A stretch of DNA of 63,698 nt, counting the filler, from Klebsormidium nitens (taxonomy: Eukaryota; Plantae; Klebsormidiophyceae): the NCBI GenBank assembly GCA_000708835.1. It is 8 parts of 8 records of this genome, joined end to end, with 100 filler letters (N's around TTAATTAATTAA, not from the genome) between each part and the next. Parts side by side here need not be neighbours in the genome. Positions count along the whole stretch, not along the records: positions 1 to 14,480 come from DF238045.1; 7 more parts are not named here. One strand, 5' to 3'. The position numbers were made by a program, and so were the translations under genes. Below the pieces are notes generated by a model that worked only from the letters and a program-made list of their open reading frames with translations, was not told the origin of the DNA and ran no database searches. Below, one piece after another: positions 1 through 63,698 of the stretch; positions within the stretch are counted from its first letter, which is position 1, and the number at the start of each line of letters is the position of its first letter.

Positions 1-84
1 GGAGTAAGAAAAGGTGCAGCTTTTTCCGTGAAGTCAATGTGACGGTTAAAATAGGTAATTACCTGATTTACGGTCCGGTCATGC

Positions 85-235
85 TGACAGATAATTCCAC
101 AAACATGGTTTTAGTCCAATTGACAGCTAAACCAAGATTCTTCGGTTAGATCATTGTGACATCTAAAACAAATTCCTTCGGTTAGATCAGTTTGACAGCT
201 AAACCAAGATTCTTTGGTTTGATCAGTTTGACAGC
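85..235. repeat. 36-bp tandem array (4 units plus start of a 5th) with internal imperfect palindrome, upstream of the KDZ transposase
   Basis: TGAC recurs at 85, 121, 157, 193 and 229 (exact 36-nt period). Units at 121 and 193 are near-identical (TGACAGCTAAACCAAGATTCTTyGGTTwGATCA) and contain AAACCAAGA..TCTTyGGTT dyad symmetry. Confidence 0.85.
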
Positions 236-512
236 GAAGGTAAAAGTTTCCGTTACCTACTAGGTTACTCTAGCCTAGTAGGTTTGACGGTCAAATTGAC
301 CGTCTAGAAAAGTGCTCAGTGGACGCGAAGAGGTTTCGAAGAGTCTTACCTGCGCATCGCGCTTGCAAGCTCGTGCAGCACAGGCAGCAGAAGCTGGTCA
401 GATTCTTCCTCCCACTTTGGACTTTCAGTCTACATCTTCAAGGCGCAGGCCGTCCATCTATCAATAGGCACAAGAGCTGCCATTGGACATAGTCGTATAG
501 GCAGGCGCATAC

Positions 513-3500
513 ATGGAAGGGGAGCCACCCAGTAAGCGTGGTCGGCCCACTGGTCCACCCAAGACTGCATACATTGGATACAAGGATGGCTCCACTCGCA
601 GGATGGCCCCTCAGTTGAATCTGTCTACTGGCAGCTTGAGAACCAATTCCCAACTCACGTGTAGCCAGCAGCAAGGCAGCATTGCCAGCAGGCCTGTCCC
701 TGTGAGAGCTGGAGGCTTTTTCCAAGCCAGATCTAGACAGCAGCAAGTACCAGGCATAGATTCTTTGGAGGACGCGCCTTCAGGAAGCGATCCTCCAGCT
801 AGTCAGCAATCAAAATCAGGTCCCTCGCCTCCAGCGACAGCGGATTCTGGTGGCCAGCACGCTCACGACGACTCTTTGGACTTCACTCCTGAAGCCAGAC
901 CGTCTGTAATAGAGGTCCCTTCCCGCGCTCAGGATCCAGCAATTGCTCCTATCAATGCTCCGGCGGCGGATCCAGTCCTGGAAAAATACTGCTCTCAGCT
1001 GCTCAGCAAATGCAGGGAGCTCCCGCCTGGGCTGCCCTTGAGCGAGGATTCACAAGGACAGGCAGCTTTCTGTGTTCCCGCAGTCTCCTTTCCGAGCGGT
1101 GAAATTGACTGGACGCGCTTTGAGTTTCCTGGTCTGAAGATGATCACGTTAAGGGAGAGCGGATCGGGTGCAGTCTGGTGGTGTTCCTGCTCCGACGACC
1201 TTGTCTTACAAAGGAGTTTGTTCGAGGGCTTGTCCAAAACAGCAATGGACCGCACCTTTCTGGCTGGCCTTGTTGGCCAATGCTATCATCTAAAAGTCCT
1301 CCTGCGTATCGGAAGCACGCTTGGGCTGCAAATAGAGGATCTGTGCAGGAGGCAAGTGGTGATTCCCCCAGCGGTACGGGTGGCAGAACTGGAGATCGAC
1401 TCTGAAGCTGACGGGGAGCGACTGGTTATTGTTACAAGCGTGCCTTTGCCCTGGTCAGGAAAGGATGGTCTTCCCATAGTCTTGGTTGGCTGCGCCAGTA
1501 GGGGTTACGCGGTAGTCCGCCAGACCACCCGGGGAACTTGGGCTTGCACCACTTGTTCCGGCAGTGGTCGGATAAAGTGCTGGCATGTCCAAGCTCAGGT
1601 TGAGGAAGTCGCCACTGGTTCAGTTCCTTCAAGCAGGCCCGGTCTTACTGCCGCAGAGTTTGAGGAGCGCCTCAGGCGAGCTCTAGACCTCAGCACAGGG
1701 ATGAGGCGCTTGACGTGTTTGAGTAGGGTGCAGATTCCAGAGCCTCACTTGATCGGGCCAGAGTTGGCAGATGTACTGAAACGAAGAGGCGCTCTCGATC
1801 TCCGGTTCCCGCTCAGATGCTCCATCAGATCAGAACTGCGGGGGGCTCAATGTGGTTGTGGTCGGTCTTGGGAGGAAGCAGAGAAGAAGTGGGTGCCAGG
1901 TACAATTTTCCATCTCACTGCCCCTGTAACAACCGAGGTGGAGGAGTGGACGTGTCCATGCGGTGGCAAGAAGCATTACGACGGCGCCTCGGAAGGTCTC
2001 CTCAACTTCAGCAATGTCTACCTCTTCAGCTACGAGTTGCTGAATTGGTGAGTGTCAGAAGCTTGCAAAATTTCAATAAACTTATGCAGCTAGTCAAGAT
2101 TGCATGTCCCAATGCAGGGCAGAGTTGAGCTCGAGTCTGGTTCTGATGCTTGGCCTTATTGGAGTGCGGATCAATGACTGCACGAAGGACCGGTACTTTA
2201 AGAGGTAGAGAGGTTGGCGCGGACCAAACGCGTGACTGGCCAATGATTATTCTGACTCATCAATGTTTACTCTGCTTTTGGACAACTTCTGCTGAGCCTT
2301 TTTCAGTACAACAATTAACCTGCTTGTGTATCATATGCTCTTGGAGAGAATGGTCCTCGTTCTGGCAGTTGGTCACGGTCTCTAGCCTAGTAGGCCTGGT
2401 ATGGCAGAACATGCATGTGCCTGTGAAAAAAGATGCAGAAGTTCAGATTGCTCTGATTGATTATCAAAGTCGGCCGATTGGGCAGTTGCAAGATCGATCG
2501 GTGCTCTCAGGTTAGGGGGTTTGGCAGTCTGGCAGGACAAGCGTCCCACCTTTCTGAAACACATGCTGTTGATTGAACCTTGATCCGCTTTCATGTTTCT
2601 TGCTCGCCAGGTACTCTCATCAGTTCTGGAGGACCAAGCTGCCCTTTTTCTCGATGTGGAGTACGCAAGTATCCATGTACGCGGGGATTGGGCTATCTCC
2701 GGACCTCGTGAAGAGGTACGCCAACATGCGCGCTAAATTCCAAGATGCCTGGCTCGACTACATCAGCCTCCAACGGATTGACTACAGGACGTCCTACAGC
2801 TGCAAGTGCCGAAGAGATATCGACTGTGGTCCTGATGCCAGGTATGCAAATTCATAGCTTTCCTAAGCTCGTCTCTTCGGAGGTTTCATTGGTGCAACTC
2901 TCTTAAGCTCTCTTAAGCCCGCCTCCTTTTGGAAGGAGGCGGGCCCACCTCCCTCCTCGTTGTCAATTTGTGATCGTAGGATTCGAAACTTCAGCCGCTC
3001 TCTATTTAAACAAAGCAAGACTGATGCTTAAAAGCAGTCCTCGAAAGCTTTTGGTCCAAAGTAAGTCGTTCTCCCGATGTTGCCAGACTTTGACGTAGTA
3101 AGTATGAGTCCCTGGAACTTCTTCGGTTTATTCGGAATGTTATTCTGATTACTTTCTATTGTGACGCGTATCACGGATTCTGATTGCGGCCTTCATGAAG
3201 AAATTCGTATGCCTAACCCAAGTTTCCTTGAGCACGAAGTAGTAGGTTTTGTCGATGCAGCTTTATATGACAATTCATAGTCGTTGTATGCCTTTGGGCT
3301 TTGTGGGCGACTCAGAATCTACATGGCTGGGAGTTTCGTTGGTAGTCCGCACATATATGAGGACAGGTCCCTTTCGCCATCCTCGAAATCAGTGGGGTTT
3401 CACGTGAACATGAGGCAATCAAGAGACGTCCGGCTTGCGCTTGTTGTTGGCGAAAGCCCTTGACTGGTTGGGATAACAGCGGCAGTCTGCTGATTGTCTT

Positions 3501-6500
3501 GGCACAAGAGCGGCGGTCTGCTGATCTGTTGCAAAAGAGAGGAAGTCTGCTTACACTAATGTGTGCACTTTGATATTGACCGGGCGACAGCTTATGTCCG
3601 TTGACACCAGCAAGCGTCCGCTGTCTTATCCCTTAGAACACGACCGGCGGCCCGCTTATGCGAGGAGGTGGCTGCCTATGCCTCGAGCGACGTTCGCTTA
3701 TGTCCCTTGTGGTCGCCGACTGTGTTTCCGTTGTAATCAATATGAAGCACGGACTTTTCTCCCATTCTTTGCAGGCCTGAGGGTGAACCGGAGGAAGTCA
3801 CTGCGGACGGCGTGCTGCTTGGGTTCAACTCGAACTTCAGCTACCTGGTCCAACCGTGGACCAGTCCTGCATCCGAACCCCTGGTATCCGGGTCCCTGCA
3901 CACTGATCGCATCCTCGTCAAAGCCGCTCCCGCTCGCCAACTTTTGCTTCGGTTCTCAAAGCGAAGGTAAGATTGCAACGACCGCATCTCTTCGGAAATA
4001 CAGAGTTTCTTCACCACACCAAGAGCGAACCCAATACAGGGTGGCCTTTGAGTGAATGGACAAGAAACTTGGACTGCCTTCAAAACACTAGGGCTGGGGA
4101 CGGAAAAGCTCCCTTTCAGACCTCGTCGCCCACTGTTTCGAAAGCATTTGGTAGCTGAAAAGGAAACAAAGACAACATCCCGCGTTATACTGGTCACTTT
4201 CACGCCAAGGCATCTCTTCACGTGGCCCAAGGACAGTCCCCACAACAAGGTGTTCTACTCGATGCTTCCAGCGCCGCGCCAAATGCAGATATATTGTTTG
4301 CATATGAACTTCTCACATATTCAATGACATATTGTATTGAATTTTCCGGCGTTCTCCCACGCTTTGATGCAGTAGCCATTCGGTTAGGAACAGCCCTGGT
4401 AAGACACGGCGTTTCTCTTTCAAGTAGACGTTTGTTACCCTACGACTGGACATATCCAAAGGGACGCTTGCTCGAGGACGTCCTGACTCTATCTTCAAAG
4501 GATAAGGGATTATTTATCATTTTTTTTTGAGAAGTTTCGCCGCATTGTTGTCGTACTGTATGATGCTTACTGAAAGTGCGCCGGGGTTGGATTTACCAGG
4601 TTCTGAACGCGTTGTCATCCACTTCAGAGTCGTCTCTCGAGCCACATCGTATCTCTGCTTTTAAGACTTGTGCACATGAATGCCAATCTGATGCCCGTTT
4701 TGAAAACATTGGTCGTTTGTTTGGCAGTGTGGCAGCTCGGGGAGCGGGCCTAAGTGATGCCGAGTACGTCGACCTCCGCACTCTCATTACGGCTGAACCA
4801 GAGGCCTCCGCCGTCGACTTTCTCTTGACCGATCCACTTGTTGACAAGGTAAAGTGGATCATAACCCGAAGTCTCTTCTGGAAGCGGATCAGTCTCCGGC
4901 AGTCTCTTGTGGAAGTGGATCATACCCCCGGGGAAGTCTCTTCTTGAAATGGCGACACCAGATTGCTTCTCCCGACATGCAGCGGGTACGTATGGCAGCC
5001 TATGGCAGTGTTCGTACCGAGCATAAGGCGATCTCGCCCTCGAAGTTTTTGCCTTGCTAAAACAGCCGATGAAAGCCAGCGTTACTCGACTTTCCCTGCA
5101 GATGTAAGACTGACACCGACGTTCATTTCTTCTATAGGACCGCCACTTTGCGCGGCCGGAATTGCGGGAGTTCCTGCATGCCGTCGCTTCTCCCGCGCCC
5201 ACCTGCTCTCTTCTTCCAGCAAGCGTGTTTGCCATCGTCGAAGACCATCTACTTGTGCACGGCCACATCTCCGACTTCCAGGCGTACCAGAAGTTTGCCT
5301 CAGACGCGTCCGTCCTGCACACGCTCGTAATGAGCCTCCAAAAGCAAGCGGATGGTAAACTCGACCGCGCCGCGATCGAACTTCTCAGGTCAGTCCGTTG
5401 ACCAATCCCCCAACTACTGAATTGCAAGCACATGGAGCGTGGAAAAACAAACGACCTAATGATGAGTATTCAATTCTTCAGTTTAAAAAGTATTGTAGAC
5501 GCCAAAATCTTTAGTTTTCGTTGGAAAAGCCCCTGCATAGCCGCATGGAGCGAGTACGTTTGGGGAGGTAATACAAATTATGGCGTCAACTTTTCTGGTT
5601 CCCCCATAGGCTAGTTGAGTTGTAGGAAGCGCAATCACGGCGTTACTCTTCGAAACTATATTTGGCAAGGTTGCAGAAGGGGAAGTACTGGAACGGAGGC
5701 AAAAGACTGTGACGATAGCAGCCCGGTCACTCAGGATTATTCGGTTTTTGTTGCAGCGTTATGCTCGCTGTGGCCCGTCGTGCGTTCCAGCCGGCCGTCC
5801 AACGTTCCATGTCTCAGACTGCCAGCAGCAAAGAGCCCGCTTTGTCAGAACATCCTGATTCTGGTAAGTATCTTATTGGTCAGAAATTTTGTAACCTTTT
5901 TGGCAACCTCGGATTGATCACCCGGCTCCTCATTTCTTGTCTCTTGTCTCTCTCGTTGCTGTCGTCTCTCAGCCGTTTCTTACAAGTTCGAAAGCTTTGT
6001 TTTCAATCGAGAGTTGCTCCGTCCTGTCTCTCTTTGGCGTACTCACGATCTATTTGTGATTCGTCGCGACTCACTCCTTTACAATGTTTCGTGCTTTCGC
6101 CGCTACGGCATCGCGTCAGACGCGATGTTGGCCGACAAGCTACTCACATGCACTGCTCCATTTGCAGATACGACCACGTGGACCGACGAAGAGACATTCA
6201 TGCGGACGGGACAGTACTTTCCGAATCTGCCCGTTGTTCGGAATCTGCGGCGATATCGGGCGGATTATGTGAGCCAAAAGTCAGGAGCCACGTGCCGCAA
6301 GTATCAGTATAAGCATCGAGGCATCACGCCAGGCCTTCTCATTGTTTTCTGCTTGAAGTGCAGCCGGTGCATCGGCTTCCTTGTCATGCGCAATGCCGAG
6401 TCCCCGAGAACCTTGTTCGAGGTACTTTTCACCCGTTGGAAGCGTGCGCCAAAGCTCGTAGCTTATGATAACGGGTGTCATTATCACGCCTTTAGTCTGA

Positions 6501-6856
6501 ACAGGGAGCCCGAATGGGCCAGCAATACTTTAGTAGGAATTGACGCGCTCCACCAACCGAATCATAAGGATTGTAGCATAGCTTACGCCATCAAACGTAA
6601 CCCATCGTTGCACAGTCGGAACACAGTAGTTCATGAGCAGAGGAACTCGCGTGTGGCAAACATCAAAACACAGTGCGCCTACATGAGTCAGGCTACCTTC
6701 CTAACGTTCACTAGGTACTACCTGCACTGTTTGAACCGCCAACAAGACAGAGGGGATTTTCCATCACTGCCTAACTTAGTGGATGTAGACCTTACTGAGG
6801 CTTTAGATAACATTATTGAGGAAGGTAACATAGATCTCGAACTTGGTGACATCTAA
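513..6856 (+). CDS. KDZ-family transposase with SWIM-like fingers and CxC4-like cysteine cluster, 7 exons, about 1057 aa
   Basis: Exons 513-2047, 2611-2841, 3775-3966, 4728-4848, 5138-5388, 5757-5863, 6120-6856. All junctions are GT..AG and phase-compatible (3174 nt). Motifs: WWCSCS..CYHL and WACTTC..CWHV (SWIM-like); CGCG..WTCPCGGKKHYDG..GLLNFSN.YLFSYELL (CxC4-like); FQDAWLDYISLQRIDY..SCKC; VTADGVLLGF; TPGLLIVFC..GF..M..AES..YDNGC..NREP..IDALH..H..CS..NTVVHEQRN (KDZ catalytic core). The exon 7 acceptor is the least certain. Confidence 0.88.
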
Positions 6857-8434
6857 ACCAATTAATCGAATGTCAAATGTACAAATGAATTATTGATTGG
6901 CAGCTAGCATTCTTTTACGAAGTTCTTGTGTTGATTAAGTTGAGTCCAAGGTTTAAGTGCTGAAGAATGAAGTAGTAAACCCAATCGTTGCACTGGTGCC
7001 GCTTGGGGCCTCGCCCAGAATTGCATGATGTGCAAGAATTTTCTGCGGTCCACTATGCAATAAATTGATTCATTAAGAGTTGATCAACAATTCTGGTTGC
7101 GCCACATTCAATTGGATGTGGAAGCGGCAAGGTCAATTGTCAGGCAGAGGTTGTATCTGTGTCATCAAATACGAGTTTTCCCAGCATTGGGCCTATATGC
7201 AGATGTACGCAATATATATTCATATGCATCGTTGGGGAATGACTACTACCAAACAATTGACCTACCAGGCCGCTGTTCATATATATTGCACAATATCGTA
7301 AATGTCGATCTTGTGCTAACGCGAAACTTCATGCAGTCAAAGCTTGTCTACACCTATGTAGTGACTCAGATTGATGACGCATCGGTGGTTCTGCGGATGC
7401 GCATAGATTTGACATAAGTGACCCGACTGTGACTCGGAAAGCATGACTGGTGAATAGTATGAGCCCCGAAGCGGTCCGACCACTGAGGCACTGAGTGGTC
7501 AGTCATATAGTTAATCCTTGGGTTATCATTCAGCAAGTGATAAGATATGTCGGAAACAAGATAGGAACTTAGGCTGAGGCTGGTTTCAAAATAGGAAGCA
7601 CTTGATCACCATGTGACCCGGTATGTTAAGGTTCCGTTTGCATGAGAGACGCATGCCGAAGGTAGCGTACAGTCGGCGGGCCCCAGCTCGTCGTCAGTAT
7701 TTATATGCCGAGTCGCCTGGCACGAGTCAAGTATTTGGCCCATATTGTTAGAGGCTCAGTTAAAGTCGGCTTTTGCCTAGGTGACGCAAAGCGCCTAGGC
7801 TGACCATGCATGACGGGTAACCTTAAGATATGCGTGAAGTCCTGACCGTCAAGTCAACGGTCAACAGAGTCGTTGACCCGGATAGCTCAGATTCAGTGAT
7901 GCCTAGGATCAACTAGCGCTCGTGAATGATGAGACCGATGACCAACTAGCAGAAGTACCTCGAGGAAGAAGCCTATCATTTGCCGAGTTACCTCCGCAAA
8001 CCATACGATAGGCCTTGCTTCATGTCCGGGGTGCATGAAGCTGTCATCATGAGTCAGCCGGCACGACGTTGTAATGAAAGCCCACGGCAACTTCATCCGG
8101 TCCATGTGGCCAACGGACTTGCATGGCTGCATATTACTTGCACTATTACACAATTGCTTGGATTGTCTTGTGCTTTTCTTTGTTTTCTTTGTCGCAAACT
8201 TGGGAAATAACAGACGCTAGCCTAGTGCCACGAGATTACAAGACCTTTCAATATGTTTCCACCTGACCAATCGAATCAACGTGTGCCAGCGTCACAATAG
8301 AATTAAATTGAAGCATTCACGCATGGGTTTTCATAAACAATTAAACTAGTTTCCAACCTTGACTTTGCATGGTTGACCAGCCGACTTAACTTGCTTGAAA
8401 TGGCTTTCAAAGTACCCACAAAACAACTACTTAT

Positions 8435-11400
8435 CTAGCGACGTGACCCGTTCATGAGCTCCTTTAACACTTGGCTAACACCGGCACTCGCGGCACGTCT
8501 CGGTGGCCGGCTACTTTCACATACTGATCCAGAATCTTCTCCTTGACGTGGCATGTTTTCGTCTCTCCCACCTGCACGAGCGAACAGATTCTGAAACCCA
8601 ACGTAACAGAAGCAACGAAGCAAGCAGTCGACACAAACGTTTTTGCAAGAGTACTGGGCGAATAGCTGGGGCGGAGCTCAAAACTGCCTTGTCAACCCCC
8701 ATCCAAACGTGATACGAGCTTTCAGATCGCAAGCTCCATAAGCGTGGCCAGATCGGCAACAAAGAGAGACAATCTAGTACCTTGAGGTGCAAGGGACTCC
8801 AGCAACACTTTTAAGCGTCAAACTTACTTGGTAAGTCCGCCGAGCCACTTCGTTCGGCCTTCCCGCCTCTTGGCTTCTTTCCTCGTCCTGCAAATGATTG
8901 CAAAAAAGTGTTCCTCGTCTTGTCGAAGCCATCACCGAACCGAGAATTGATGCAACATTGCGCAAAAGAGCACCCTCACAGCACTACCTATGCTTCTTAG
9001 ATTGTCTCAGGAAGCGTTCGATGAGCAAACGAGACATCTTAAAAGAATTGAAGCAAGCACATAATTTCCTTGAAGCCCGTCACTTGATCTCAAAGCGAAC
9101 AGAATCGAGTTTGCGTGAACATCAATACCTTTTGGTACCATCTCAGAGGCAGCCGTCCTTTTTAAGCAACCGGACGGTAGCGGTGCCAAACGTGGCGGCA
9201 GCCGAGCATGGTCGTCTGGTCCTGTGTGGAAAAAGTCCACCAAAGTTAAGGGTAAAAGGTTGCGGTCAGCCACCAAAGGCTACACTAACGCAAAATGGCT
9301 TCAAACTTTTCACTTGGCACTCTTCATGTCGTGCAGGTTGGATTCAAAGCCGGAATTCCGAAGCCTGAACGACTCTCCAAACCTTTGGCTTTCAAAGTTG
9401 CTTCAATCGGTCGACGACCTGTTTGTTGGTCAACTTACTTGGCAAACTCCGACTCTTGGCCTTACTTTTGACTTTCGCCTTCAGTCCTTTGTTGTGGGGA
9501 GGTACCTGTGAATTACCTTTTGGAACGTTTCGCGGTGGCCCATCCTTGTGAGCATTTGGAAGAGCATCTCTTCGCCCCCTACTTTGCTTCGTGCTCAGCC
9601 GCGCCCTGCTAAGTACGTGGTATGACATCGATTTTGGACCCACCTTTTCCTGCCATGGGCAGTCCGTCTCTGTCTTCGCCCTCTCGCTGCTCCCTCGGCG
9701 AGGTGTGGTCCATGCCGTCCTCCTGCTGCGCGCTCGGCGGGACTCCTTCCTCAAGTCCGGGCCCTTCCGGCTGTCCACTTGGCGGCTTATGTTGTTGAAG
9801 TTCCCCTTGGTGCGTTGCTACCGCCCCTACGTGCTGGCTGTCCCCCTGTTGCACTTCAAGTGCCGCACCGCGCTGCCCCCTCCCTGGTTGCGCACTTGGC
9901 GCCGTATCTCGCTGGTCCGCTCCCGGGTGCGCACTCGGCGCGCCATTTCTTCGCTTCCACCCGGGCTGCGCACTCGGCGCCGCGTCCCACTTCCCCCCTC
10001 CAGGCTGCGCACTCGGCGCTGCGTCTCGCTGGTCTTTTCCAAGTTGCGCACTCGGCGCCCCGGGTCCCTGCCCCGCCCCAGACTGCGTACCCGGCGCCAC
10101 TGGCCCCTGCCCCGCCCCAGACTGCGAACTCGGCGCCCCGGGTCTCTTCGCCCCCCCAGTTTGCGCACTCGGCGCCCCGGGTCCCTGCCCCCCATCAGAC
10201 TGCGCACTCGGCGCCCCAGGTCCCTGCCCCCCTCAGACTGCGCACTCGGGCCCCCGGGTCCCTGCCCCCCATCAGACTGCGCACTCGGCGCCCCGGGTCT
10301 CTGCCCCCCTCCACGCTGCGCATTTGGCGCTGCGTCGCGCTGGTCCGCCCTCGATCGCGCACTCTGCTCGTCGTCGCATCGGCCCCCCCTGGGCTGTCCG
10401 GCCGTTGCCACGTCACTCTGGCCCCCCCCAGAATGCGGATTCAGCGTCGCATCTCGCTGGCCTGAGCCCGGTTGTGCACTCCGCCCCCCGTCTCGCTGGC
10501 CCGCTCCCGCTTGCGCACGTGGTGGCCCGTCGTCCTGGCGCCGCCCGTGCTCATGCTCCTGCGCTGCATCTGCCCCCGGGGGCAGCTGACGTTCTTTGAC
10601 ATTACCGTGCCCGGATTCGTTTGGGGCTTTGTCTAGGTTCCTGAGGGCAAGTTTTGCGCGGTCTACAAAGGCTGTCAGGAGAGCGAATACCGCATCTCGA
10701 TTGAACTTGTCGACTACCTCGCTCGCCACGGATGGATCCAAGATGACCCGTTGGAGACATGACCATCGTTCTGCAAGCTCTCCTCCCATGTTCTCGGCTA
10801 GGTCTTCTAGCAACTCGCACTCCTCTATGAACCTTGGCCAATTGCCTGATCCAACGCGGAGATGCCGGACCACAGTCTCCGTGTGCGCCTCTACCAGCAA
10901 AGTGTCCGTCGGCACCGCCACGTCTAAACCAGCTTTGTGGAGCCGGGTGGAGACGGTTCCAACACCTTGCATGGTGTGCAGGACGTGCAACACCTTGCGG
11001 CTGACGTCACCTTGATCGAGCAGGTCACCGAGCAGCTGGAGGAGGTGTGATGGGGCGTTGGAGTCCTGCTCGTATGGTGCGGCGAAATGTTGTACAGAGT
11101 GTAGAAACTCTGTAGCGGCTACTTGGGGTCGTACCGCTTCCCGAGCCTCCGTAGTACCTGCCCGAGGTCAACATATACGCATGAGTTGATTGACTCGCTA
11201 AAATCTGCATAAGCAGAATTACAGAGAAGTTGATCGAAGAGAAGATGATTAAAACCTCATGTGAAAATGAAAATTGTCAATGGAGTTCTCGGGTGATCAG
11301 GTGCTATCTCAGATATGGCACGTGCTGAGTTTGGAGAGAGCAGGACCAGAGAGCAAAAACGTGATGTACAGGTAGGTCGTTATGTTCTGCTTCAAAGACA

Positions 11401-14029
11401 ACTGTAACACTGCCAGACTGATTGACTCCAACTTAAATTAGTTCGCAATAACGTGATACAGGGATCAAGGCAACCCTCTTTGCAGATTGACTTGATGCAG
11501 GCAAGAAGAATCCTTTTACATGCCACAGAGAAAAATCTCCTGAAAGCGACTCAACATTAAGCTGTACACTCCAGCTCGAAGAAGCACGACCAAGTGAGAA
11601 AAGCTAGAGAAGGTGAGACAGTGAGACAAACATGTACCTTGTGCTGCGTCTTTCTCCACCTCCTCAATAAGTTCGTCCATGGCACCATCTGGAGCGTCAT
11701 CCCAATGTTCCTGCTCCCATCCGTTGGACGGTGGCACTGTGCCCCCAGTTCGATGAGCTCCCTGTGCTGTTGCAGCGGGGGCTGCCGTCTGGCTATTGGT
11801 GCATGGCTGGGCACCCGCTCTTGCTCTGCACCGGTGAGCTTTCAAGGCAGCCGCTGTGGAGTACTCGCCCACGCAGCGCGGGCACGGAAAGGGCTGGGGA
11901 CCCATCTGCGCCTTGGTCCTCCTTACTCGTCTTGGCGCGGGGGACTGACTCGGTGCGCCGGAGTCGCCGCCTGTCACAACATAAGAGAGGCTCCAGATTT
12001 GCCAGGAAACACATAAAGAAGCACCACGAGAACAAGATGGTCAAAGCCTACGTGGATCAGAGTACAAAAGCTTTTTGCTGAGCGTGATGGTATTTGCCCC
12101 GTATTTGCACCTACTCATCATCCACCGGAGCCAAGTCATGGTTGACCATGCCTGCCTTGCACAGCTGTATTGACTCAAAGAATTCAACTACTGTACAAGC
12201 AAGTATCTCCAGACTCGCGCACCAACCTGAACAAGCTTGACTTGAGAAAGAGGGAGACAAGTCTTAGTCTTGAGCTTTTTGAACAAAGCTGATCACTTAG
12301 TTAAGACCATGTTCATGTTTCTGTCTTTGGCAGCTTTCGAAGAAGCTGCCAACTCATCATGGGAAGAAAGCAGATGTAAAAGTTCCCAAACATTTCTCAC
12401 CTTCCTGTCCTTGGCCGCTGGTTGCAGGAAGTTGCCACATCATCACAGCCTTCTCGCCAATGAGCTCAAATATGGCCACTTTCCGACTGTCGGACCCCTT
12501 GAGGCCAGCGGCGACATGCGGGCCCACCACACACCTTTTGAAAACCTCCAAGCAGCCGCGCTTCTGCTCTTCTTCTGACAAGGTTGTGCCGGCCCCTGCA
12601 AACCACATACAATCAGCATTCCGAGGCCCTAATTTAGCCAATGTGTCAAACTAGAAAAAAATGTGCTCCACCAGGCCCGCTGCACTTTTGAAGCTTCACA
12701 TTCCCAAATGACCAAGGGAGAAAGACTCTAAGCTGGAATCATCAGGCATACACAAAGCTGGTCCTTTCCTCTTTCTCTACTTCCGTGCTTAAATGCAGGT
12801 GCGCAGCAACTACGTACTCACCAAAATGTGTCACAATGTTTTGTGCCATCGCCTCGAGAACAACGATGGTCTCATCAGCTTTCAGCTTCCATGCTTTTGA
12901 GAGCGGGACAGCCGGAGGCCACCATGCCAAGCGTCCACTTGCAGCCCCAAAGGCGGCAGTAAAGGATGTGACTGCCATTGAGGGAGAGCAGACTGGCCCC
13001 AGGGATGTCACAGCGGCCTTCCGCTCCGGCACAGAGAGGTGCTTAGAAAGAAGAGTGGCAATGTCTGCCGACCGCAAGCTGTCCTGCAAGGACACACATT
13101 GGTCGTCAGCCTTGGACGTTCACACCTTCTCAAACGAGTCTCAAACATCCCCAGGCTAGCCACAATATCGCTGGAACTGGAAGCAACAAGAGATTCAGTT
13201 GGGAGTCAAGCGCACCATCTGCACATCATCCAGCCTGTGGCCCATTCAAAGCAGAACTCCAGATCAGCTCTAACAATATGGAACGGCATTTGCAATCCTC
13301 ACCTTGAATTGTTGTGCGGTCAACTTTGAAGTGTTTGCCTGCTGTCGGACCTTCTCCATGTAACCCTCATTTTGCCAGATGGGAGCAAGGACTTCATCAG
13401 ATCCTGTACACACCAGAGCGGACTACATTAGACATCTGTTCTTGATGGACACTCTATTTGCTTTGAATTGGGAGCTGTGCTAGTCTTTGGATGAAACTAC
13501 TCTAGCTATCAGTATTCCGAGACATATGATGTCTTGCTGTCATTGACTCAACCTTCGTTTTCTCCTTCCCCATCAGGTCACAAAGGTCTGCAAAAGTCAG
13601 TAGGTGTAAGCTATGGTTAAAGCAGAGCTCACCGATGCGGATGCTGCCATCCCCATAAGAGATGCCCCACACAAACTCTTCCACCCCTGCTCCATTGGCG
13701 CGACCCTTCGCAAATAGCTTCTGCAAGCTGGTTTCAAGACTCCGTCTCTTCCTGTTAACATCTCTTGGAAGAGTATGTCTTGACTTTCCAGACTTTGTGC
13801 GGACAGGGAGTCTCAGGAGCCCTGCTTCAATGCAGTACCGCCTCAGGGCTGCTGCCTTATCTTTTGCAACCCGACACGCTTGCCTCATCTGCTTCGGAGC
13901 AGTTTCAATGACATCGTTCCACTCTTCCGGATCTCCAAAGATAATTTGCATCAGCTCCTGCGTTTCCTCAGCAATCTCATCATCCCCAAACTCGTCCTCT
14001 TCGTGATGGTGGTTTCTGGCCATACTCAC
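8435..14029 (-). CDS. Multi-exon partner gene of the KDZ element (WP-motif helical region, C2HC finger, 13-aa repeats); frameshifted at about 10232; 5' and 3' ends uncertain
   Basis: Exon-like segments with splice signals: 14029-13633, 13083 to about 12760 (RLAWWPPAVPL), 12595-12401, 11970-11638 (FPCPRCVGEYSTAAALKAHRC), and 11157 to about 9609 (phase-1 junction AAQG|TTEAREAV verified). Weaker candidate exons lie near 8890-8830 and 8590-8435. Several intermediate junctions were not resolved. Confidence 0.55.
9890..10551 (-). repeat. Coding tandem repeat, about 17 units of 39 nt (13 aa, consensus xxPGAPSAQxxGG); one unit is 38 nt
   Basis: Plus-strand GCGCAC-type anchors at 9890, 9929, 9968, 10007, 10046, 10085, 10124, 10163, 10202, 10240 (38-nt step), 10279, 10318 and 10357, with degenerate units to 10513. 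Confidence 0.92.
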
Positions 14030-14480
14030 TTCAGTATAACAACAGCCAGCAAACTGCAGCTACGTGGCAGCTACTGTGAAGCCGGAAGAAGAGGACAGAT
14101 TGTCACCCGATCTTGCTGAGCAGCCATCGATGATTTATAATGTCAAGGCCTGTTCAATAGTCAAGCTTGCCTCCCTGGTTTTCAGCTGGCCGTCACGCTG
14201 GCAGCACTTCCCTGAACTCAGGACTGAAGAGTGAACGCACAAGCTCAATTAACTTCAAAGAAGCCGAGGCAGACGAGCCAACTTCTTTTCAAAGGTTTTG
14301 GCGCCACATGCAGAATTACGTCCTCCTAGTATGCGCAGCCCAGATCAATTTGACGACGACAGCAATCTGGTTATAGGTCGTCAAATTGACGCACGCGAAG
14401 AAGATACGCGTACCGGTCAAACTGACGGCGGCCACTTTCCTGACCTTTAAGAGTCATTCTGACCTACGCAGAAACTTGTA

Positions 14481-14580
14481 NNNNNNNNNNNNNNNNNNNN
14501 NNNNNNNNNNNNNNNNNNNNNNNNTTAATTAATTAANNNNNNNNNNNNNNNNNNNNNNNNNNNNNNNNNNNNNNNNNNNN
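14481..14580. other. Artificial contig linker
   Basis: 44 N + TTAATTAATTAA (stops in all six frames) + 44 N. Confidence 0.98.
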
Positions 14581-17370
14581 CGGGAAAGCATCACAGATAG
14601 ACAAGACCAGGTCGAGTCATCTGGATAGAACGCCGTACATCAACGGTCTCACAGCGCGCCGTTAAGACGTAACCGCTGTCGTTTCGCTAACAAGCAGCTA
14701 ACGAAATCCTGACGAGAACGAGGTTAGGCTTAACCAGACGTAATCGTCACAATTGCGCACGCACGTGCAGTTATGAATGATGCAAATTGTGACTTTGGCA
14801 CTTGAGACATCGTAGGTTGAAGCACAACGTTAACAGATGACATTGAGTCCGCCTTCAAGGAAGTTCCATGCCCGTTCCATGGCTAATGAAATCGTCGACG
14901 GCCAGTGGATATCTTACAAAAGTACGCCGTAAACGGTTTGAGCTAAGTCGACTCTCTACATTGAGTATAGTCTATATTATAGGTTTCGGGCCACCACTGT
15001 ACTCCCACCATGTACTATGATCTATTAGTAGTAGAATACTATGATAGTCACTATGATAGTAATGATAGTAAATTATTTGATTATTCAGACACAGCTGGCC
15101 GAAAAATGCCGCCATCATCATTTACTCGGTTGACTTATCACGCCTAGCATGTTGTACGGTAACAAAGTAATATGGTGATAAAGCCTTGAAGTTTGAAAGG
15201 TCTCTCCAGGTTCGCGGGTCTCTCGTTTGAAATCGTTAAGCCTTGGCAGTCCAATTCAATAGCCAATTTCTCAGACTGCCCGTCCTCAGAACTCATCACT
15301 TCATCACAATACCATCCTGCCCCCATGGTCCCATGGGCCAATAGCTTTGTAAGATTTTTGATGAAAGTCGCGAAGATCGCGAAACAAAGTTGCGGTCTGC
15401 CAATGCCACGGTCTCTTGGTCAACGTCATGCAACGTGACAGCTAGAAAGCTAGACGTAGTGACTAGACGTGACTTGACAGGCTACTTGAGTCGACTCTGA
15501 GGCTTACAGGCTGTCAGGCCCGAGTCAGGACCTACTAAGTACTTTTAAGTATGATCATCTTTCCGCGCGTGACGCGCGCTTCTTGACCCAATGGATCGAA
15601 GTGGGATTGCATAATATTCGGTTTGATGATTCGTGATTGCCCTCCAAATTTAGCAAGTTGTCACCTTCACCATTCACCGGCGAACAAGCTGGGCGCTTTT
15701 TGCGGGATAACGATATCCAAAAGGCTCATATGATTACGATCGGCTAAAAGTGCATCCAGTGGCAGCTACCGACGTCATCTTTACGCAGAATGGCTAGTAA
15801 CGACTGTCAGAATTTATGGCACTCGGGATTCTTGTGGCCGCGCACTAACTGCACGTGGGCTCGGTTGTATCTGCCCGGCTGGAGGTTCAAGCCTTTTAAC
15901 TCTTTGAAGCTCCCTGAAAGTGCCCGGGACTGGCACCGCACTCGCTGGCCCACGACTAGCACGAGCAAGTTTACACGCCCGGAGTCCGGACTTTGTGCCG
16001 GAGTCGGCCGAGTCGGGCACTCGGCAGACTTCTGACTCACCGGTCTCCGTGCCAGAGTCGGCCGCGAGTCGGGACTCGCAGACAGACCTACCTATTACCG
16101 TTTTAGTACGTATAGGATAGGTAGGTATGTCTTTTTACGGTATGGTCACTGCCCGGGGAACAGGCTGGGTTAGGTTGCGGGTTAGGGTGGGCACGAGTGC
16201 GGAGCGGGTAAATTTGTTGGTTTAGGTTTTCTTGTTTAATGATTTTACCCCGGGGACTGTTGCTATTCTATCGGATCTCTCCGAGTCCCGGTGGCCCTGC
16301 GGTGGACTCTTCAGATGCTAAACCCCAGGCTGGCATGGAGGATCTGGGTGATCCCTGCAACATTATCGTCCTGCAATTGGGCCCCTGCCCATGTGAACAT
16401 TGCGTCATTTCCAGAGCAGTGAAGTGAGATGATAGTCAGATGCCGCATCCATCAACCTGGTGTGGCAGAATTGACTTCATAGTGCGGGGATGTAGCCTGT
16501 AGGCTGCAGCAGGCCTGGCAGCAGGCCACGCGGCCGCTGGTGGCTGCACCCCGGTTTGCAAAGTCCTGACACCTTCCATTGAACGTTGTCAAGCTGCTGA
16601 CATGACAACTCAGCAGCTACGGTACAACGCAGGTATCTTGTAGAACCATTATAGCTTCAGAAGTGAGGTAGGAATTCTGCACGGTGCACTCAGCCTGCAC
16701 TGCATGGATCAACTGATCGGCTCAACACTCACAAGCTGCGCCGGCCGCCGCGCTCTCATTGTTCCGTACATGACGTACGTGAACTATAAGGTCAGGTACG
16801 TGCGTTTTCTCGTTTATCTTGGGGTTCCAACTTCCTGCTCCCGTATGGATATGAGTACAAAGATCCTGAACGAGAAGGAACGGTCAGACTCCAGAGCATG
16901 AGCCTCTCTTTCGGCGGCGCGGATTCGATTCGATGCTAGTGCCACTGGACATTACCTGGCATCTCAGGGCCAGCTCCGACTTGCGCTTCCAGCTCGCGCA
17001 TTCCAAGTCTAAGCGACTCAGCACTTGATCAGAGAGTGACCACTGACCGAGCTCAGAATCCTGTAGGATTGCCATGATTCGCTGGCTGATTACCCAAGAA
17101 GGATGGAGACAGCTTCAGCTGGAGGACAGCTCGTCTAGCTACACAACAAAGCAACGACTCCAATCGCCCTCATCCAACCACTCTTCCTTCAAACAGCCGT
17201 GCAGGGGATGAAAATCTGCTTTCTTAACAGTCCTTTCAACAGCAGCTACGACAGGGGCTCACTAGCTCTTCTCATGATCCAGCGTGTCACCGTAGTTCTC
17301 TTCTAGCTTGCTTCATCTGTCTGTCTTCTTGGTACTCTTTGCCCTGCTGATTCCAGCTGACTCTTTCCAG

Positions 17371-18283
17371 GGGGGGCCATGGCGGTGTGCCCGTACCCCC
17401 TGGTGCACGGGAAGTGCCCCCCGGAGCCAGACACGTTCTTTGCCTTTGGCTATTCGGGGGTGTACACGTTTGCAGCAGTTATTGGGACCTTGACGTCCTA
17501 TGCCATCTATGTCTGGATCAAGCGGGTCAAGAGCCGGAAGGGGAAGATGAGCGGTGTCCACGCGGGGGGGTTCAGATTTGCAGCCGCCCAGGTGCGTTGC
17601 GCTCCCTGTGTCAGCATTCTACTTGCATCTTGATTGAAGGTGTATTGGTGCAGCGCGCCCTAACTTCTGCAGCGTGTGTAAGCTCTGCAGAGTTGCTTTC
17701 TAACATTTTCTTGCCAAGAAGTAAAACACCTGGGGTTTAAAAAGACTGTGCACGTTGATTGGGCCCACACCAAGTGTCTCCACTTACCTCAGGGAATCAG
17801 TTTCTGGTCTACTCTGTTCTTTCTGCCTCCCCCATTCAAAGTTTTATTGCAAAGACTGTGCCAAACTTTGTGACACCTCTGCCCACTTAAAAGGGCCCTT
17901 CTTTCCCAGTAACTTCAAATCAAACCCCTTAAGCAGGCAGGCGGACGCACAGCAACAGCACCTGTGTTTTACCTACTCTAAAACTTTTGACTCTTTGTTG
18001 TGAGGAAGACATATGCCCTAATCACCTGCCATGTTGAATTGGGCTCCACAGATCCTTCTCATACTGGAGGACAAACGTTCTTCTTGCCACCTTTAAGCGC
18101 AGCCTTCATTGCTCAAAAGAGGCAGCAGTGCTCTTTTCATAAGTAGGAACGTGTGTTTTACTCCTACTTTGATTTCTGCAGGGAAATGTCCCCGCTATGA
18201 TCTACATCAAGAACAACGCGCCCCACTTCGATGTCAACACTGCATTGCATGGTTGGACTGCCCTCCACGCTGCTGCAATCCAG
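17371..18283 (+). CDS. Partial gene: single TM helix followed by ankyrin repeat(s); continues beyond the contig end
   Basis: Exons 17371-17591 (YSGVYTFAAVIGTLTSYAIYVWIKRVK TM plus basic stop-transfer) and 18182-18283, phase-0 join giving FRFAAAQ|GNVPAMIYIKNNAPHFDVNTALHGWTALHAAAIQ (ankyrin G.TALH.AA consensus). Confidence 0.7.
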
Positions 18284-18554
18284 GTCAGAGTTGCGCTTAC
18301 ACTCATACTTTGTTGCCAAGCCAGTCTGCTGATCGTGTCCCAAAACTTGGTGTATTTGAGACTTTCGCCGTTACAGGGTTTGGAACTTCCCAGCTGTCTG
18401 GATGTTTCAAAAAGGCACATGTGTCTAGCAAATGATAGGCGCCCAGCAGTTTGTCCTTGACCACTTGAAATCAATCCAGTCAAGATATCTTGGTAGAGGT
18501 GGCGCCAAAGTGATCGGGATCCAACTGCAAATAGCAGTCTGCCATTGTAGGTAC

Positions 18555-18654
18555 NNNNNNNNNNNNNNNNNNNNNNNNNNNNNNNNNNNNNNNNNNNNTT
18601 AATTAATTAANNNNNNNNNNNNNNNNNNNNNNNNNNNNNNNNNNNNNNNNNNNN
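18555..18654. other. Artificial contig linker
   Basis: 44 N + TTAATTAATTAA + 44 N. Confidence 0.98.
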
Positions 18655-19104
18655 AGACGGGCTTTATCCGTATGGTATTCATTGGCCATCTGGGCTGGCT
18701 TTCAAATGCTTCCATTCGGGCTCGATTCATCATGAACCTGACACACAGTAGCGACTAGACTTTGGGAAAGCAATTTTCCGTTTGGTGACATTCAAGAAAG
18801 TCACATACGATGAAAATTGGAGCTTTTAGTCAATGTCCTTTGCAATGAAAGCAGCGCTCACTTGGGCAGTTGCGGCCGTTGCTCCCGATTGACGCGCCAG
18901 TCGCGTTGTAAGCGCAAAGCAGGCTTGATACGGCTCCGGCGTAAGCGCACAGAGTCTGCTGCAGAAATGCTCTTGCGTCCGCAAGGTTTTGCTGAACCAA
19001 CGCGGGGCAAGAGTTGGGGACGGTACTTCCTGCAAAGAACTGATGCCATTTTCGAGCGTTCAATCAAAGCGAGGTAGTCGCTGTATTATACATATATAGG
19101 AGTC

Positions 19105-20240
19105 CTAAGGAGAACAACTTGGAAGATCTTGTAAATCAGCGTTGATTCCCGAAACGACAGAGATGCAAACCAGATCGCTCCTCAACATTAAATTGCGTTG
19201 AGACCTTTCAATTGGAGTGGTTGTTAGTATAGAGATCACACCCACAAGGAGCGAGGACCAGAGTGCTGAATGATCGCATCTTCCTGCCACGGGCGCACTA
19301 AAAGCGATCGGAATTAAGAGCTGCGGCTTCAAGTCGCGGATTCCTGTGCAACCCCCTGGTATTTCAAAAACTTGCTTGAGCCTAGCATTGCAGAGACTGC
19401 CGAAGATCGTATGCCCGCTTTGTTTGAGCAAGCTTGGGTTCCCCTATTCTCTTTGTGCTGTTTTGTACCAAAATAAGTTTCTCGGTGGACTCAACGGATC
19501 CAACGTTCAATTCAACGCCTTCTAGATCCACTCAAAACCCTGCTCTACGCTTGATCCCCGTAAGGACAACCTTCCGCACTTCTTACCTATTTGGGGTTCC
19601 AGGGCGGGCATCCGGTTTCTCCAATCAAAATGACGTCTAGGTTGTCGTGCCAAAGTGGAATATAGCCGGTCAGGTCGCCTTCACTACATCGGTCAAAAAG
19701 AGGTTTAGTCCGTTTCTGTTCGAAACCAAAACGGCGCTTGTTCTCACCTGGGCAGGAGACCGCGGGGCGTGTTGGTAGAATTTCTCCAGGGACAGGGGCC
19801 GTCGGAAACATGCTAACGAGAACACCGGTTGCGTTGTACGTGCAGACCGTTAGTGAAGTGGCGGGGGCACCACTGGTCGTCACGTTGTAGGAACAGTATA
19901 CTTGGGTCAGCGGGTTTGCTGGCATTGACGCGTCACGAGGCAAGCACAAGGACGCAACCGTACCTGCACACGCCCACCGGAAGCTAAGCTCAAGTGCTTC
20001 GATAATCAGAGTCCAAGCTGGTCATTTTCAGAGGACTTCGTATATTCTAAAAGTCCCTTAGTTTCCCAGCAGTCGCTCATCTGAGTCTAGTTTCAATGCT
20101 GCCATGAAGGTCGTTGTGGATTCACCTGACGTCTGCGTTGGTGACAGAGTTTGCATCAGCTTCCGGTGGGCGACTGCGGTAGTTTCGCCACGGAACCGGA
20201 CTTCCGTCAGCGGGACGACGGAACCGGAGTCTTCTTCCGC
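19105..20240 (-). CDS. Possible spliced gene of unknown function (Ser/Thr/Pro/Cys-rich exon)
   Basis: Exon-like segment at about 19966-19747 bounded by TGCAG and CCAG|GTGAG (GTVASLCLPRDAS..YCSYNVTT..CTYNATG..SCP). Flanking ORFs could not be joined in phase; no recognised domain. Confidence 0.25.
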
Positions 20241-23200
20241 AGACATTGCAAACACCTGAGCTTGGAAGGACAAACGTGTGTCGATCATTCACTAAGACGC
20301 ATTGTACAGGAAACTCAACTTTGACGTCGAAGTCGGAAACGGCCGCTGATCACGGCAGAATGAATCATATCCGATCTGTAAAGGCTAGTTTCAGCTGTGG
20401 CAGCCCTCTTCAAAGTGCTTTGAGATCTCAAAATTTTGCTACTCAGATTACACCGGGGCTTCGGAAGGTCATTGAAAAGAAGCTGAAGAAAGCTACTGGA
20501 TGGCCAATATAGGTGACAATAAACACACAATCGGATGTTAACATATTCTGTTTTGAGTTTATAAACAGAATGACGATCACTTTGTCTTCTTCTTCGGGTC
20601 TAAAAGCAAAATGACGATCAATTTGTCAGTCTGCACGCGCGAGTCATTGGGCAGGAAATCTCTCATTACTAGACATGAAAGAGAATCATGAGAGCAAGAA
20701 AATTTGGAAGGAACGAGCGTCAAAAAGTAGGTTCTCTTAGTTGCATTAAAAGCTGCTTGTGATCACCACCAGTTTTTCCTTACCTCTACATTTCGTAGAA
20801 CGAGACAGAGTAGGCCGAAGAGACCAATGAGCGACGACTTGGCCGCCATTTCTGCAAGCAGGTCGCGCGTTTTGCAGACGGCTGAAATCAGGGACACCTT
20901 TCTCGCAGCCCTAGAAAATTTAGAAGAAGTGTGATAGAAACAAAAAGGGAAATAGGAGCCTGAGACGGTGGTCTCGCGGTGCATCCTCATGTCATGGTAG
21001 AGACAGGCTTTCAAGGTTCCAAGATCTGCACAGCACTCCTTGGCATGACTCGGCATACAAGTTCCTCAAGCGGGCTTGAAAGTGGAATTCTCGTAGCTGG
21101 TCTACGAACCGTTTTGCGGCGGTTGCGTCCTCGGAATTCATCCGAGGAAGTTTGTCGCGGATTCCGCCCTGTTCCACGCCCCGAGGCATTGGAAGAGATG
21201 GGTGCTGTGCTTCTTCGCAACAGGAGATCGAAGAAAGACGTGTTCCAGCCACGAAGAAATGTTCCCGGGGGTATCCATTGATATCTGATCTGCGGCGGCA
21301 TCGAAGATTTCGTTTCACTCTAGAATGTTGGTCAAGCCAGTCCTTTCTTAACGCCCGGCTGCAAGGATCGTTACTTTGATTTACAATCTTGAGCTCGGTC
21401 GATTTCTGCCTCGATGATCGCCAGCTCTCAAAGGGGAAGTGGTGCAAAGCCCAACAGTACTTGGAAGCGGAGCGCTCCCACATTAGTTTGCCTTGCCCTA
21501 CTTTCCCATGGACTCGCGGTCCATTTGTATTTACATGAGGTGACGTCATCACTCGCGGTAGTACCGACAGAGTCACGGTAACCGGGCCTGATTATGATGA
21601 GACTCTGAATCGAAGGCTGTCGAAGTTTAACGAGGAGGACTCAAAAACCCAGCTTCGCCAGGGTTGGTATAGATGCGCTTCCAGAAAAGCAAGGCTGCTC
21701 CATAAAGCTCTTTGTTACGTGGTAGATTGCTCTGACGGCCCCCTGACGGCCGGTTAATTTGCCGGTTTATCAGATTTCTTGCCTTGCAAGTTAGTGGAAC
21801 TCTTCTAGACGGTTTTCTTGGCACCGGGCATGCGAGCGCCCAGCGAACCGAGCTCCGGTATTCGATTCAAGGCTCCACCTGTCCAGGTGCTTCCAAATGA
21901 ACACGTGTCCCGGGCATTCAACTTGCACCTCGCAGGCGTCGAAACCTCGCGCTTAGACTTCACTCCTGTGGGCACGGACCCATTGGGCTGCTGCTTTGGC
22001 GCGCGCGCAAGGCGCGCGAACTCCGAGCGCCAAAGCGCAGGGAGCAGGCTTCTCATGATCGCGCCCACGCGAATGACGTCAAGCCAACGAGCTGGCCCCA
22101 AAGCTTCTGGGTAACGGAGTCGTCCCAAACTCAACGTGTAAAGTCTGCAGCGCAGCTAGTTTGGACCGCGCATCCTGGACCGGCGCTCCGCGGTAAGAAC
22201 TGGGAGTCTTCAATCCTTTCCGGTACTCGTTCTCTCTGTTTGCTTGCTAGGAACCTGGGGATCTTTCCATGATGACGTCTCCAAGACGCCGTTCGGCGTC
22301 TTGTCCGCCCATCCGGCGTCTCACCCAAGCACTGATCTCACCCATGAAGCGTGGCCGTCGCCGAGGCCAATCTGAGCCGCTCGTCCATTCAGTTGCCTCC
22401 CCGGCTGGCCAAAACTCCAACCCCTGCAGAGACACGCGTTTTCCGAAAGCGCCAGAGTCTCCCTCTTCGCGCGCAACTGCACCTCGCGGCCGCGTGCACG
22501 CCTAACACCATTTTTCGTTCCAAGTTAACGGATGATGAGCTACAGCGAGTCATGAAACTCGTGCGTGCCCAAAGCCTCCAGTCTCTGGATCCCGCTCGCA
22601 CGCAGCGCCTCCGCGGCCGCGCGACCGACGCCTACAGCGGTCAGCCAGCTCCGCACAGAAGACCAGCCCTTGATACTTCGTTTCACTAAACCACCACATG
22701 GCCTCGCGCTCCACCCGACCGCTAGTTCTTCTTGCAGCCTCGCCCGCCACGAGTGCCTCGTGTAAAACCGGTTGGAACCGGTTTGGCTTTTGCCTTCAAA
22801 AAAAACGATTGACTCTATCAACCCTACTTGCCGTGCCTTTGTTGCCGGCTTGCCCGTCTGCGCCTCAGGACGGTCGTTCCAAAAGCAACGCGAGGAAAGT
22901 TAGCAGCCTCTGGCGGTGCGTTTGGAGGTCTTCAATGGATTATGCATCTGTTGACGAAGCCCTCTGATTCGATGCTACCCCATTTGCGACCACAGCCTTG
23001 TTACCCGCACCCGGTCGAACGGTGTCGCATCCTCGCCGCTTCCGCTTTCGATTCCGCGTCCGCTTCCGCTTCGGAGTCCGCTTCCCTTTTCTGCTCTTGA
23101 ATGTTTGACCGTTACTTATACTCCGACATACTCTCAACCGCAGGACAAAAGAGCCCTGGAGTTTCCCTTACGGTGAACAACGGCTGGCCGGCGGAGGCAC

Positions 23201-23539
23201 ATGCTAAAGCACGACCGAAAATCATGGACAGCCCAGTTACTGTTACCCAGGGGTAACAGCAATTTTGCCAGATTTCGAACCGCCGGTTCAACGGAGCAAC
23301 CTCTCTCAGACTTGCCGTTCTTTCTGCAGTCCTTCCGGCGACGAATCCCGGGGCAATTCCGCGCCCCGGGTGCACACAACGTCCGGATCCCAAGAAGCCA
23401 CTTTTCGTTTCGACAAACGTTCCACGTCATCAGAAGCAAAAGGAAAGCAAATTATGCAGCTTTTGCGGAGCGCGTAGGGGCTGCTTCCGCAGCCAAATCA
23501 CTGCGAGAAATCTCCTGTCCGAATTGGGTCCGAAGTCAA

Positions 23540-23960
23540 TCTGAATTGATTCGCGGTTCAGACGGAGTTTGAACAGGTCCGGCGGAGTTTGGACAGGTTC
23601 GAACCCGTTTCGAACATGGTCGAGACTGGTGCTGCAAGATAGATACAAAGGTTCGAATCAGATCCGGACCAGGATCGGACCACGTCTGGACTCACTTCGG
23701 ACCAGAAGTTCTGTCCAAATTAGACACGTTCAGACTTGGTTCGGACAGGTCCAAAATGTTCTTTTCTGTCTGGACGCGATCCGAAAGGGATCCGAAGCAG
23801 GTCCGGAGTTGCGCAGGCCTAGTTCGGATCCAAATCGGATCTGCTTCGGACCCGATTCGTACCATTTTCGGACATCCCGGCATGTGTGAACATGGTCTGA
23901 AGCTTTCGGACCGGGGTCGGACAAATGATTTCAGTTTAATCCCACTTCGGACCGGGTTGG
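23540..23960. repeat. Short-motif array (TCGGA/TCCGA/TCGAA/TCTGGA variants roughly every 10-15 nt, both orientations)
   Basis: e.g. GTTCGGAC, GTCCGAA, GATCCGGAC, TTCGGATCCAAATCGGATCTGCTTCGGACCCGA. Confidence 0.7.
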
Positions 23961-24904
23961 GACGAAACGCTTTCTCGCTGTGCTGCATGCATACAAAAGA
24001 GGGAATATGTCAGATCCTGAGGATGGGCTTCTGCTTGAAAGCTGCCGCAGCCGCGCCCGCCGCCGCAAAATTTGCTCGCGGCCTTCGCGATCGTACTTTA
24101 TTGCCAGAGTTCAACTTACCAACAACTGCACGGTGACGATTGCGCACTTTATTTCGCTAAGTTGTCTTGCTTTCTTTTTGGCTCTCCTCAAACCGTCGCT
24201 TTTGTGAAGAGGTGGTGGGCTGCTGATAATCGCCTCAGTTTCCGTGGGTGACAAGTTTTTATTGACTCTTCATGAAGGACGAGATGCGACTCGTCTTGAC
24301 CGATACCGTTAGAGAGGATTTGCTGAAGCTGCACTCTATTGGTAAAATAGCACCGTTCTTGCATGCGGAAAACCTTAAGGACTTCGGTGCTGTTCAGGCC
24401 AGGGGGAGTCTGGTTTCCTAAGAGGAGATCGACATCTGCTGGCTGTGACCCTAACTCAGTCCCACGGAGCGCCTTCACTGTCCATGATATGGCTTGCTTA
24501 GAAGGTTAATTGCTCGAACTATCCGAAACCCCTCACGGATTCGTAAGTTCCCTGACCTTTGAGACGACCGGTCAGCTGTTCCGCCTGGGCGCATTTTGAA
24601 CGGTCAATCATAAGCTTCCCGAAAAGCGAGTCCTGCATCAATCCGTTTAGCAAAGACTCGCCTCGGAAAAGCTCTCTGTCCTTACAGGGGGTGTCCGACC
24701 AGCTTCGTTCTTCTGCAACCAGCAGCACTTGGTCAGTGATCAGAGCAATTGCTCTTCAGGAATAAGGAACTTACCATCAGCTTCCATATCTTCTCCAGGT
24801 GCGGGTATGGACCATCAAGCGCTCCAGCGAGGGCTGCAACCGCAGCGCCAACGCGGCCGCCATACGCAAGCGGATCGACTCGGCGCCACACTCCTGTGTA
24901 ACGA

Positions 24905-25004
24905 NNNNNNNNNNNNNNNNNNNNNNNNNNNNNNNNNNNNNNNNNNNNTTAATTAATTAANNNNNNNNNNNNNNNNNNNNNNNNNNNNNNNNNNNNNNNN
25001 NNNN
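24905..25004. other. Artificial contig linker
   Basis: 44 N + TTAATTAATTAA + 44 N. Confidence 0.98.
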
Positions 25005-25096
25005 ACGAGGTGATCCCAAGGCGTGCTGAGAAGCTTCGCATGGTTTCCGCACATGTGAAGTAGACAGGCAGCGTGTGACCCTGTCCAACCGTCACA
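25005..25096 (-). mobile_element. Start of a putative LTR (TGTGACGG...), cut by the contig end
   Basis: 25042-25096 matches 52770-52825 (1 mismatch + 1 indel), and in both places homology stops exactly at minus-strand TGT. Preceded here by a purine-rich tract (GGCAGAGCGGAGC, weak PPT). Confidence 0.6.
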
Positions 25097-27533
25097 GCTC
25101 CGCTCTGCCGGCCCTGGCTCCGGCTCCCCTTGCTCCTCCGCGTCTGCTCGCTCAGGCTCCAGGGCTACCCATTCCTCTGTCTTCTCTCCTTCTTTTTCAT
25201 CTTCTTTTTCTTCTTCCTCCATGGGCGTCACCTCGTCTTCTGGCGGGGACCCAGTCTTTTCTGGATCAGGGGGGTCTTCTCTTGGATCTCCTCCCGACGC
25301 TCCCCCCCCTGCCGGCTGATCCGCGTCGCCTATTTCTTCATCTTGCCCCGCTTCTCCTTCCGCCGGCGGTGGTGGCCCTTCTGCCGGCACGTCCGCAGCC
25401 TCCATATTCTGGTCTAGGGGCTCGTATGCGTCCGCCGGTGGCCCAAGCGCCAGGTAGTCCAGCCCCTTCCCCATTTCTTCTTCTGCCGGCGGGGGCTTTG
25501 CAACTGCGGCCTTCCCCTTGACCTGCTGCGCGGGCTCCTCAGAGGAACTCTCCGCTTAGGACAGTGTCCTCCGGGGAGCTCTCCTTATTTGGACACGCAC
25601 AATGAAGTCGTCCATGGACTCAATCCTCCGACTCGCTCTCATATTCAACTGACTCAAACCCCGTTCTGACTTTGCGTTTGGCTGGATGCGCCCGCTTCTT
25701 TGCCCCGCCGGCCCCCGTCCTTTGAGCAGAGCCCACTCGTCCCAAGGCTTGTCGTTGCGCTCGCACCTTCTCCATTGCCCCGGACTTCTGCGGCTCCTTC
25801 GGTTTCAGGTTGCGCAGTTGGGGTTTGTGGTACGGGATGTTGCGGTCCATGACTCCCCACGCAGTGAAGAGGTAGATCAGTTGCTCCCGGCTGGGTTCCA
25901 CCTCGTGGTAGAGCTTGACGGGTTCAGCTTTTGGAAGCTGGGCTGTGGGGTCCGTGTCTTGCGCAAGGGTTGCGGTGGGGACTGGTTGGACGCCGGCGGT
26001 GGTGAGGGGGACGTTGGCCAGGCTCATCCCCCCGCATGAGTTTCAGAGGGTTCTCCGGCCAGACTTCATACTTCATCCGCCACTCTACCGCTTTGGCGTC
26101 TCATAGTGCCACCAGTTCTTGCGCGTCTTCTTCTTCTTCCCCTTACAGGCCTCCTCTTCTTCCGGGCTTATTGCCTAGTGGCGCTCCATCAGCCTCTGCT
26201 TCGCAATCGCCAACGCCTGCGCCGCAAAGTGGTACGCGTCCTGCATCTCAGCTTGGCTTGCTCCGAATCCTCTGCCTCCCCGTCCGTTGCCGCACCCGAC
26301 GGACCCGCCTCGTCAGCGACATACGCTGGCGCCGCCGCTCCCTGTGCCACTCCCCGGCGCCTCACAGTCTTACGAGAGTCTTACCCGGGATGGGTCCCAC
26401 CCGCAGGTCTTCGAACAGCTCTTCACGCACCCCCACCAGGTCCATGCCTTCCAAGCCCTGGTAGCGCGCGTCCGTTGGGGAATACTCTTCGAAAGCAGGG
26501 GGCATGCGTCGGAACCTCGTGGGTTGCCTGTGGGTCTTTTCCCCGCGCAGCTCGCATTCTTCTCGCAGGCCCTCCTCCTCAGGTTCTTCCTACCCCTCGG
26601 TTTCAGGTGCCTTCGGCGGCCGCTCTCCTTTGGGCTTGAACGGCGGCGGTGGACCTCCCTTGCGCAGGCGGTCCTCCTTGGGGCGTGCAGCCAGCCGATC
26701 GGCCTCGCCACGCGCGCGCGCGGCTGGGATGGTGTCAGGCTGCGCCTGCGTGCTGGGACGCAACTGCAGCCCCTCGTCTGCCATTACCGCCTGGGCCCTT
26801 AGATGCGCCGACGCTCCCCTCACAGTTGCTGACCACGCCATGAAGGGGCTCCACTGGTCGTCCTCCTCTCTAGAGTCCTCCTCAGCGTCTCGCGCCACGA
26901 CGCGTTCTTGGGTCTTCCCCTAGGGTTGCCGGCAAGCTTGGGCGCGCTTTCACCCCTCTTCTTCCACGTTTCTGGGCGCTTTTCCGGGAACTTCTCCCAG
27001 CATTCATGGCTTTTGTGGGAGTCCTTCCGCCCGCACTGTGCGCAGACGGCTCCCGGGTCCCGCCCCTCCTTTGGTTTCTCCCGGCAGTCAGATCGTCGAT
27101 GCCCTAATTTCCGCAGTTCCAACAGTCCCCCAGAAACTCCCCTCTTGAGCTTGAAGCTAGCCGCCGGCGGGCCCGCAACGAAAGCCTGCTTTTCCTTCTT
27201 CTCGCGCCGGCGCTCCCCCTTATTCTGGCTCTTGGGTTTGGTTTCTCCGCCGTCGTTTGGCTCCCGCTTCCTCTCATTCCCCCGTGATGAGGACGCCCCT
27301 AAAACTGACATCCCTCCCATCTTACCGGCTAGGTCCCCCTTGACCATCTTTACCGGCGCGCGTCCCAACTCCCTGGTGTAGAGGGCTTCCTCGATCTGCC
27401 GGCACGTCGCCTCCAGCTTTGTCAGAGTCAGCTCGTCCTCCCCCTAGGTAAGGGTTTGATGCTCAACCGCCCTTCTCAGCTCCGGCTTCAAGGCAAACAC
27501 CGCCTTCTTGACGACTTCCCGACCTGTATCTAG
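25097..27533 (-). pseudogene. Decayed retroelement gag-like ORF (helical CA-like part, two zinc knuckles, long charged low-complexity tail); no pol motifs seen
   Basis: KAVFALKPELRRAVE..LTKLEATCRQIEE; in-frame TAG at 27444-27446; knuckles (CWNCG)KLGHRRSDC and CAQCGRKDSHKSHEC; RQPTRFRRMPPAFEEY; multiple stops and frameshifts downstream. Confidence 0.65.
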
Positions 27534-28298
27534 GGAGACGCTAAAATGACCCTTGGTGGATTCTGGTGAAAACCGGAAATGTAACGCGTAACGCTGACTA
27601 TGATCATCGATCCTCGGATGCTATCAAAGGGACTGGAGGGGGTTTGAAGAGTCTGACAACGCTACTTTACGTCAAAAGCAGCGTGTGCTAGTGCATTAAG
27701 GTATGGTACACACTCGAAGGACGGGTGGGGTTAGTTTGGTGGTTAGGGCGGGTAAGGGTGCGGAGCGTGTCATTCTTTGTATTACGGTTTTAATTTGTAG
27801 GTGCTCGAGAGGCTTCTGAATCTTGATGCAAATGGCTAAGTGCAAACTATAGTGGCCAAGAGTACCGCGGGCTGTGCACAGGTTGTGTATATTAGAGGTA
27901 CTGTACAATTATCTCGACTTAACAGTGTGCTTATATAGAGAACAAGGCTGAATTGCTCAAATTAGCCAATTACAGTAATTACTTAGACTTCTTGGGCCCT
28001 TAGGGTGAACCCCTTCCACTATCATAGCGTCTGGAGATCCACACCTACCTTGAAATCATGAGCAATTAGGGTAACTTAAGTAATTTGGGTAATTGAAGAT
28101 TGTGAATTGCTCGATTAGCCAGATTACAATGATTACACACAATTTGATTCCCCGGGGCCCACGTTTTCTTCAAGTTGTACACCCATAGCCCTTGAAGCTG
28201 TGTACACACCGCAACTCGTTGAATATTTAGGGTAACAGCTCGGTAATTGAGCGATTGGGCTAATTAACCCACGGTTGCGAGGCTCGAAGTTGCTTGGA

Positions 28299-28787
28299 TT
28301 GCTTGAATTAGGACAATTGCTCACGTTTCAAACGACCTAGACTCGGAGGGACCCCGTCGATTACAGTTACACGAATTGCTTGAATTAGCGTAATTGCTCA
28401 TGTTTCAAGAGCCTTCAAAACCCTTTCATAGCGTGTTTGCTGGGACTCGATTGCTTGAATTAGCGTGATTGCTCATCTTTTCAAGCACTTCAATCAGCTC
28501 TACATATACTAAGCAGTTGCTTGAATTGCTCAAATTAGCGTAATTGCTCATATTTTCAAATGCTTTGCTGACTCGTTCATACAGCGGTTGCAAAAATTGC
28601 TCGAATCATTGCAGTGCAATTTGCTCATGTTTCAACGCTCCCATCTTTCTGAAGCCCCAGATTTTGTAGTTGCTTGAATTGCTTCATGAACTAGCGTAAT
28701 TTCTCGCATTTCAATTAAGGGCCCCAAGGACCTTCATACAAAGTTGTTGCTAGAATTGTTTGAAATAGCTAATTGCTCACATTTCAA
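28299..28787. repeat. Diverged 73-77 bp tandem repeat with conserved 33-nt core TTGCTTGAATTAGCGTAATTGCTCATGTTTCAA (7 copies)
   Basis: Cores at 28299-28331, 28376-28408, 28451-28484, 28526-28559, 28597-28635, 28670-28713 and 28747-28787; partial cores at about 27950, 28103 and inverted at about 28243. Confidence 0.88.
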
Positions 28788-30589
28788 GGCCCCAATGACC
28801 TTCATTGATAGTTCGAGCAGTGGATCAGTTCTTCGCCGTCAACGAAGAAAGAAGAGGCAATCCCTAGCTAATCTAAGCCTAAAGAGGCATTTTGCCAAGA
28901 AGAGCTAGAAGTTTATGCTTCTTGCTCAACGGGGCTCACAATATCCGAAGGCTCGACCCCAGACTCGTTCCTTGCAGTTTCCGACTGCCGGCGTCGAAGA
29001 GGACGCGTCTGTTGTTTCTCCCTTCTTTTTGCGAGAGTTCCTCGTTTGTGGAGGCATGCCAAAAGGGGATTACAACCGGCAATGCTCACTAATAATTGAT
29101 GTCTACCTGCCAACGCAAACTACGCTACCTGCCCAGCTGTCGGGGCAACAATTATAATGAAGGAAACGGAGAACCCTCGCAAGACTAGCAAGCAACCCTT
29201 ATTACCACTGACGGCGCACCGTGCAGCGTCAGGCAACCCTTTCCAACACCGCCGGCACATATCGCAGCGCAACCGGCAACCTTTTCCACGTGAGCAGGAA
29301 ACCGTTCTGCCTATGCTACCCCGCAGAGCAACACTCTGGCTACGCTGATTGCTACCCCGCGTGGCAACAATTGCCCATGGCCGCGCTCACCTGTGGCTGT
29401 ATTAAATAACAAAACTACAGGAGCTTTCACGCCGGCGGTATAGCACCAAGCGAATTCCCGCCCTTCGCTGCAGCGCCTTTGCATTCACAGCGGTTGCTTG
29501 TCGCCCCAGGGAAATACAACGTTATTTTTCAAGTTTGTGACACCGAAACTCTCGATCACGCAAACGACAGTCGGAGCTCAGCACAATCTCCAGACTCAGT
29601 CGCACTTCTCTTTGGCAAGTGATGACGTGTCAATGCCCTTGCACGAAGAACACGTTAGCGGCGTGGAGTCGTCACAAGTGCTGAAAATCTCTATTGGCTC
29701 TCTCATGCAGCATGCACATCACCGATCATGCAATGCTCGTGGACATCGTGACTTCTCCCTTTCTCGAGGTTTCGGCTCCAATCACGCACAACACATGAGC
29801 TGACCGCAGCACATCGATGCTTCCCGCACTCACTTGAAAGGAGGAGAACCTCCGCCATAGTTCACAAGCCCGCTGCCAATAAGCTCGCTGCACTATGAAA
29901 TTAACATTAGCGCCCTATGCTCGATGCGCCTAGCTATGGAGACTTGCCTAAGAGAAGTGAAGGGATCACCTCTCCTCGGCCCTATGTGTATGGCCGGCGC
30001 AAGTCTCAATCATGGGCTATGTTCTCGTACCCTACCTGCTCGGCCGCTTATCCTGGCGGTCTACCACTAACCAGACACCAGTGGTCTAACCCTTGACTCT
30101 ACCCGCGGCGAGCGCGCCAGGCTCGCAAGCCGGCCGCCGGTCGCCCTATTGCCGCCACGTGGCACGTCTGCGCCACGTGTCGCTATCTGGACACTACCCG
30201 GCACGGACAGCTCTCGGCATGGCAAGCAATCATTATTGGAGGAAGTACCAATGGGGAATGAAGGTTTACAAGAATAGACATTCATTGTCATTTTCATCAT
30301 CATTTCAATTTTCGGGTATTTTCACAGTGAATAAATCAAGAAAATTAAAAATATAATTAATATTCATTGTGAAATCCGGGTTACATAGCTTGTTAGCGTG
30401 ACCACAAATCAAACCATAGAGTCAACCTGCTATACCCTCTTTCACTTGGTTCATCATCATCAATTCTACTTAGCTGGTTTTGGACCCATGTATACAGCTA
30501 ATTTAATAGGTTCATCATCAATTGTATTTCTTACCGCTTCGTCGACCCCTCTATACTCAAATCAATATCTTCATCATCATCACCTATAC

Positions 30590-31390
30590 TTACATACTAG
30601 AAAGAAGATGATGAAGGAAAAGATAAAGGGGTTTCGGGGAAGGGGCTGATTCTTGGGCCTTTATACCCTACTTCAACTTGTTCATCATCATCATTTTTGC
30701 CCATGGCGGGATTTGTAGGAGAATGATGATGATGAAGTGGAAGATAGAGGGGAAAAGGGGAAGGGGCTGATGCTAGAGCCTTAATACTATACTTCAACCC
30801 GTTCATTATCATCGTTTTGCCTACTGCGGAATCTGTAAGGAAAGCGGTGATGATGAAGCCGATGAAACGGGGGTATAAGGCTTCTATGGACTCCGAAGAC
30901 AAATTGATGATGATGAAGCCGGTGAACGGGGGTTATAGGGGTCACGGGACCCCCAAGACAGAATGATGATGATGATGATGATGAAGGCGCTGAAATGGGG
31001 GTATAGAGGGTCCTCGGATCCAAGGGGGATTGATGATGATGAAGGCTTTGGAAGGTGGATATAGAGGGTTCCGGCTAAAGCGGAAGTGATGATGATGAGG
31101 GTTTGAAACGGGGGTATACGGGGTTTGGGACAAAAGAAAAATGTTGATGATGAATGCTTTGAAATGGGTACAGAGGGTCCCGCGACCCAAGAGGAAGTGA
31201 TGATGATGAAGGCTTTGAAACGGTGGTACAGGGGGTCCCGGGACCCAAGAGGAATTGATGATGATGTAGGCTTTGAAACGCGTGTATAGGGGGTCCCGGG
31301 ACCCAAGGGGAATTGATGATGATGAAAGCTTTGAAAGAGGGGTATAGGGGGGTCCCGGGAGCAAGGGGGATTGATGATGATGAACACGTT
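30590..31390. repeat. About 59-bp minisatellite (TGATGATGATGAAGGCTTTGAAACG..GGGTCCCGGGACCCAAG)
   Basis: Near-identical units at 31140-31380, more degenerate towards 30590; (TGA)n microsatellite core and a GGGTCCCGGGACCC palindrome. Confidence 0.9.
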
Positions 31391-32366
31391 GAATAGAAGG
31401 TATAAGGGGTATATGGTAGATTGAGGAAGATGTATATGATTGCACATATGTCTATATGCAATATTATGATGAAAGTAATAAACTTGTATATATTCACGGC
31501 CCATTAGTACTCTCTCCATTATTGAATGATACTTTACAGAAATTCGGGCAGAAATCTCGAAGGCTATAGAAGTTTGGCTGCTTCATCAATTGGAGAATGT
31601 CGGTTGGATGTTCAATGTTACGGTCAGTGGCGTATGGTGGGTTGGCCTCTTCTAAAAAAGAGGGAATGCCCATTGCCACTGCTCTTTGGATAATTTGGAG
31701 GCAAAGCGACCTCGTAAAAATTTAAAATAGTGACAGCCTAGCTCACCCTCTCCAGATCGAGGCAATGTCGGCGACAGGTTGTCCAACCCTCAGTGCCCAA
31801 GCCATCAATCCCCTGCGCAGACCCCCCCTGCTTTGCACCCATGCTCAGCCAGCTTGCATGCGTCCTGCTCATTTACCTGCCAATCTAATACCGTGACTGA
31901 GTAACTCGCAGTGCATGTTGCATGTCATTATCTAATACCGTATACCGCCGACCGGTATGATGGTATTTAAGATGTCAAGTCAAGTAAACCACCAGACCGA
32001 CTATTTAATCGGGTAAACTCAAAATGCTGACGTGGCACTTTTTGCCAACGGCCGACCGAATTCAAATTCGGCCGAGGGCGCACGGATCGAACTTGAAAAA
32101 AATGGCATTATGGATACAGAAAAGTGGACCATTTCTGCATCATTTTCGGCGGTTCTTGTCGCAATGTGTAGGGGGCGCGGGCCTCTTGAGCGTAACGTCG
32201 AAACTGCCGTGAGAAACCATTCAATATGAGCCATTTTATGTTGAGCAGAAAACTTTCTCGTACTAGAGCTAAACCGAGGCGCCCATGTCCATATTTCAAG
32301 TTTCGGAGTTCCGAATTTTGGAACTGACGGAGTGAGGTTCCCACAGGTATTTATAGTCGGTCTGGT

Positions 32367-32405
32367 GGTGCGGAAATTGGGTGCGGAAATTGGGTGTGGA
32401 AATTG
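32367..32405. repeat. 13-bp tandem repeat x3 (GGTGCGGAAATTG)
   Basis: Direct reading; the third copy has one substitution. Confidence 0.85.
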
Positions 32406-32829
32406 GAACCCTATAGGCCGCCAGAATCACGCCCCCCAGAAACCGAGGGGCGTGGAAGATTGGCCTAGCGGTCAATGTCCTTCGCGGCCGATAAGTGCAC
32501 AAATAGCGTCTCCCAGCTGAGCATAGGCACTTAGCAGTGCCTGTAAGCACTCCGCTTCAACAATACATGAAATCACTAATGATACTGAATCTGGTGGTAA
32601 GATGGTATTCAACAGTGGGAGCACATTCAAAACCCTAAAACTTGATGTACACATCGTGGATTCACATTCCGTTTTTTCGAGGTGGTTAGTGCTATTGAGA
32701 AGCATGTTTGGAAGCCCCTCGAACCATGATACAAGATGCCAAAGCAGAACGAAGCACATGAGAAGTTGGCAAAATGTGCAGATTCTGCTGCAGACCCCCT
32801 CGGCAAAACATTTTCGTAGGAATAAATTT

Positions 32830-32929
32830 NNNNNNNNNNNNNNNNNNNNNNNNNNNNNNNNNNNNNNNNNNNNTTAATTAATTAANNNNNNNNNNNNNNN
32901 NNNNNNNNNNNNNNNNNNNNNNNNNNNNN
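32830..32929. other. Artificial contig linker
   Basis: 44 N + TTAATTAATTAA + 44 N. Confidence 0.98.
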
Positions 32930-33775
32930 CACAACCAGCTTGAAGCTGGGTTACGTCCGGCGGGAACGTTCGAAAACGTACCCGGTTTCAATCGTTGGAA
33001 TAATTGGATTGTGGATAACATTCTGGACCAATGGATGTCCAGCACGATGTGACTGGTCCACAGCCAATGTGCGTCGAGTCTACGAGGTTACGGTTAGGTG
33101 CGCTAACTATGTCGGCTTAAGCTTACTTACTTTACTAAGTACTACACGTTATGCCACGTGTCTCATGCTGATTCGTTAGGCGACGCGCTACGCCAGCGAC
33201 GCGCGCTACGTTGTGACACGTGCCATACATAAATGCACATGCTGCTGCATGAGTTGAGATGCAGGCCCTAGTATAGCTCGCAGTCGCGATTCATAATGAT
33301 GCGGTGAATATTGGTAGTGTACCATGTGCAATGACCGTCATGACTCATGCACATTATTATTAACAAATATACCGTGTGTGTCCTGCCACATATATGCGCG
33401 GCCCGAAACATACGACTTGACCATGTACACATCATGATATGTGGCCGGGGCGGTCACCTTGAAACATTGTTTTTGCCGTGCCACAAGCTTCATGCATTAA
33501 GGCTTCAGATTACAATTTGTGAGGTATACAGTGCTGCATGATCGGCTTTGTTGGAAGTTGGTGCATGTGATTTCTGGCGGCCGGAATGCAGATGTTACAC
33601 CTGTTACACTTGTGACATGGTCGATCAGTTGGGCCAGACGTTGTCGGCAAAATCGAATTCTGCCAGGTGTCTCCTAGCACATGTAATGCATACGATTCCA
33701 GAGGACAGGAGATGCCATTGCTTCGATTGGGCCTGTTGTACACGGAGAGTGCATGGCAGGCGATCGGATGGCATC

Positions 33776-35257
33776 TCAACTATCTTGAGTGTCAATTCTT
33801 TCCATGATTAAGGCAATGGCGGCATTAGCGGCTGTAAAGGGACCATGAAAACTCTCTTTAAAGCTAAAGGTTTCCAGGTCCCGAATCTGCAAAGACAGAA
33901 GAAAGGAATCACTTTGCTTGCAGTCTGGGTAGACCAATAACATCTACATGCTTGACCACACCATCTGCTCGTGCCAGTGCCAACAGTTCTTATCGACGTG
34001 AATGACAAACTTGACCAACAAATCAAGTGGTGCAAAGAGTCACCATCTCTAAAAATAGGCCACGTTATTTTCCACGTTGCTTGTATTGTGTCTTCGGCCA
34101 CACATGATACAGTGGTCTTTTTAAAGAGAGTTCGACTTACAAATTCCACAAGGATGTCGCCAGCGTCGTTAACCCCCTCTAACAGACACCGGTAGTAGAC
34201 TCTCTTGCAACGTTCACTGATGTCCTCGTTTGCTGGCTCGGGGCAGTACTCATCATCAAGCCATTGCTTCAGCTTTACTTTGAGCCATTCCGACTCCTGT
34301 ATCATGATAAAGAAGCAGGGATTCCAGACTCACGGGGACAAGAAAACACCACAAAATCAGAATCGTGGAATGCTTCAGAATGGAGAGAATTGAAGGGTAA
34401 AAGGCGTCCTCATCTTTTGTTTGTCGGAAGGGCATACCACAGAGTATGGTTGAATAGACCTACAAAGCACATGACTGTGCATCCTACTGCTCAGAAGCAA
34501 CAGCACACCTTCAGGACGAGACCATTCATTGGAGAAGTGATATGTGGCAACTCAAGCTGGGGCTTACCATGCTAGCTTCTTCAACTGTCACTCTTGATGC
34601 AGCCACCCCTCCATCCCCCGCTGAATCCCTTGAAGCCAGCAAACGGGCACTCCCCACTTTTCCAATTGCCTTGGGCCCAAAGACACGAGTCCTACATGTT
34701 GTCGCCCTTCCGAAATCTGCAGAATTGTCTTTGCACAGACTTTTGGGTGAAGTTGTTCCTCTCCTACTTTGATCTACAGTGGCAGGGACTCCTCTATGAG
34801 AGCGAGAACATGTGACTTTCCATGCCCCTTCTGCCACCTCTCTGGTGGGTGGTATGCTCTGGGCGAAATCAAACTGGCTGCTGGGGCGAGCACCGTGCAG
34901 CCGACGTGCTGACGGGGTTGCATCTTGACAAGCAAAACTTTTGAGAAGTCGACCGCAAGGATACACTGCACAAACTGCGGGCCAAGAGACACGACGAAGC
35001 CCCTCCACAGATCTTTGAGCTTGCAATCTACATGGGGCATATATAAAGCTCTTCGGCCTTCCAGCCTGCTGAAATGCATCCTGAATCATACCCCTGGTTG
35101 ACAAATGGTGCCGACTATCCCAATGCATCCGCATCTGGATTCTCACTTGCGTACAGCTGACATTGCTGCGGTGCCATGCCACCTTGTTGCCTCTGCTCTG
35201 CCCCAAATCTGCATTGAAGCATTGGGACAAGGCAGTAGACGCCCTTGCGGCTGACAT
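33776..35257 (-). CDS. Conserved plastid-type protein of unknown function with cyanobacterial-like C-terminal domain, 4 exons, about 291 aa
   Basis: Exons 35257-35147, 35065-34568, 34296-34141, 33886-33776, all phase 0. C-terminus MESEWLKVKLKQWLDDEYCPEPANEDIS..VYYRCLLEG.ND.GDIL..|IRDLETFSFKESFHGPFTAANAAIALI resembles a family recalled from plants and cyanobacteria. S/A/R-rich N-terminus suggests a transit peptide. Confidence 0.78.
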
Positions 35258-36056
35258 TGCCAGATTCAAAGAGCCTCTGGCGAGTATGGAACGGAAATCG
35301 TCACAAGTTACCGCTCAAGCAGGCTTGCAGCCACCTGCAGGCCCTCTGCAACCACCCTCACTGCTTCAGCCAACTGGACCAAAAATGGTGGTCAGAATCA
35401 GGCCTCATGTGCCTCATGTGTCCACCCTCCAGGCCCACATTGTGTGCAAATTATGTGCACGACCTGGACGTGGGCACTGGTGGTGCACTTGAATCTGAAG
35501 ACTGCGCACCCGTAGCCTTCGGCGTAGGTACACCGTACAACTTCAAGCTGCCCTTGCCAGCCCCCCTGATGCCAGAGCACCTGACCGCTTGTCCAGGTGT
35601 CACACTCTGTTGCCGTGGGATTTTAATCGAGCGGCTCAAATTACGTTATACAAATTGTACATCTGCCCCGGACCTTTCCCCTGGGGCTCGATCCGCAATC
35701 AGCTTGCCAATGCAGTACCGTACGTCGATCGAGAAGTCCTGAAATTTGCAGTGAAATTTGCAGCTCTGCTTCCAGAAAGTTTTCAGGAAGCAGAATATTC
35801 ATAATTGAAATTCAGCTCTAGAGTATTCGTATAGAGGCGCATTCTCTTGGTCTGAGCTCGTGTTGATCATCATCAAGAATCGCGCCTAAAGTTTGGAGGC
35901 AAGCTGGGGCTGGAGGTCTGCTGCATGTACTGCCGTAGAACGCCGATTGCCTTGGTTGCCTTGTGAAGGAGACGGGAAGGAGCGCGCAGAAGCTGGTCCA
36001 AGTAAAAGTATGCAATGAAAGTTTGAACATCGTGTTGCTCCTGGTGCCCAATCGAC

Positions 36057-39000
36057 ATGGTGTTGGCGTCCGGCTCCGCTTGTGCGAGCATCTCGAGCAG
36101 GGAGGTGTCCATCGGTGCCTTCAGAGACCAATGGAAGAGTGGTCTCTCGGGATCAAGCCCATTGCGGAACACTTCGTCAGGGCCCAAAGCCGTGAGCTTG
36201 AGAAAGAGCTTCCATCCACCATTGGGAACATCGTCGCCGCCGCAACTGCAATCTTTTTGGCGACGGGCAACGTTACTGCGTGGCAGGCAGTCTGGTGCCA
36301 GCGCTTCCTTGCTTGACTGCGGCAATTTCCGGAGCTTTGGGCCTGCTAGGTCTGTTAGACGTTGGTCGAAGCGCGAGGTTGCTGCCCGCAGTACTCAAGA
36401 CTGGGACTCCAACACCATCTCTCTGGACAGCAGCGTTAGCTTTCCTGCGTCGGAGGAGGCAGTGGAAGAACGTATCAGTCAAGCGGAAGAGGCAAGCAGC
36501 TCAAATGGTGGTGCGCGCCACGCCACACCTGCCGCTCCAGAACCCTCGGCGGACGAGGCTTTCAGGCTTTCCACGCCAGCTGACGGGGAGGCCGGGGCAG
36601 CGGAACCCAGTACGTCGGGGCGAAGCAGCGAGGCTGCGGCAGAGGCGGAGTCAAGCGGGAAAGGGGATGCAAGCCTGGGGCAGAGGGTGCGGCGGCTCTT
36701 CGCGTTTTTGAGGACGATTGGCCCTGGCGGGGAGTGGTGGAACATCGAGGGGAGCAGGGTGCCGCTGAACAAGCAGGAGTCGGGGCAGGTGTTCAGCAGG
36801 GTGTGCCGCCTCGTGGCGGAGCGGCCGGTCATGCCGCTCTGCGCGCTCTGCTTCCTCGTGCTGGCCTCGGTGAGCTCCAGCAGTGCGCACCGCCGCTTGA
36901 CTGCTTGTCAGAGCGCGTCTACTTTGATAACCGAGGGGAACAGATTTGTTCGCTGATCCTGATGTGTTCCCTGTGATAGGAAGATTAGTGCCGCAGCTGC
37001 TGTCAATTCCTTGGATGGCACTTTATAAAGTAGCGTGCATCCAGCTGTGCTGGACGTTCTTGTGGCGCCCACATGTCGTCTAGCAGAATGGCGCCGGCTG
37101 TTCACTGAGCTGTTCTTGCCCAGCCGATGCCACCCCGCATGCCCTGTGGTTTGGCTGAACGCCAACCCCTGGAAAAAGGTTCGTGCAAAGTGTCCGCACC
37201 AAGGTGCAGCGAGCTTGTGGGAGAAGCCAGCTGAAAGCATTCAGGCCTTGGATTGCGTTCCGGTCTCAAGCAAGCAACCTCAACCCCGATTGGCAGGGGC
37301 TTATGGGGAACAGACTCGGCACTGACCCCCCTGCTGGTGCCTTTCTCGTGGCGCAGCTGTCGGAGCTGGCCATCCCGCACTTCATCACGTCCACCATCTT
37401 CGCCGCCTCCCAGAACAACCGGCCGCAGTTCCTGGCCAACGCACGCTTCCTGTGCGTCATGGCCGTCTCCTTTGGCCTCTTCAGTGGCCTCCGCGGCGTG
37501 TGCTTTGCCGTGGCCAACCAGCAGCTCATCCTGCGCATGCGCACCGCCCTCTACAAAACAATCATACGCCAGGTGCGGAACAAACAGCAACTTGAGGTTC
37601 TTGATCCAAAGTCATTGATACGAGGAGGAAGACCGAAGTCAATAAAAGCTGCAACATCAAGTGGAGATGTCTGGAGCCGGTCCGAGGTCACAAAGTAAGG
37701 AGCTCGTATGCTTTCAACGATGGGCATGGCATGTGCCATATTTTACCAACGGGAGTACTCCTTCAATTGGAGAACAAAGGAGCTACTACGTTATAGGCAT
37801 TCAATTGCCTAAAAAACAGGTCGACCAAGGTCAGTGGCTGAGGTTGACAGTTCGGCCTCCGCGATCAGTGAGAAGCACTCTCTCTTGTGTCGTTAGATCC
37901 CTTTCATGAACGGGTTGGCCTTTCATCAAACGGTTGGAAATGCGCAGTCATCTACACCACAATCCGATCCCACCATCCCAAGTGGACACCGGTGTGACAT
38001 GTGCCGTGCGCTGCCGTTGCGCAGGAGGTGTCGTACTTCGACCAGACGGCGGTGGGCGACCTGACGAGCCGGCTGGGGAACGACTGCCAGGCGGTGGCTA
38101 AGGTCCTGGGGATCAACGTCAACGTCATGCTCAGGAACGCGCTCCAAGTGAGGCCCGACGCTGGGGTCGGTTCTCGACGTTTCTGTCCTGGTTAGGTCTC
38201 ATATGGCCCAACTGAACGAAATAGACAGCGACATGGACACTCAACATATGCTTGGTACGGGGCAGGCTGGACCACGATTCAGGCTCCTGAGCGAGCCACG
38301 TTCGACTGTACAGAGCTGCAATTCGTACAAGGATGAGGAAAGAGGACGAGGAAAAGTTTCTCCCTTTTCTGGTCTCTTGGCAGCTGCCTTTTCCTTTGAC
38401 AATAATACTTAACCCTTTGAAGCCTCCTTTCAACTTTGATGGAATGGCTGGACAAAGTATATATGTGAGCAGCAAGTAACTGGAGTGATGGTTGACCGAC
38501 ATTGGAATCTTCCCTTCCCTCCTCTGTGCAAGAGTCGCTTGGAACGCTCGTTAACCGCAGGAGTGAAATGAATACCTTAAGGCGTGAGTGGGGCACCTCG
38601 AAGGGGCGTTCCCCGCAGCTTCATTCGCTGAATGGTCAAACGGCGGACCTTGAGCCCCTTTTCCTTGCGCGCAGGTGGTGGGCGGCATGGCGTACCTGGT
38701 GTCGCTGTCGCGCTTCCTGTCGGTGACGACGGCGGTGGTGTGCGTGGCCATGGGCGGCGTCATGTTTGTGGCGGGGCGCTACCAGCAGGTGGCGGCGCGC
38801 GTGGTGCAGGACACGCTGGCCAAGGCCAACGAGGTCGCCGAGGAGTCCTTCTCGCTCGCCAAGATGGTGCGCACCTTCGGCACCGAAATGCAGGAGGCAG
38901 CCAGGTGAGACGGCACTCCGTATGCGATCTGACCGTTGTGCCTGCCCAAACTTGGTGCTGACGTGTAAGAAGCAGTGGCGTGCTCCTTGCTCACCGGAAG

Positions 39001-42000
39001 AAGGGTCCACTAACACTGGCGCAACTTGCAAAGGCCGCAAATGAGGCCGTTCCTGTCCACTTCTTATTCTTGAGCATGCATCGTGTGAAACACAGGGGGA
39101 AAAAATCTCTGCGGCAAACGATCTGACAGCAGCAGATCGGGCAGTCTCACTACCTCGTGTGCAAAACCGGAGGCTTGCCTAGAAACTTCCGTCGGTCGTC
39201 AAGGTCGATCAGAACTAAAACTACGCAGCAGCCTTGAAGTGGCAAGGGAAATCCAAGGACATGGCGCTCCGCATCAAAACCGCGGCTGTGGTTGTTTGGC
39301 GCCAGGTATCGGCGGCAGGCGCAGGAGATCGTGAACCTGAACAAGCGGCAGGCCGCGGTGTACGGCATCAGCGCGTGCCTCACCAACATGCTCTACTACT
39401 TCCTCGTGAGCCGCCCCGCCGCAGCGCATGCCTGCTCTCCTGTTGCGGGGTCACCACTGTGGCGCTCATTGCATCTGGCCAACGGGTAGCCCGGCATGTC
39501 GTCGAAGCTTGAAGCAATTTTCATTCACGGGACTTCTTCTCTTTCCGCCTAGGAGCTGCTCTTCTTCCTTTTGTGCTCTGCCTCCTTGCGTCCTTTTTCG
39601 ATGGTCGAAAGGCCGTACCAAGACCTTGCCTGGTTTCACGTCGACGCTGTCCCCCACCCCCCTGCCAACACCGCCGCAAGCCCCCCCCTCCGTGCGCCGC
39701 AGGTGGTGTTTGCGCTGTACTTCGGCGGCGGGCACGTGATGGCGGGCGGCATCAGCGGGCAGGACCTGACGACGTTCGTGCTATACGTGGAGATGGTGGG
39801 CAGCGCCGCGTACATGGTCGTGGACCAGTGGGCGTCGCTCATGGAGGCGCTCGGCTCCTCCGCCGAGGTCTTCAAGATGATTGACATGCCGCCCGCGAAC
39901 CAGCTCGTGACGCCAGGTCAGCAGACCCGCCCCAAAAGGCGGCCAGGCCGCGATGCTGGCGGCAGTTGCAAACCGGCTGGGTTGTTCCTGCATACTGGAA
40001 CAGAAATTTGAGAGCACCCTAGGTCATGTTCTACAGCTTCTCGGATTCGTTGGTGATGCATCGAAGTCCAGTCCCGTGGCGTACAGAAGAACCGGTTGAA
40101 TGTTGCCACGAGGGGGTTGGGAGGCCTTGCCTGCTTGAAGCCTGATGGATGACGTTTCGAGAGATTTGACGGTGCAACCAGGCCATACTTCGCAAGTCGA
40201 AGTAGTCGCTGCCTCATCTACCCACAAGGAGGGGACTCGATCTCCGGGTGTGTATAATGCTTCCTTGTGATGGAAGAGCAACGGGCTGACGGTTTCGGGC
40301 TTCCCCGCAGGGCGCGTGCTGCCTGCGTTGCGCGGCCACATCGAGTTCCGCGGCCTGCACTTCCGGTACCCGGCCCGGCCGCACACGCCCGTGCTGACGG
40401 ACATCAACCTCACCGTTCAACCAGGACAGCTCGTCGCATTTGTGAGCCGCCTTGCTACATGCTTTTTCAAGGCTCGTCCCCAGGAGGGTCACGTTGGAAG
40501 CAGCTTCCGTTTGGGCATCATCTCCTAGGCTCACTTCGAGGGTCACGTGGTGCTAGTGAAACTCGACTCCTATGATTGTTGTGGGGAATAGTTGGCTGAA
40601 TGTTGCTGAGCAGTATTCGCTACTTGGATATCTTCCTTATTTGCGACATGAGAGACAGGTTGAGCTCTTGGCATACGCTTTACGACAGATTTACGGGCAG
40701 GGGCGCGAAGCCTGGCTCGAACGTGCGGGACATGCACCCTGCGTGTGAACGAGGCTTTGCTGCACACGAATTCAGACGGAAGGCAGGCTGTTGTCAAGAG
40801 TTGATTCCGTTGATTGAGGGGGTGACGTGCGAGCCTCCTTTGAACGTTAAGGCATCAGACATCTGCAACCTTCCCGGGACCGTTTACTTTTGTCGGCTCA
40901 GTACTTGTTGGATTGGCCTATACATCTACCTGGAAGAGGAAATCAGTTGGCAAACGGCAAATATGAAGAGCCTTTGGATTTCCAGACGTTGGCCTGGCAG
41001 TGGAGCGAAGCTGCTGAGGTTTTCTAGTGCATGTTCGCAACACCCATTTGGTGCAAAGCTGTGAGCTACGGAGCGAGAGGCGATAAAGCGTGCTAGCCCG
41101 CTCGACTGACGCGTCGCCCCCCCTGTTATTGTGCGTGTTGCCAGGTTGGCTTGAGTGGCAGCGGCAAGAGCACGCTGATCCACCTGCTGCAGCGCCACTA
41201 CGACCCCTCCGAGGGCCGCGTCCTCGTCGACGGGCAGCCCCTGCCCGATTTGGACGCCGCCTGGTTCCGCATGCAGCTCGGCGTCGTCAGCCAGGTGAGG
41301 CCGCCAGCACGCGGCAGCCGGCCACGGGGCGGCACTCAGGACCTTGGACTTGTAGTCCGAAGTATGCCGCATTCTCCTTGCTGTGCTAAGTGACGCTTCT
41401 TAGATTGCTTATTGGTGCTCGAAGCTAAGGGGACGAGATATTGCGACTTTAAGCGCGGGACTTTCCGGAATTTTCCGTCGGCCATGGTGTGCGTCGTGAA
41501 AGTAGATGATAGGAGCACTTTTTGAGGTTGGGGGGCTTGCAGGAAGAGCCAGCATCCGGGTCGTTCTGAATCCCCGGATGGTGGGACGCGCCCGCAACGG
41601 CTTCGCCGAGGACCCCCGCTGCCCCCTCCTGACGCTCGCCCCCTGCGCAGGACCCGCACCTGTTCTCGACGAGCATTGCGGAGAACATTGCCTACGGCGC
41701 GGGCCCCGTCTCCCGCAGCGAGATCGAGGCTGCGGCGCGCACTGCCAACGCGCACGACTTCATCACTGCGATGCCGGCGGGGTACGACACGGTGGTCAGC
41801 GACGGCCGGCTCAGCGGCGGGCAGCGCCAGCGGGTGGCCATCGCGCGCGCGCTCGTGCGCAACCCCACCATCCTCATCCTAGGTGAGGTGGCACCGGCAG
41901 TGGCGCCGGGGAGCTTGTTCTCCATCCCTTGTTCTACACTGTGTTCCTTATTCAAAAGTGACACCTCGGGTGCTCCTCCGGCGCTGTCGTAAGCAAACGG

Positions 42001-43014
42001 TGAGTTTCAAGTCGTACGACATCCCTGCTGAGCTGCTCGTCAGACGCTGTCGAGTGTGCCCTCCGCCCGCGTCGGCCGTTGCGTGGCACCACCGCTGACG
42101 TGGCTGTGCGTGGTGCAGACGAGGCGACGAGTGCGCTGGACGTGGACAGCGAGCGGCTGGTGCAGTCCGCGCTTGACGCCGCCATGCAGCCCGGCACCGC
42201 CGCCAAGCAGCGCACCGTGCTCGTCATCGCCCACCGGTGAGCCCGTGCCCCGCAGAAACTCTCACTGGGGCACGCGTGTTAGCTCCCGGGCAGCAGAAGC
42301 GGCATGGGAGAACGGGGCGAGCGGGCAGCTTTACGGTGTCACCTTTCGAGGCCGCATGTGTGCGAGGGACGGCAGGACGGGCGGCCTTCTGTGAGACTTT
42401 TCCGAGCCGGACGCCCATTTTTTGCTGAGCCGCGGTCACGCTCAGCCGTTGTACTCTTTGGTGACAATCTGGATATGCTGACGGCTCGACGGCCCTTGCT
42501 GTCTTGGTTTCCCTGGTTGTTCCATTGTAGGTGCAGCTCACAGTGCGAGTGCGTTGTGTGCAGGTTGACCACTGTGCGCAATGCCAATCTCATTGTTGCA
42601 ATGAAGCACGGCCGGATTGTCGAGGTGAGATTCCTGGCCGCAGCCTTGACCTGGAAACGTACATTCACCCCGTGCGCAGGGGTACGCTGATTTCACCATG
42701 TGCACGAAGTCAATGAACGCTTGACGACTCTGTTGTGAAAGAGCCCAAGCGCTTGCATAGGACCCGCTCGACACTGCGGAGGTTTACGCGAGTTTTGCTG
42801 GCGAAGGGGTAGCAGTGCTTGGACACAAGGCGTCGGTACCCCTAGTTGCTTTTCAACCTGCCCGATAGCCTGTGGGCTCGCGTGCAAGCCACTGTTGGCT
42901 TCTGCTTGCTGATGAAGCAGTCTCGTGTTGTTGCAGACTGGTACGCACGACGAGTTGATGGCGCATGGAGGGGAGTACGCACGACTGGCACAGCGGCAGC
43001 TCAGTCAGGCCTAG
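36057..43014 (+). CDS. ABCB (TAP-like) half-size ABC transporter, probably plastid-targeted, 12 exons, about 821 aa
   Basis: Exons 36057-36869, 37357-37572, 38025-38147, 38675-38904, 39306-39405, 39703-39916, 40311-40441, 41145-41294, 41651-41882, 42119-42236, 42564-42624, 42937-43014, phase-consistent (2466 nt). [13 protein letters not shown], Walker [11 protein letters not shown]-loop VSQ, signature LSGGQRQ, Walker B ILILD|EATSALD, H-loop IAHR; long Ser-rich N-terminal extension. Confidence 0.93.
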
Positions 43015-45967
43015 CGGGCGAAAGAGGCTGCGAGGAAGCATCCTGCCCCTCTGAGCCAACGAGGTGGTGGATCGAGCAGTTGCGAGTTCGGGGACGATAC
43101 TTGTAATATAAGTTGATCTCGATCAAAATTAGGACTTCAGTACCGCGATCAAGTACCCTGCTGGGACATGTCAGATCGGATGCGGTTCCCTCGGCTGGTT
43201 ACATCGTTTGAGGCGTCAACTGAACATGGACTTGCAGACCTTTGGGGCGTGGAGGTGCTGAGTTCACGCTTTGATATCGCTGACGAACGTCTCGTTAAGA
43301 GGCTCGCAGGATTGCTAGCCTGCCTCTTGCTGGCAACAACGTACATTCCAGAATCCCGTTATGGCGGCTACTTGCGGCAAGAATCTCAATTGCATGCGTG
43401 TTGAGAGTGAACTGCGTCGTCGATGTTATGTGCACTGGCTTGGTAGCTTGTGCTAGCTTCATGGTTGAATCCTATCTGACTCGGTGCGGTGAAAACGAAC
43501 TTAGCTAGAGAACTTGATTGTACCATCAAGTACGTCCGACAACCATCATGGTGACGGTTGACCCGCTAGTTGGTCAATGAATGAATGAATGAACGACATG
43601 TCATTCAATCATTGCCGCTGCAGACCACACAGTGCGCCGGGAGCCTCCATGAGGCGCGGCTAACTGGCTAGTAGAAATATGCATGTCTAGCTAGGGCGGC
43701 TGCATGCATCAGGCATATGCAAACTACCATATGGGCCAGGGTCATGCATAATATAAACTAAAATGTTATGTCAGAACGTTGAGCCGCGCCCTAGTGCGTG
43801 CCGGCTCCCGGCCTCTATTCATGCAACGTACGAGTTAAGGTTGCCATGTTCAATTTGGATCGTAGTCACACGGTCACGCGTGCAATGTTTATGCGCGGCA
43901 TGCCAATATGATATAACCGTTGAACAATGATGAGGGCATGTATGAACTTTGCGTCCATTCAAGTTTTTGCATAGCTAGGCGTATAAGCTAGTTTTTACGA
44001 CCCTCGCTAAGTTGTCTGCACCGAACTTCGGAAGCATGAGCCTGCTTTGGCGGGCTTGCGGAGTGTGGCGAGCTCGCCACTGCTTGTAGTAGCAATTACC
44101 CGTGACCATGCAAAACGACCGTATCGTAAATTGGCATTCTCACTAAAGTCATAATTAAAATCAAACATCACGCGATCGTTGGGCCGGGGCCCGGGCAAAG
44201 ACAACAATTCAACACTCTGCCATGCAGCACGCACACAGCACGTGCGTTCCTATATTTAAGATAGTACATGATCGAGTCCGATCGACGTAGTCCGAGTGAT
44301 CCGACCAAGACGCTCGAGAATTGCATGAAGCCGCGCGCAGCTGGCGGCTAGCCTGGGCATGCCTTAAAGGACTTCAAATATAGTTATGCAGCGCTGTATG
44401 TGCATATACTTTGTTGCATGTATGCTTGAATCACTAGGCGGGTCACGGGTGGCCACATATCATCGACCTGTCACTCCGTCTGAGTCAATCTCGTATTGAC
44501 GTACCGTACGCCGACGTACTGGCGCAGCTTGCTTGCGACCTTACGTCAGTGACATACCGTGGTGAGCCTATGGAGGGCCTAGATCGGGCCCGCCGCCAGA
44601 CCCGCAATGGGCCCCTGCGACCCTGCTAATGATTCTGATCGATCGGATTGCTTCTAGCCCGAGAAGAAACCGCGCTATAGGCTACTCGGGCCCGTCACGG
44701 GGCGTGATTAGCCTAGCATAGTGTTCTATTCTTGGCTCAGCTCGCATGGCAAGCGACAAATTGATCGAGCCTTGATCTGACCGGCCATTCATTTGCATGA
44801 CATCCGACGTGGTTTTCCGAGGGATGCTTGCATGATTCCCGTGGAGAGATATATGATAATTTAATTTAGATATAATCATTAATGGACATGATCGAAATTT
44901 AATTAATTGCAGCTACGTAGCATGCGAGTCAGCTGCAGTGCAGCCTAGAGTCAATTGCATATCACCGGGGCCGGTACGGTCTCACCGGATCGAGGCGGCA
45001 AAGTTGTCTGACCGCACCGTGGCTTAGCGCGTGGGGCCCAAAGGGTTTAGAACAGCAGTGACCATGCATCTGACCGGACGCACGCGTACTAATCATGGTC
45101 GGAAGCTCAGAATCAACACGTACCTTACCTATCATTATGATCGATCAAACATCGGATCAGAGCTGCACTCGGGCCCCCGATCGGACTTCTTAATGGCAAT
45201 GCATACACGTTTAACTTGCTCATGATTAATTGAAGTAGTTGTACATATGCATCGTGCGTTACCGCCGGGTGCTATTCCGCCTAGCATTGGATGAGGTCAA
45301 TATATGAACGATTGACTCAAACTAGGGATACTTTCTAAGTCACAAAAACTCTACAAAATCTCGACAACGCAACGTACCATACTTGTTGATTTAATATATT
45401 CTTGAAAAGCCTGAGTCACGAGTAAGGCTGGTCTTAGAGTTTCAGCAAGAAGTATCTCGACTATCCGCGTTATGTTAACAAGTCAATAAAGAATTGAAGA
45501 CAATAACTATCCGATCAATGTATATCCGGCCCACGACTAAGAACTATCAAACTGTTGCCACAAGAGCAGCTAGACGTTTAGAATGCACCATCGATTACGA
45601 TGCACTTGAGTACGTAGAGCTTATAACGAGTCAACACAGTCAATCGCTACTTGGAAGTCAGTACTAAAGCACCCCGTTGCACAGCACCTCGTACCGTCAC
45701 GAACTTACTAGCACCTGGACCTCGAAATCTTTCCATGGATTTGCGGTCGTTTGACGAACCTCGCAGATTATTTTCCGACAGTCCTAGGATCTCTCGGAGT
45801 ATTAACTTGCGCACAACCAATCATATCTCTCACACGTAGTCGTACATGACTGTCCTGACTTACTCATGGGGCGGAAAGCCGAAGTGGAGTTGCCGGTTGA
45901 CGCCCGGTTCTCCTCGCTGAGACCTTCGCCCATGACACGATGGGATTGGCAGAGTTGACGAGGCTGT

Positions 45968-48900
45968 TCACACGCACACCGGCCCCCACACCAAGCTGCA
46001 CACCGTCTGTGCTGGTTCTCTCTCCGAGAGGCACACACGAGTGCGCGATATAGCCGCCGAGTAGACGGCCGTGACAAGTCTGCGGGCCGCTCCCGCTTCC
46101 CCTTGCCAGGGCCCCGTGCCAATTGTGCACCCGAAGCCAACGGGCACCTGCTGGCCGCCTTTGCTGCCAAGCTGACCCCCCCCCCCCGGGGCCTGCCTCA
46201 CGACCTGCTGCCAGACCGGGGACGGCTTGCCTGCCGCACCCTGCTCCCGCGTGCCTTGCTTGACTGAAGAATGGAGGGCACCGAGGTTCTCTTTGCGTGT
46301 CCCGTTGAGCGTCATGTTGTCTGGGGCCGCTTGCCCCGGCACACCTGGGACTCCCATTGCTGCGCTGGCGGCCCTTCTGGCTGCCTTGCCAGAGAAGGCC
46401 GCCCTCTCACCACTCGGCACCTCAGCGGGCCCCCCTGACCCGCGGATCCTTTCCGCTGTGTGGCGCCATCCACGCTCCCTTGCCCACGCTGCGAGGCGCG
46501 CGCTCTTGCCTTCCTTTCTTTGCCCCCCCAACGCCCACCCCAAATCGGCCACCAGTGCGTCGGCGCTGCTCTCTGCAGCGCGCCGCGCGGCACTGTCCGG
46601 CGGGCCGCTGCTATGGAGCTGCGCGTCAAGCTGGGCCAGCTCCGCAGCCAAGGCGGCGTCGGCCACGAGCAGCGGCTTCATGTTGCTCGGGCAGCCGCCG
46701 CGGTCCACCTGCGCGCAAGCGGGCACGCGTCAGCAGGACGGGAGGCCAGCCCGACAGGGCCAGAAACGTTTACCGGCATACGACCGATAGAGAGGCGATT
46801 TGGCGGGCCAGTGTAGAACACCTTATTACAACTGGACGACTCGCACATGGGCGAGCCGTCTGCCGCATCAGCGTCCCAGACGTGCCACATCCCCGCCCTG
46901 GCCGCAGCGCGGCCTCACCTCGAGAAACATGCTCCCGCGGGCCTCCGGCGGCGGCCCGGCCATGGTCCACACCAATGTCTCCACTCCCGTCACGGGGTCC
47001 GCGCTCCAGGAGCTCGGCCCCACTGGGCCCGCCCCCACGCGCGGGCTCCACTCCTGCCCCCCGCACCGGGGAGGGGACGGAGCGAGGGGGGCGTCGTCGT
47101 CGTGGCTCCAGCTCACGGGGAGGCCCCGCCCAGAAGACGTGCCAGGGCGGGCGGGAGCGGCGCTGGGGCGGCTGTCCAGGAAGCGCTGCCCGTTGTGGAG
47201 GCACACCAGGCTGTAAGAACGGCAGGGGAGACGAGGAGCTTAAGGACGCTGGCGACAGGAGGGAGCCGATACCATTGCGGCAGGATGCAGCAGAATGCTC
47301 CAGGCCTCAGAACAGGGGACACAGATCAAGAGTACGTACAGCCACCCGGTCTTCCTAAGTCAGGAGTATGAGAGCGTCTGAATCGAACCAGACGGTCAGC
47401 ACGTCGATACAAACAAGCAGAGCGCATCAGGCCTCCCCTTGACTGCACACGAGATGTTGGACCCATCCCGCCCTGCCTGCGACGGGGCTGCAGGCCGGGA
47501 CTCTCACCGGTTGTTGGCATGCAGGAGGCCCCGTCCCGTGACGGTCATCTCGACCGGCTGGCCTGCGACCAGGCACCGGGGGTGCACGCTGAGGAGGACG
47601 GGGCCCTGCGCTGGGGTCAGAGGGCACACCCGCTGCACCACGCCTGCGTGCAAAAGAAGACGCGCGTGGGGCAGTAGGCATCAACCGGTCCTTCCACCCA
47701 TTGACTGGGCTGGTATGGTCAGCGCAGCAATGGCGGTCAGCGCAGGATCGCACTCGCTGATGCGGGAGGGCGCCCACCGGCCAGCACGCAGTGCAGACTG
47801 CACCCGGCCAGAAACTCGAGAGCCGCCCACTTCAGTGTACGAGTACGACATCCAGCTCCTCCGAGCGGGGGCATCACGCCTGGCACAGGCGAGGCCCGCC
47901 AGAAGCTCCAGCAGCTTGTTTGGGAGAGTGGAGGGGGCACAAGCCGCCGGGAGGAGGAAGGTGCGCGCTCACCTTGCTCCACGTGCGCCTCCATGCTGGT
48001 GGTGAAGGCCGTGAAGGTGCCGCCGGCCCAGGCCTGGCTGCGCACGAGGCCCGCCAGCAGCGGCAGCAGGTCGCGCTCCAGCTGCACGCGGGGTAACAAA
48101 GACGACTCAGCCACGCAGGCGGGCTAGAAGACGGAAGGAAGGCGGCGCGGGGAACAACCAGACGTTGCAGACAGAGCCAACGAGGCGCCTCCGGCTGCTG
48201 CGGCTCTAACGCGAGGTTGGCAAAGGTTGTTGAGATTCGGTTCCCTGCCTCACCGCGTCCCAGTCGGGGTGCGGCATGGCGAGGTAGGCGGAGACGTGGA
48301 CGCAGCCGGGGCGCAGGTACGTCTCCATGGCGGACGGGCGGCGCTGCAGCCAGTCCAGGATCTGCGCTAGCGCACGCATCAGCCGCATGCAAGTTATACA
48401 CAAGAGCAGCAAGGCCGAAGTGTGCTTCCTGCACCTTAAGGTACGGCAGTCCTTGAAGGCAGGGCATGGTCCTCGGGCACTGGCGGCCCCCTCCACCAAT
48501 GAGGGGTGCAGAGGCTCCTTGTGTGCAAACCCCAGCCTGGCCGCCAGCCGAGGTGTAGGGCAAGGATGACAGCTTCCAGCAAACTCATGGTCAGGAGCTG
48601 CGTGTGCATGAGAGGGATCCCCCTCGCATTTTCACGCCACAGCTCCCTCTTTCCTTTTAGAAAGCGTGTCAGTCCTCACCTGGTCGCGCAGGTCGTCGGG
48701 CAAATCATTGGGGTTCTTGTCAAACAGTTTGAACGAGATGCGCCCCGTGCGGTCCTGCGGAAGGTACGGCGCACTGTTGTGGTTGAGGCCGCCCCCGCGC
48801 TGCCCGCCCACCAGGCCCTCCAGCTGGCCCGCCCAGGGGGAGCCGCCCGCCTCCAGGCTGTTGGGCAAAGGGAACAGGCTGCTTGCCTCACCGCCTGCAG

Positions 48901-51232
48901 CCAGCAGCGGGGGTCAGAGGAAAAGAGGCTCCAGGGCTCCGCACGCATGCCAGAGATGGGCCAGAACCGGACCCGCTGCCAGCGCAGCCTGCCCTCCACC
49001 CCTGAATATGACAAGGTGGCCATGCGATTCAGGGAGAAGCATGGTGGCTCTGTGGCGTTGTCAATGGAAGCATGGAGAGCCAGCAGTGTCCCTGAATGCC
49101 GACGAACTCTCTGGAGCCAGAGACCACCATTTGTTCCCTTCCACGAGAAAAGCTGGCCCCTTCGCTGATTTGCAGATTCCAAGACATCAGCGAAGAAACC
49201 CGGATTGGGACTGACTCGCCCTAAAGAGATTCACGAGACAAACGCATGCCCCCATCTGCCTGTGGCTTGCTCTCTTCCGGCCCCACATGCTGCGTGCGCG
49301 CACCTGCTGTTGCGTGGCGGCCAGGGCTGCTCAAGCTGTGGCCCCCCGCACTCTTGTCCAGCAGCTGCTGGAGGGACGGCGACTGGCGGGCGCCCGCGGC
49401 CGGCAGAAGGCTGGTGGCGCCTGTTGAAGGGAAGAGCAACCAGTGGGGGGCAGGGTGGGAGGGCAAAGGGACCGCCCGACAGCACATGCTCCGAAGCACA
49501 CATTGATTGTAAACTGGCATAGATGGATGATGCAGTGACACTTTGCACAGTGGCAATTCAAGAGCGCCCGAGCGTCGGTGGCATTGTGAAGGCAGGGCAA
49601 GCACCTCACTCACTGCTGGGTGGGAAGTGCAGCTGCAGGGTGTTCCTCGCCTCGGGCTTGAGCTCCTGGTTGGCGCTGCGCTGCGGCTGGAAGCCAAGCA
49701 GCAGCTGCTGGCTGGCGCTCAGGCCCAGGGTGCGCCCCAGAAAGTCGGCCGTCTGCTGCGGGGGAGCCCCCATCAGAAGGCTGCTCAGGCTGCCGTCAGG
49801 CGCGCGGGGCGCCACGCCGCTGTCGCGCAAGAACTGGGACAGCGAGGGGCCATCGCTGGCGGGCTGCACGGGCACAGCTGACCGGATTGGGGCGCAGCCA
49901 GGGGGGGGGGCGGCCGGAGAGTCAGGCGGATCGAGGCGCCAAGCACTGAATGCATGGACAGGGCAGGCAGGGGGCCGCGCCCATTGAGGCGGGGAATGCG
50001 TGCCAGAAGAGAACCAGATCTTGCCATGTGTCTCTGGCCCAGCGCCCTCACCGCGGCCTCGTGTGGGGAGAAGGGCGAGAGGGAGAGGCCCTGCCCCAGG
50101 CGGCGCGGCGGGGTGTGCTCCGGTGCCGCAGCGCCCTTCCGCCTGCGCACCTCCTCGTGTGCATCGTACGGCAGAGCGGAAGTGGCCATGTTGAAGTGGG
50201 GCCGGTGCGGCGCGGGGTGGTCGTCGGGCTCGCTGGCGGGGTCCTCCTTCTTGCGGCGCCGCTTGTTGTGGCCCAGCAGGCGCCGCCGGCAGCTGCGCTT
50301 GCCCTCGTCAAACTCAGCCACCGGATGGAACCTGGACACAGCAGCGGCGACACAGTGAGCAGTGTACAAGACAACAAATCTGATTGGGGACATCTGCAGA
50401 CTTCATGAATGATTGATTGGGGTTGACAACCAGTAAGCATGCTTGATGCAAGCTGAGCATCCCAAGCACCACAGTGCAGCAGGACTACTCCGAAGGGGGG
50501 CAAAGTGATCCTGGATTTCAAGAATGCATCATGCACCATCAGAAGCAACCACTTTCTTAAGCACTGTTTGTGGAAGACAGCAGTGCCGGTCTTTTATGAG
50601 GGCCTCATCTTGGTGAGTGGCTTAAATCACTAATACTTGCTTGAGCGGTCTTGCTTTACAGATCGGTTGGATGTTGTTGGATCTTTGGAACCTGAGCCGC
50701 ACCAAACAAGCTAGCTCCAGCAGCCACCACTTATTGCCTACCAGTGACTTGCTTAGGAAAGTCTGATTCTACAGCGAGGTTACTGCTTGGTGTAGAACGA
50801 CAGGAAAGAAAGAAAAAACAATAGAAAGACTCTCTTGAGCATGTAGCCCTTTTGGTTTGCTGGGTCTGGTACAAACCAGAGCATAATGTCAGGTGTGGTT
50901 GTGCCCTGCTTATGTGGGCAAGTCAATGGTTCGGCACACATTGACCAGAGAAGCACTGTTGCTGCGCCACCCTCGTTTTATTGCCGCGCTTACCTGGAGC
51001 ACTGCTGGCAGAAGCGCATGAGCTGGCCCTTATGTAGTGCGGAGGCGGCCCGCGCGTGCACCTCGCACACCTTGTGTCGCTGGTGGTAGTCCTTGCTGCC
51101 GCTCAGGTCCGCCCCGCACCCCTCAATGAGGCACACAATGGACGCGCCAGCGAAGCTGGGCCGCGGCCGCTTGTCCGAGTCGTGCCGCTCCAGGCTGCCC
51201 GAGGACTTGTGAGCGTTGCCGGAGCTGTTCAT
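45968..51232 (-). CDS. SPL: SBP-box transcription factor of the large SPL1/12/14/16 class (about 11 exons; 3' end and possible upstream exon uncertain)
   Basis: SBP domain split by the usual intron (51232-50994 [25 protein letters not shown] | 50331-50151 [27 protein letters not shown]). Further exons about 50080-50042, 49863-49614, 49420-49304, 48894-48680 ([20 protein letters not shown]), 48361-48254 ([18 protein letters not shown]), 48081-47973, 47643-47508 ([11 protein letters not shown]), 47210-46919, and 46708 to the stop ([14 protein letters not shown]). An AG acceptor lies 1 nt before the ATG. Confidence 0.9.
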
Positions 51233-52025
51233 ACTGCCAGCGGCAAGGGGGAGGCAGCAATTGGACGGGCACCAGAGCCTCCCACGACAGGCACCAGGAA
51301 AGCTAGGCAGTAAAGGTGGTCACACACGAGCAAGAGATGTTACTGAGAAGTGCTTAGCAGGAGATATGTCGTGGATAATTCAGCCCTGATATGCTGTTGG
51401 ATTGACTTGTTGCGGAGGATATGTTGAGTCAGGGCCCAATCTCCCAACATGATTATCTTGCTCTGATTGCCCTTGTCTTGTTGATTGAGAAGAGTCTTGG
51501 ACCTTGCTCAAAAGCAAAACCTGGCCAGCCCATTTAGGACAGCCTGTGCAATGCTTCTTTGTGGCGATCTTGCTCAGGATACGCAGCATTTCTGCCTAGC
51601 AAGACATAGACCCGGTATTTGTATCTTCAGAAACAAAATCCCTGTCTAGACCTGGCTTTCGTAGCTTCAGAAAAACAGTGCTTCCCTTGCTCCAGGCAAA
51701 CGCATGATTGCAGAGGCGTTTGCAGGCATTGAGCACTTGCTTGAAAGCGGGCTACCTACATTGCTACAGCCTGCATGCATTGCAGAATTACCCTTGCAAG
51801 ATTACTGTAGACCTGAGCCTCCCCTGAATAAAGGCACACGATCTGATCAGAAGAGGGCTTTTGGAGCACAATGCAGCACAATGCACTCGCAGCTATCAAG
51901 GTCCCATATCAGCGCAGGCGCCCCTTTCAAATACTGAGTGGTTCAGTGCTGAGTGGATGATGTCCGTCTTGATCCAAACTACGAAGTCCGACGGCGACGG
52001 CACGCGAATGAAAATCTGGTCCTGG

Positions 52026-52382
52026 GTACTGTCCCTACAGCGTACCTATCGTACATAGATGTCGTACGGTCTCGTAGGTAACGGTTAACCCTCCAGACTC
52101 CGCAGTACACACCTTCTGTACCTACGTGCCAGCAACTGCCCACTCAATGGTACCAGTACAGGGTCGGTACCTACCGCCAATTAATTGACAATCTTTTCCT
52201 CGTTTCAATGTCAGGCTGATACGTTACTTTGTTACACGAGGGTTTTCCGCCGGTACAGACCTCGAAATACAGTTGCAAGGAGAAGGCCTGACATGCTGTC
52301 GTCATGTCTGGCCAGTTCAATCGGATCGACATCCATCTACCACTGTACTTCTGTACCAGTAGTGAATGGTGCATACCGGTAC
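52026..52382. promoter_or_regulatory. Cluster of 13 GTAC motifs (SBP-domain binding core) upstream of the SPL gene
   Basis: GTAC at 52026, 52042, 52051, 52064, 52105, 52118, 52150, 52156, 52167, 52253, 52345, 52353 and 52379. The regulatory role is inferred. Confidence 0.5.
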
Positions 52383-52443
52383 CGTGCTTACTAAAAAAGC
52401 GGGAGATACCTGGCCCTACAACAGTTTTGAGCCAGGACTTCGG

Positions 52444-52667
52444 AAACCCTAAAACCCTAAAACCTCAAGTTTACGGAAAATCTATTTTTTTGCAGATTCT
52501 GAAACACCGCAATTCAAGGAGTGGAACTGCATCATCTAGACTCTTTGACACTTCAACCACAGGACAGTGCAGGCAATCCTGTATTTACGGAAACCTCAAA
52601 ACCCTGGTCTCTAGCAATGATTTGATTCACTTATTACCCTAAAACCTGACCACTTTTTTAGGGTTTT
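52444..52667. repeat. Telomere-like / telo-box motifs (AAAACCCT x2-3; ACCCTAAAA..TTTTAGGGT inverted pair)
   Basis: AAACCCTAAAACCCTAAAACCT at 52444-52465; inverted pair at 52636-52644 and 52656-52664. Confidence 0.45.
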
Positions 52668-52669
52668 TA

Positions 52670-52769
52670 NNNNNNNNNNNNNNNNNNNNNNNNNNNNNNN
52701 NNNNNNNNNNNNNTTAATTAATTAANNNNNNNNNNNNNNNNNNNNNNNNNNNNNNNNNNNNNNNNNNNN
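52670..52769. other. Artificial contig linker
   Basis: 44 N + TTAATTAATTAA + 44 N. Confidence 0.98.
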
Positions 52770-52825
52770 GGTTTCCGCACATGTGAAGTAGACAGGCAGC
52801 GTGTAAACCCTGTCCAACCGTCACA
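52770..52825 (-). mobile_element. Second copy of the putative LTR start
   Basis: Near-identical to 25042-25096 with a different flank (CCAAT before minus-strand TGTGACGG). Confidence 0.6.
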
Positions 52826-53249
52826 ATTGGGACTCGTATGTATTGTCCTTATGGACTTGGCTGCTCAGCTCGACAAAGCGGGCCTGCACCTGCGCCGAAG
52901 CAGTCTCGATAACTCCCTGGACAGCTACTCCGACTTCCGAGGGCGGCTGGAACTGACGCTCCGGTCCATCCCCGGGTCCATATTCCAGACCACGTTGTAT
53001 TTGTTGGGCAGTTCCCGGTCAACCCGTATTTACATCGACCAGACGAAGTTCCTCCTGTCCATCACGGTTTCTCTTGTCACTATCTTGGTGCACTACAATC
53101 TGTTCTTGCATGAGCTCGGGTCGTCTAAGGCCTCTTTTGCTGAGACACTCAAGAAGCGCTTCTCCGTCGACAACTGTCAGCCTTGCGTGTTTGCATCAGA
53201 GGAAGAGCCTCTGACCATGGTTGACGCAGAAAAGCAGGACCACATCTAG
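52826..53249 (+). CDS. 3' fragment of a multi-pass membrane protein (XK-related-like), cut at its 5' side by the LTR-like sequence
   Basis: GLVCIVLMDL..RGRLELTLRSIPGSIFQTTLYLLG..FLLSITVSLVTILV resembles the E..P..Q.Y / SI..SL pattern of XK-family helices; open frame to TAG at 53249. Confidence 0.5.
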
Positions 53250-54894
53250 TTGGGCAGTCAACAAACAAGTGTCCCACACCAATATGTGCATTTATTGTAG
53301 TGACAGCCCCCACACTTCAACGCGACAAGATCATATCTAGCTATTTGCATTTCGTTTGGGGTCTACTTTGCTAGGGGTGAGATACATATGAGACCCTGGT
53401 TCCTGTCAGACGTCTGCTCTCGTATGCCAGACTGAATCAGGCATTCAATATACAATCGGACCCATTCCTTAGGAGGTCAAATAGCGTTGCAAAAGATCGT
53501 TCTCGTGTGTCCTCCCAGCTTTGCTAGAGTCGTGGCTGAAGGGTGCCTGCTTCGGAGCCATCAAACATTCTCGATATAGCAGTTGGCAAAAACGTTTCGA
53601 TCGTTAGCCATGCAAGCTTATAACGACGGCGGCCGGTACCGTACTAAAATGATCCGATCGCGATTGCAGTTTGCCCAATCATTTGCTGCTCGTGTTCTGA
53701 ATGGCTTGGTTTCAATAAAGCTAGCCTCAGTACGTGGCTTTGAAATTCAGCCCGATCAATTTAGTACGTTGCTGCTTGTATCATGCTAAAAGCATCACTG
53801 CAATACAACTTTCGGCCGTGATTTCCTTCAGGGTGCATAAAAGCGCTCTCTGGATCAAGCTCTGAAGAGCGGCAGCCGGCGGCCAATGGTCGAACTCAGT
53901 GACAATCATGTCATGATCGAACGCGACATATCAGGCTTAATTGCATGCGAACTGAAAGCAGGCCGTCGATCCTCGGATCGACGGTCGTTTTACCTTTGCA
54001 GTTAGCTATACCGTAGTACATACCGGCGGCGCGCCTACTAACTTCATAATAGTACCGTCTATGCATGAAGTATGGGGCCGGCAGGGCCGCGCCCCACTGA
54101 GGCCGCGGATTCATATGTTGAAACGGCCGGCATGCCATGCACATATTCTGATTCACAGTATGAATGATCGACCGTGAGTGTCGGATCATTTATGCATGCA
54201 CCTGCCTTTCTGCGCGGTCTGCATATCAACCCGCGGGAAGCCAGGCCGGTTCCATCTATCAGTTGATCGCCGTCACTCGACGCAGCTGCCGCACACGTAC
54301 GTCCGGCCGCTCAGCTAGATAGTGCGCGGCCAAACCTAGTCCGAAAAATGTTAACTGTACGGTTACACTAGCACACATGAGTCTCTAGAGACCATCATGA
54401 TCGGATTAAAGCTCATACTCACCATTATTGGACTACGGTAGCACACCAGCATTTGGTGTAGGGTAGCTAGGCGTCCGGTAGTCAAACACTGATTCCGACC
54501 CATGTATGGCATGGAAACGTATCCGGGCCCATGTAACTACGACGGCGTTTTGCCACTGCAGCCATGCAGCTATGACCCGACGTGCATAAAAGGAGCAAGG
54601 GCGATTCGATGTTTTAATTAGCCACCGTGACCAGTAGGTCTGCACAAATACTGCATCTCGCGCTTGCACACCCGGTGGGTGGGGCTTGCCGCCACGTCAA
54701 ACACATCTGAAACTTTGGTTCAAATAGCGGTCCCGTTGATCAACTCAAAGGGAGCCAGAATACGATTACCACCTTGGCCCTGTAGGACTATATTGCAGCG
54801 TGCTAACAACGTGACCCTTAGCTGAGTCCGCGCCGTAGTTCCTTTCATAACAGACCTGCATTGCCACACGTCTACAGCCTCCGACAATAACAAC

Positions 54895-57176
54895 CTATGA
54901 GATGCTGCCACCCGGTATCGACGCAACAGTGCAAACGCCCGCCGACGTCGTGAAGGGATCCCCCTTCCAGGTCGCCACTAACGACTCCGTCGTGACAAAC
55001 CCTGGTTGTACCGTTTCCCAAACCTTCTTTTTCGGGTTCAGCTGTTCGTCCGGTTCTCCCGGGTATGCCGGGAAGGTGATCCGCTCCCCGACCTTGGCAC
55101 CTTCCGGAGGTCGGACGAACTCAATCTGTCGATGTGGAGAGAATGATTGGTGTGAAACACGTGAGCCGTGCTGGAGCGAAAATCCCAACATCTTGCGCTT
55201 CTACGAATCGATCGTTGTTCTTTCATCAACATTGCAACGTTGGAAAGCGCGAAGGTTAACCAAACGACCGCGCACACAACCATTCCAGCAGTCAGCTGAC
55301 GCGAAAGTGCACCTATATGTGTCAGTCAGGATTCAACTTGGGGGCCGGCCATATCCGCAAAATTAAATCTCAACTTCAAAACGTGCTGATCAGATGGCGT
55401 CGGCAATCTCGCCTGATTGAGTGTACAAGAGTATCCGAAACGTTGCGACGAACACGCAGACGTCGAACCAACATCCTTGGATAGTGTCCTGCTTCGTTCG
55501 CCGCAAGCGGTCAAAATGCTCAAAAGTTCCCATCTCAAACTGACGAACGTTCCGGACGAAAGCCTACGTCGTCATCTCGAAGTGCTCTTCTTTCTCTGAA
55601 GTCTCCTTACGACGAGATAAAAAAACTTGCACGGTCATCTCACCTTCGTCTTCTCCGCATCCGAAGCGCACAGGACCATCGCGTGGGACTTGACGCCCCG
55701 CATCGCGACCGGCTTCAGGTTGCATACAGTCAAGATGACTTGGTTCTGCAAGATGTATGACAATTCAAGAGTGTGAGGCCATCTGTCTCCACTTACGGAC
55801 GTAGAAAAGTTATGAGCTGTTACAGGTAGAAACCCGCAAAGAGAAGGCGTCGAGTGGTGGAAATCTACGCAAGGCCGGAGCGCCGAGCTTCAGAAGGCAT
55901 TTCTGGGCGTCCAATTGAAATGGCGAATGAGAACGTTCGTTCACATCTCGTAGCTTAAGGAACGCAATACGAGGCAAGCTGAAAGGGCTTCTCAAATATG
56001 GAAATCAGTTCCTGTCAACGGATCATGATCGACCAGTTCCGCTCACAATAGAACGGCTTCCCGCATCGTCAAGAGACATTGGCTTCTTGCACACACAGCG
56101 CAAAAACTGCAACGAAGAGATCACCATACAGTCCACCAAAATGTTGCAAGAAACTCAGAACTGAGTAGAACCCGTTTCCTGATCAAGAACACGAACCTGC
56201 ATGCCTTCCAACGGAATGTACTTGACCAGTCCGCTGACGACGGTCCTCGGCTCCGCCTCCCCAACGTCAATCTCTTCCACGTACAGGCTGTCTGCGTCTG
56301 GGTGCTTCTTGACACTCACGATCTTGCCCACCCTGTAAGGAAGGCAGACTTATCAGACTGTGTCAATATGGACAAACTCGTGGAACCGATCGTCGAAGTC
56401 AGGCAGTTCCATGGAATGCGGTACCCGCACTTCTACTCACGCAGTTTTGCAATCAGCATTCTCAGCACTTCAGTCTCTGAAAAGAAGAAGAGTTTCACCA
56501 GCCTGCCCTTTGTTTAGGAAGAAAGGCGTTATCGCCTTGAGCCAGCGCAATGAGAACCGAGTTCCAAGGGCCCCCCTGATATGCATTTCAAGAAATACAG
56601 AGTCAGCCGTTCAAGGGCCCACTTGTTGACAGTGCTGTCTATGACGCTCCCTTGTGACAGTGAGCACACCGCCACACAACTAAAGCAGAAGTCCCAGGGA
56701 GCAGCTTTCCGGAATCAGCCCAATCTTCTGGCGGGGAACACGTCTGCTGCAACCAGTTTGGAATCATGACCGATATGCAATCTCCCCGTGCCAAAGGGCC
56801 CGTCAACGAAGCAACGAGAGAAACCGTCGTTTCTTTAACTGCATCAGCGAGAATACTTTCACACTTGGACTTTAGAAAAGCCGCTTTGTGTGACCTGCAT
56901 CTCACTATCTACTGTCCCCAGGCCGCCTGTTAGTGAAACATCGGCCAGAGGACTGGCGGCTTTGGCACCTTGCGTTCCTTTATGCACTTTCGGAGCCAAA
57001 GAGGCATCGTCTTGGACCTAACCTGATGTCTAGCCGCGACACGTCCACCGGCTTCTCCGCTTCCTTGGCACCCCTAGAGCTTCCCCCCTTGGGCTCCTTG
57101 GCGCCCTTGTCCTTCTCCTTTTTAGGCTTCCCGTTGTTGGCGGCCGGGGTCGCTGGGCCGGAGGACGATGTCGAGG
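54895..57176 (-). CDS. tRNA-binding OB-fold (EMAPII / Arc1p / AIMP1 / MetRS C-terminal type) protein, 5' part not resolved
   Basis: Exons 57176-57023, 56332-56197, 55745-55644, 55125-54895, phase-consistent: Lys-rich linker, VSRLDIR|[87 protein letters not shown]. Confidence 0.9.
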
Positions 57177-58173
57177 CTGCACATTAAGACGTTGCACCAC
57201 TTAGACATTCTCAAACATTTTGGTCGCGACGAGCAATTGCACAATCTCGATCGATTCAGACTCTTGAAGGTCTTGAAACTCTTGAACGTACCGTAGACCG
57301 CCCAAAACCGAATCACCTACTATCGGTGGATCACTTTTGCTGGAAACTGGACCTATCTTGATCCAGTCTCACATTTTCGACTACCCGAAAGTGGATCAGC
57401 TTTGTTGTGCGAAACGACGAGGATTCTTACTCAAGAGCATGACCTATAGTTGGGCAAACCTGGATCTAAGTCCATCGGCAGATAGTCCTTAATATACCTG
57501 GATATATTGAGAGAACTGCACATCAAAATGTAGGATTCTGTAAACAGCTTTGCACATAAGCGGTGGAAAAAAAAAAAGGTGATCTGGTAATGGCCGTCCT
57601 CCGGTATCCGTTGTTTCGACGTTCAAGTACTTTGGATGCCTTCAGATGGCCGGTCTGAACGGTTCTAGAGCCTGAGGTTTCCAGACGCTTTGTTTGTCTG
57701 CGATATGCCGGACGCTCCTAATAGTGGGTCACTTGACCGCTAGCCAGCTGTTAGATTGCAAAGGCGTCAAACGTGTCCTGTACTGTTGGCAAAGCACAAG
57801 GGGAAGATCGGAGGGGACCGCGTCAATTCCTAGTGATCATCTCGGCTTTCTGGCTGAAGACAAGCCACAAGAAGTACTGCACGGCAGTTGAACGTCTCAC
57901 CACAACAAACCTTGTAAACGAATTACCAACGACCTTCGCCTTTGAATCCACGCTACACAACTTTCCAGCAGAGAGTGCTGGTTAGATCTCTGAAAAATGC
58001 TACAAAAGCTCAGAGAGTGGTTCGACAAGCTCAGAGGAAAGCAGAAAGAGTCCAGAGACAGGAAGTGAAAGCTCAGAGAATAGGTAAGAAAAGGTCAGTG
58101 AATGTTGGGGAAACGTTCACAGACTGGGTAGAAAAGGCTCAGAAAATTAGGGAGAACGCTCAGAGAAAGGTAC

Positions 58174-58273
58174 NNNNNNNNNNNNNNNNNNNNNNNNNNN
58201 NNNNNNNNNNNNNNNNNTTAATTAATTAANNNNNNNNNNNNNNNNNNNNNNNNNNNNNNNNNNNNNNNNNNNN
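58174..58273. other. Artificial contig linker
   Basis: 44 N + TTAATTAATTAA + 44 N. Confidence 0.98.
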
Positions 58274-58570
58274 CTTTAAACGAGGTATTTTCCAGGAGAC
58301 ATTATGGCTCTTCTTGAGATTTACAGCTCGATCGACGGGACAGATTATTTCACAAGCCGTGGAACGGCCTAGAGGCCATCACTTTTACATTGCCACTGAT
58401 AGTCAGTTTAGATCTGCCCTTCTCAGCTTATCGATCGACTATTCAGGACTGGTCAACTTTCCTTGTTGCTGGCTGCTGTTTTAAGCTATCGAGTGCGGGT
58501 CTCAAATTAACGCTTAGGATTCTGCTGGCGCTTGAAACCCTGCAATCCTGGTCCGTGTGAGGAGAGGGGT

Positions 58571-58880
58571 GGGGAGAACTTCTCCCCGCTCAAGGGGAGA
58601 TTTCTCCCCCTGAGGAGTTAACGTTCTCCCCCGTTGGAGTAGAGACTCTCCACTTGCAGAGGAGACTTTCTCCTCCACGGGGGGAGAATTCTCCACCCGC
58701 GGAGGAGACTTTCTCCTCCATGGGGGGAGAATTCTCCACCCGCGGAGGAGATTTTCTCCCCCCCCGGGTGGGGAGAATTCTCCTCCACCGGGGAAGAGGG
58801 GGTGGAGACTGACGGTTCTCCTCCCCCTGGGGAGAAGTGGGGGAGACAGGTGGGGAGACATGTCTCCCCCGGTTCTCCCC
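58571..58880. repeat. Array of about 10-12 small palindromes GGAGA(N1-3)TCTCC at about 21-nt spacing, with a 43-bp higher-order duplication
   Basis: GGGGAGAACTTCTCCCC (58571), GGGGAGATTTCTCCCC (58594), GAGGAGACTTTCTCCTC, GGAGAATTCTCC (58683, 58726, 58771); period 43 between 58679 and 58722. Confidence 0.88.
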
Positions 58881-60081
58881 CTCTTCGCCCCCCCCGGTGG
58901 AGACAACCAATCCCCCCTGTCATGCCATAATCCATCAATGCCATATCGGCTCGGGTAATCGCTACGCAAGCGACGCGTGGCACAATCGTGTAGTATTAGG
59001 TGACTTCGATAACGATACAAGTTAGCGCACCTAAGAAGAACCCTAAAACGCATTGGCTAGGATCATAAACAATTAAACAGACCGCACTGGATGTCCAACG
59101 ACCAACCATGGCCACTAGAATCCCATTATTGGCGGATTCAATCCAAGCATGTTCTACGACCTTCCAAAGGGTACCTAACCGGCATGTTACCGGTTATGCA
59201 ACCGTAACGCACGGGCGGGTACGAACCCAACCGTCGCGTGCCCATCAATTTCTGGACAATCCAAACGCCGCAATGCTTTTGGAGATCCAAACTCACTCAG
59301 ATCCCCTTCGGGTACTTAAGTCAATTGGCATCGCCATTCCAATTCGACTTTCATTCAAGTTATCAACATCCATCGCAACCGGACTCCGTGTCCAGCCAGC
59401 ATCCGAGCGCCTTGAGCGTTCAACCCAGCATCCGAGCGCCCCGAGCGTTCAACCCCATCTTACGAGCGTACTCGCGTACACTCATCCGTTATTAGCAGTA
59501 CCAGCGAAACAGAGACAACAACACCAAAGGAGACGAGCCATACGGAGACCATTAACAACCGTAATATACTAACACGAAAGTAATTCAGTAGGCCTTATAG
59601 CCATTAGCGTTACTTGCTTGTTTCACATCATCATGTCCCATGCTTTCGGAGACGCCCTCATCCAAGCAGTAAGTGACATGTACTCATTTCTGTCGCTTGC
59701 CAATGTTTGAGTTATCCATTTGGACATCCAAATTGGACTCAGGCTTCTTGCGAGTGACGGCCACTGGGCGGAGCCTCAAGGTTGGTCAATGCGGGTGTTG
59801 CGTGGATTGCCTTGAATGTTAGCACATCATCTACATCACCTTCAATCTCAATTTATTCATTGTTTCATAACTCATCATTGCCAATTTCACAAAGCTGGGA
59901 ACTATGAATTCCATACATAAACATCAAAACATACAACGCCTCATGTAGTTTCACCGTTTGTCAATAAACACGTTCGCTCCAAAGTACCGAGCCTAATCAG
60001 ATGCCGAGCCTATATCGCATGAGATTTATCAAAAAAACCAGCTATAGCAATCGGCTCCAGAGATTGGGAAGTAGAGAAGCT

Positions 60082-60440
60082 AGCGCCGCAGACTGGATCA
60101 TTCAGATTTTATCCGTCGAACCGACATTTTGCGCGAATCCAGGTCTGAAATGCTCGACTGGTCATCTTCGATCCTTCGACGAGGTTTTGAGGTTCGATCC
60201 CGGTTCGATGCTTCGGACGAAGTCTTTTATTTTATTTTGTAAGCTCGGTTTTTTTAATTATTAAAAAACGAGCTCTCGTTATTAGAACTGGCGTTTGGTT
60301 TTGGGGTAAAGTGGCGCTCCAGACTGGATCACTCAGTTAAGCAGATTTTATGCATCGAACGTGCATTTTGAGTGAGTTCAGGTATGAAATTACTCGGAGT
60401 ACTCCAGTTTTCGACGGGTTTTGGAGTTCGATGACGCGAA
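60082..60440. repeat. Diverged direct duplication of about 130 bp
   Basis: GCGCCGCAGACTGGATCATTCAG..TTTTAT..CAGGTCTGAAAT..TTCGACGAGGTTTTG..GTTCGAT (about 60082) versus GCGCTCCAGACTGGATCACTCAG..TTTTAT..CAGGTATGAAAT..TTCGACGGGTTTTG..GTTCGAT (about 60314). Confidence 0.6.
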
Positions 60441-61482
60441 TTTTTTTTGTACGTCCAAATCTCCGCACGTGACCTCTTATACGTGCGGCAAACCCCTGCG
60501 ATCATGCCCGCGTCGTAGCGCTTGCGGGGACCCGTCGCCCGGCCGCGCGTATCTTGCATCTTGACTGGAAAGCGCAACCGTCTGATGACATGTTGTCTAC
60601 CAGTACGATTACGATTTTGCACGCTGGAATCAGGCAGTGGCAGCCTGCTTATATCAGTACCGGGCAGGATTGTGTCGACTGAGCATCCCACAACTTTCAA
60701 CCGGTAGCAGGATTCATAGGCCCTAGAGCCCTACAACCACTGATTATCCATAAGCTATATCTAAGTCTGACCAGCCCGCTGCCCGACATTTCACCGCTTT
60801 AGCACCGGTCTCAGTTTCTCGACTGAACATAGCTTGGAGAGTGCCCGGTAGTTATTTATACGCTGGCTGACCGGCTCTACACATGCAACAGCCGTCCGAT
60901 GATCTTTGAGCACGCGTTTGAGATGCTCCGATTGTGTGTATTTACGCTGCGATAAACCACTATTTATCTAATGGGTTAATAAGCACTTCAGAAGGGAGCC
61001 TCTCGGGAGCCTCCCCTAAAAGAAGGCTCATCGGAAGGCAAACCCGAGCATTCACACCGCATCGCGGTTTGGCATCCCCCCCCCCCCCCCCCCTTCCTTC
61101 AATAAATCTTTTTTTGACGTTATCATTCAGTTGATTTCTCGACGCCGCGGCACACAAACTCAGCTAGCTCCGGGCGGCTAAAGTGTCCTAAACCCTTAGC
61201 AATATTGCGCGCGACCGCTCGAGATCAGGTAATTTCAAGTTGCCGGCCGGCCGGTACAATTCTTCGATCCGGTACCTATGTGACGTTTGGGCTATGGTTA
61301 AGTCTAACCGCTCTAACGCACGAGATTAAGTCCGCAGTCACGTGGTGACATGTGGCAGGTAAAGTCCACTGTCGTTTGTGACACGTGGCAATGTCGAAGT
61401 AATGTTCGATAATCATTATTGTTGGACATGTCGACAGTAGTATAAGTAGAGCAACTAGACTGGCATGTCTTTTGCATGACCA

Positions 61483-61582
61483 NNNNNNNNNNNNNNNNNN
61501 NNNNNNNNNNNNNNNNNNNNNNNNNNTTAATTAATTAANNNNNNNNNNNNNNNNNNNNNNNNNNNNNNNNNNNNNNNNNNNN
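61483..61582. other. Artificial contig linker
   Basis: 44 N + TTAATTAATTAA + 44 N. Confidence 0.98.
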
Positions 61583-62452
61583 GTACGCCGAAAACTTTTC
61601 GGCCAGCGACAGTCGGCGAAACCGACCGTTTTCCGGTGAAATCCCCACCGACCGTGCGTTTTCCGGCTAGTGTGAGCGTGGTCTGAGAGTTGGTGTCTGC
61701 TCTGCTGTCGCCTAGCTTTAGATCTTGCGTTTTTGCTGTTGAGGTATGAATGCTGGAAATGAGAATTTACAGTCGGAAATTTGAAATTTATAGGCCCGCA
61801 TTGCTGCCTCACGGGACGGTCCGGTCGGGACGGTCCGACCAAAAAGCCCCGGCCCCTACATTCGACCACGTATAAAAAGGCAAACTCCGGAATTTTGATT
61901 GTGCTTCCACGTGGTGCAATGTGAGGGCCGCGTGCGTCGACGAATAAGTCCAGAACTGTCCAGATGCCTTGCGTATATGGCTTTTTCGATTCCGGAGCGG
62001 GTCGGGACGGGACCCTTAGCGACCCATCGAGGCCACCGGCCGCGACGGTCGGGGGGGCACGTGGCGGCACGAGTGGGCAGTTTTAGGGGTGCTTCCCATG
62101 CGGCCGTTTCCGGTACATTATCGACAGATTATACCGGAAACCGGAGAAAATCACCGTTCCATGGGACCCTTTCCGCTAGATCTGAGCCGGTTTCGCGCGC
62201 AAACTTCCGCTACATCTTGTCGATTTCCGCTTCCGGTGAACTGCCCGTATACATCCCACAGATTGTAGCGGGCTCCGTTATAATCCACCGTGGCACTTCG
62301 GAGACATCCCATTGGTCCGCTTCGTTCCCCCGGGATTGCCCGCGCCCGCCTTGCCACTGGCAGCACTCAGACAAGTGCAGACTGGACGGGTCTGCTGCAG
62401 CAAGGGATACCAGGCGAGAAAGTCAGCAAGGCCCGGCGGGCAGGGAGGCTTC

Positions 62453-63361
62453 ATGGCGTTCCCCGATATGGGCGCGGCAATGCTGCTCTATCCCCATGCT
62501 GTAGGTTTTGTGAGCAAGATAGAGCCCTCAAGCTTTGTGCAAGCACACCCTCACCAAGTTGCTACCGAAATGGGAATGGACGCCGAGTTTTGTCAGCTCG
62601 CTTGCTTTGACCCAAGCTCCGTGGACAGTATGCTTCCTTTAGTTAGCATCATCGAGCAACTCCAGCAAGCTGTGGCTGCTCGACTTGCGCATCAATTGAA
62701 TCAGTCCCAGTTTGGACACGTGACACAGCAGAGCGCTGGTTTTGTCACGCCGGAAAAGGCTCCTGCAGGAGTGTCACATAGTGGGGGACCACAGATTGTG
62801 CAAGCCGGGGTAGATGCAGGAGGTGACACTGTTGTCTTGCCAGGGGCTCCTGCAGGTGCTGCAAAGAAGACCAGGACGAACTGGTCGGTGTATGAAGGCG
62901 ACATGCTGATTGCTGTGATGAAGATACATGAGGATGCGCTGCTGGATCCAAGCACAGGAATCAAGTATAGGACAATGAGCGCGGCAGAGAAGTTCACCAT
63001 GATCAGCGAGCGCTTGGCTCAGCTGGATCCACCAGTGTACCGCACAATCAGCCAGATCGAAGACAAGTGGGACAGGATGACGAGCGATTTTAAGAAGGTG
63101 TATGACTGGGACAAGCAGCCTCCAAGTGGGAAACCCTCGTACTGGAACATGCCACAGGAGATGAAGCGGGATCAGAAGATGCCTCCAGCGTTTACCAAGG
63201 CTCTCTTTGACAGGCAAGTACTACTTGCAGTTCCCATTCTCTCTCTGGCTGCCAGTTGCAACTTACGCTTGACAGTCATCCTTTGTGCGGCTTTCTTCAA
63301 CGTACATCGTATCAGTAAGCATGCTACAGGGAAACAGTTTGTGACTTGCGGTGCAATCTAG
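62453..63361 (+). CDS. Myb/SANT-like (trihelix / Harbinger-ORF2-like) DNA-binding protein; 3' end uncertain
   Basis: NWSVYEGDMLI..KFTMISERL..RTISQIEDKWDRMTSDFKKVYDW..PSGKPSYWNM..KRDQKMPPAFTKALFD. First ATG at 62453; candidate GC donor AG|GCAAGT at 63214. Confidence 0.8.
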   Translation: MAFPDMGAAMLLYPHAVGFVSKIEPSSFVQAHPHQVATEMGMDAEFCQLACFDPSSVDSMLPLVSIIEQLQQAVAARLAHQLNQSQFGHVTQQSAGFVTPEKAPAGVSHSGGPQIVQAGVDAGGDTVVLPGAPAGAAKKTRTNWSVYEGDMLIAVMKIHEDALLDPSTGIKYRTMSAAEKFTMISERLAQLDPPVYRTISQIEDKWDRMTSDFKKVYDWDKQPPSGKPSYWNMPQEMKRDQKMPPAFTKALFDRQVLLAVPILSLAASCNLRLTVILCAAFFNVHRISKHATGKQFVTCGAI

Positions 63362-63698
63362 TTGAGAGCTTTTAAGATGCTGAAAAGAGGTAAGTCAAGT
63401 TCATGGAGAAGTAACTCAACACCTATGGATTGCAGAGTTCGTTGATTGAAGCAATTAAGTCTTCAATATACTCTGAAGCAGGGGTTTGAAGAGCACATCA
63501 GCTAAGGGGGGGAGGACTGTAACGGCACGACTGCGCACCGACTCCCGGCTGCGCGCCGAACTCGCGGCTGCCGCGCATCGTCCGTTATTTTACGCTGTCG
63601 ACTTATTGAATCACTACACGCCACGTGTCCAGGTTACTGCTTCACCGAGTGACCGTTCGATAAAGACCCACGTGCACCGCGCGCCTGGGAACCGTCCG

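Follow-up and report, generated by a model that had tools for sequence, protein, structure and literature searches.

Organization of the transposase gene

The window analysed here is a stretch of 63,698 nucleotides (filler included), of which positions 1-14480 were identified as Klebsormidium nitens scaffold DF238045.1, in agreement with the streptophyte alga proposed as host in the initial annotation. This scaffold is almost wholly occupied by a single KDZ-kind transposon of ~14.5-14.6 kb, which carries two convergent genes, each beginning close to one end of the element. The plus strand encodes a transposase of 1,041 aa and the minus strand a companion of ~1,028 aa, hereafter the partner. 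For the transposase, a seven-exon model with GT-AG junctions throughout gave an intact frame of 1,041 codons from the ATG at 513 to the stop at 6854-6856, and its exon edges matched the blocks conserved in the paralogue. Exon 1 (513-2047), the region of which is a 100% match to KFL_010960010, encodes the N-terminal region with Cys clusters and a CxC4 domain (PF18717), detected by Pfam at E 5e-10 on the exon and at E 4.4e-15 on P0012, the protein as annotated (56 bits versus a cutoff of 26.9). The end of CxC4 lies in exon 2 (2611-2841), itself a conserved block, and is followed by exon 3 (3775-3966; 94% amino acid identity to a second K. nitens locus, L003), exon 4 (4728-4848), exon 5 (5138-5388), exon 6 (5757-5863) and exon 7 (6168-6856), which contains the stop codon and is the probable catalytic-domain exon, judging from the homologues P0001-P0010 and its Atlas neighbours. 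Pfam found no SWIM domain on exon 1 and nothing on the other exons of this gene. On reading by eye, CxC...CxH-like patterns can be picked out in exon 1.

PF18758 is carried by 26 of the 30 named Atlas clusters nearest to the last exon (scores 0.96-0.97), and the homologue P0004 gave a weak match to the same family (E 0.024, under the cutoff), while Pfam reported no PF18758 match on any exon of the scaffold or on the annotated proteins P0012 and P0015. By this neighbourhood, the last exon looks like a KDZ catalytic domain. Its CxC4 domain suggests that the element is of the Zisupton type, the clade in which the domain order CxC4, SWIM and KDZ has been described (PMC11588098). With a significant CxC4 match, an intact seven-exon frame and a KDZ-like last exon, the KDZ transposase initially placed at 513-6856 on the plus strand stands.

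The partner gene is spliced into nine exons and contains a one-base slip

RNA-like contigs from runs X5 and X6 supplied eight joints, all GT..AG on the minus strand, showing that the partner is a transcribed and spliced gene of nine exons. A spliced gene on this strand had been expected from about 14029; according to the RNA contigs its ATG is at 14023. Exon 1 (13633-14294) holds the 5′ UTR, this ATG, an acidic N-terminus and the sequence SLQKLFAKG..GVEEFVWGI, and is followed by exon 2 (13303-13403). Exon 3 (12822-13083), with 83-87% amino acid identity to the paralogues, encodes RLAWWPPAVPLSKAWKLK, including the WP already noticed at 12916-12921. Next to exon 4 (12401-12595) lies exon 5 (11638-11970), which encodes a basic patch and the C2HC finger CPRCVGEYSTAAALKAHRC at 11828-11884, and the Cys/His ligands of this finger are kept in the protein P0011. 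In exon 6 (9644-11157), a helical domain predicted from AF2 secondary structure precedes an array of 13-aa repeats, in which TRF identified a 39-nt coding tandem repeat with 9.4 copies of GAPSAQPGGGQRD-type units (9966-10330, minus strand). Both the finger and the repeat tail were thus present as initially read. The gene is completed by exon 7 (9129-9221), exon 8 (8828-8887) and exon 9 (8260-8571), in which the probable true stop at 8435-8437 precedes the 3′ UTR and nucleotide conservation with L003 stops at 8436.

As assembled, the partner frame ends at a stop at 9827-9829 after 870 aa, and the exons from the ATG to 8435-8437 total 3,083 nt, which is one base short of in-frame. The slip is marked by a 77-nt spacing in place of 78 in the repeat array, between ~10111 and ~10227, and P0011 uses the PSAQ frame of the repeat. 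The gene end first proposed at 8435 therefore coincides with the probable true stop, but in the assembled sequence the frame has already closed at 9827. Our models correct the public annotation of both genes, since the annotated transposase is missing exon 7, its probable catalytic exon, and the partner is divided into two genes owing to the one-base slip. This slip, and a frameshift near L003 17030 in the last exon of the transposase there, could reflect either genuine decay or mistakes in assembly. No TET/JBP dioxygenase or HMG-box gene was matched by Pfam on any exon or ORF of the element, and Rfam found no RNA family.

The element has a sharp terminus, subterminal motifs and a target-site duplication

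On the transposase side, the terminus and a conserved terminal block, starting with GAGTAAGAAAAGGTGCAG, occupy positions 2-205. Homology among four aligned copies begins sharply at base 2 of the window, with unrelated sequence upstream, and the block is 79-83% identical across lineages whose introns mostly do not align (79% against L003, where dS is ~0.8). This end also carries a 36-nt subterminal tandem repeat of 3.2 copies with TCAGTTTGAC (120-235, plus strand; TRF and motif statistics) and a palindrome read from the sequence, GACGGTCAAATTGACCGTC, with TTGAC cores (281-304; motif match at 290-299). On the partner side, motif statistics and the comparison with L003 revealed a subterminal motif cluster at 14340-14480; by the same comparison the scaffold ends ~99 nt before the terminus, and a Logan DNA contig extends ~96 nt beyond 14480. 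The motif TCA(G/A)TTTGAC occurs seven times versus 1.17 expected, a count reached in none of 200 shuffles, and six of the seven matches are no more than 300 nt from an end. TTGAC/GTCAA is likewise over-represented at the two ends (P 1e-4 and 2e-3), confirming that the upstream ends of the two genes share TTTGAC-type motifs. We did not adopt a reading of the TTGAC clusters as W-box promoter elements, as the block is conserved from the exact terminus and the arrangement is symmetric at both ends; the clusters may have a dual role as promoter W-box and end motif.

The L003 copy possesses imperfect inverted ends of ~125 nt, whose score of 119 (shuffles 57 +/- 10) was reached by one of 3000 shuffles and none of 278 genomic control windows under a scoring suited to ~60% identity. 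With +2/-3 scoring the inverted ends were only marginal, 80 of 2000 shuffles reaching their score. Immediately outside both ends lies the 7-bp direct duplication GAAACGG (9286-9292 and 23087-23093), which is perfect over 7 bp and requires one mismatch for an 8-bp version. The target-site duplication comes from this one locus, the copy on DF238045.1 being without flanks of its own. A metagenome scan with an 18-nt terminal motif returned 57 matches, which we regard as chance because none had extended similarity to the scaffold.

The two genes recur together and are constrained alike

Aligning and comparing the copies, as the initial annotation had suggested, showed convergent co-occurrence at several loci. 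The pair is found at the second K. nitens locus (L003, on DF237534.1) and in at least two contigs of the sequencing sample SRR23617307, and it was present at every related locus with sufficient context (L003, L001 and L004). The copies occupy unrelated positions, K. nitens having two loci and SRR23617307 at least two, and their flanks are not related to one another. Between the DF238045.1 copy and L003, dN/dS was 0.14 for the KDZ gene (dS 0.79) and 0.18 for the partner (dS 0.86); purifying selection has acted with equal strength on both genes since the divergence of the copies, and their similar dS indicates that they diverged as a unit. The contigs of the distant KDZ homologues P0009 and P0010 are too short to reveal a second gene.

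In K. nitens we saw no more than two copies, both old (dS ~0.8), and these show no sign of recent movement. One explanation is that the pair consists of domesticated or ordinary host genes that were segmentally duplicated and are no longer, or never were, mobile as a unit. Such an origin would fit the low copy number and old divergence, the strong purifying selection on both genes and the normal spliced transcripts of the partner, and lineage A, which is common to K. nitens and SRR23617307 and has alignable introns, could reflect vertical inheritance. However, we consider it improbable in view of the sharp homology boundary with unrelated flanks in four copies, the inverted ends and 7-bp duplication of L003, and the conservation of a non-coding terminal block where most introns are unalignable, a pattern consistent with cis sites being selected for mobility. 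Taken together, the recurrence of the pair at all related loci that offer enough context and the defined ends and target-site duplication of L003 support the two convergent genes being one mobile unit. DF238045.1 is probably an almost complete copy of an autonomous KDZ-superfamily DNA transposon that moves by cut-and-paste, is present in few copies and has two inward-facing genes.

The partner is an orphan restricted to Klebsormidium

The initial annotation had likened the partner to a "KDWP" protein of fungal KDZ elements, which would place it in a conserved KDZ-associated WP family shared with fungal Kyakuja/Dileera elements. An all-helical N-terminal region predicted around the WP motif would be compatible with this assignment. 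On the other side, Pfam gave no match on any partner exon or on P0011 even at E 10, and phmmer of P0011 against 1.84 billion representatives returned only P0011 itself and a Klebsormidium exon ORF, P0016, so that neither relatives outside Klebsormidium nor any similarity of the WP region to fungal KDZ-neighbour proteins was found. An Atlas feature search with P0011 produced only a chance-level zinc-finger cluster at 0.80, with TM scores up to 0.23, and among the matches listed in a literature search the name did not occur as a term for a transposon protein. Membership in such a family is accordingly very improbable, and by these searches the partner is an orphan restricted to Klebsormidium.

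A PDB sequence search retrieved only a designed zinc-finger protein (E 7), and no relatives emerged when metagenomes were scanned with P0011. The AF2 models were of low confidence, with a mean pLDDT of 42.5 for P0011:1-545 and 46.7 for the helical domain of exon 6. A wide VIA fold search peaked at Z 8.3 with generic helical bundles (TRFH, CTLH-CRA); we assign no fold to the partner because this peak is below the level that the tool considers meaningful for helical models.

Comparison with known KDZ elements

KDZ elements bearing additional ORFs of unknown function are already documented (PMC11588098, PMC12477816), so the element is of an expected kind and not the undescribed system that had been suggested. 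The Zisupton-type KDZx1 of Cryptococcus deneoformans (PMC11588098) has a CxC4 transposase with a KDZ domain, to which the KDZ-like last exon described here may correspond, and a second internal ORF of unknown function, which does not imply that the second proteins are related; it is also large, present in few copies, mobilised by cut-and-paste and flanked by a short target-site duplication. KDZx1 differs in being 6.4 kb long, whereas the Klebsormidium element is ~14.6 kb with intron-rich genes, and in having an 8-bp duplication with no inverted ends detected, in contrast to 7 bp perfect (8 bp with one mismatch) and ~125-nt imperfect inverted ends. Kyakuja-1_LB and Kyakuja-2_LB of Laccaria bicolor (PMC12730594) belong to the same superfamily and share the 7-bp target-site duplication and one end beginning 5′-CA, but they encode a TET/JBP dioxygenase and are without inverted ends, whereas the Klebsormidium element has no TET/JBP gene and combines a CxC4 domain, reported with Zisupton, with subterminal repeats. 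The giant KDZ elements of Chlamydomonas reinhardtii and Ectocarpus (PMC8226300, PMC12477816) are likewise algal, longer than 10 kb and equipped with extra transcribed genes; they are higher-copy and often much larger, and the Klebsormidium partner is, unlike these, a lineage-restricted orphan. We found no KDZ family from Klebsormidium or streptophytes in the literature searched, and the termini, target-site duplication, subterminal motifs and corrected gene models now define one, probably of Zisupton type, in a streptophyte alga near the land-plant lineage.

A possible role of the partner in transposition

We propose that the transposase would use the zinc modules of its N-terminus (CxC4 and Cys clusters) to bind the subterminal repeats, and that DDE-type chemistry would serve for excision and reinsertion of the element. 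The partner has a basic patch with a C2HC zinc finger, is predicted to be helical in two regions and carries a disordered tail of 13-aa repeats; it may be an element-specific accessory factor required for propagation of the element. As a putative nucleic-acid-binding or transposase-binding protein, its most likely role would be to help build or control the complex formed at the repeats, in the manner of TnpA in En/Spm or of the Myb-like protein in PIF/Harbinger. A second element-encoded protein and repeated subterminal motifs are found in En/Spm (TnpA with TnpD) and PIF/Harbinger (transposase with a Myb-like protein). These belong to unrelated superfamilies with no sequence similarity, and the analogy is mechanistic only, DNA binding by the partner being putative.

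Alternatively, the partner could be passive cargo or a host-directed factor, such as an anti-silencing or regulatory protein, outside the transposition machinery. We regard this as a serious possibility, if somewhat short of an even one: the accessory genes of fungal and brown algal KDZ elements are diverse and have no demonstrated role in transposition (PMC11588098, PMC12477816, PMC12730594), and a distant algal KDZ relative bears a different convergent gene, encoding a Ulp1/C48 peptidase. Against it, the partner is retained in all three diverged lineages under constraint as tight as that on the transposase, and phmmer against the 1.84e9 representatives revealed no host paralogue. Retention and the absence of a host paralogue fit a transposition factor and a purely element-benefiting factor alike. 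More tentatively still, the partner might be a second protein on which transposition in a streptophyte KDZ lineage depends, reading TCA(G/A)TTTGAC or bridging the ends via its C2HC finger and helical domains. If so, KDZ transposition would be two-component here, and the same might hold for the additional, as yet unexplained ORFs that KDZ elements carry in fungi and algae. An accessory gene constrained like the transposase over a dS of ~0.8 is a tractable candidate for asking whether extra KDZ ORFs act in transposition. As a lead only, the partner gave a weak C2HC match to the convergent gene at L006/L007 (E 0.012 in a tiny database).

Gene model of the transposase

The initial annotation had placed this DNA in a streptophyte alga, and rightly so, since the ORF of transposase exon 1 is 100% identical to the annotated protein of K. 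nitens scaffold DF238045.1 (assembly GCA_000708835.1), a small scaffold that bases 1-14480 represent in full. At the end of this exon we found a CxC4 domain (PF18717, described in Pfam as "associated with KDZ transposases") with an E-value of 5e-10, and the annotated protein P0012 matched the same family at 4.4e-15 (56 bits). By mapping the annotated protein to the DNA and using paralogue-conserved blocks and GT/AG sites, we modelled seven exons on the plus strand (513-2047, 2611-2841, 3775-3966, 4728-4848, 5138-5388, 5757-5863 and 6168-6856), which were joined by script and gave an unbroken frame of 1,041 codons. The public model KFL_010960010 is partial, lacking the start of exon 1 and the entire last exon (6168-6856).

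This last exon bears KDZ-like catalytic motifs, and homologues of it are present in Logan, ENA and JGI contigs. No transposase exon of the window matched PF18758 in Pfam, while one homologue (P0004) gave a sub-threshold match (E 0.024), and PF18758 was present in 26 of the 30 named Atlas clusters nearest to the last exon by language-model features (scores 0.96-0.97). Taken together, all the evidence bar Pfam's own model points to a putative KDZ catalytic domain in this exon. A 29-nt tandem repeat of 2.3 copies lies within transposase intron 2 (3484-3551).

The convergent partner gene

Contigs from two RNA-like K. nitens runs (X5 and X6) cover 8300-14200 with eight joints, all of which read CT..AC on the plus strand and hence GT..AG on the minus strand. 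The minus-strand introns of the partner are located at 8572-8827, 8888-9128, 9222-9643, 11158-11637, 11971-12400, 12596-12821, 13084-13302 and 13404-13632, and contigs of the DNA run X1 are colinear with the window. The initial annotation had correctly located the WP codons, the C2HC finger and the remaining motifs.

As assembled, the partner reads from an ATG at 14023 through 870 codons to a stop at 9827 within exon 6; this frame equals the annotated 870-aa gene, and the remaining exons are annotated as a separate 112-aa gene. An alternative frame of the 39-nt repeats (GAPSAQPGGGQRD-type units) is open across exons 6 to 9 until a stop at 8435-8437, and the repeats of the annotated paralogue KFL_005850040 (P0011) read in the same PSAQ frame. 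From ATG to this stop the exons, joined in silico solely for the frame-continuity check, total 3,083 nt, which would need one more base to be in frame, and the repeat copies at 10111 and 10188 are spaced by 77 nt instead of 78. Moreover, nucleotide similarity to the paralogue at a second K. nitens locus (L003) stops at 8436, in the stop codon. From the open frame, the exon sum, the spacing and the end of similarity, we conclude that the true partner protein has a length of about 1,028 aa and that a one-base slip, either genuine or introduced in assembly, interrupts the repeat array on the scaffold. Through this slip (9827-10330 and 8435-9713), the public annotation divides the partner into the 870-aa and 112-aa genes. 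The stretch 10047-10248 was covered by no aligned DNA or RNA contig.

Copies and ends of the two-gene unit

When the first 235 residues of partner exon 6 were used in a word search, a single protein was returned, P0011 of K. nitens (60% identity). At its locus, L003 on scaffold DF237534.1, the CxC4 gene KFL_005850050 lies convergent to it. Between window bases 2 and 14454 the two loci are colinear, with exons 73-86% identical and the majority of introns unalignable. Two more copies were found in SRR23617307: L004, which is close to the window copy in sequence (introns alignable, dS 0.26), and L001, which represents a third lineage. The segment 256-512, between the terminal block and the transposase ATG, is unalignable even to L004, the closest copy, whose introns do align at about 85%; this looks like a replacement of the promoter/5′ UTR segment.

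Homology starts identically in all four copies at GAGTAAGAAAAGGTGCAG (window base 2), and the sequences upstream of this boundary are unrelated. The other end of L003 aligns, inverted, to the KDZ-side ends across about 125 nt and scores 119, where shuffles average 57 ± 10; 1 of 3000 shuffles and none of 278 control windows from the genome reached this value. In the comparison with the end of scaffold DF238045.1 itself, 0 of 1000 shuffles reached the score. The heptamer GAAACGG stands directly outside both L003 ends (9286-9292 and 23087-23093), a coincidence with a probability of about 0.002 for the ±20 nt around the predicted boundary. The inverted ends and the flanking heptamer therefore delimit the L003 element as 9293-23086. 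By this alignment scaffold DF238045.1 ends about 99 nt short of the partner-side terminus, and a Logan DNA contig of X1 extends about 96 nt beyond the scaffold end and then stops, which fits that terminus. The end motif of the initial annotation proved real: TCA(G/A)TTTGAC occurs 7 times where 1.17 would be expected, six of these occurrences are no more than 300 nt from an end, and both orientations are represented at the ends.

At 11319-11432, X1 yields two alternative contigs differing by two substitutions and a CAG insertion, which in a haploid alga hints at, and does not prove, either a mixed culture or another copy that is nearly identical. Runs X10-X18, which carry the labels of several other organisms or of freshwater metagenomes, contain pieces that match 8300-14200 at 90-99% identity even in introns. 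Some of their contigs pass into dissimilar sequence, and the source may be related Klebsormidium strains or additional copies.

Selection on both genes

Between the two K. nitens copies, dN/dS was 0.14 for the transposase (dS 0.79, 724 codons) and 0.18 for the partner (dS 0.86, 616 codons). The similar dS values indicate that the two genes diverged together, and the low dN/dS that neither became dispensable over that time. At this divergence, 79% identity persists across the terminal 166 nt of non-coding DNA. Such conservation is to be expected if the ends remain under selection as cis sites for transposition, and it argues against simple domestication. The L003 transposase carries a frameshift in its last exon at about 17029-17031 (tblastx hits 17351-17031 and 17029-16661 in different frames), so that either the copy has decayed or the assembly contains a homopolymer error. 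Given this frameshift, the low copy number in K. nitens and the age of the copies, the element may or may not be active today.

The partner and known KDZ elements

Searches with single exons or the paralogue protein P0011 assigned the partner to no Pfam family and found no relative in the PDB. Run with P0011, a full HMMER scan against 1.84 billion representatives gave no hits other than P0011 and P0016, the latter an exon-sized ORF of SRR23617307; the partner therefore lacks a host paralogue, and neither a fungal nor any other relative is detectable. The name "KDWP" suggested initially is not used for transposon proteins in the literature searched. In the AF2 model, helices flank a disordered middle bearing the finger, at a mean pLDDT of only 42-47, and the fold search assigned no fold, with generic helical bundles on top (Z 8.3). 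The annotated P0011 omits exon 2 (33 aa; L003 10506-10670), although its protein sequence there is conserved to about 90%, and the N-terminal prediction may be harmed by modelling P0011 without it.

KDZ elements are known from fungi, animals and algae, and are often giant and often equipped with accessory genes (PMC12477816, PMC8226300). KDZx1 of Cryptococcus deneoformans combines a CxC4 + SWIM + KDZ transposase with one ORF of unknown function and an 8-bp duplication (PMC11588098), and Kyakuja elements make 7-bp duplications without inverted ends (PMC12730594). The Klebsormidium element agrees with the superfamily on every tested feature bar a formal PF18758 match, and its clade may be Zisupton or Kyakuja-like. 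Both the family and its host are new and the accessory gene is an orphan, but the system is of a known kind.

A distant algal KDZ relative (L006 and L007, from SRR31724215 and SRR31724214) shares 52% identity in the last exon. Its convergent downstream gene (L006 3477-5774, minus strand; also in L007) encodes, unlike the partner, an Ulp1/Peptidase_C48 domain (E 5e-15); the convergent arrangement of a second gene may therefore be common, while what that gene encodes varies. In addition, a C-x2-C...H-x-C stretch in the second gene of L006/L007 bears a weak, C2HC-like resemblance to the partner finger.
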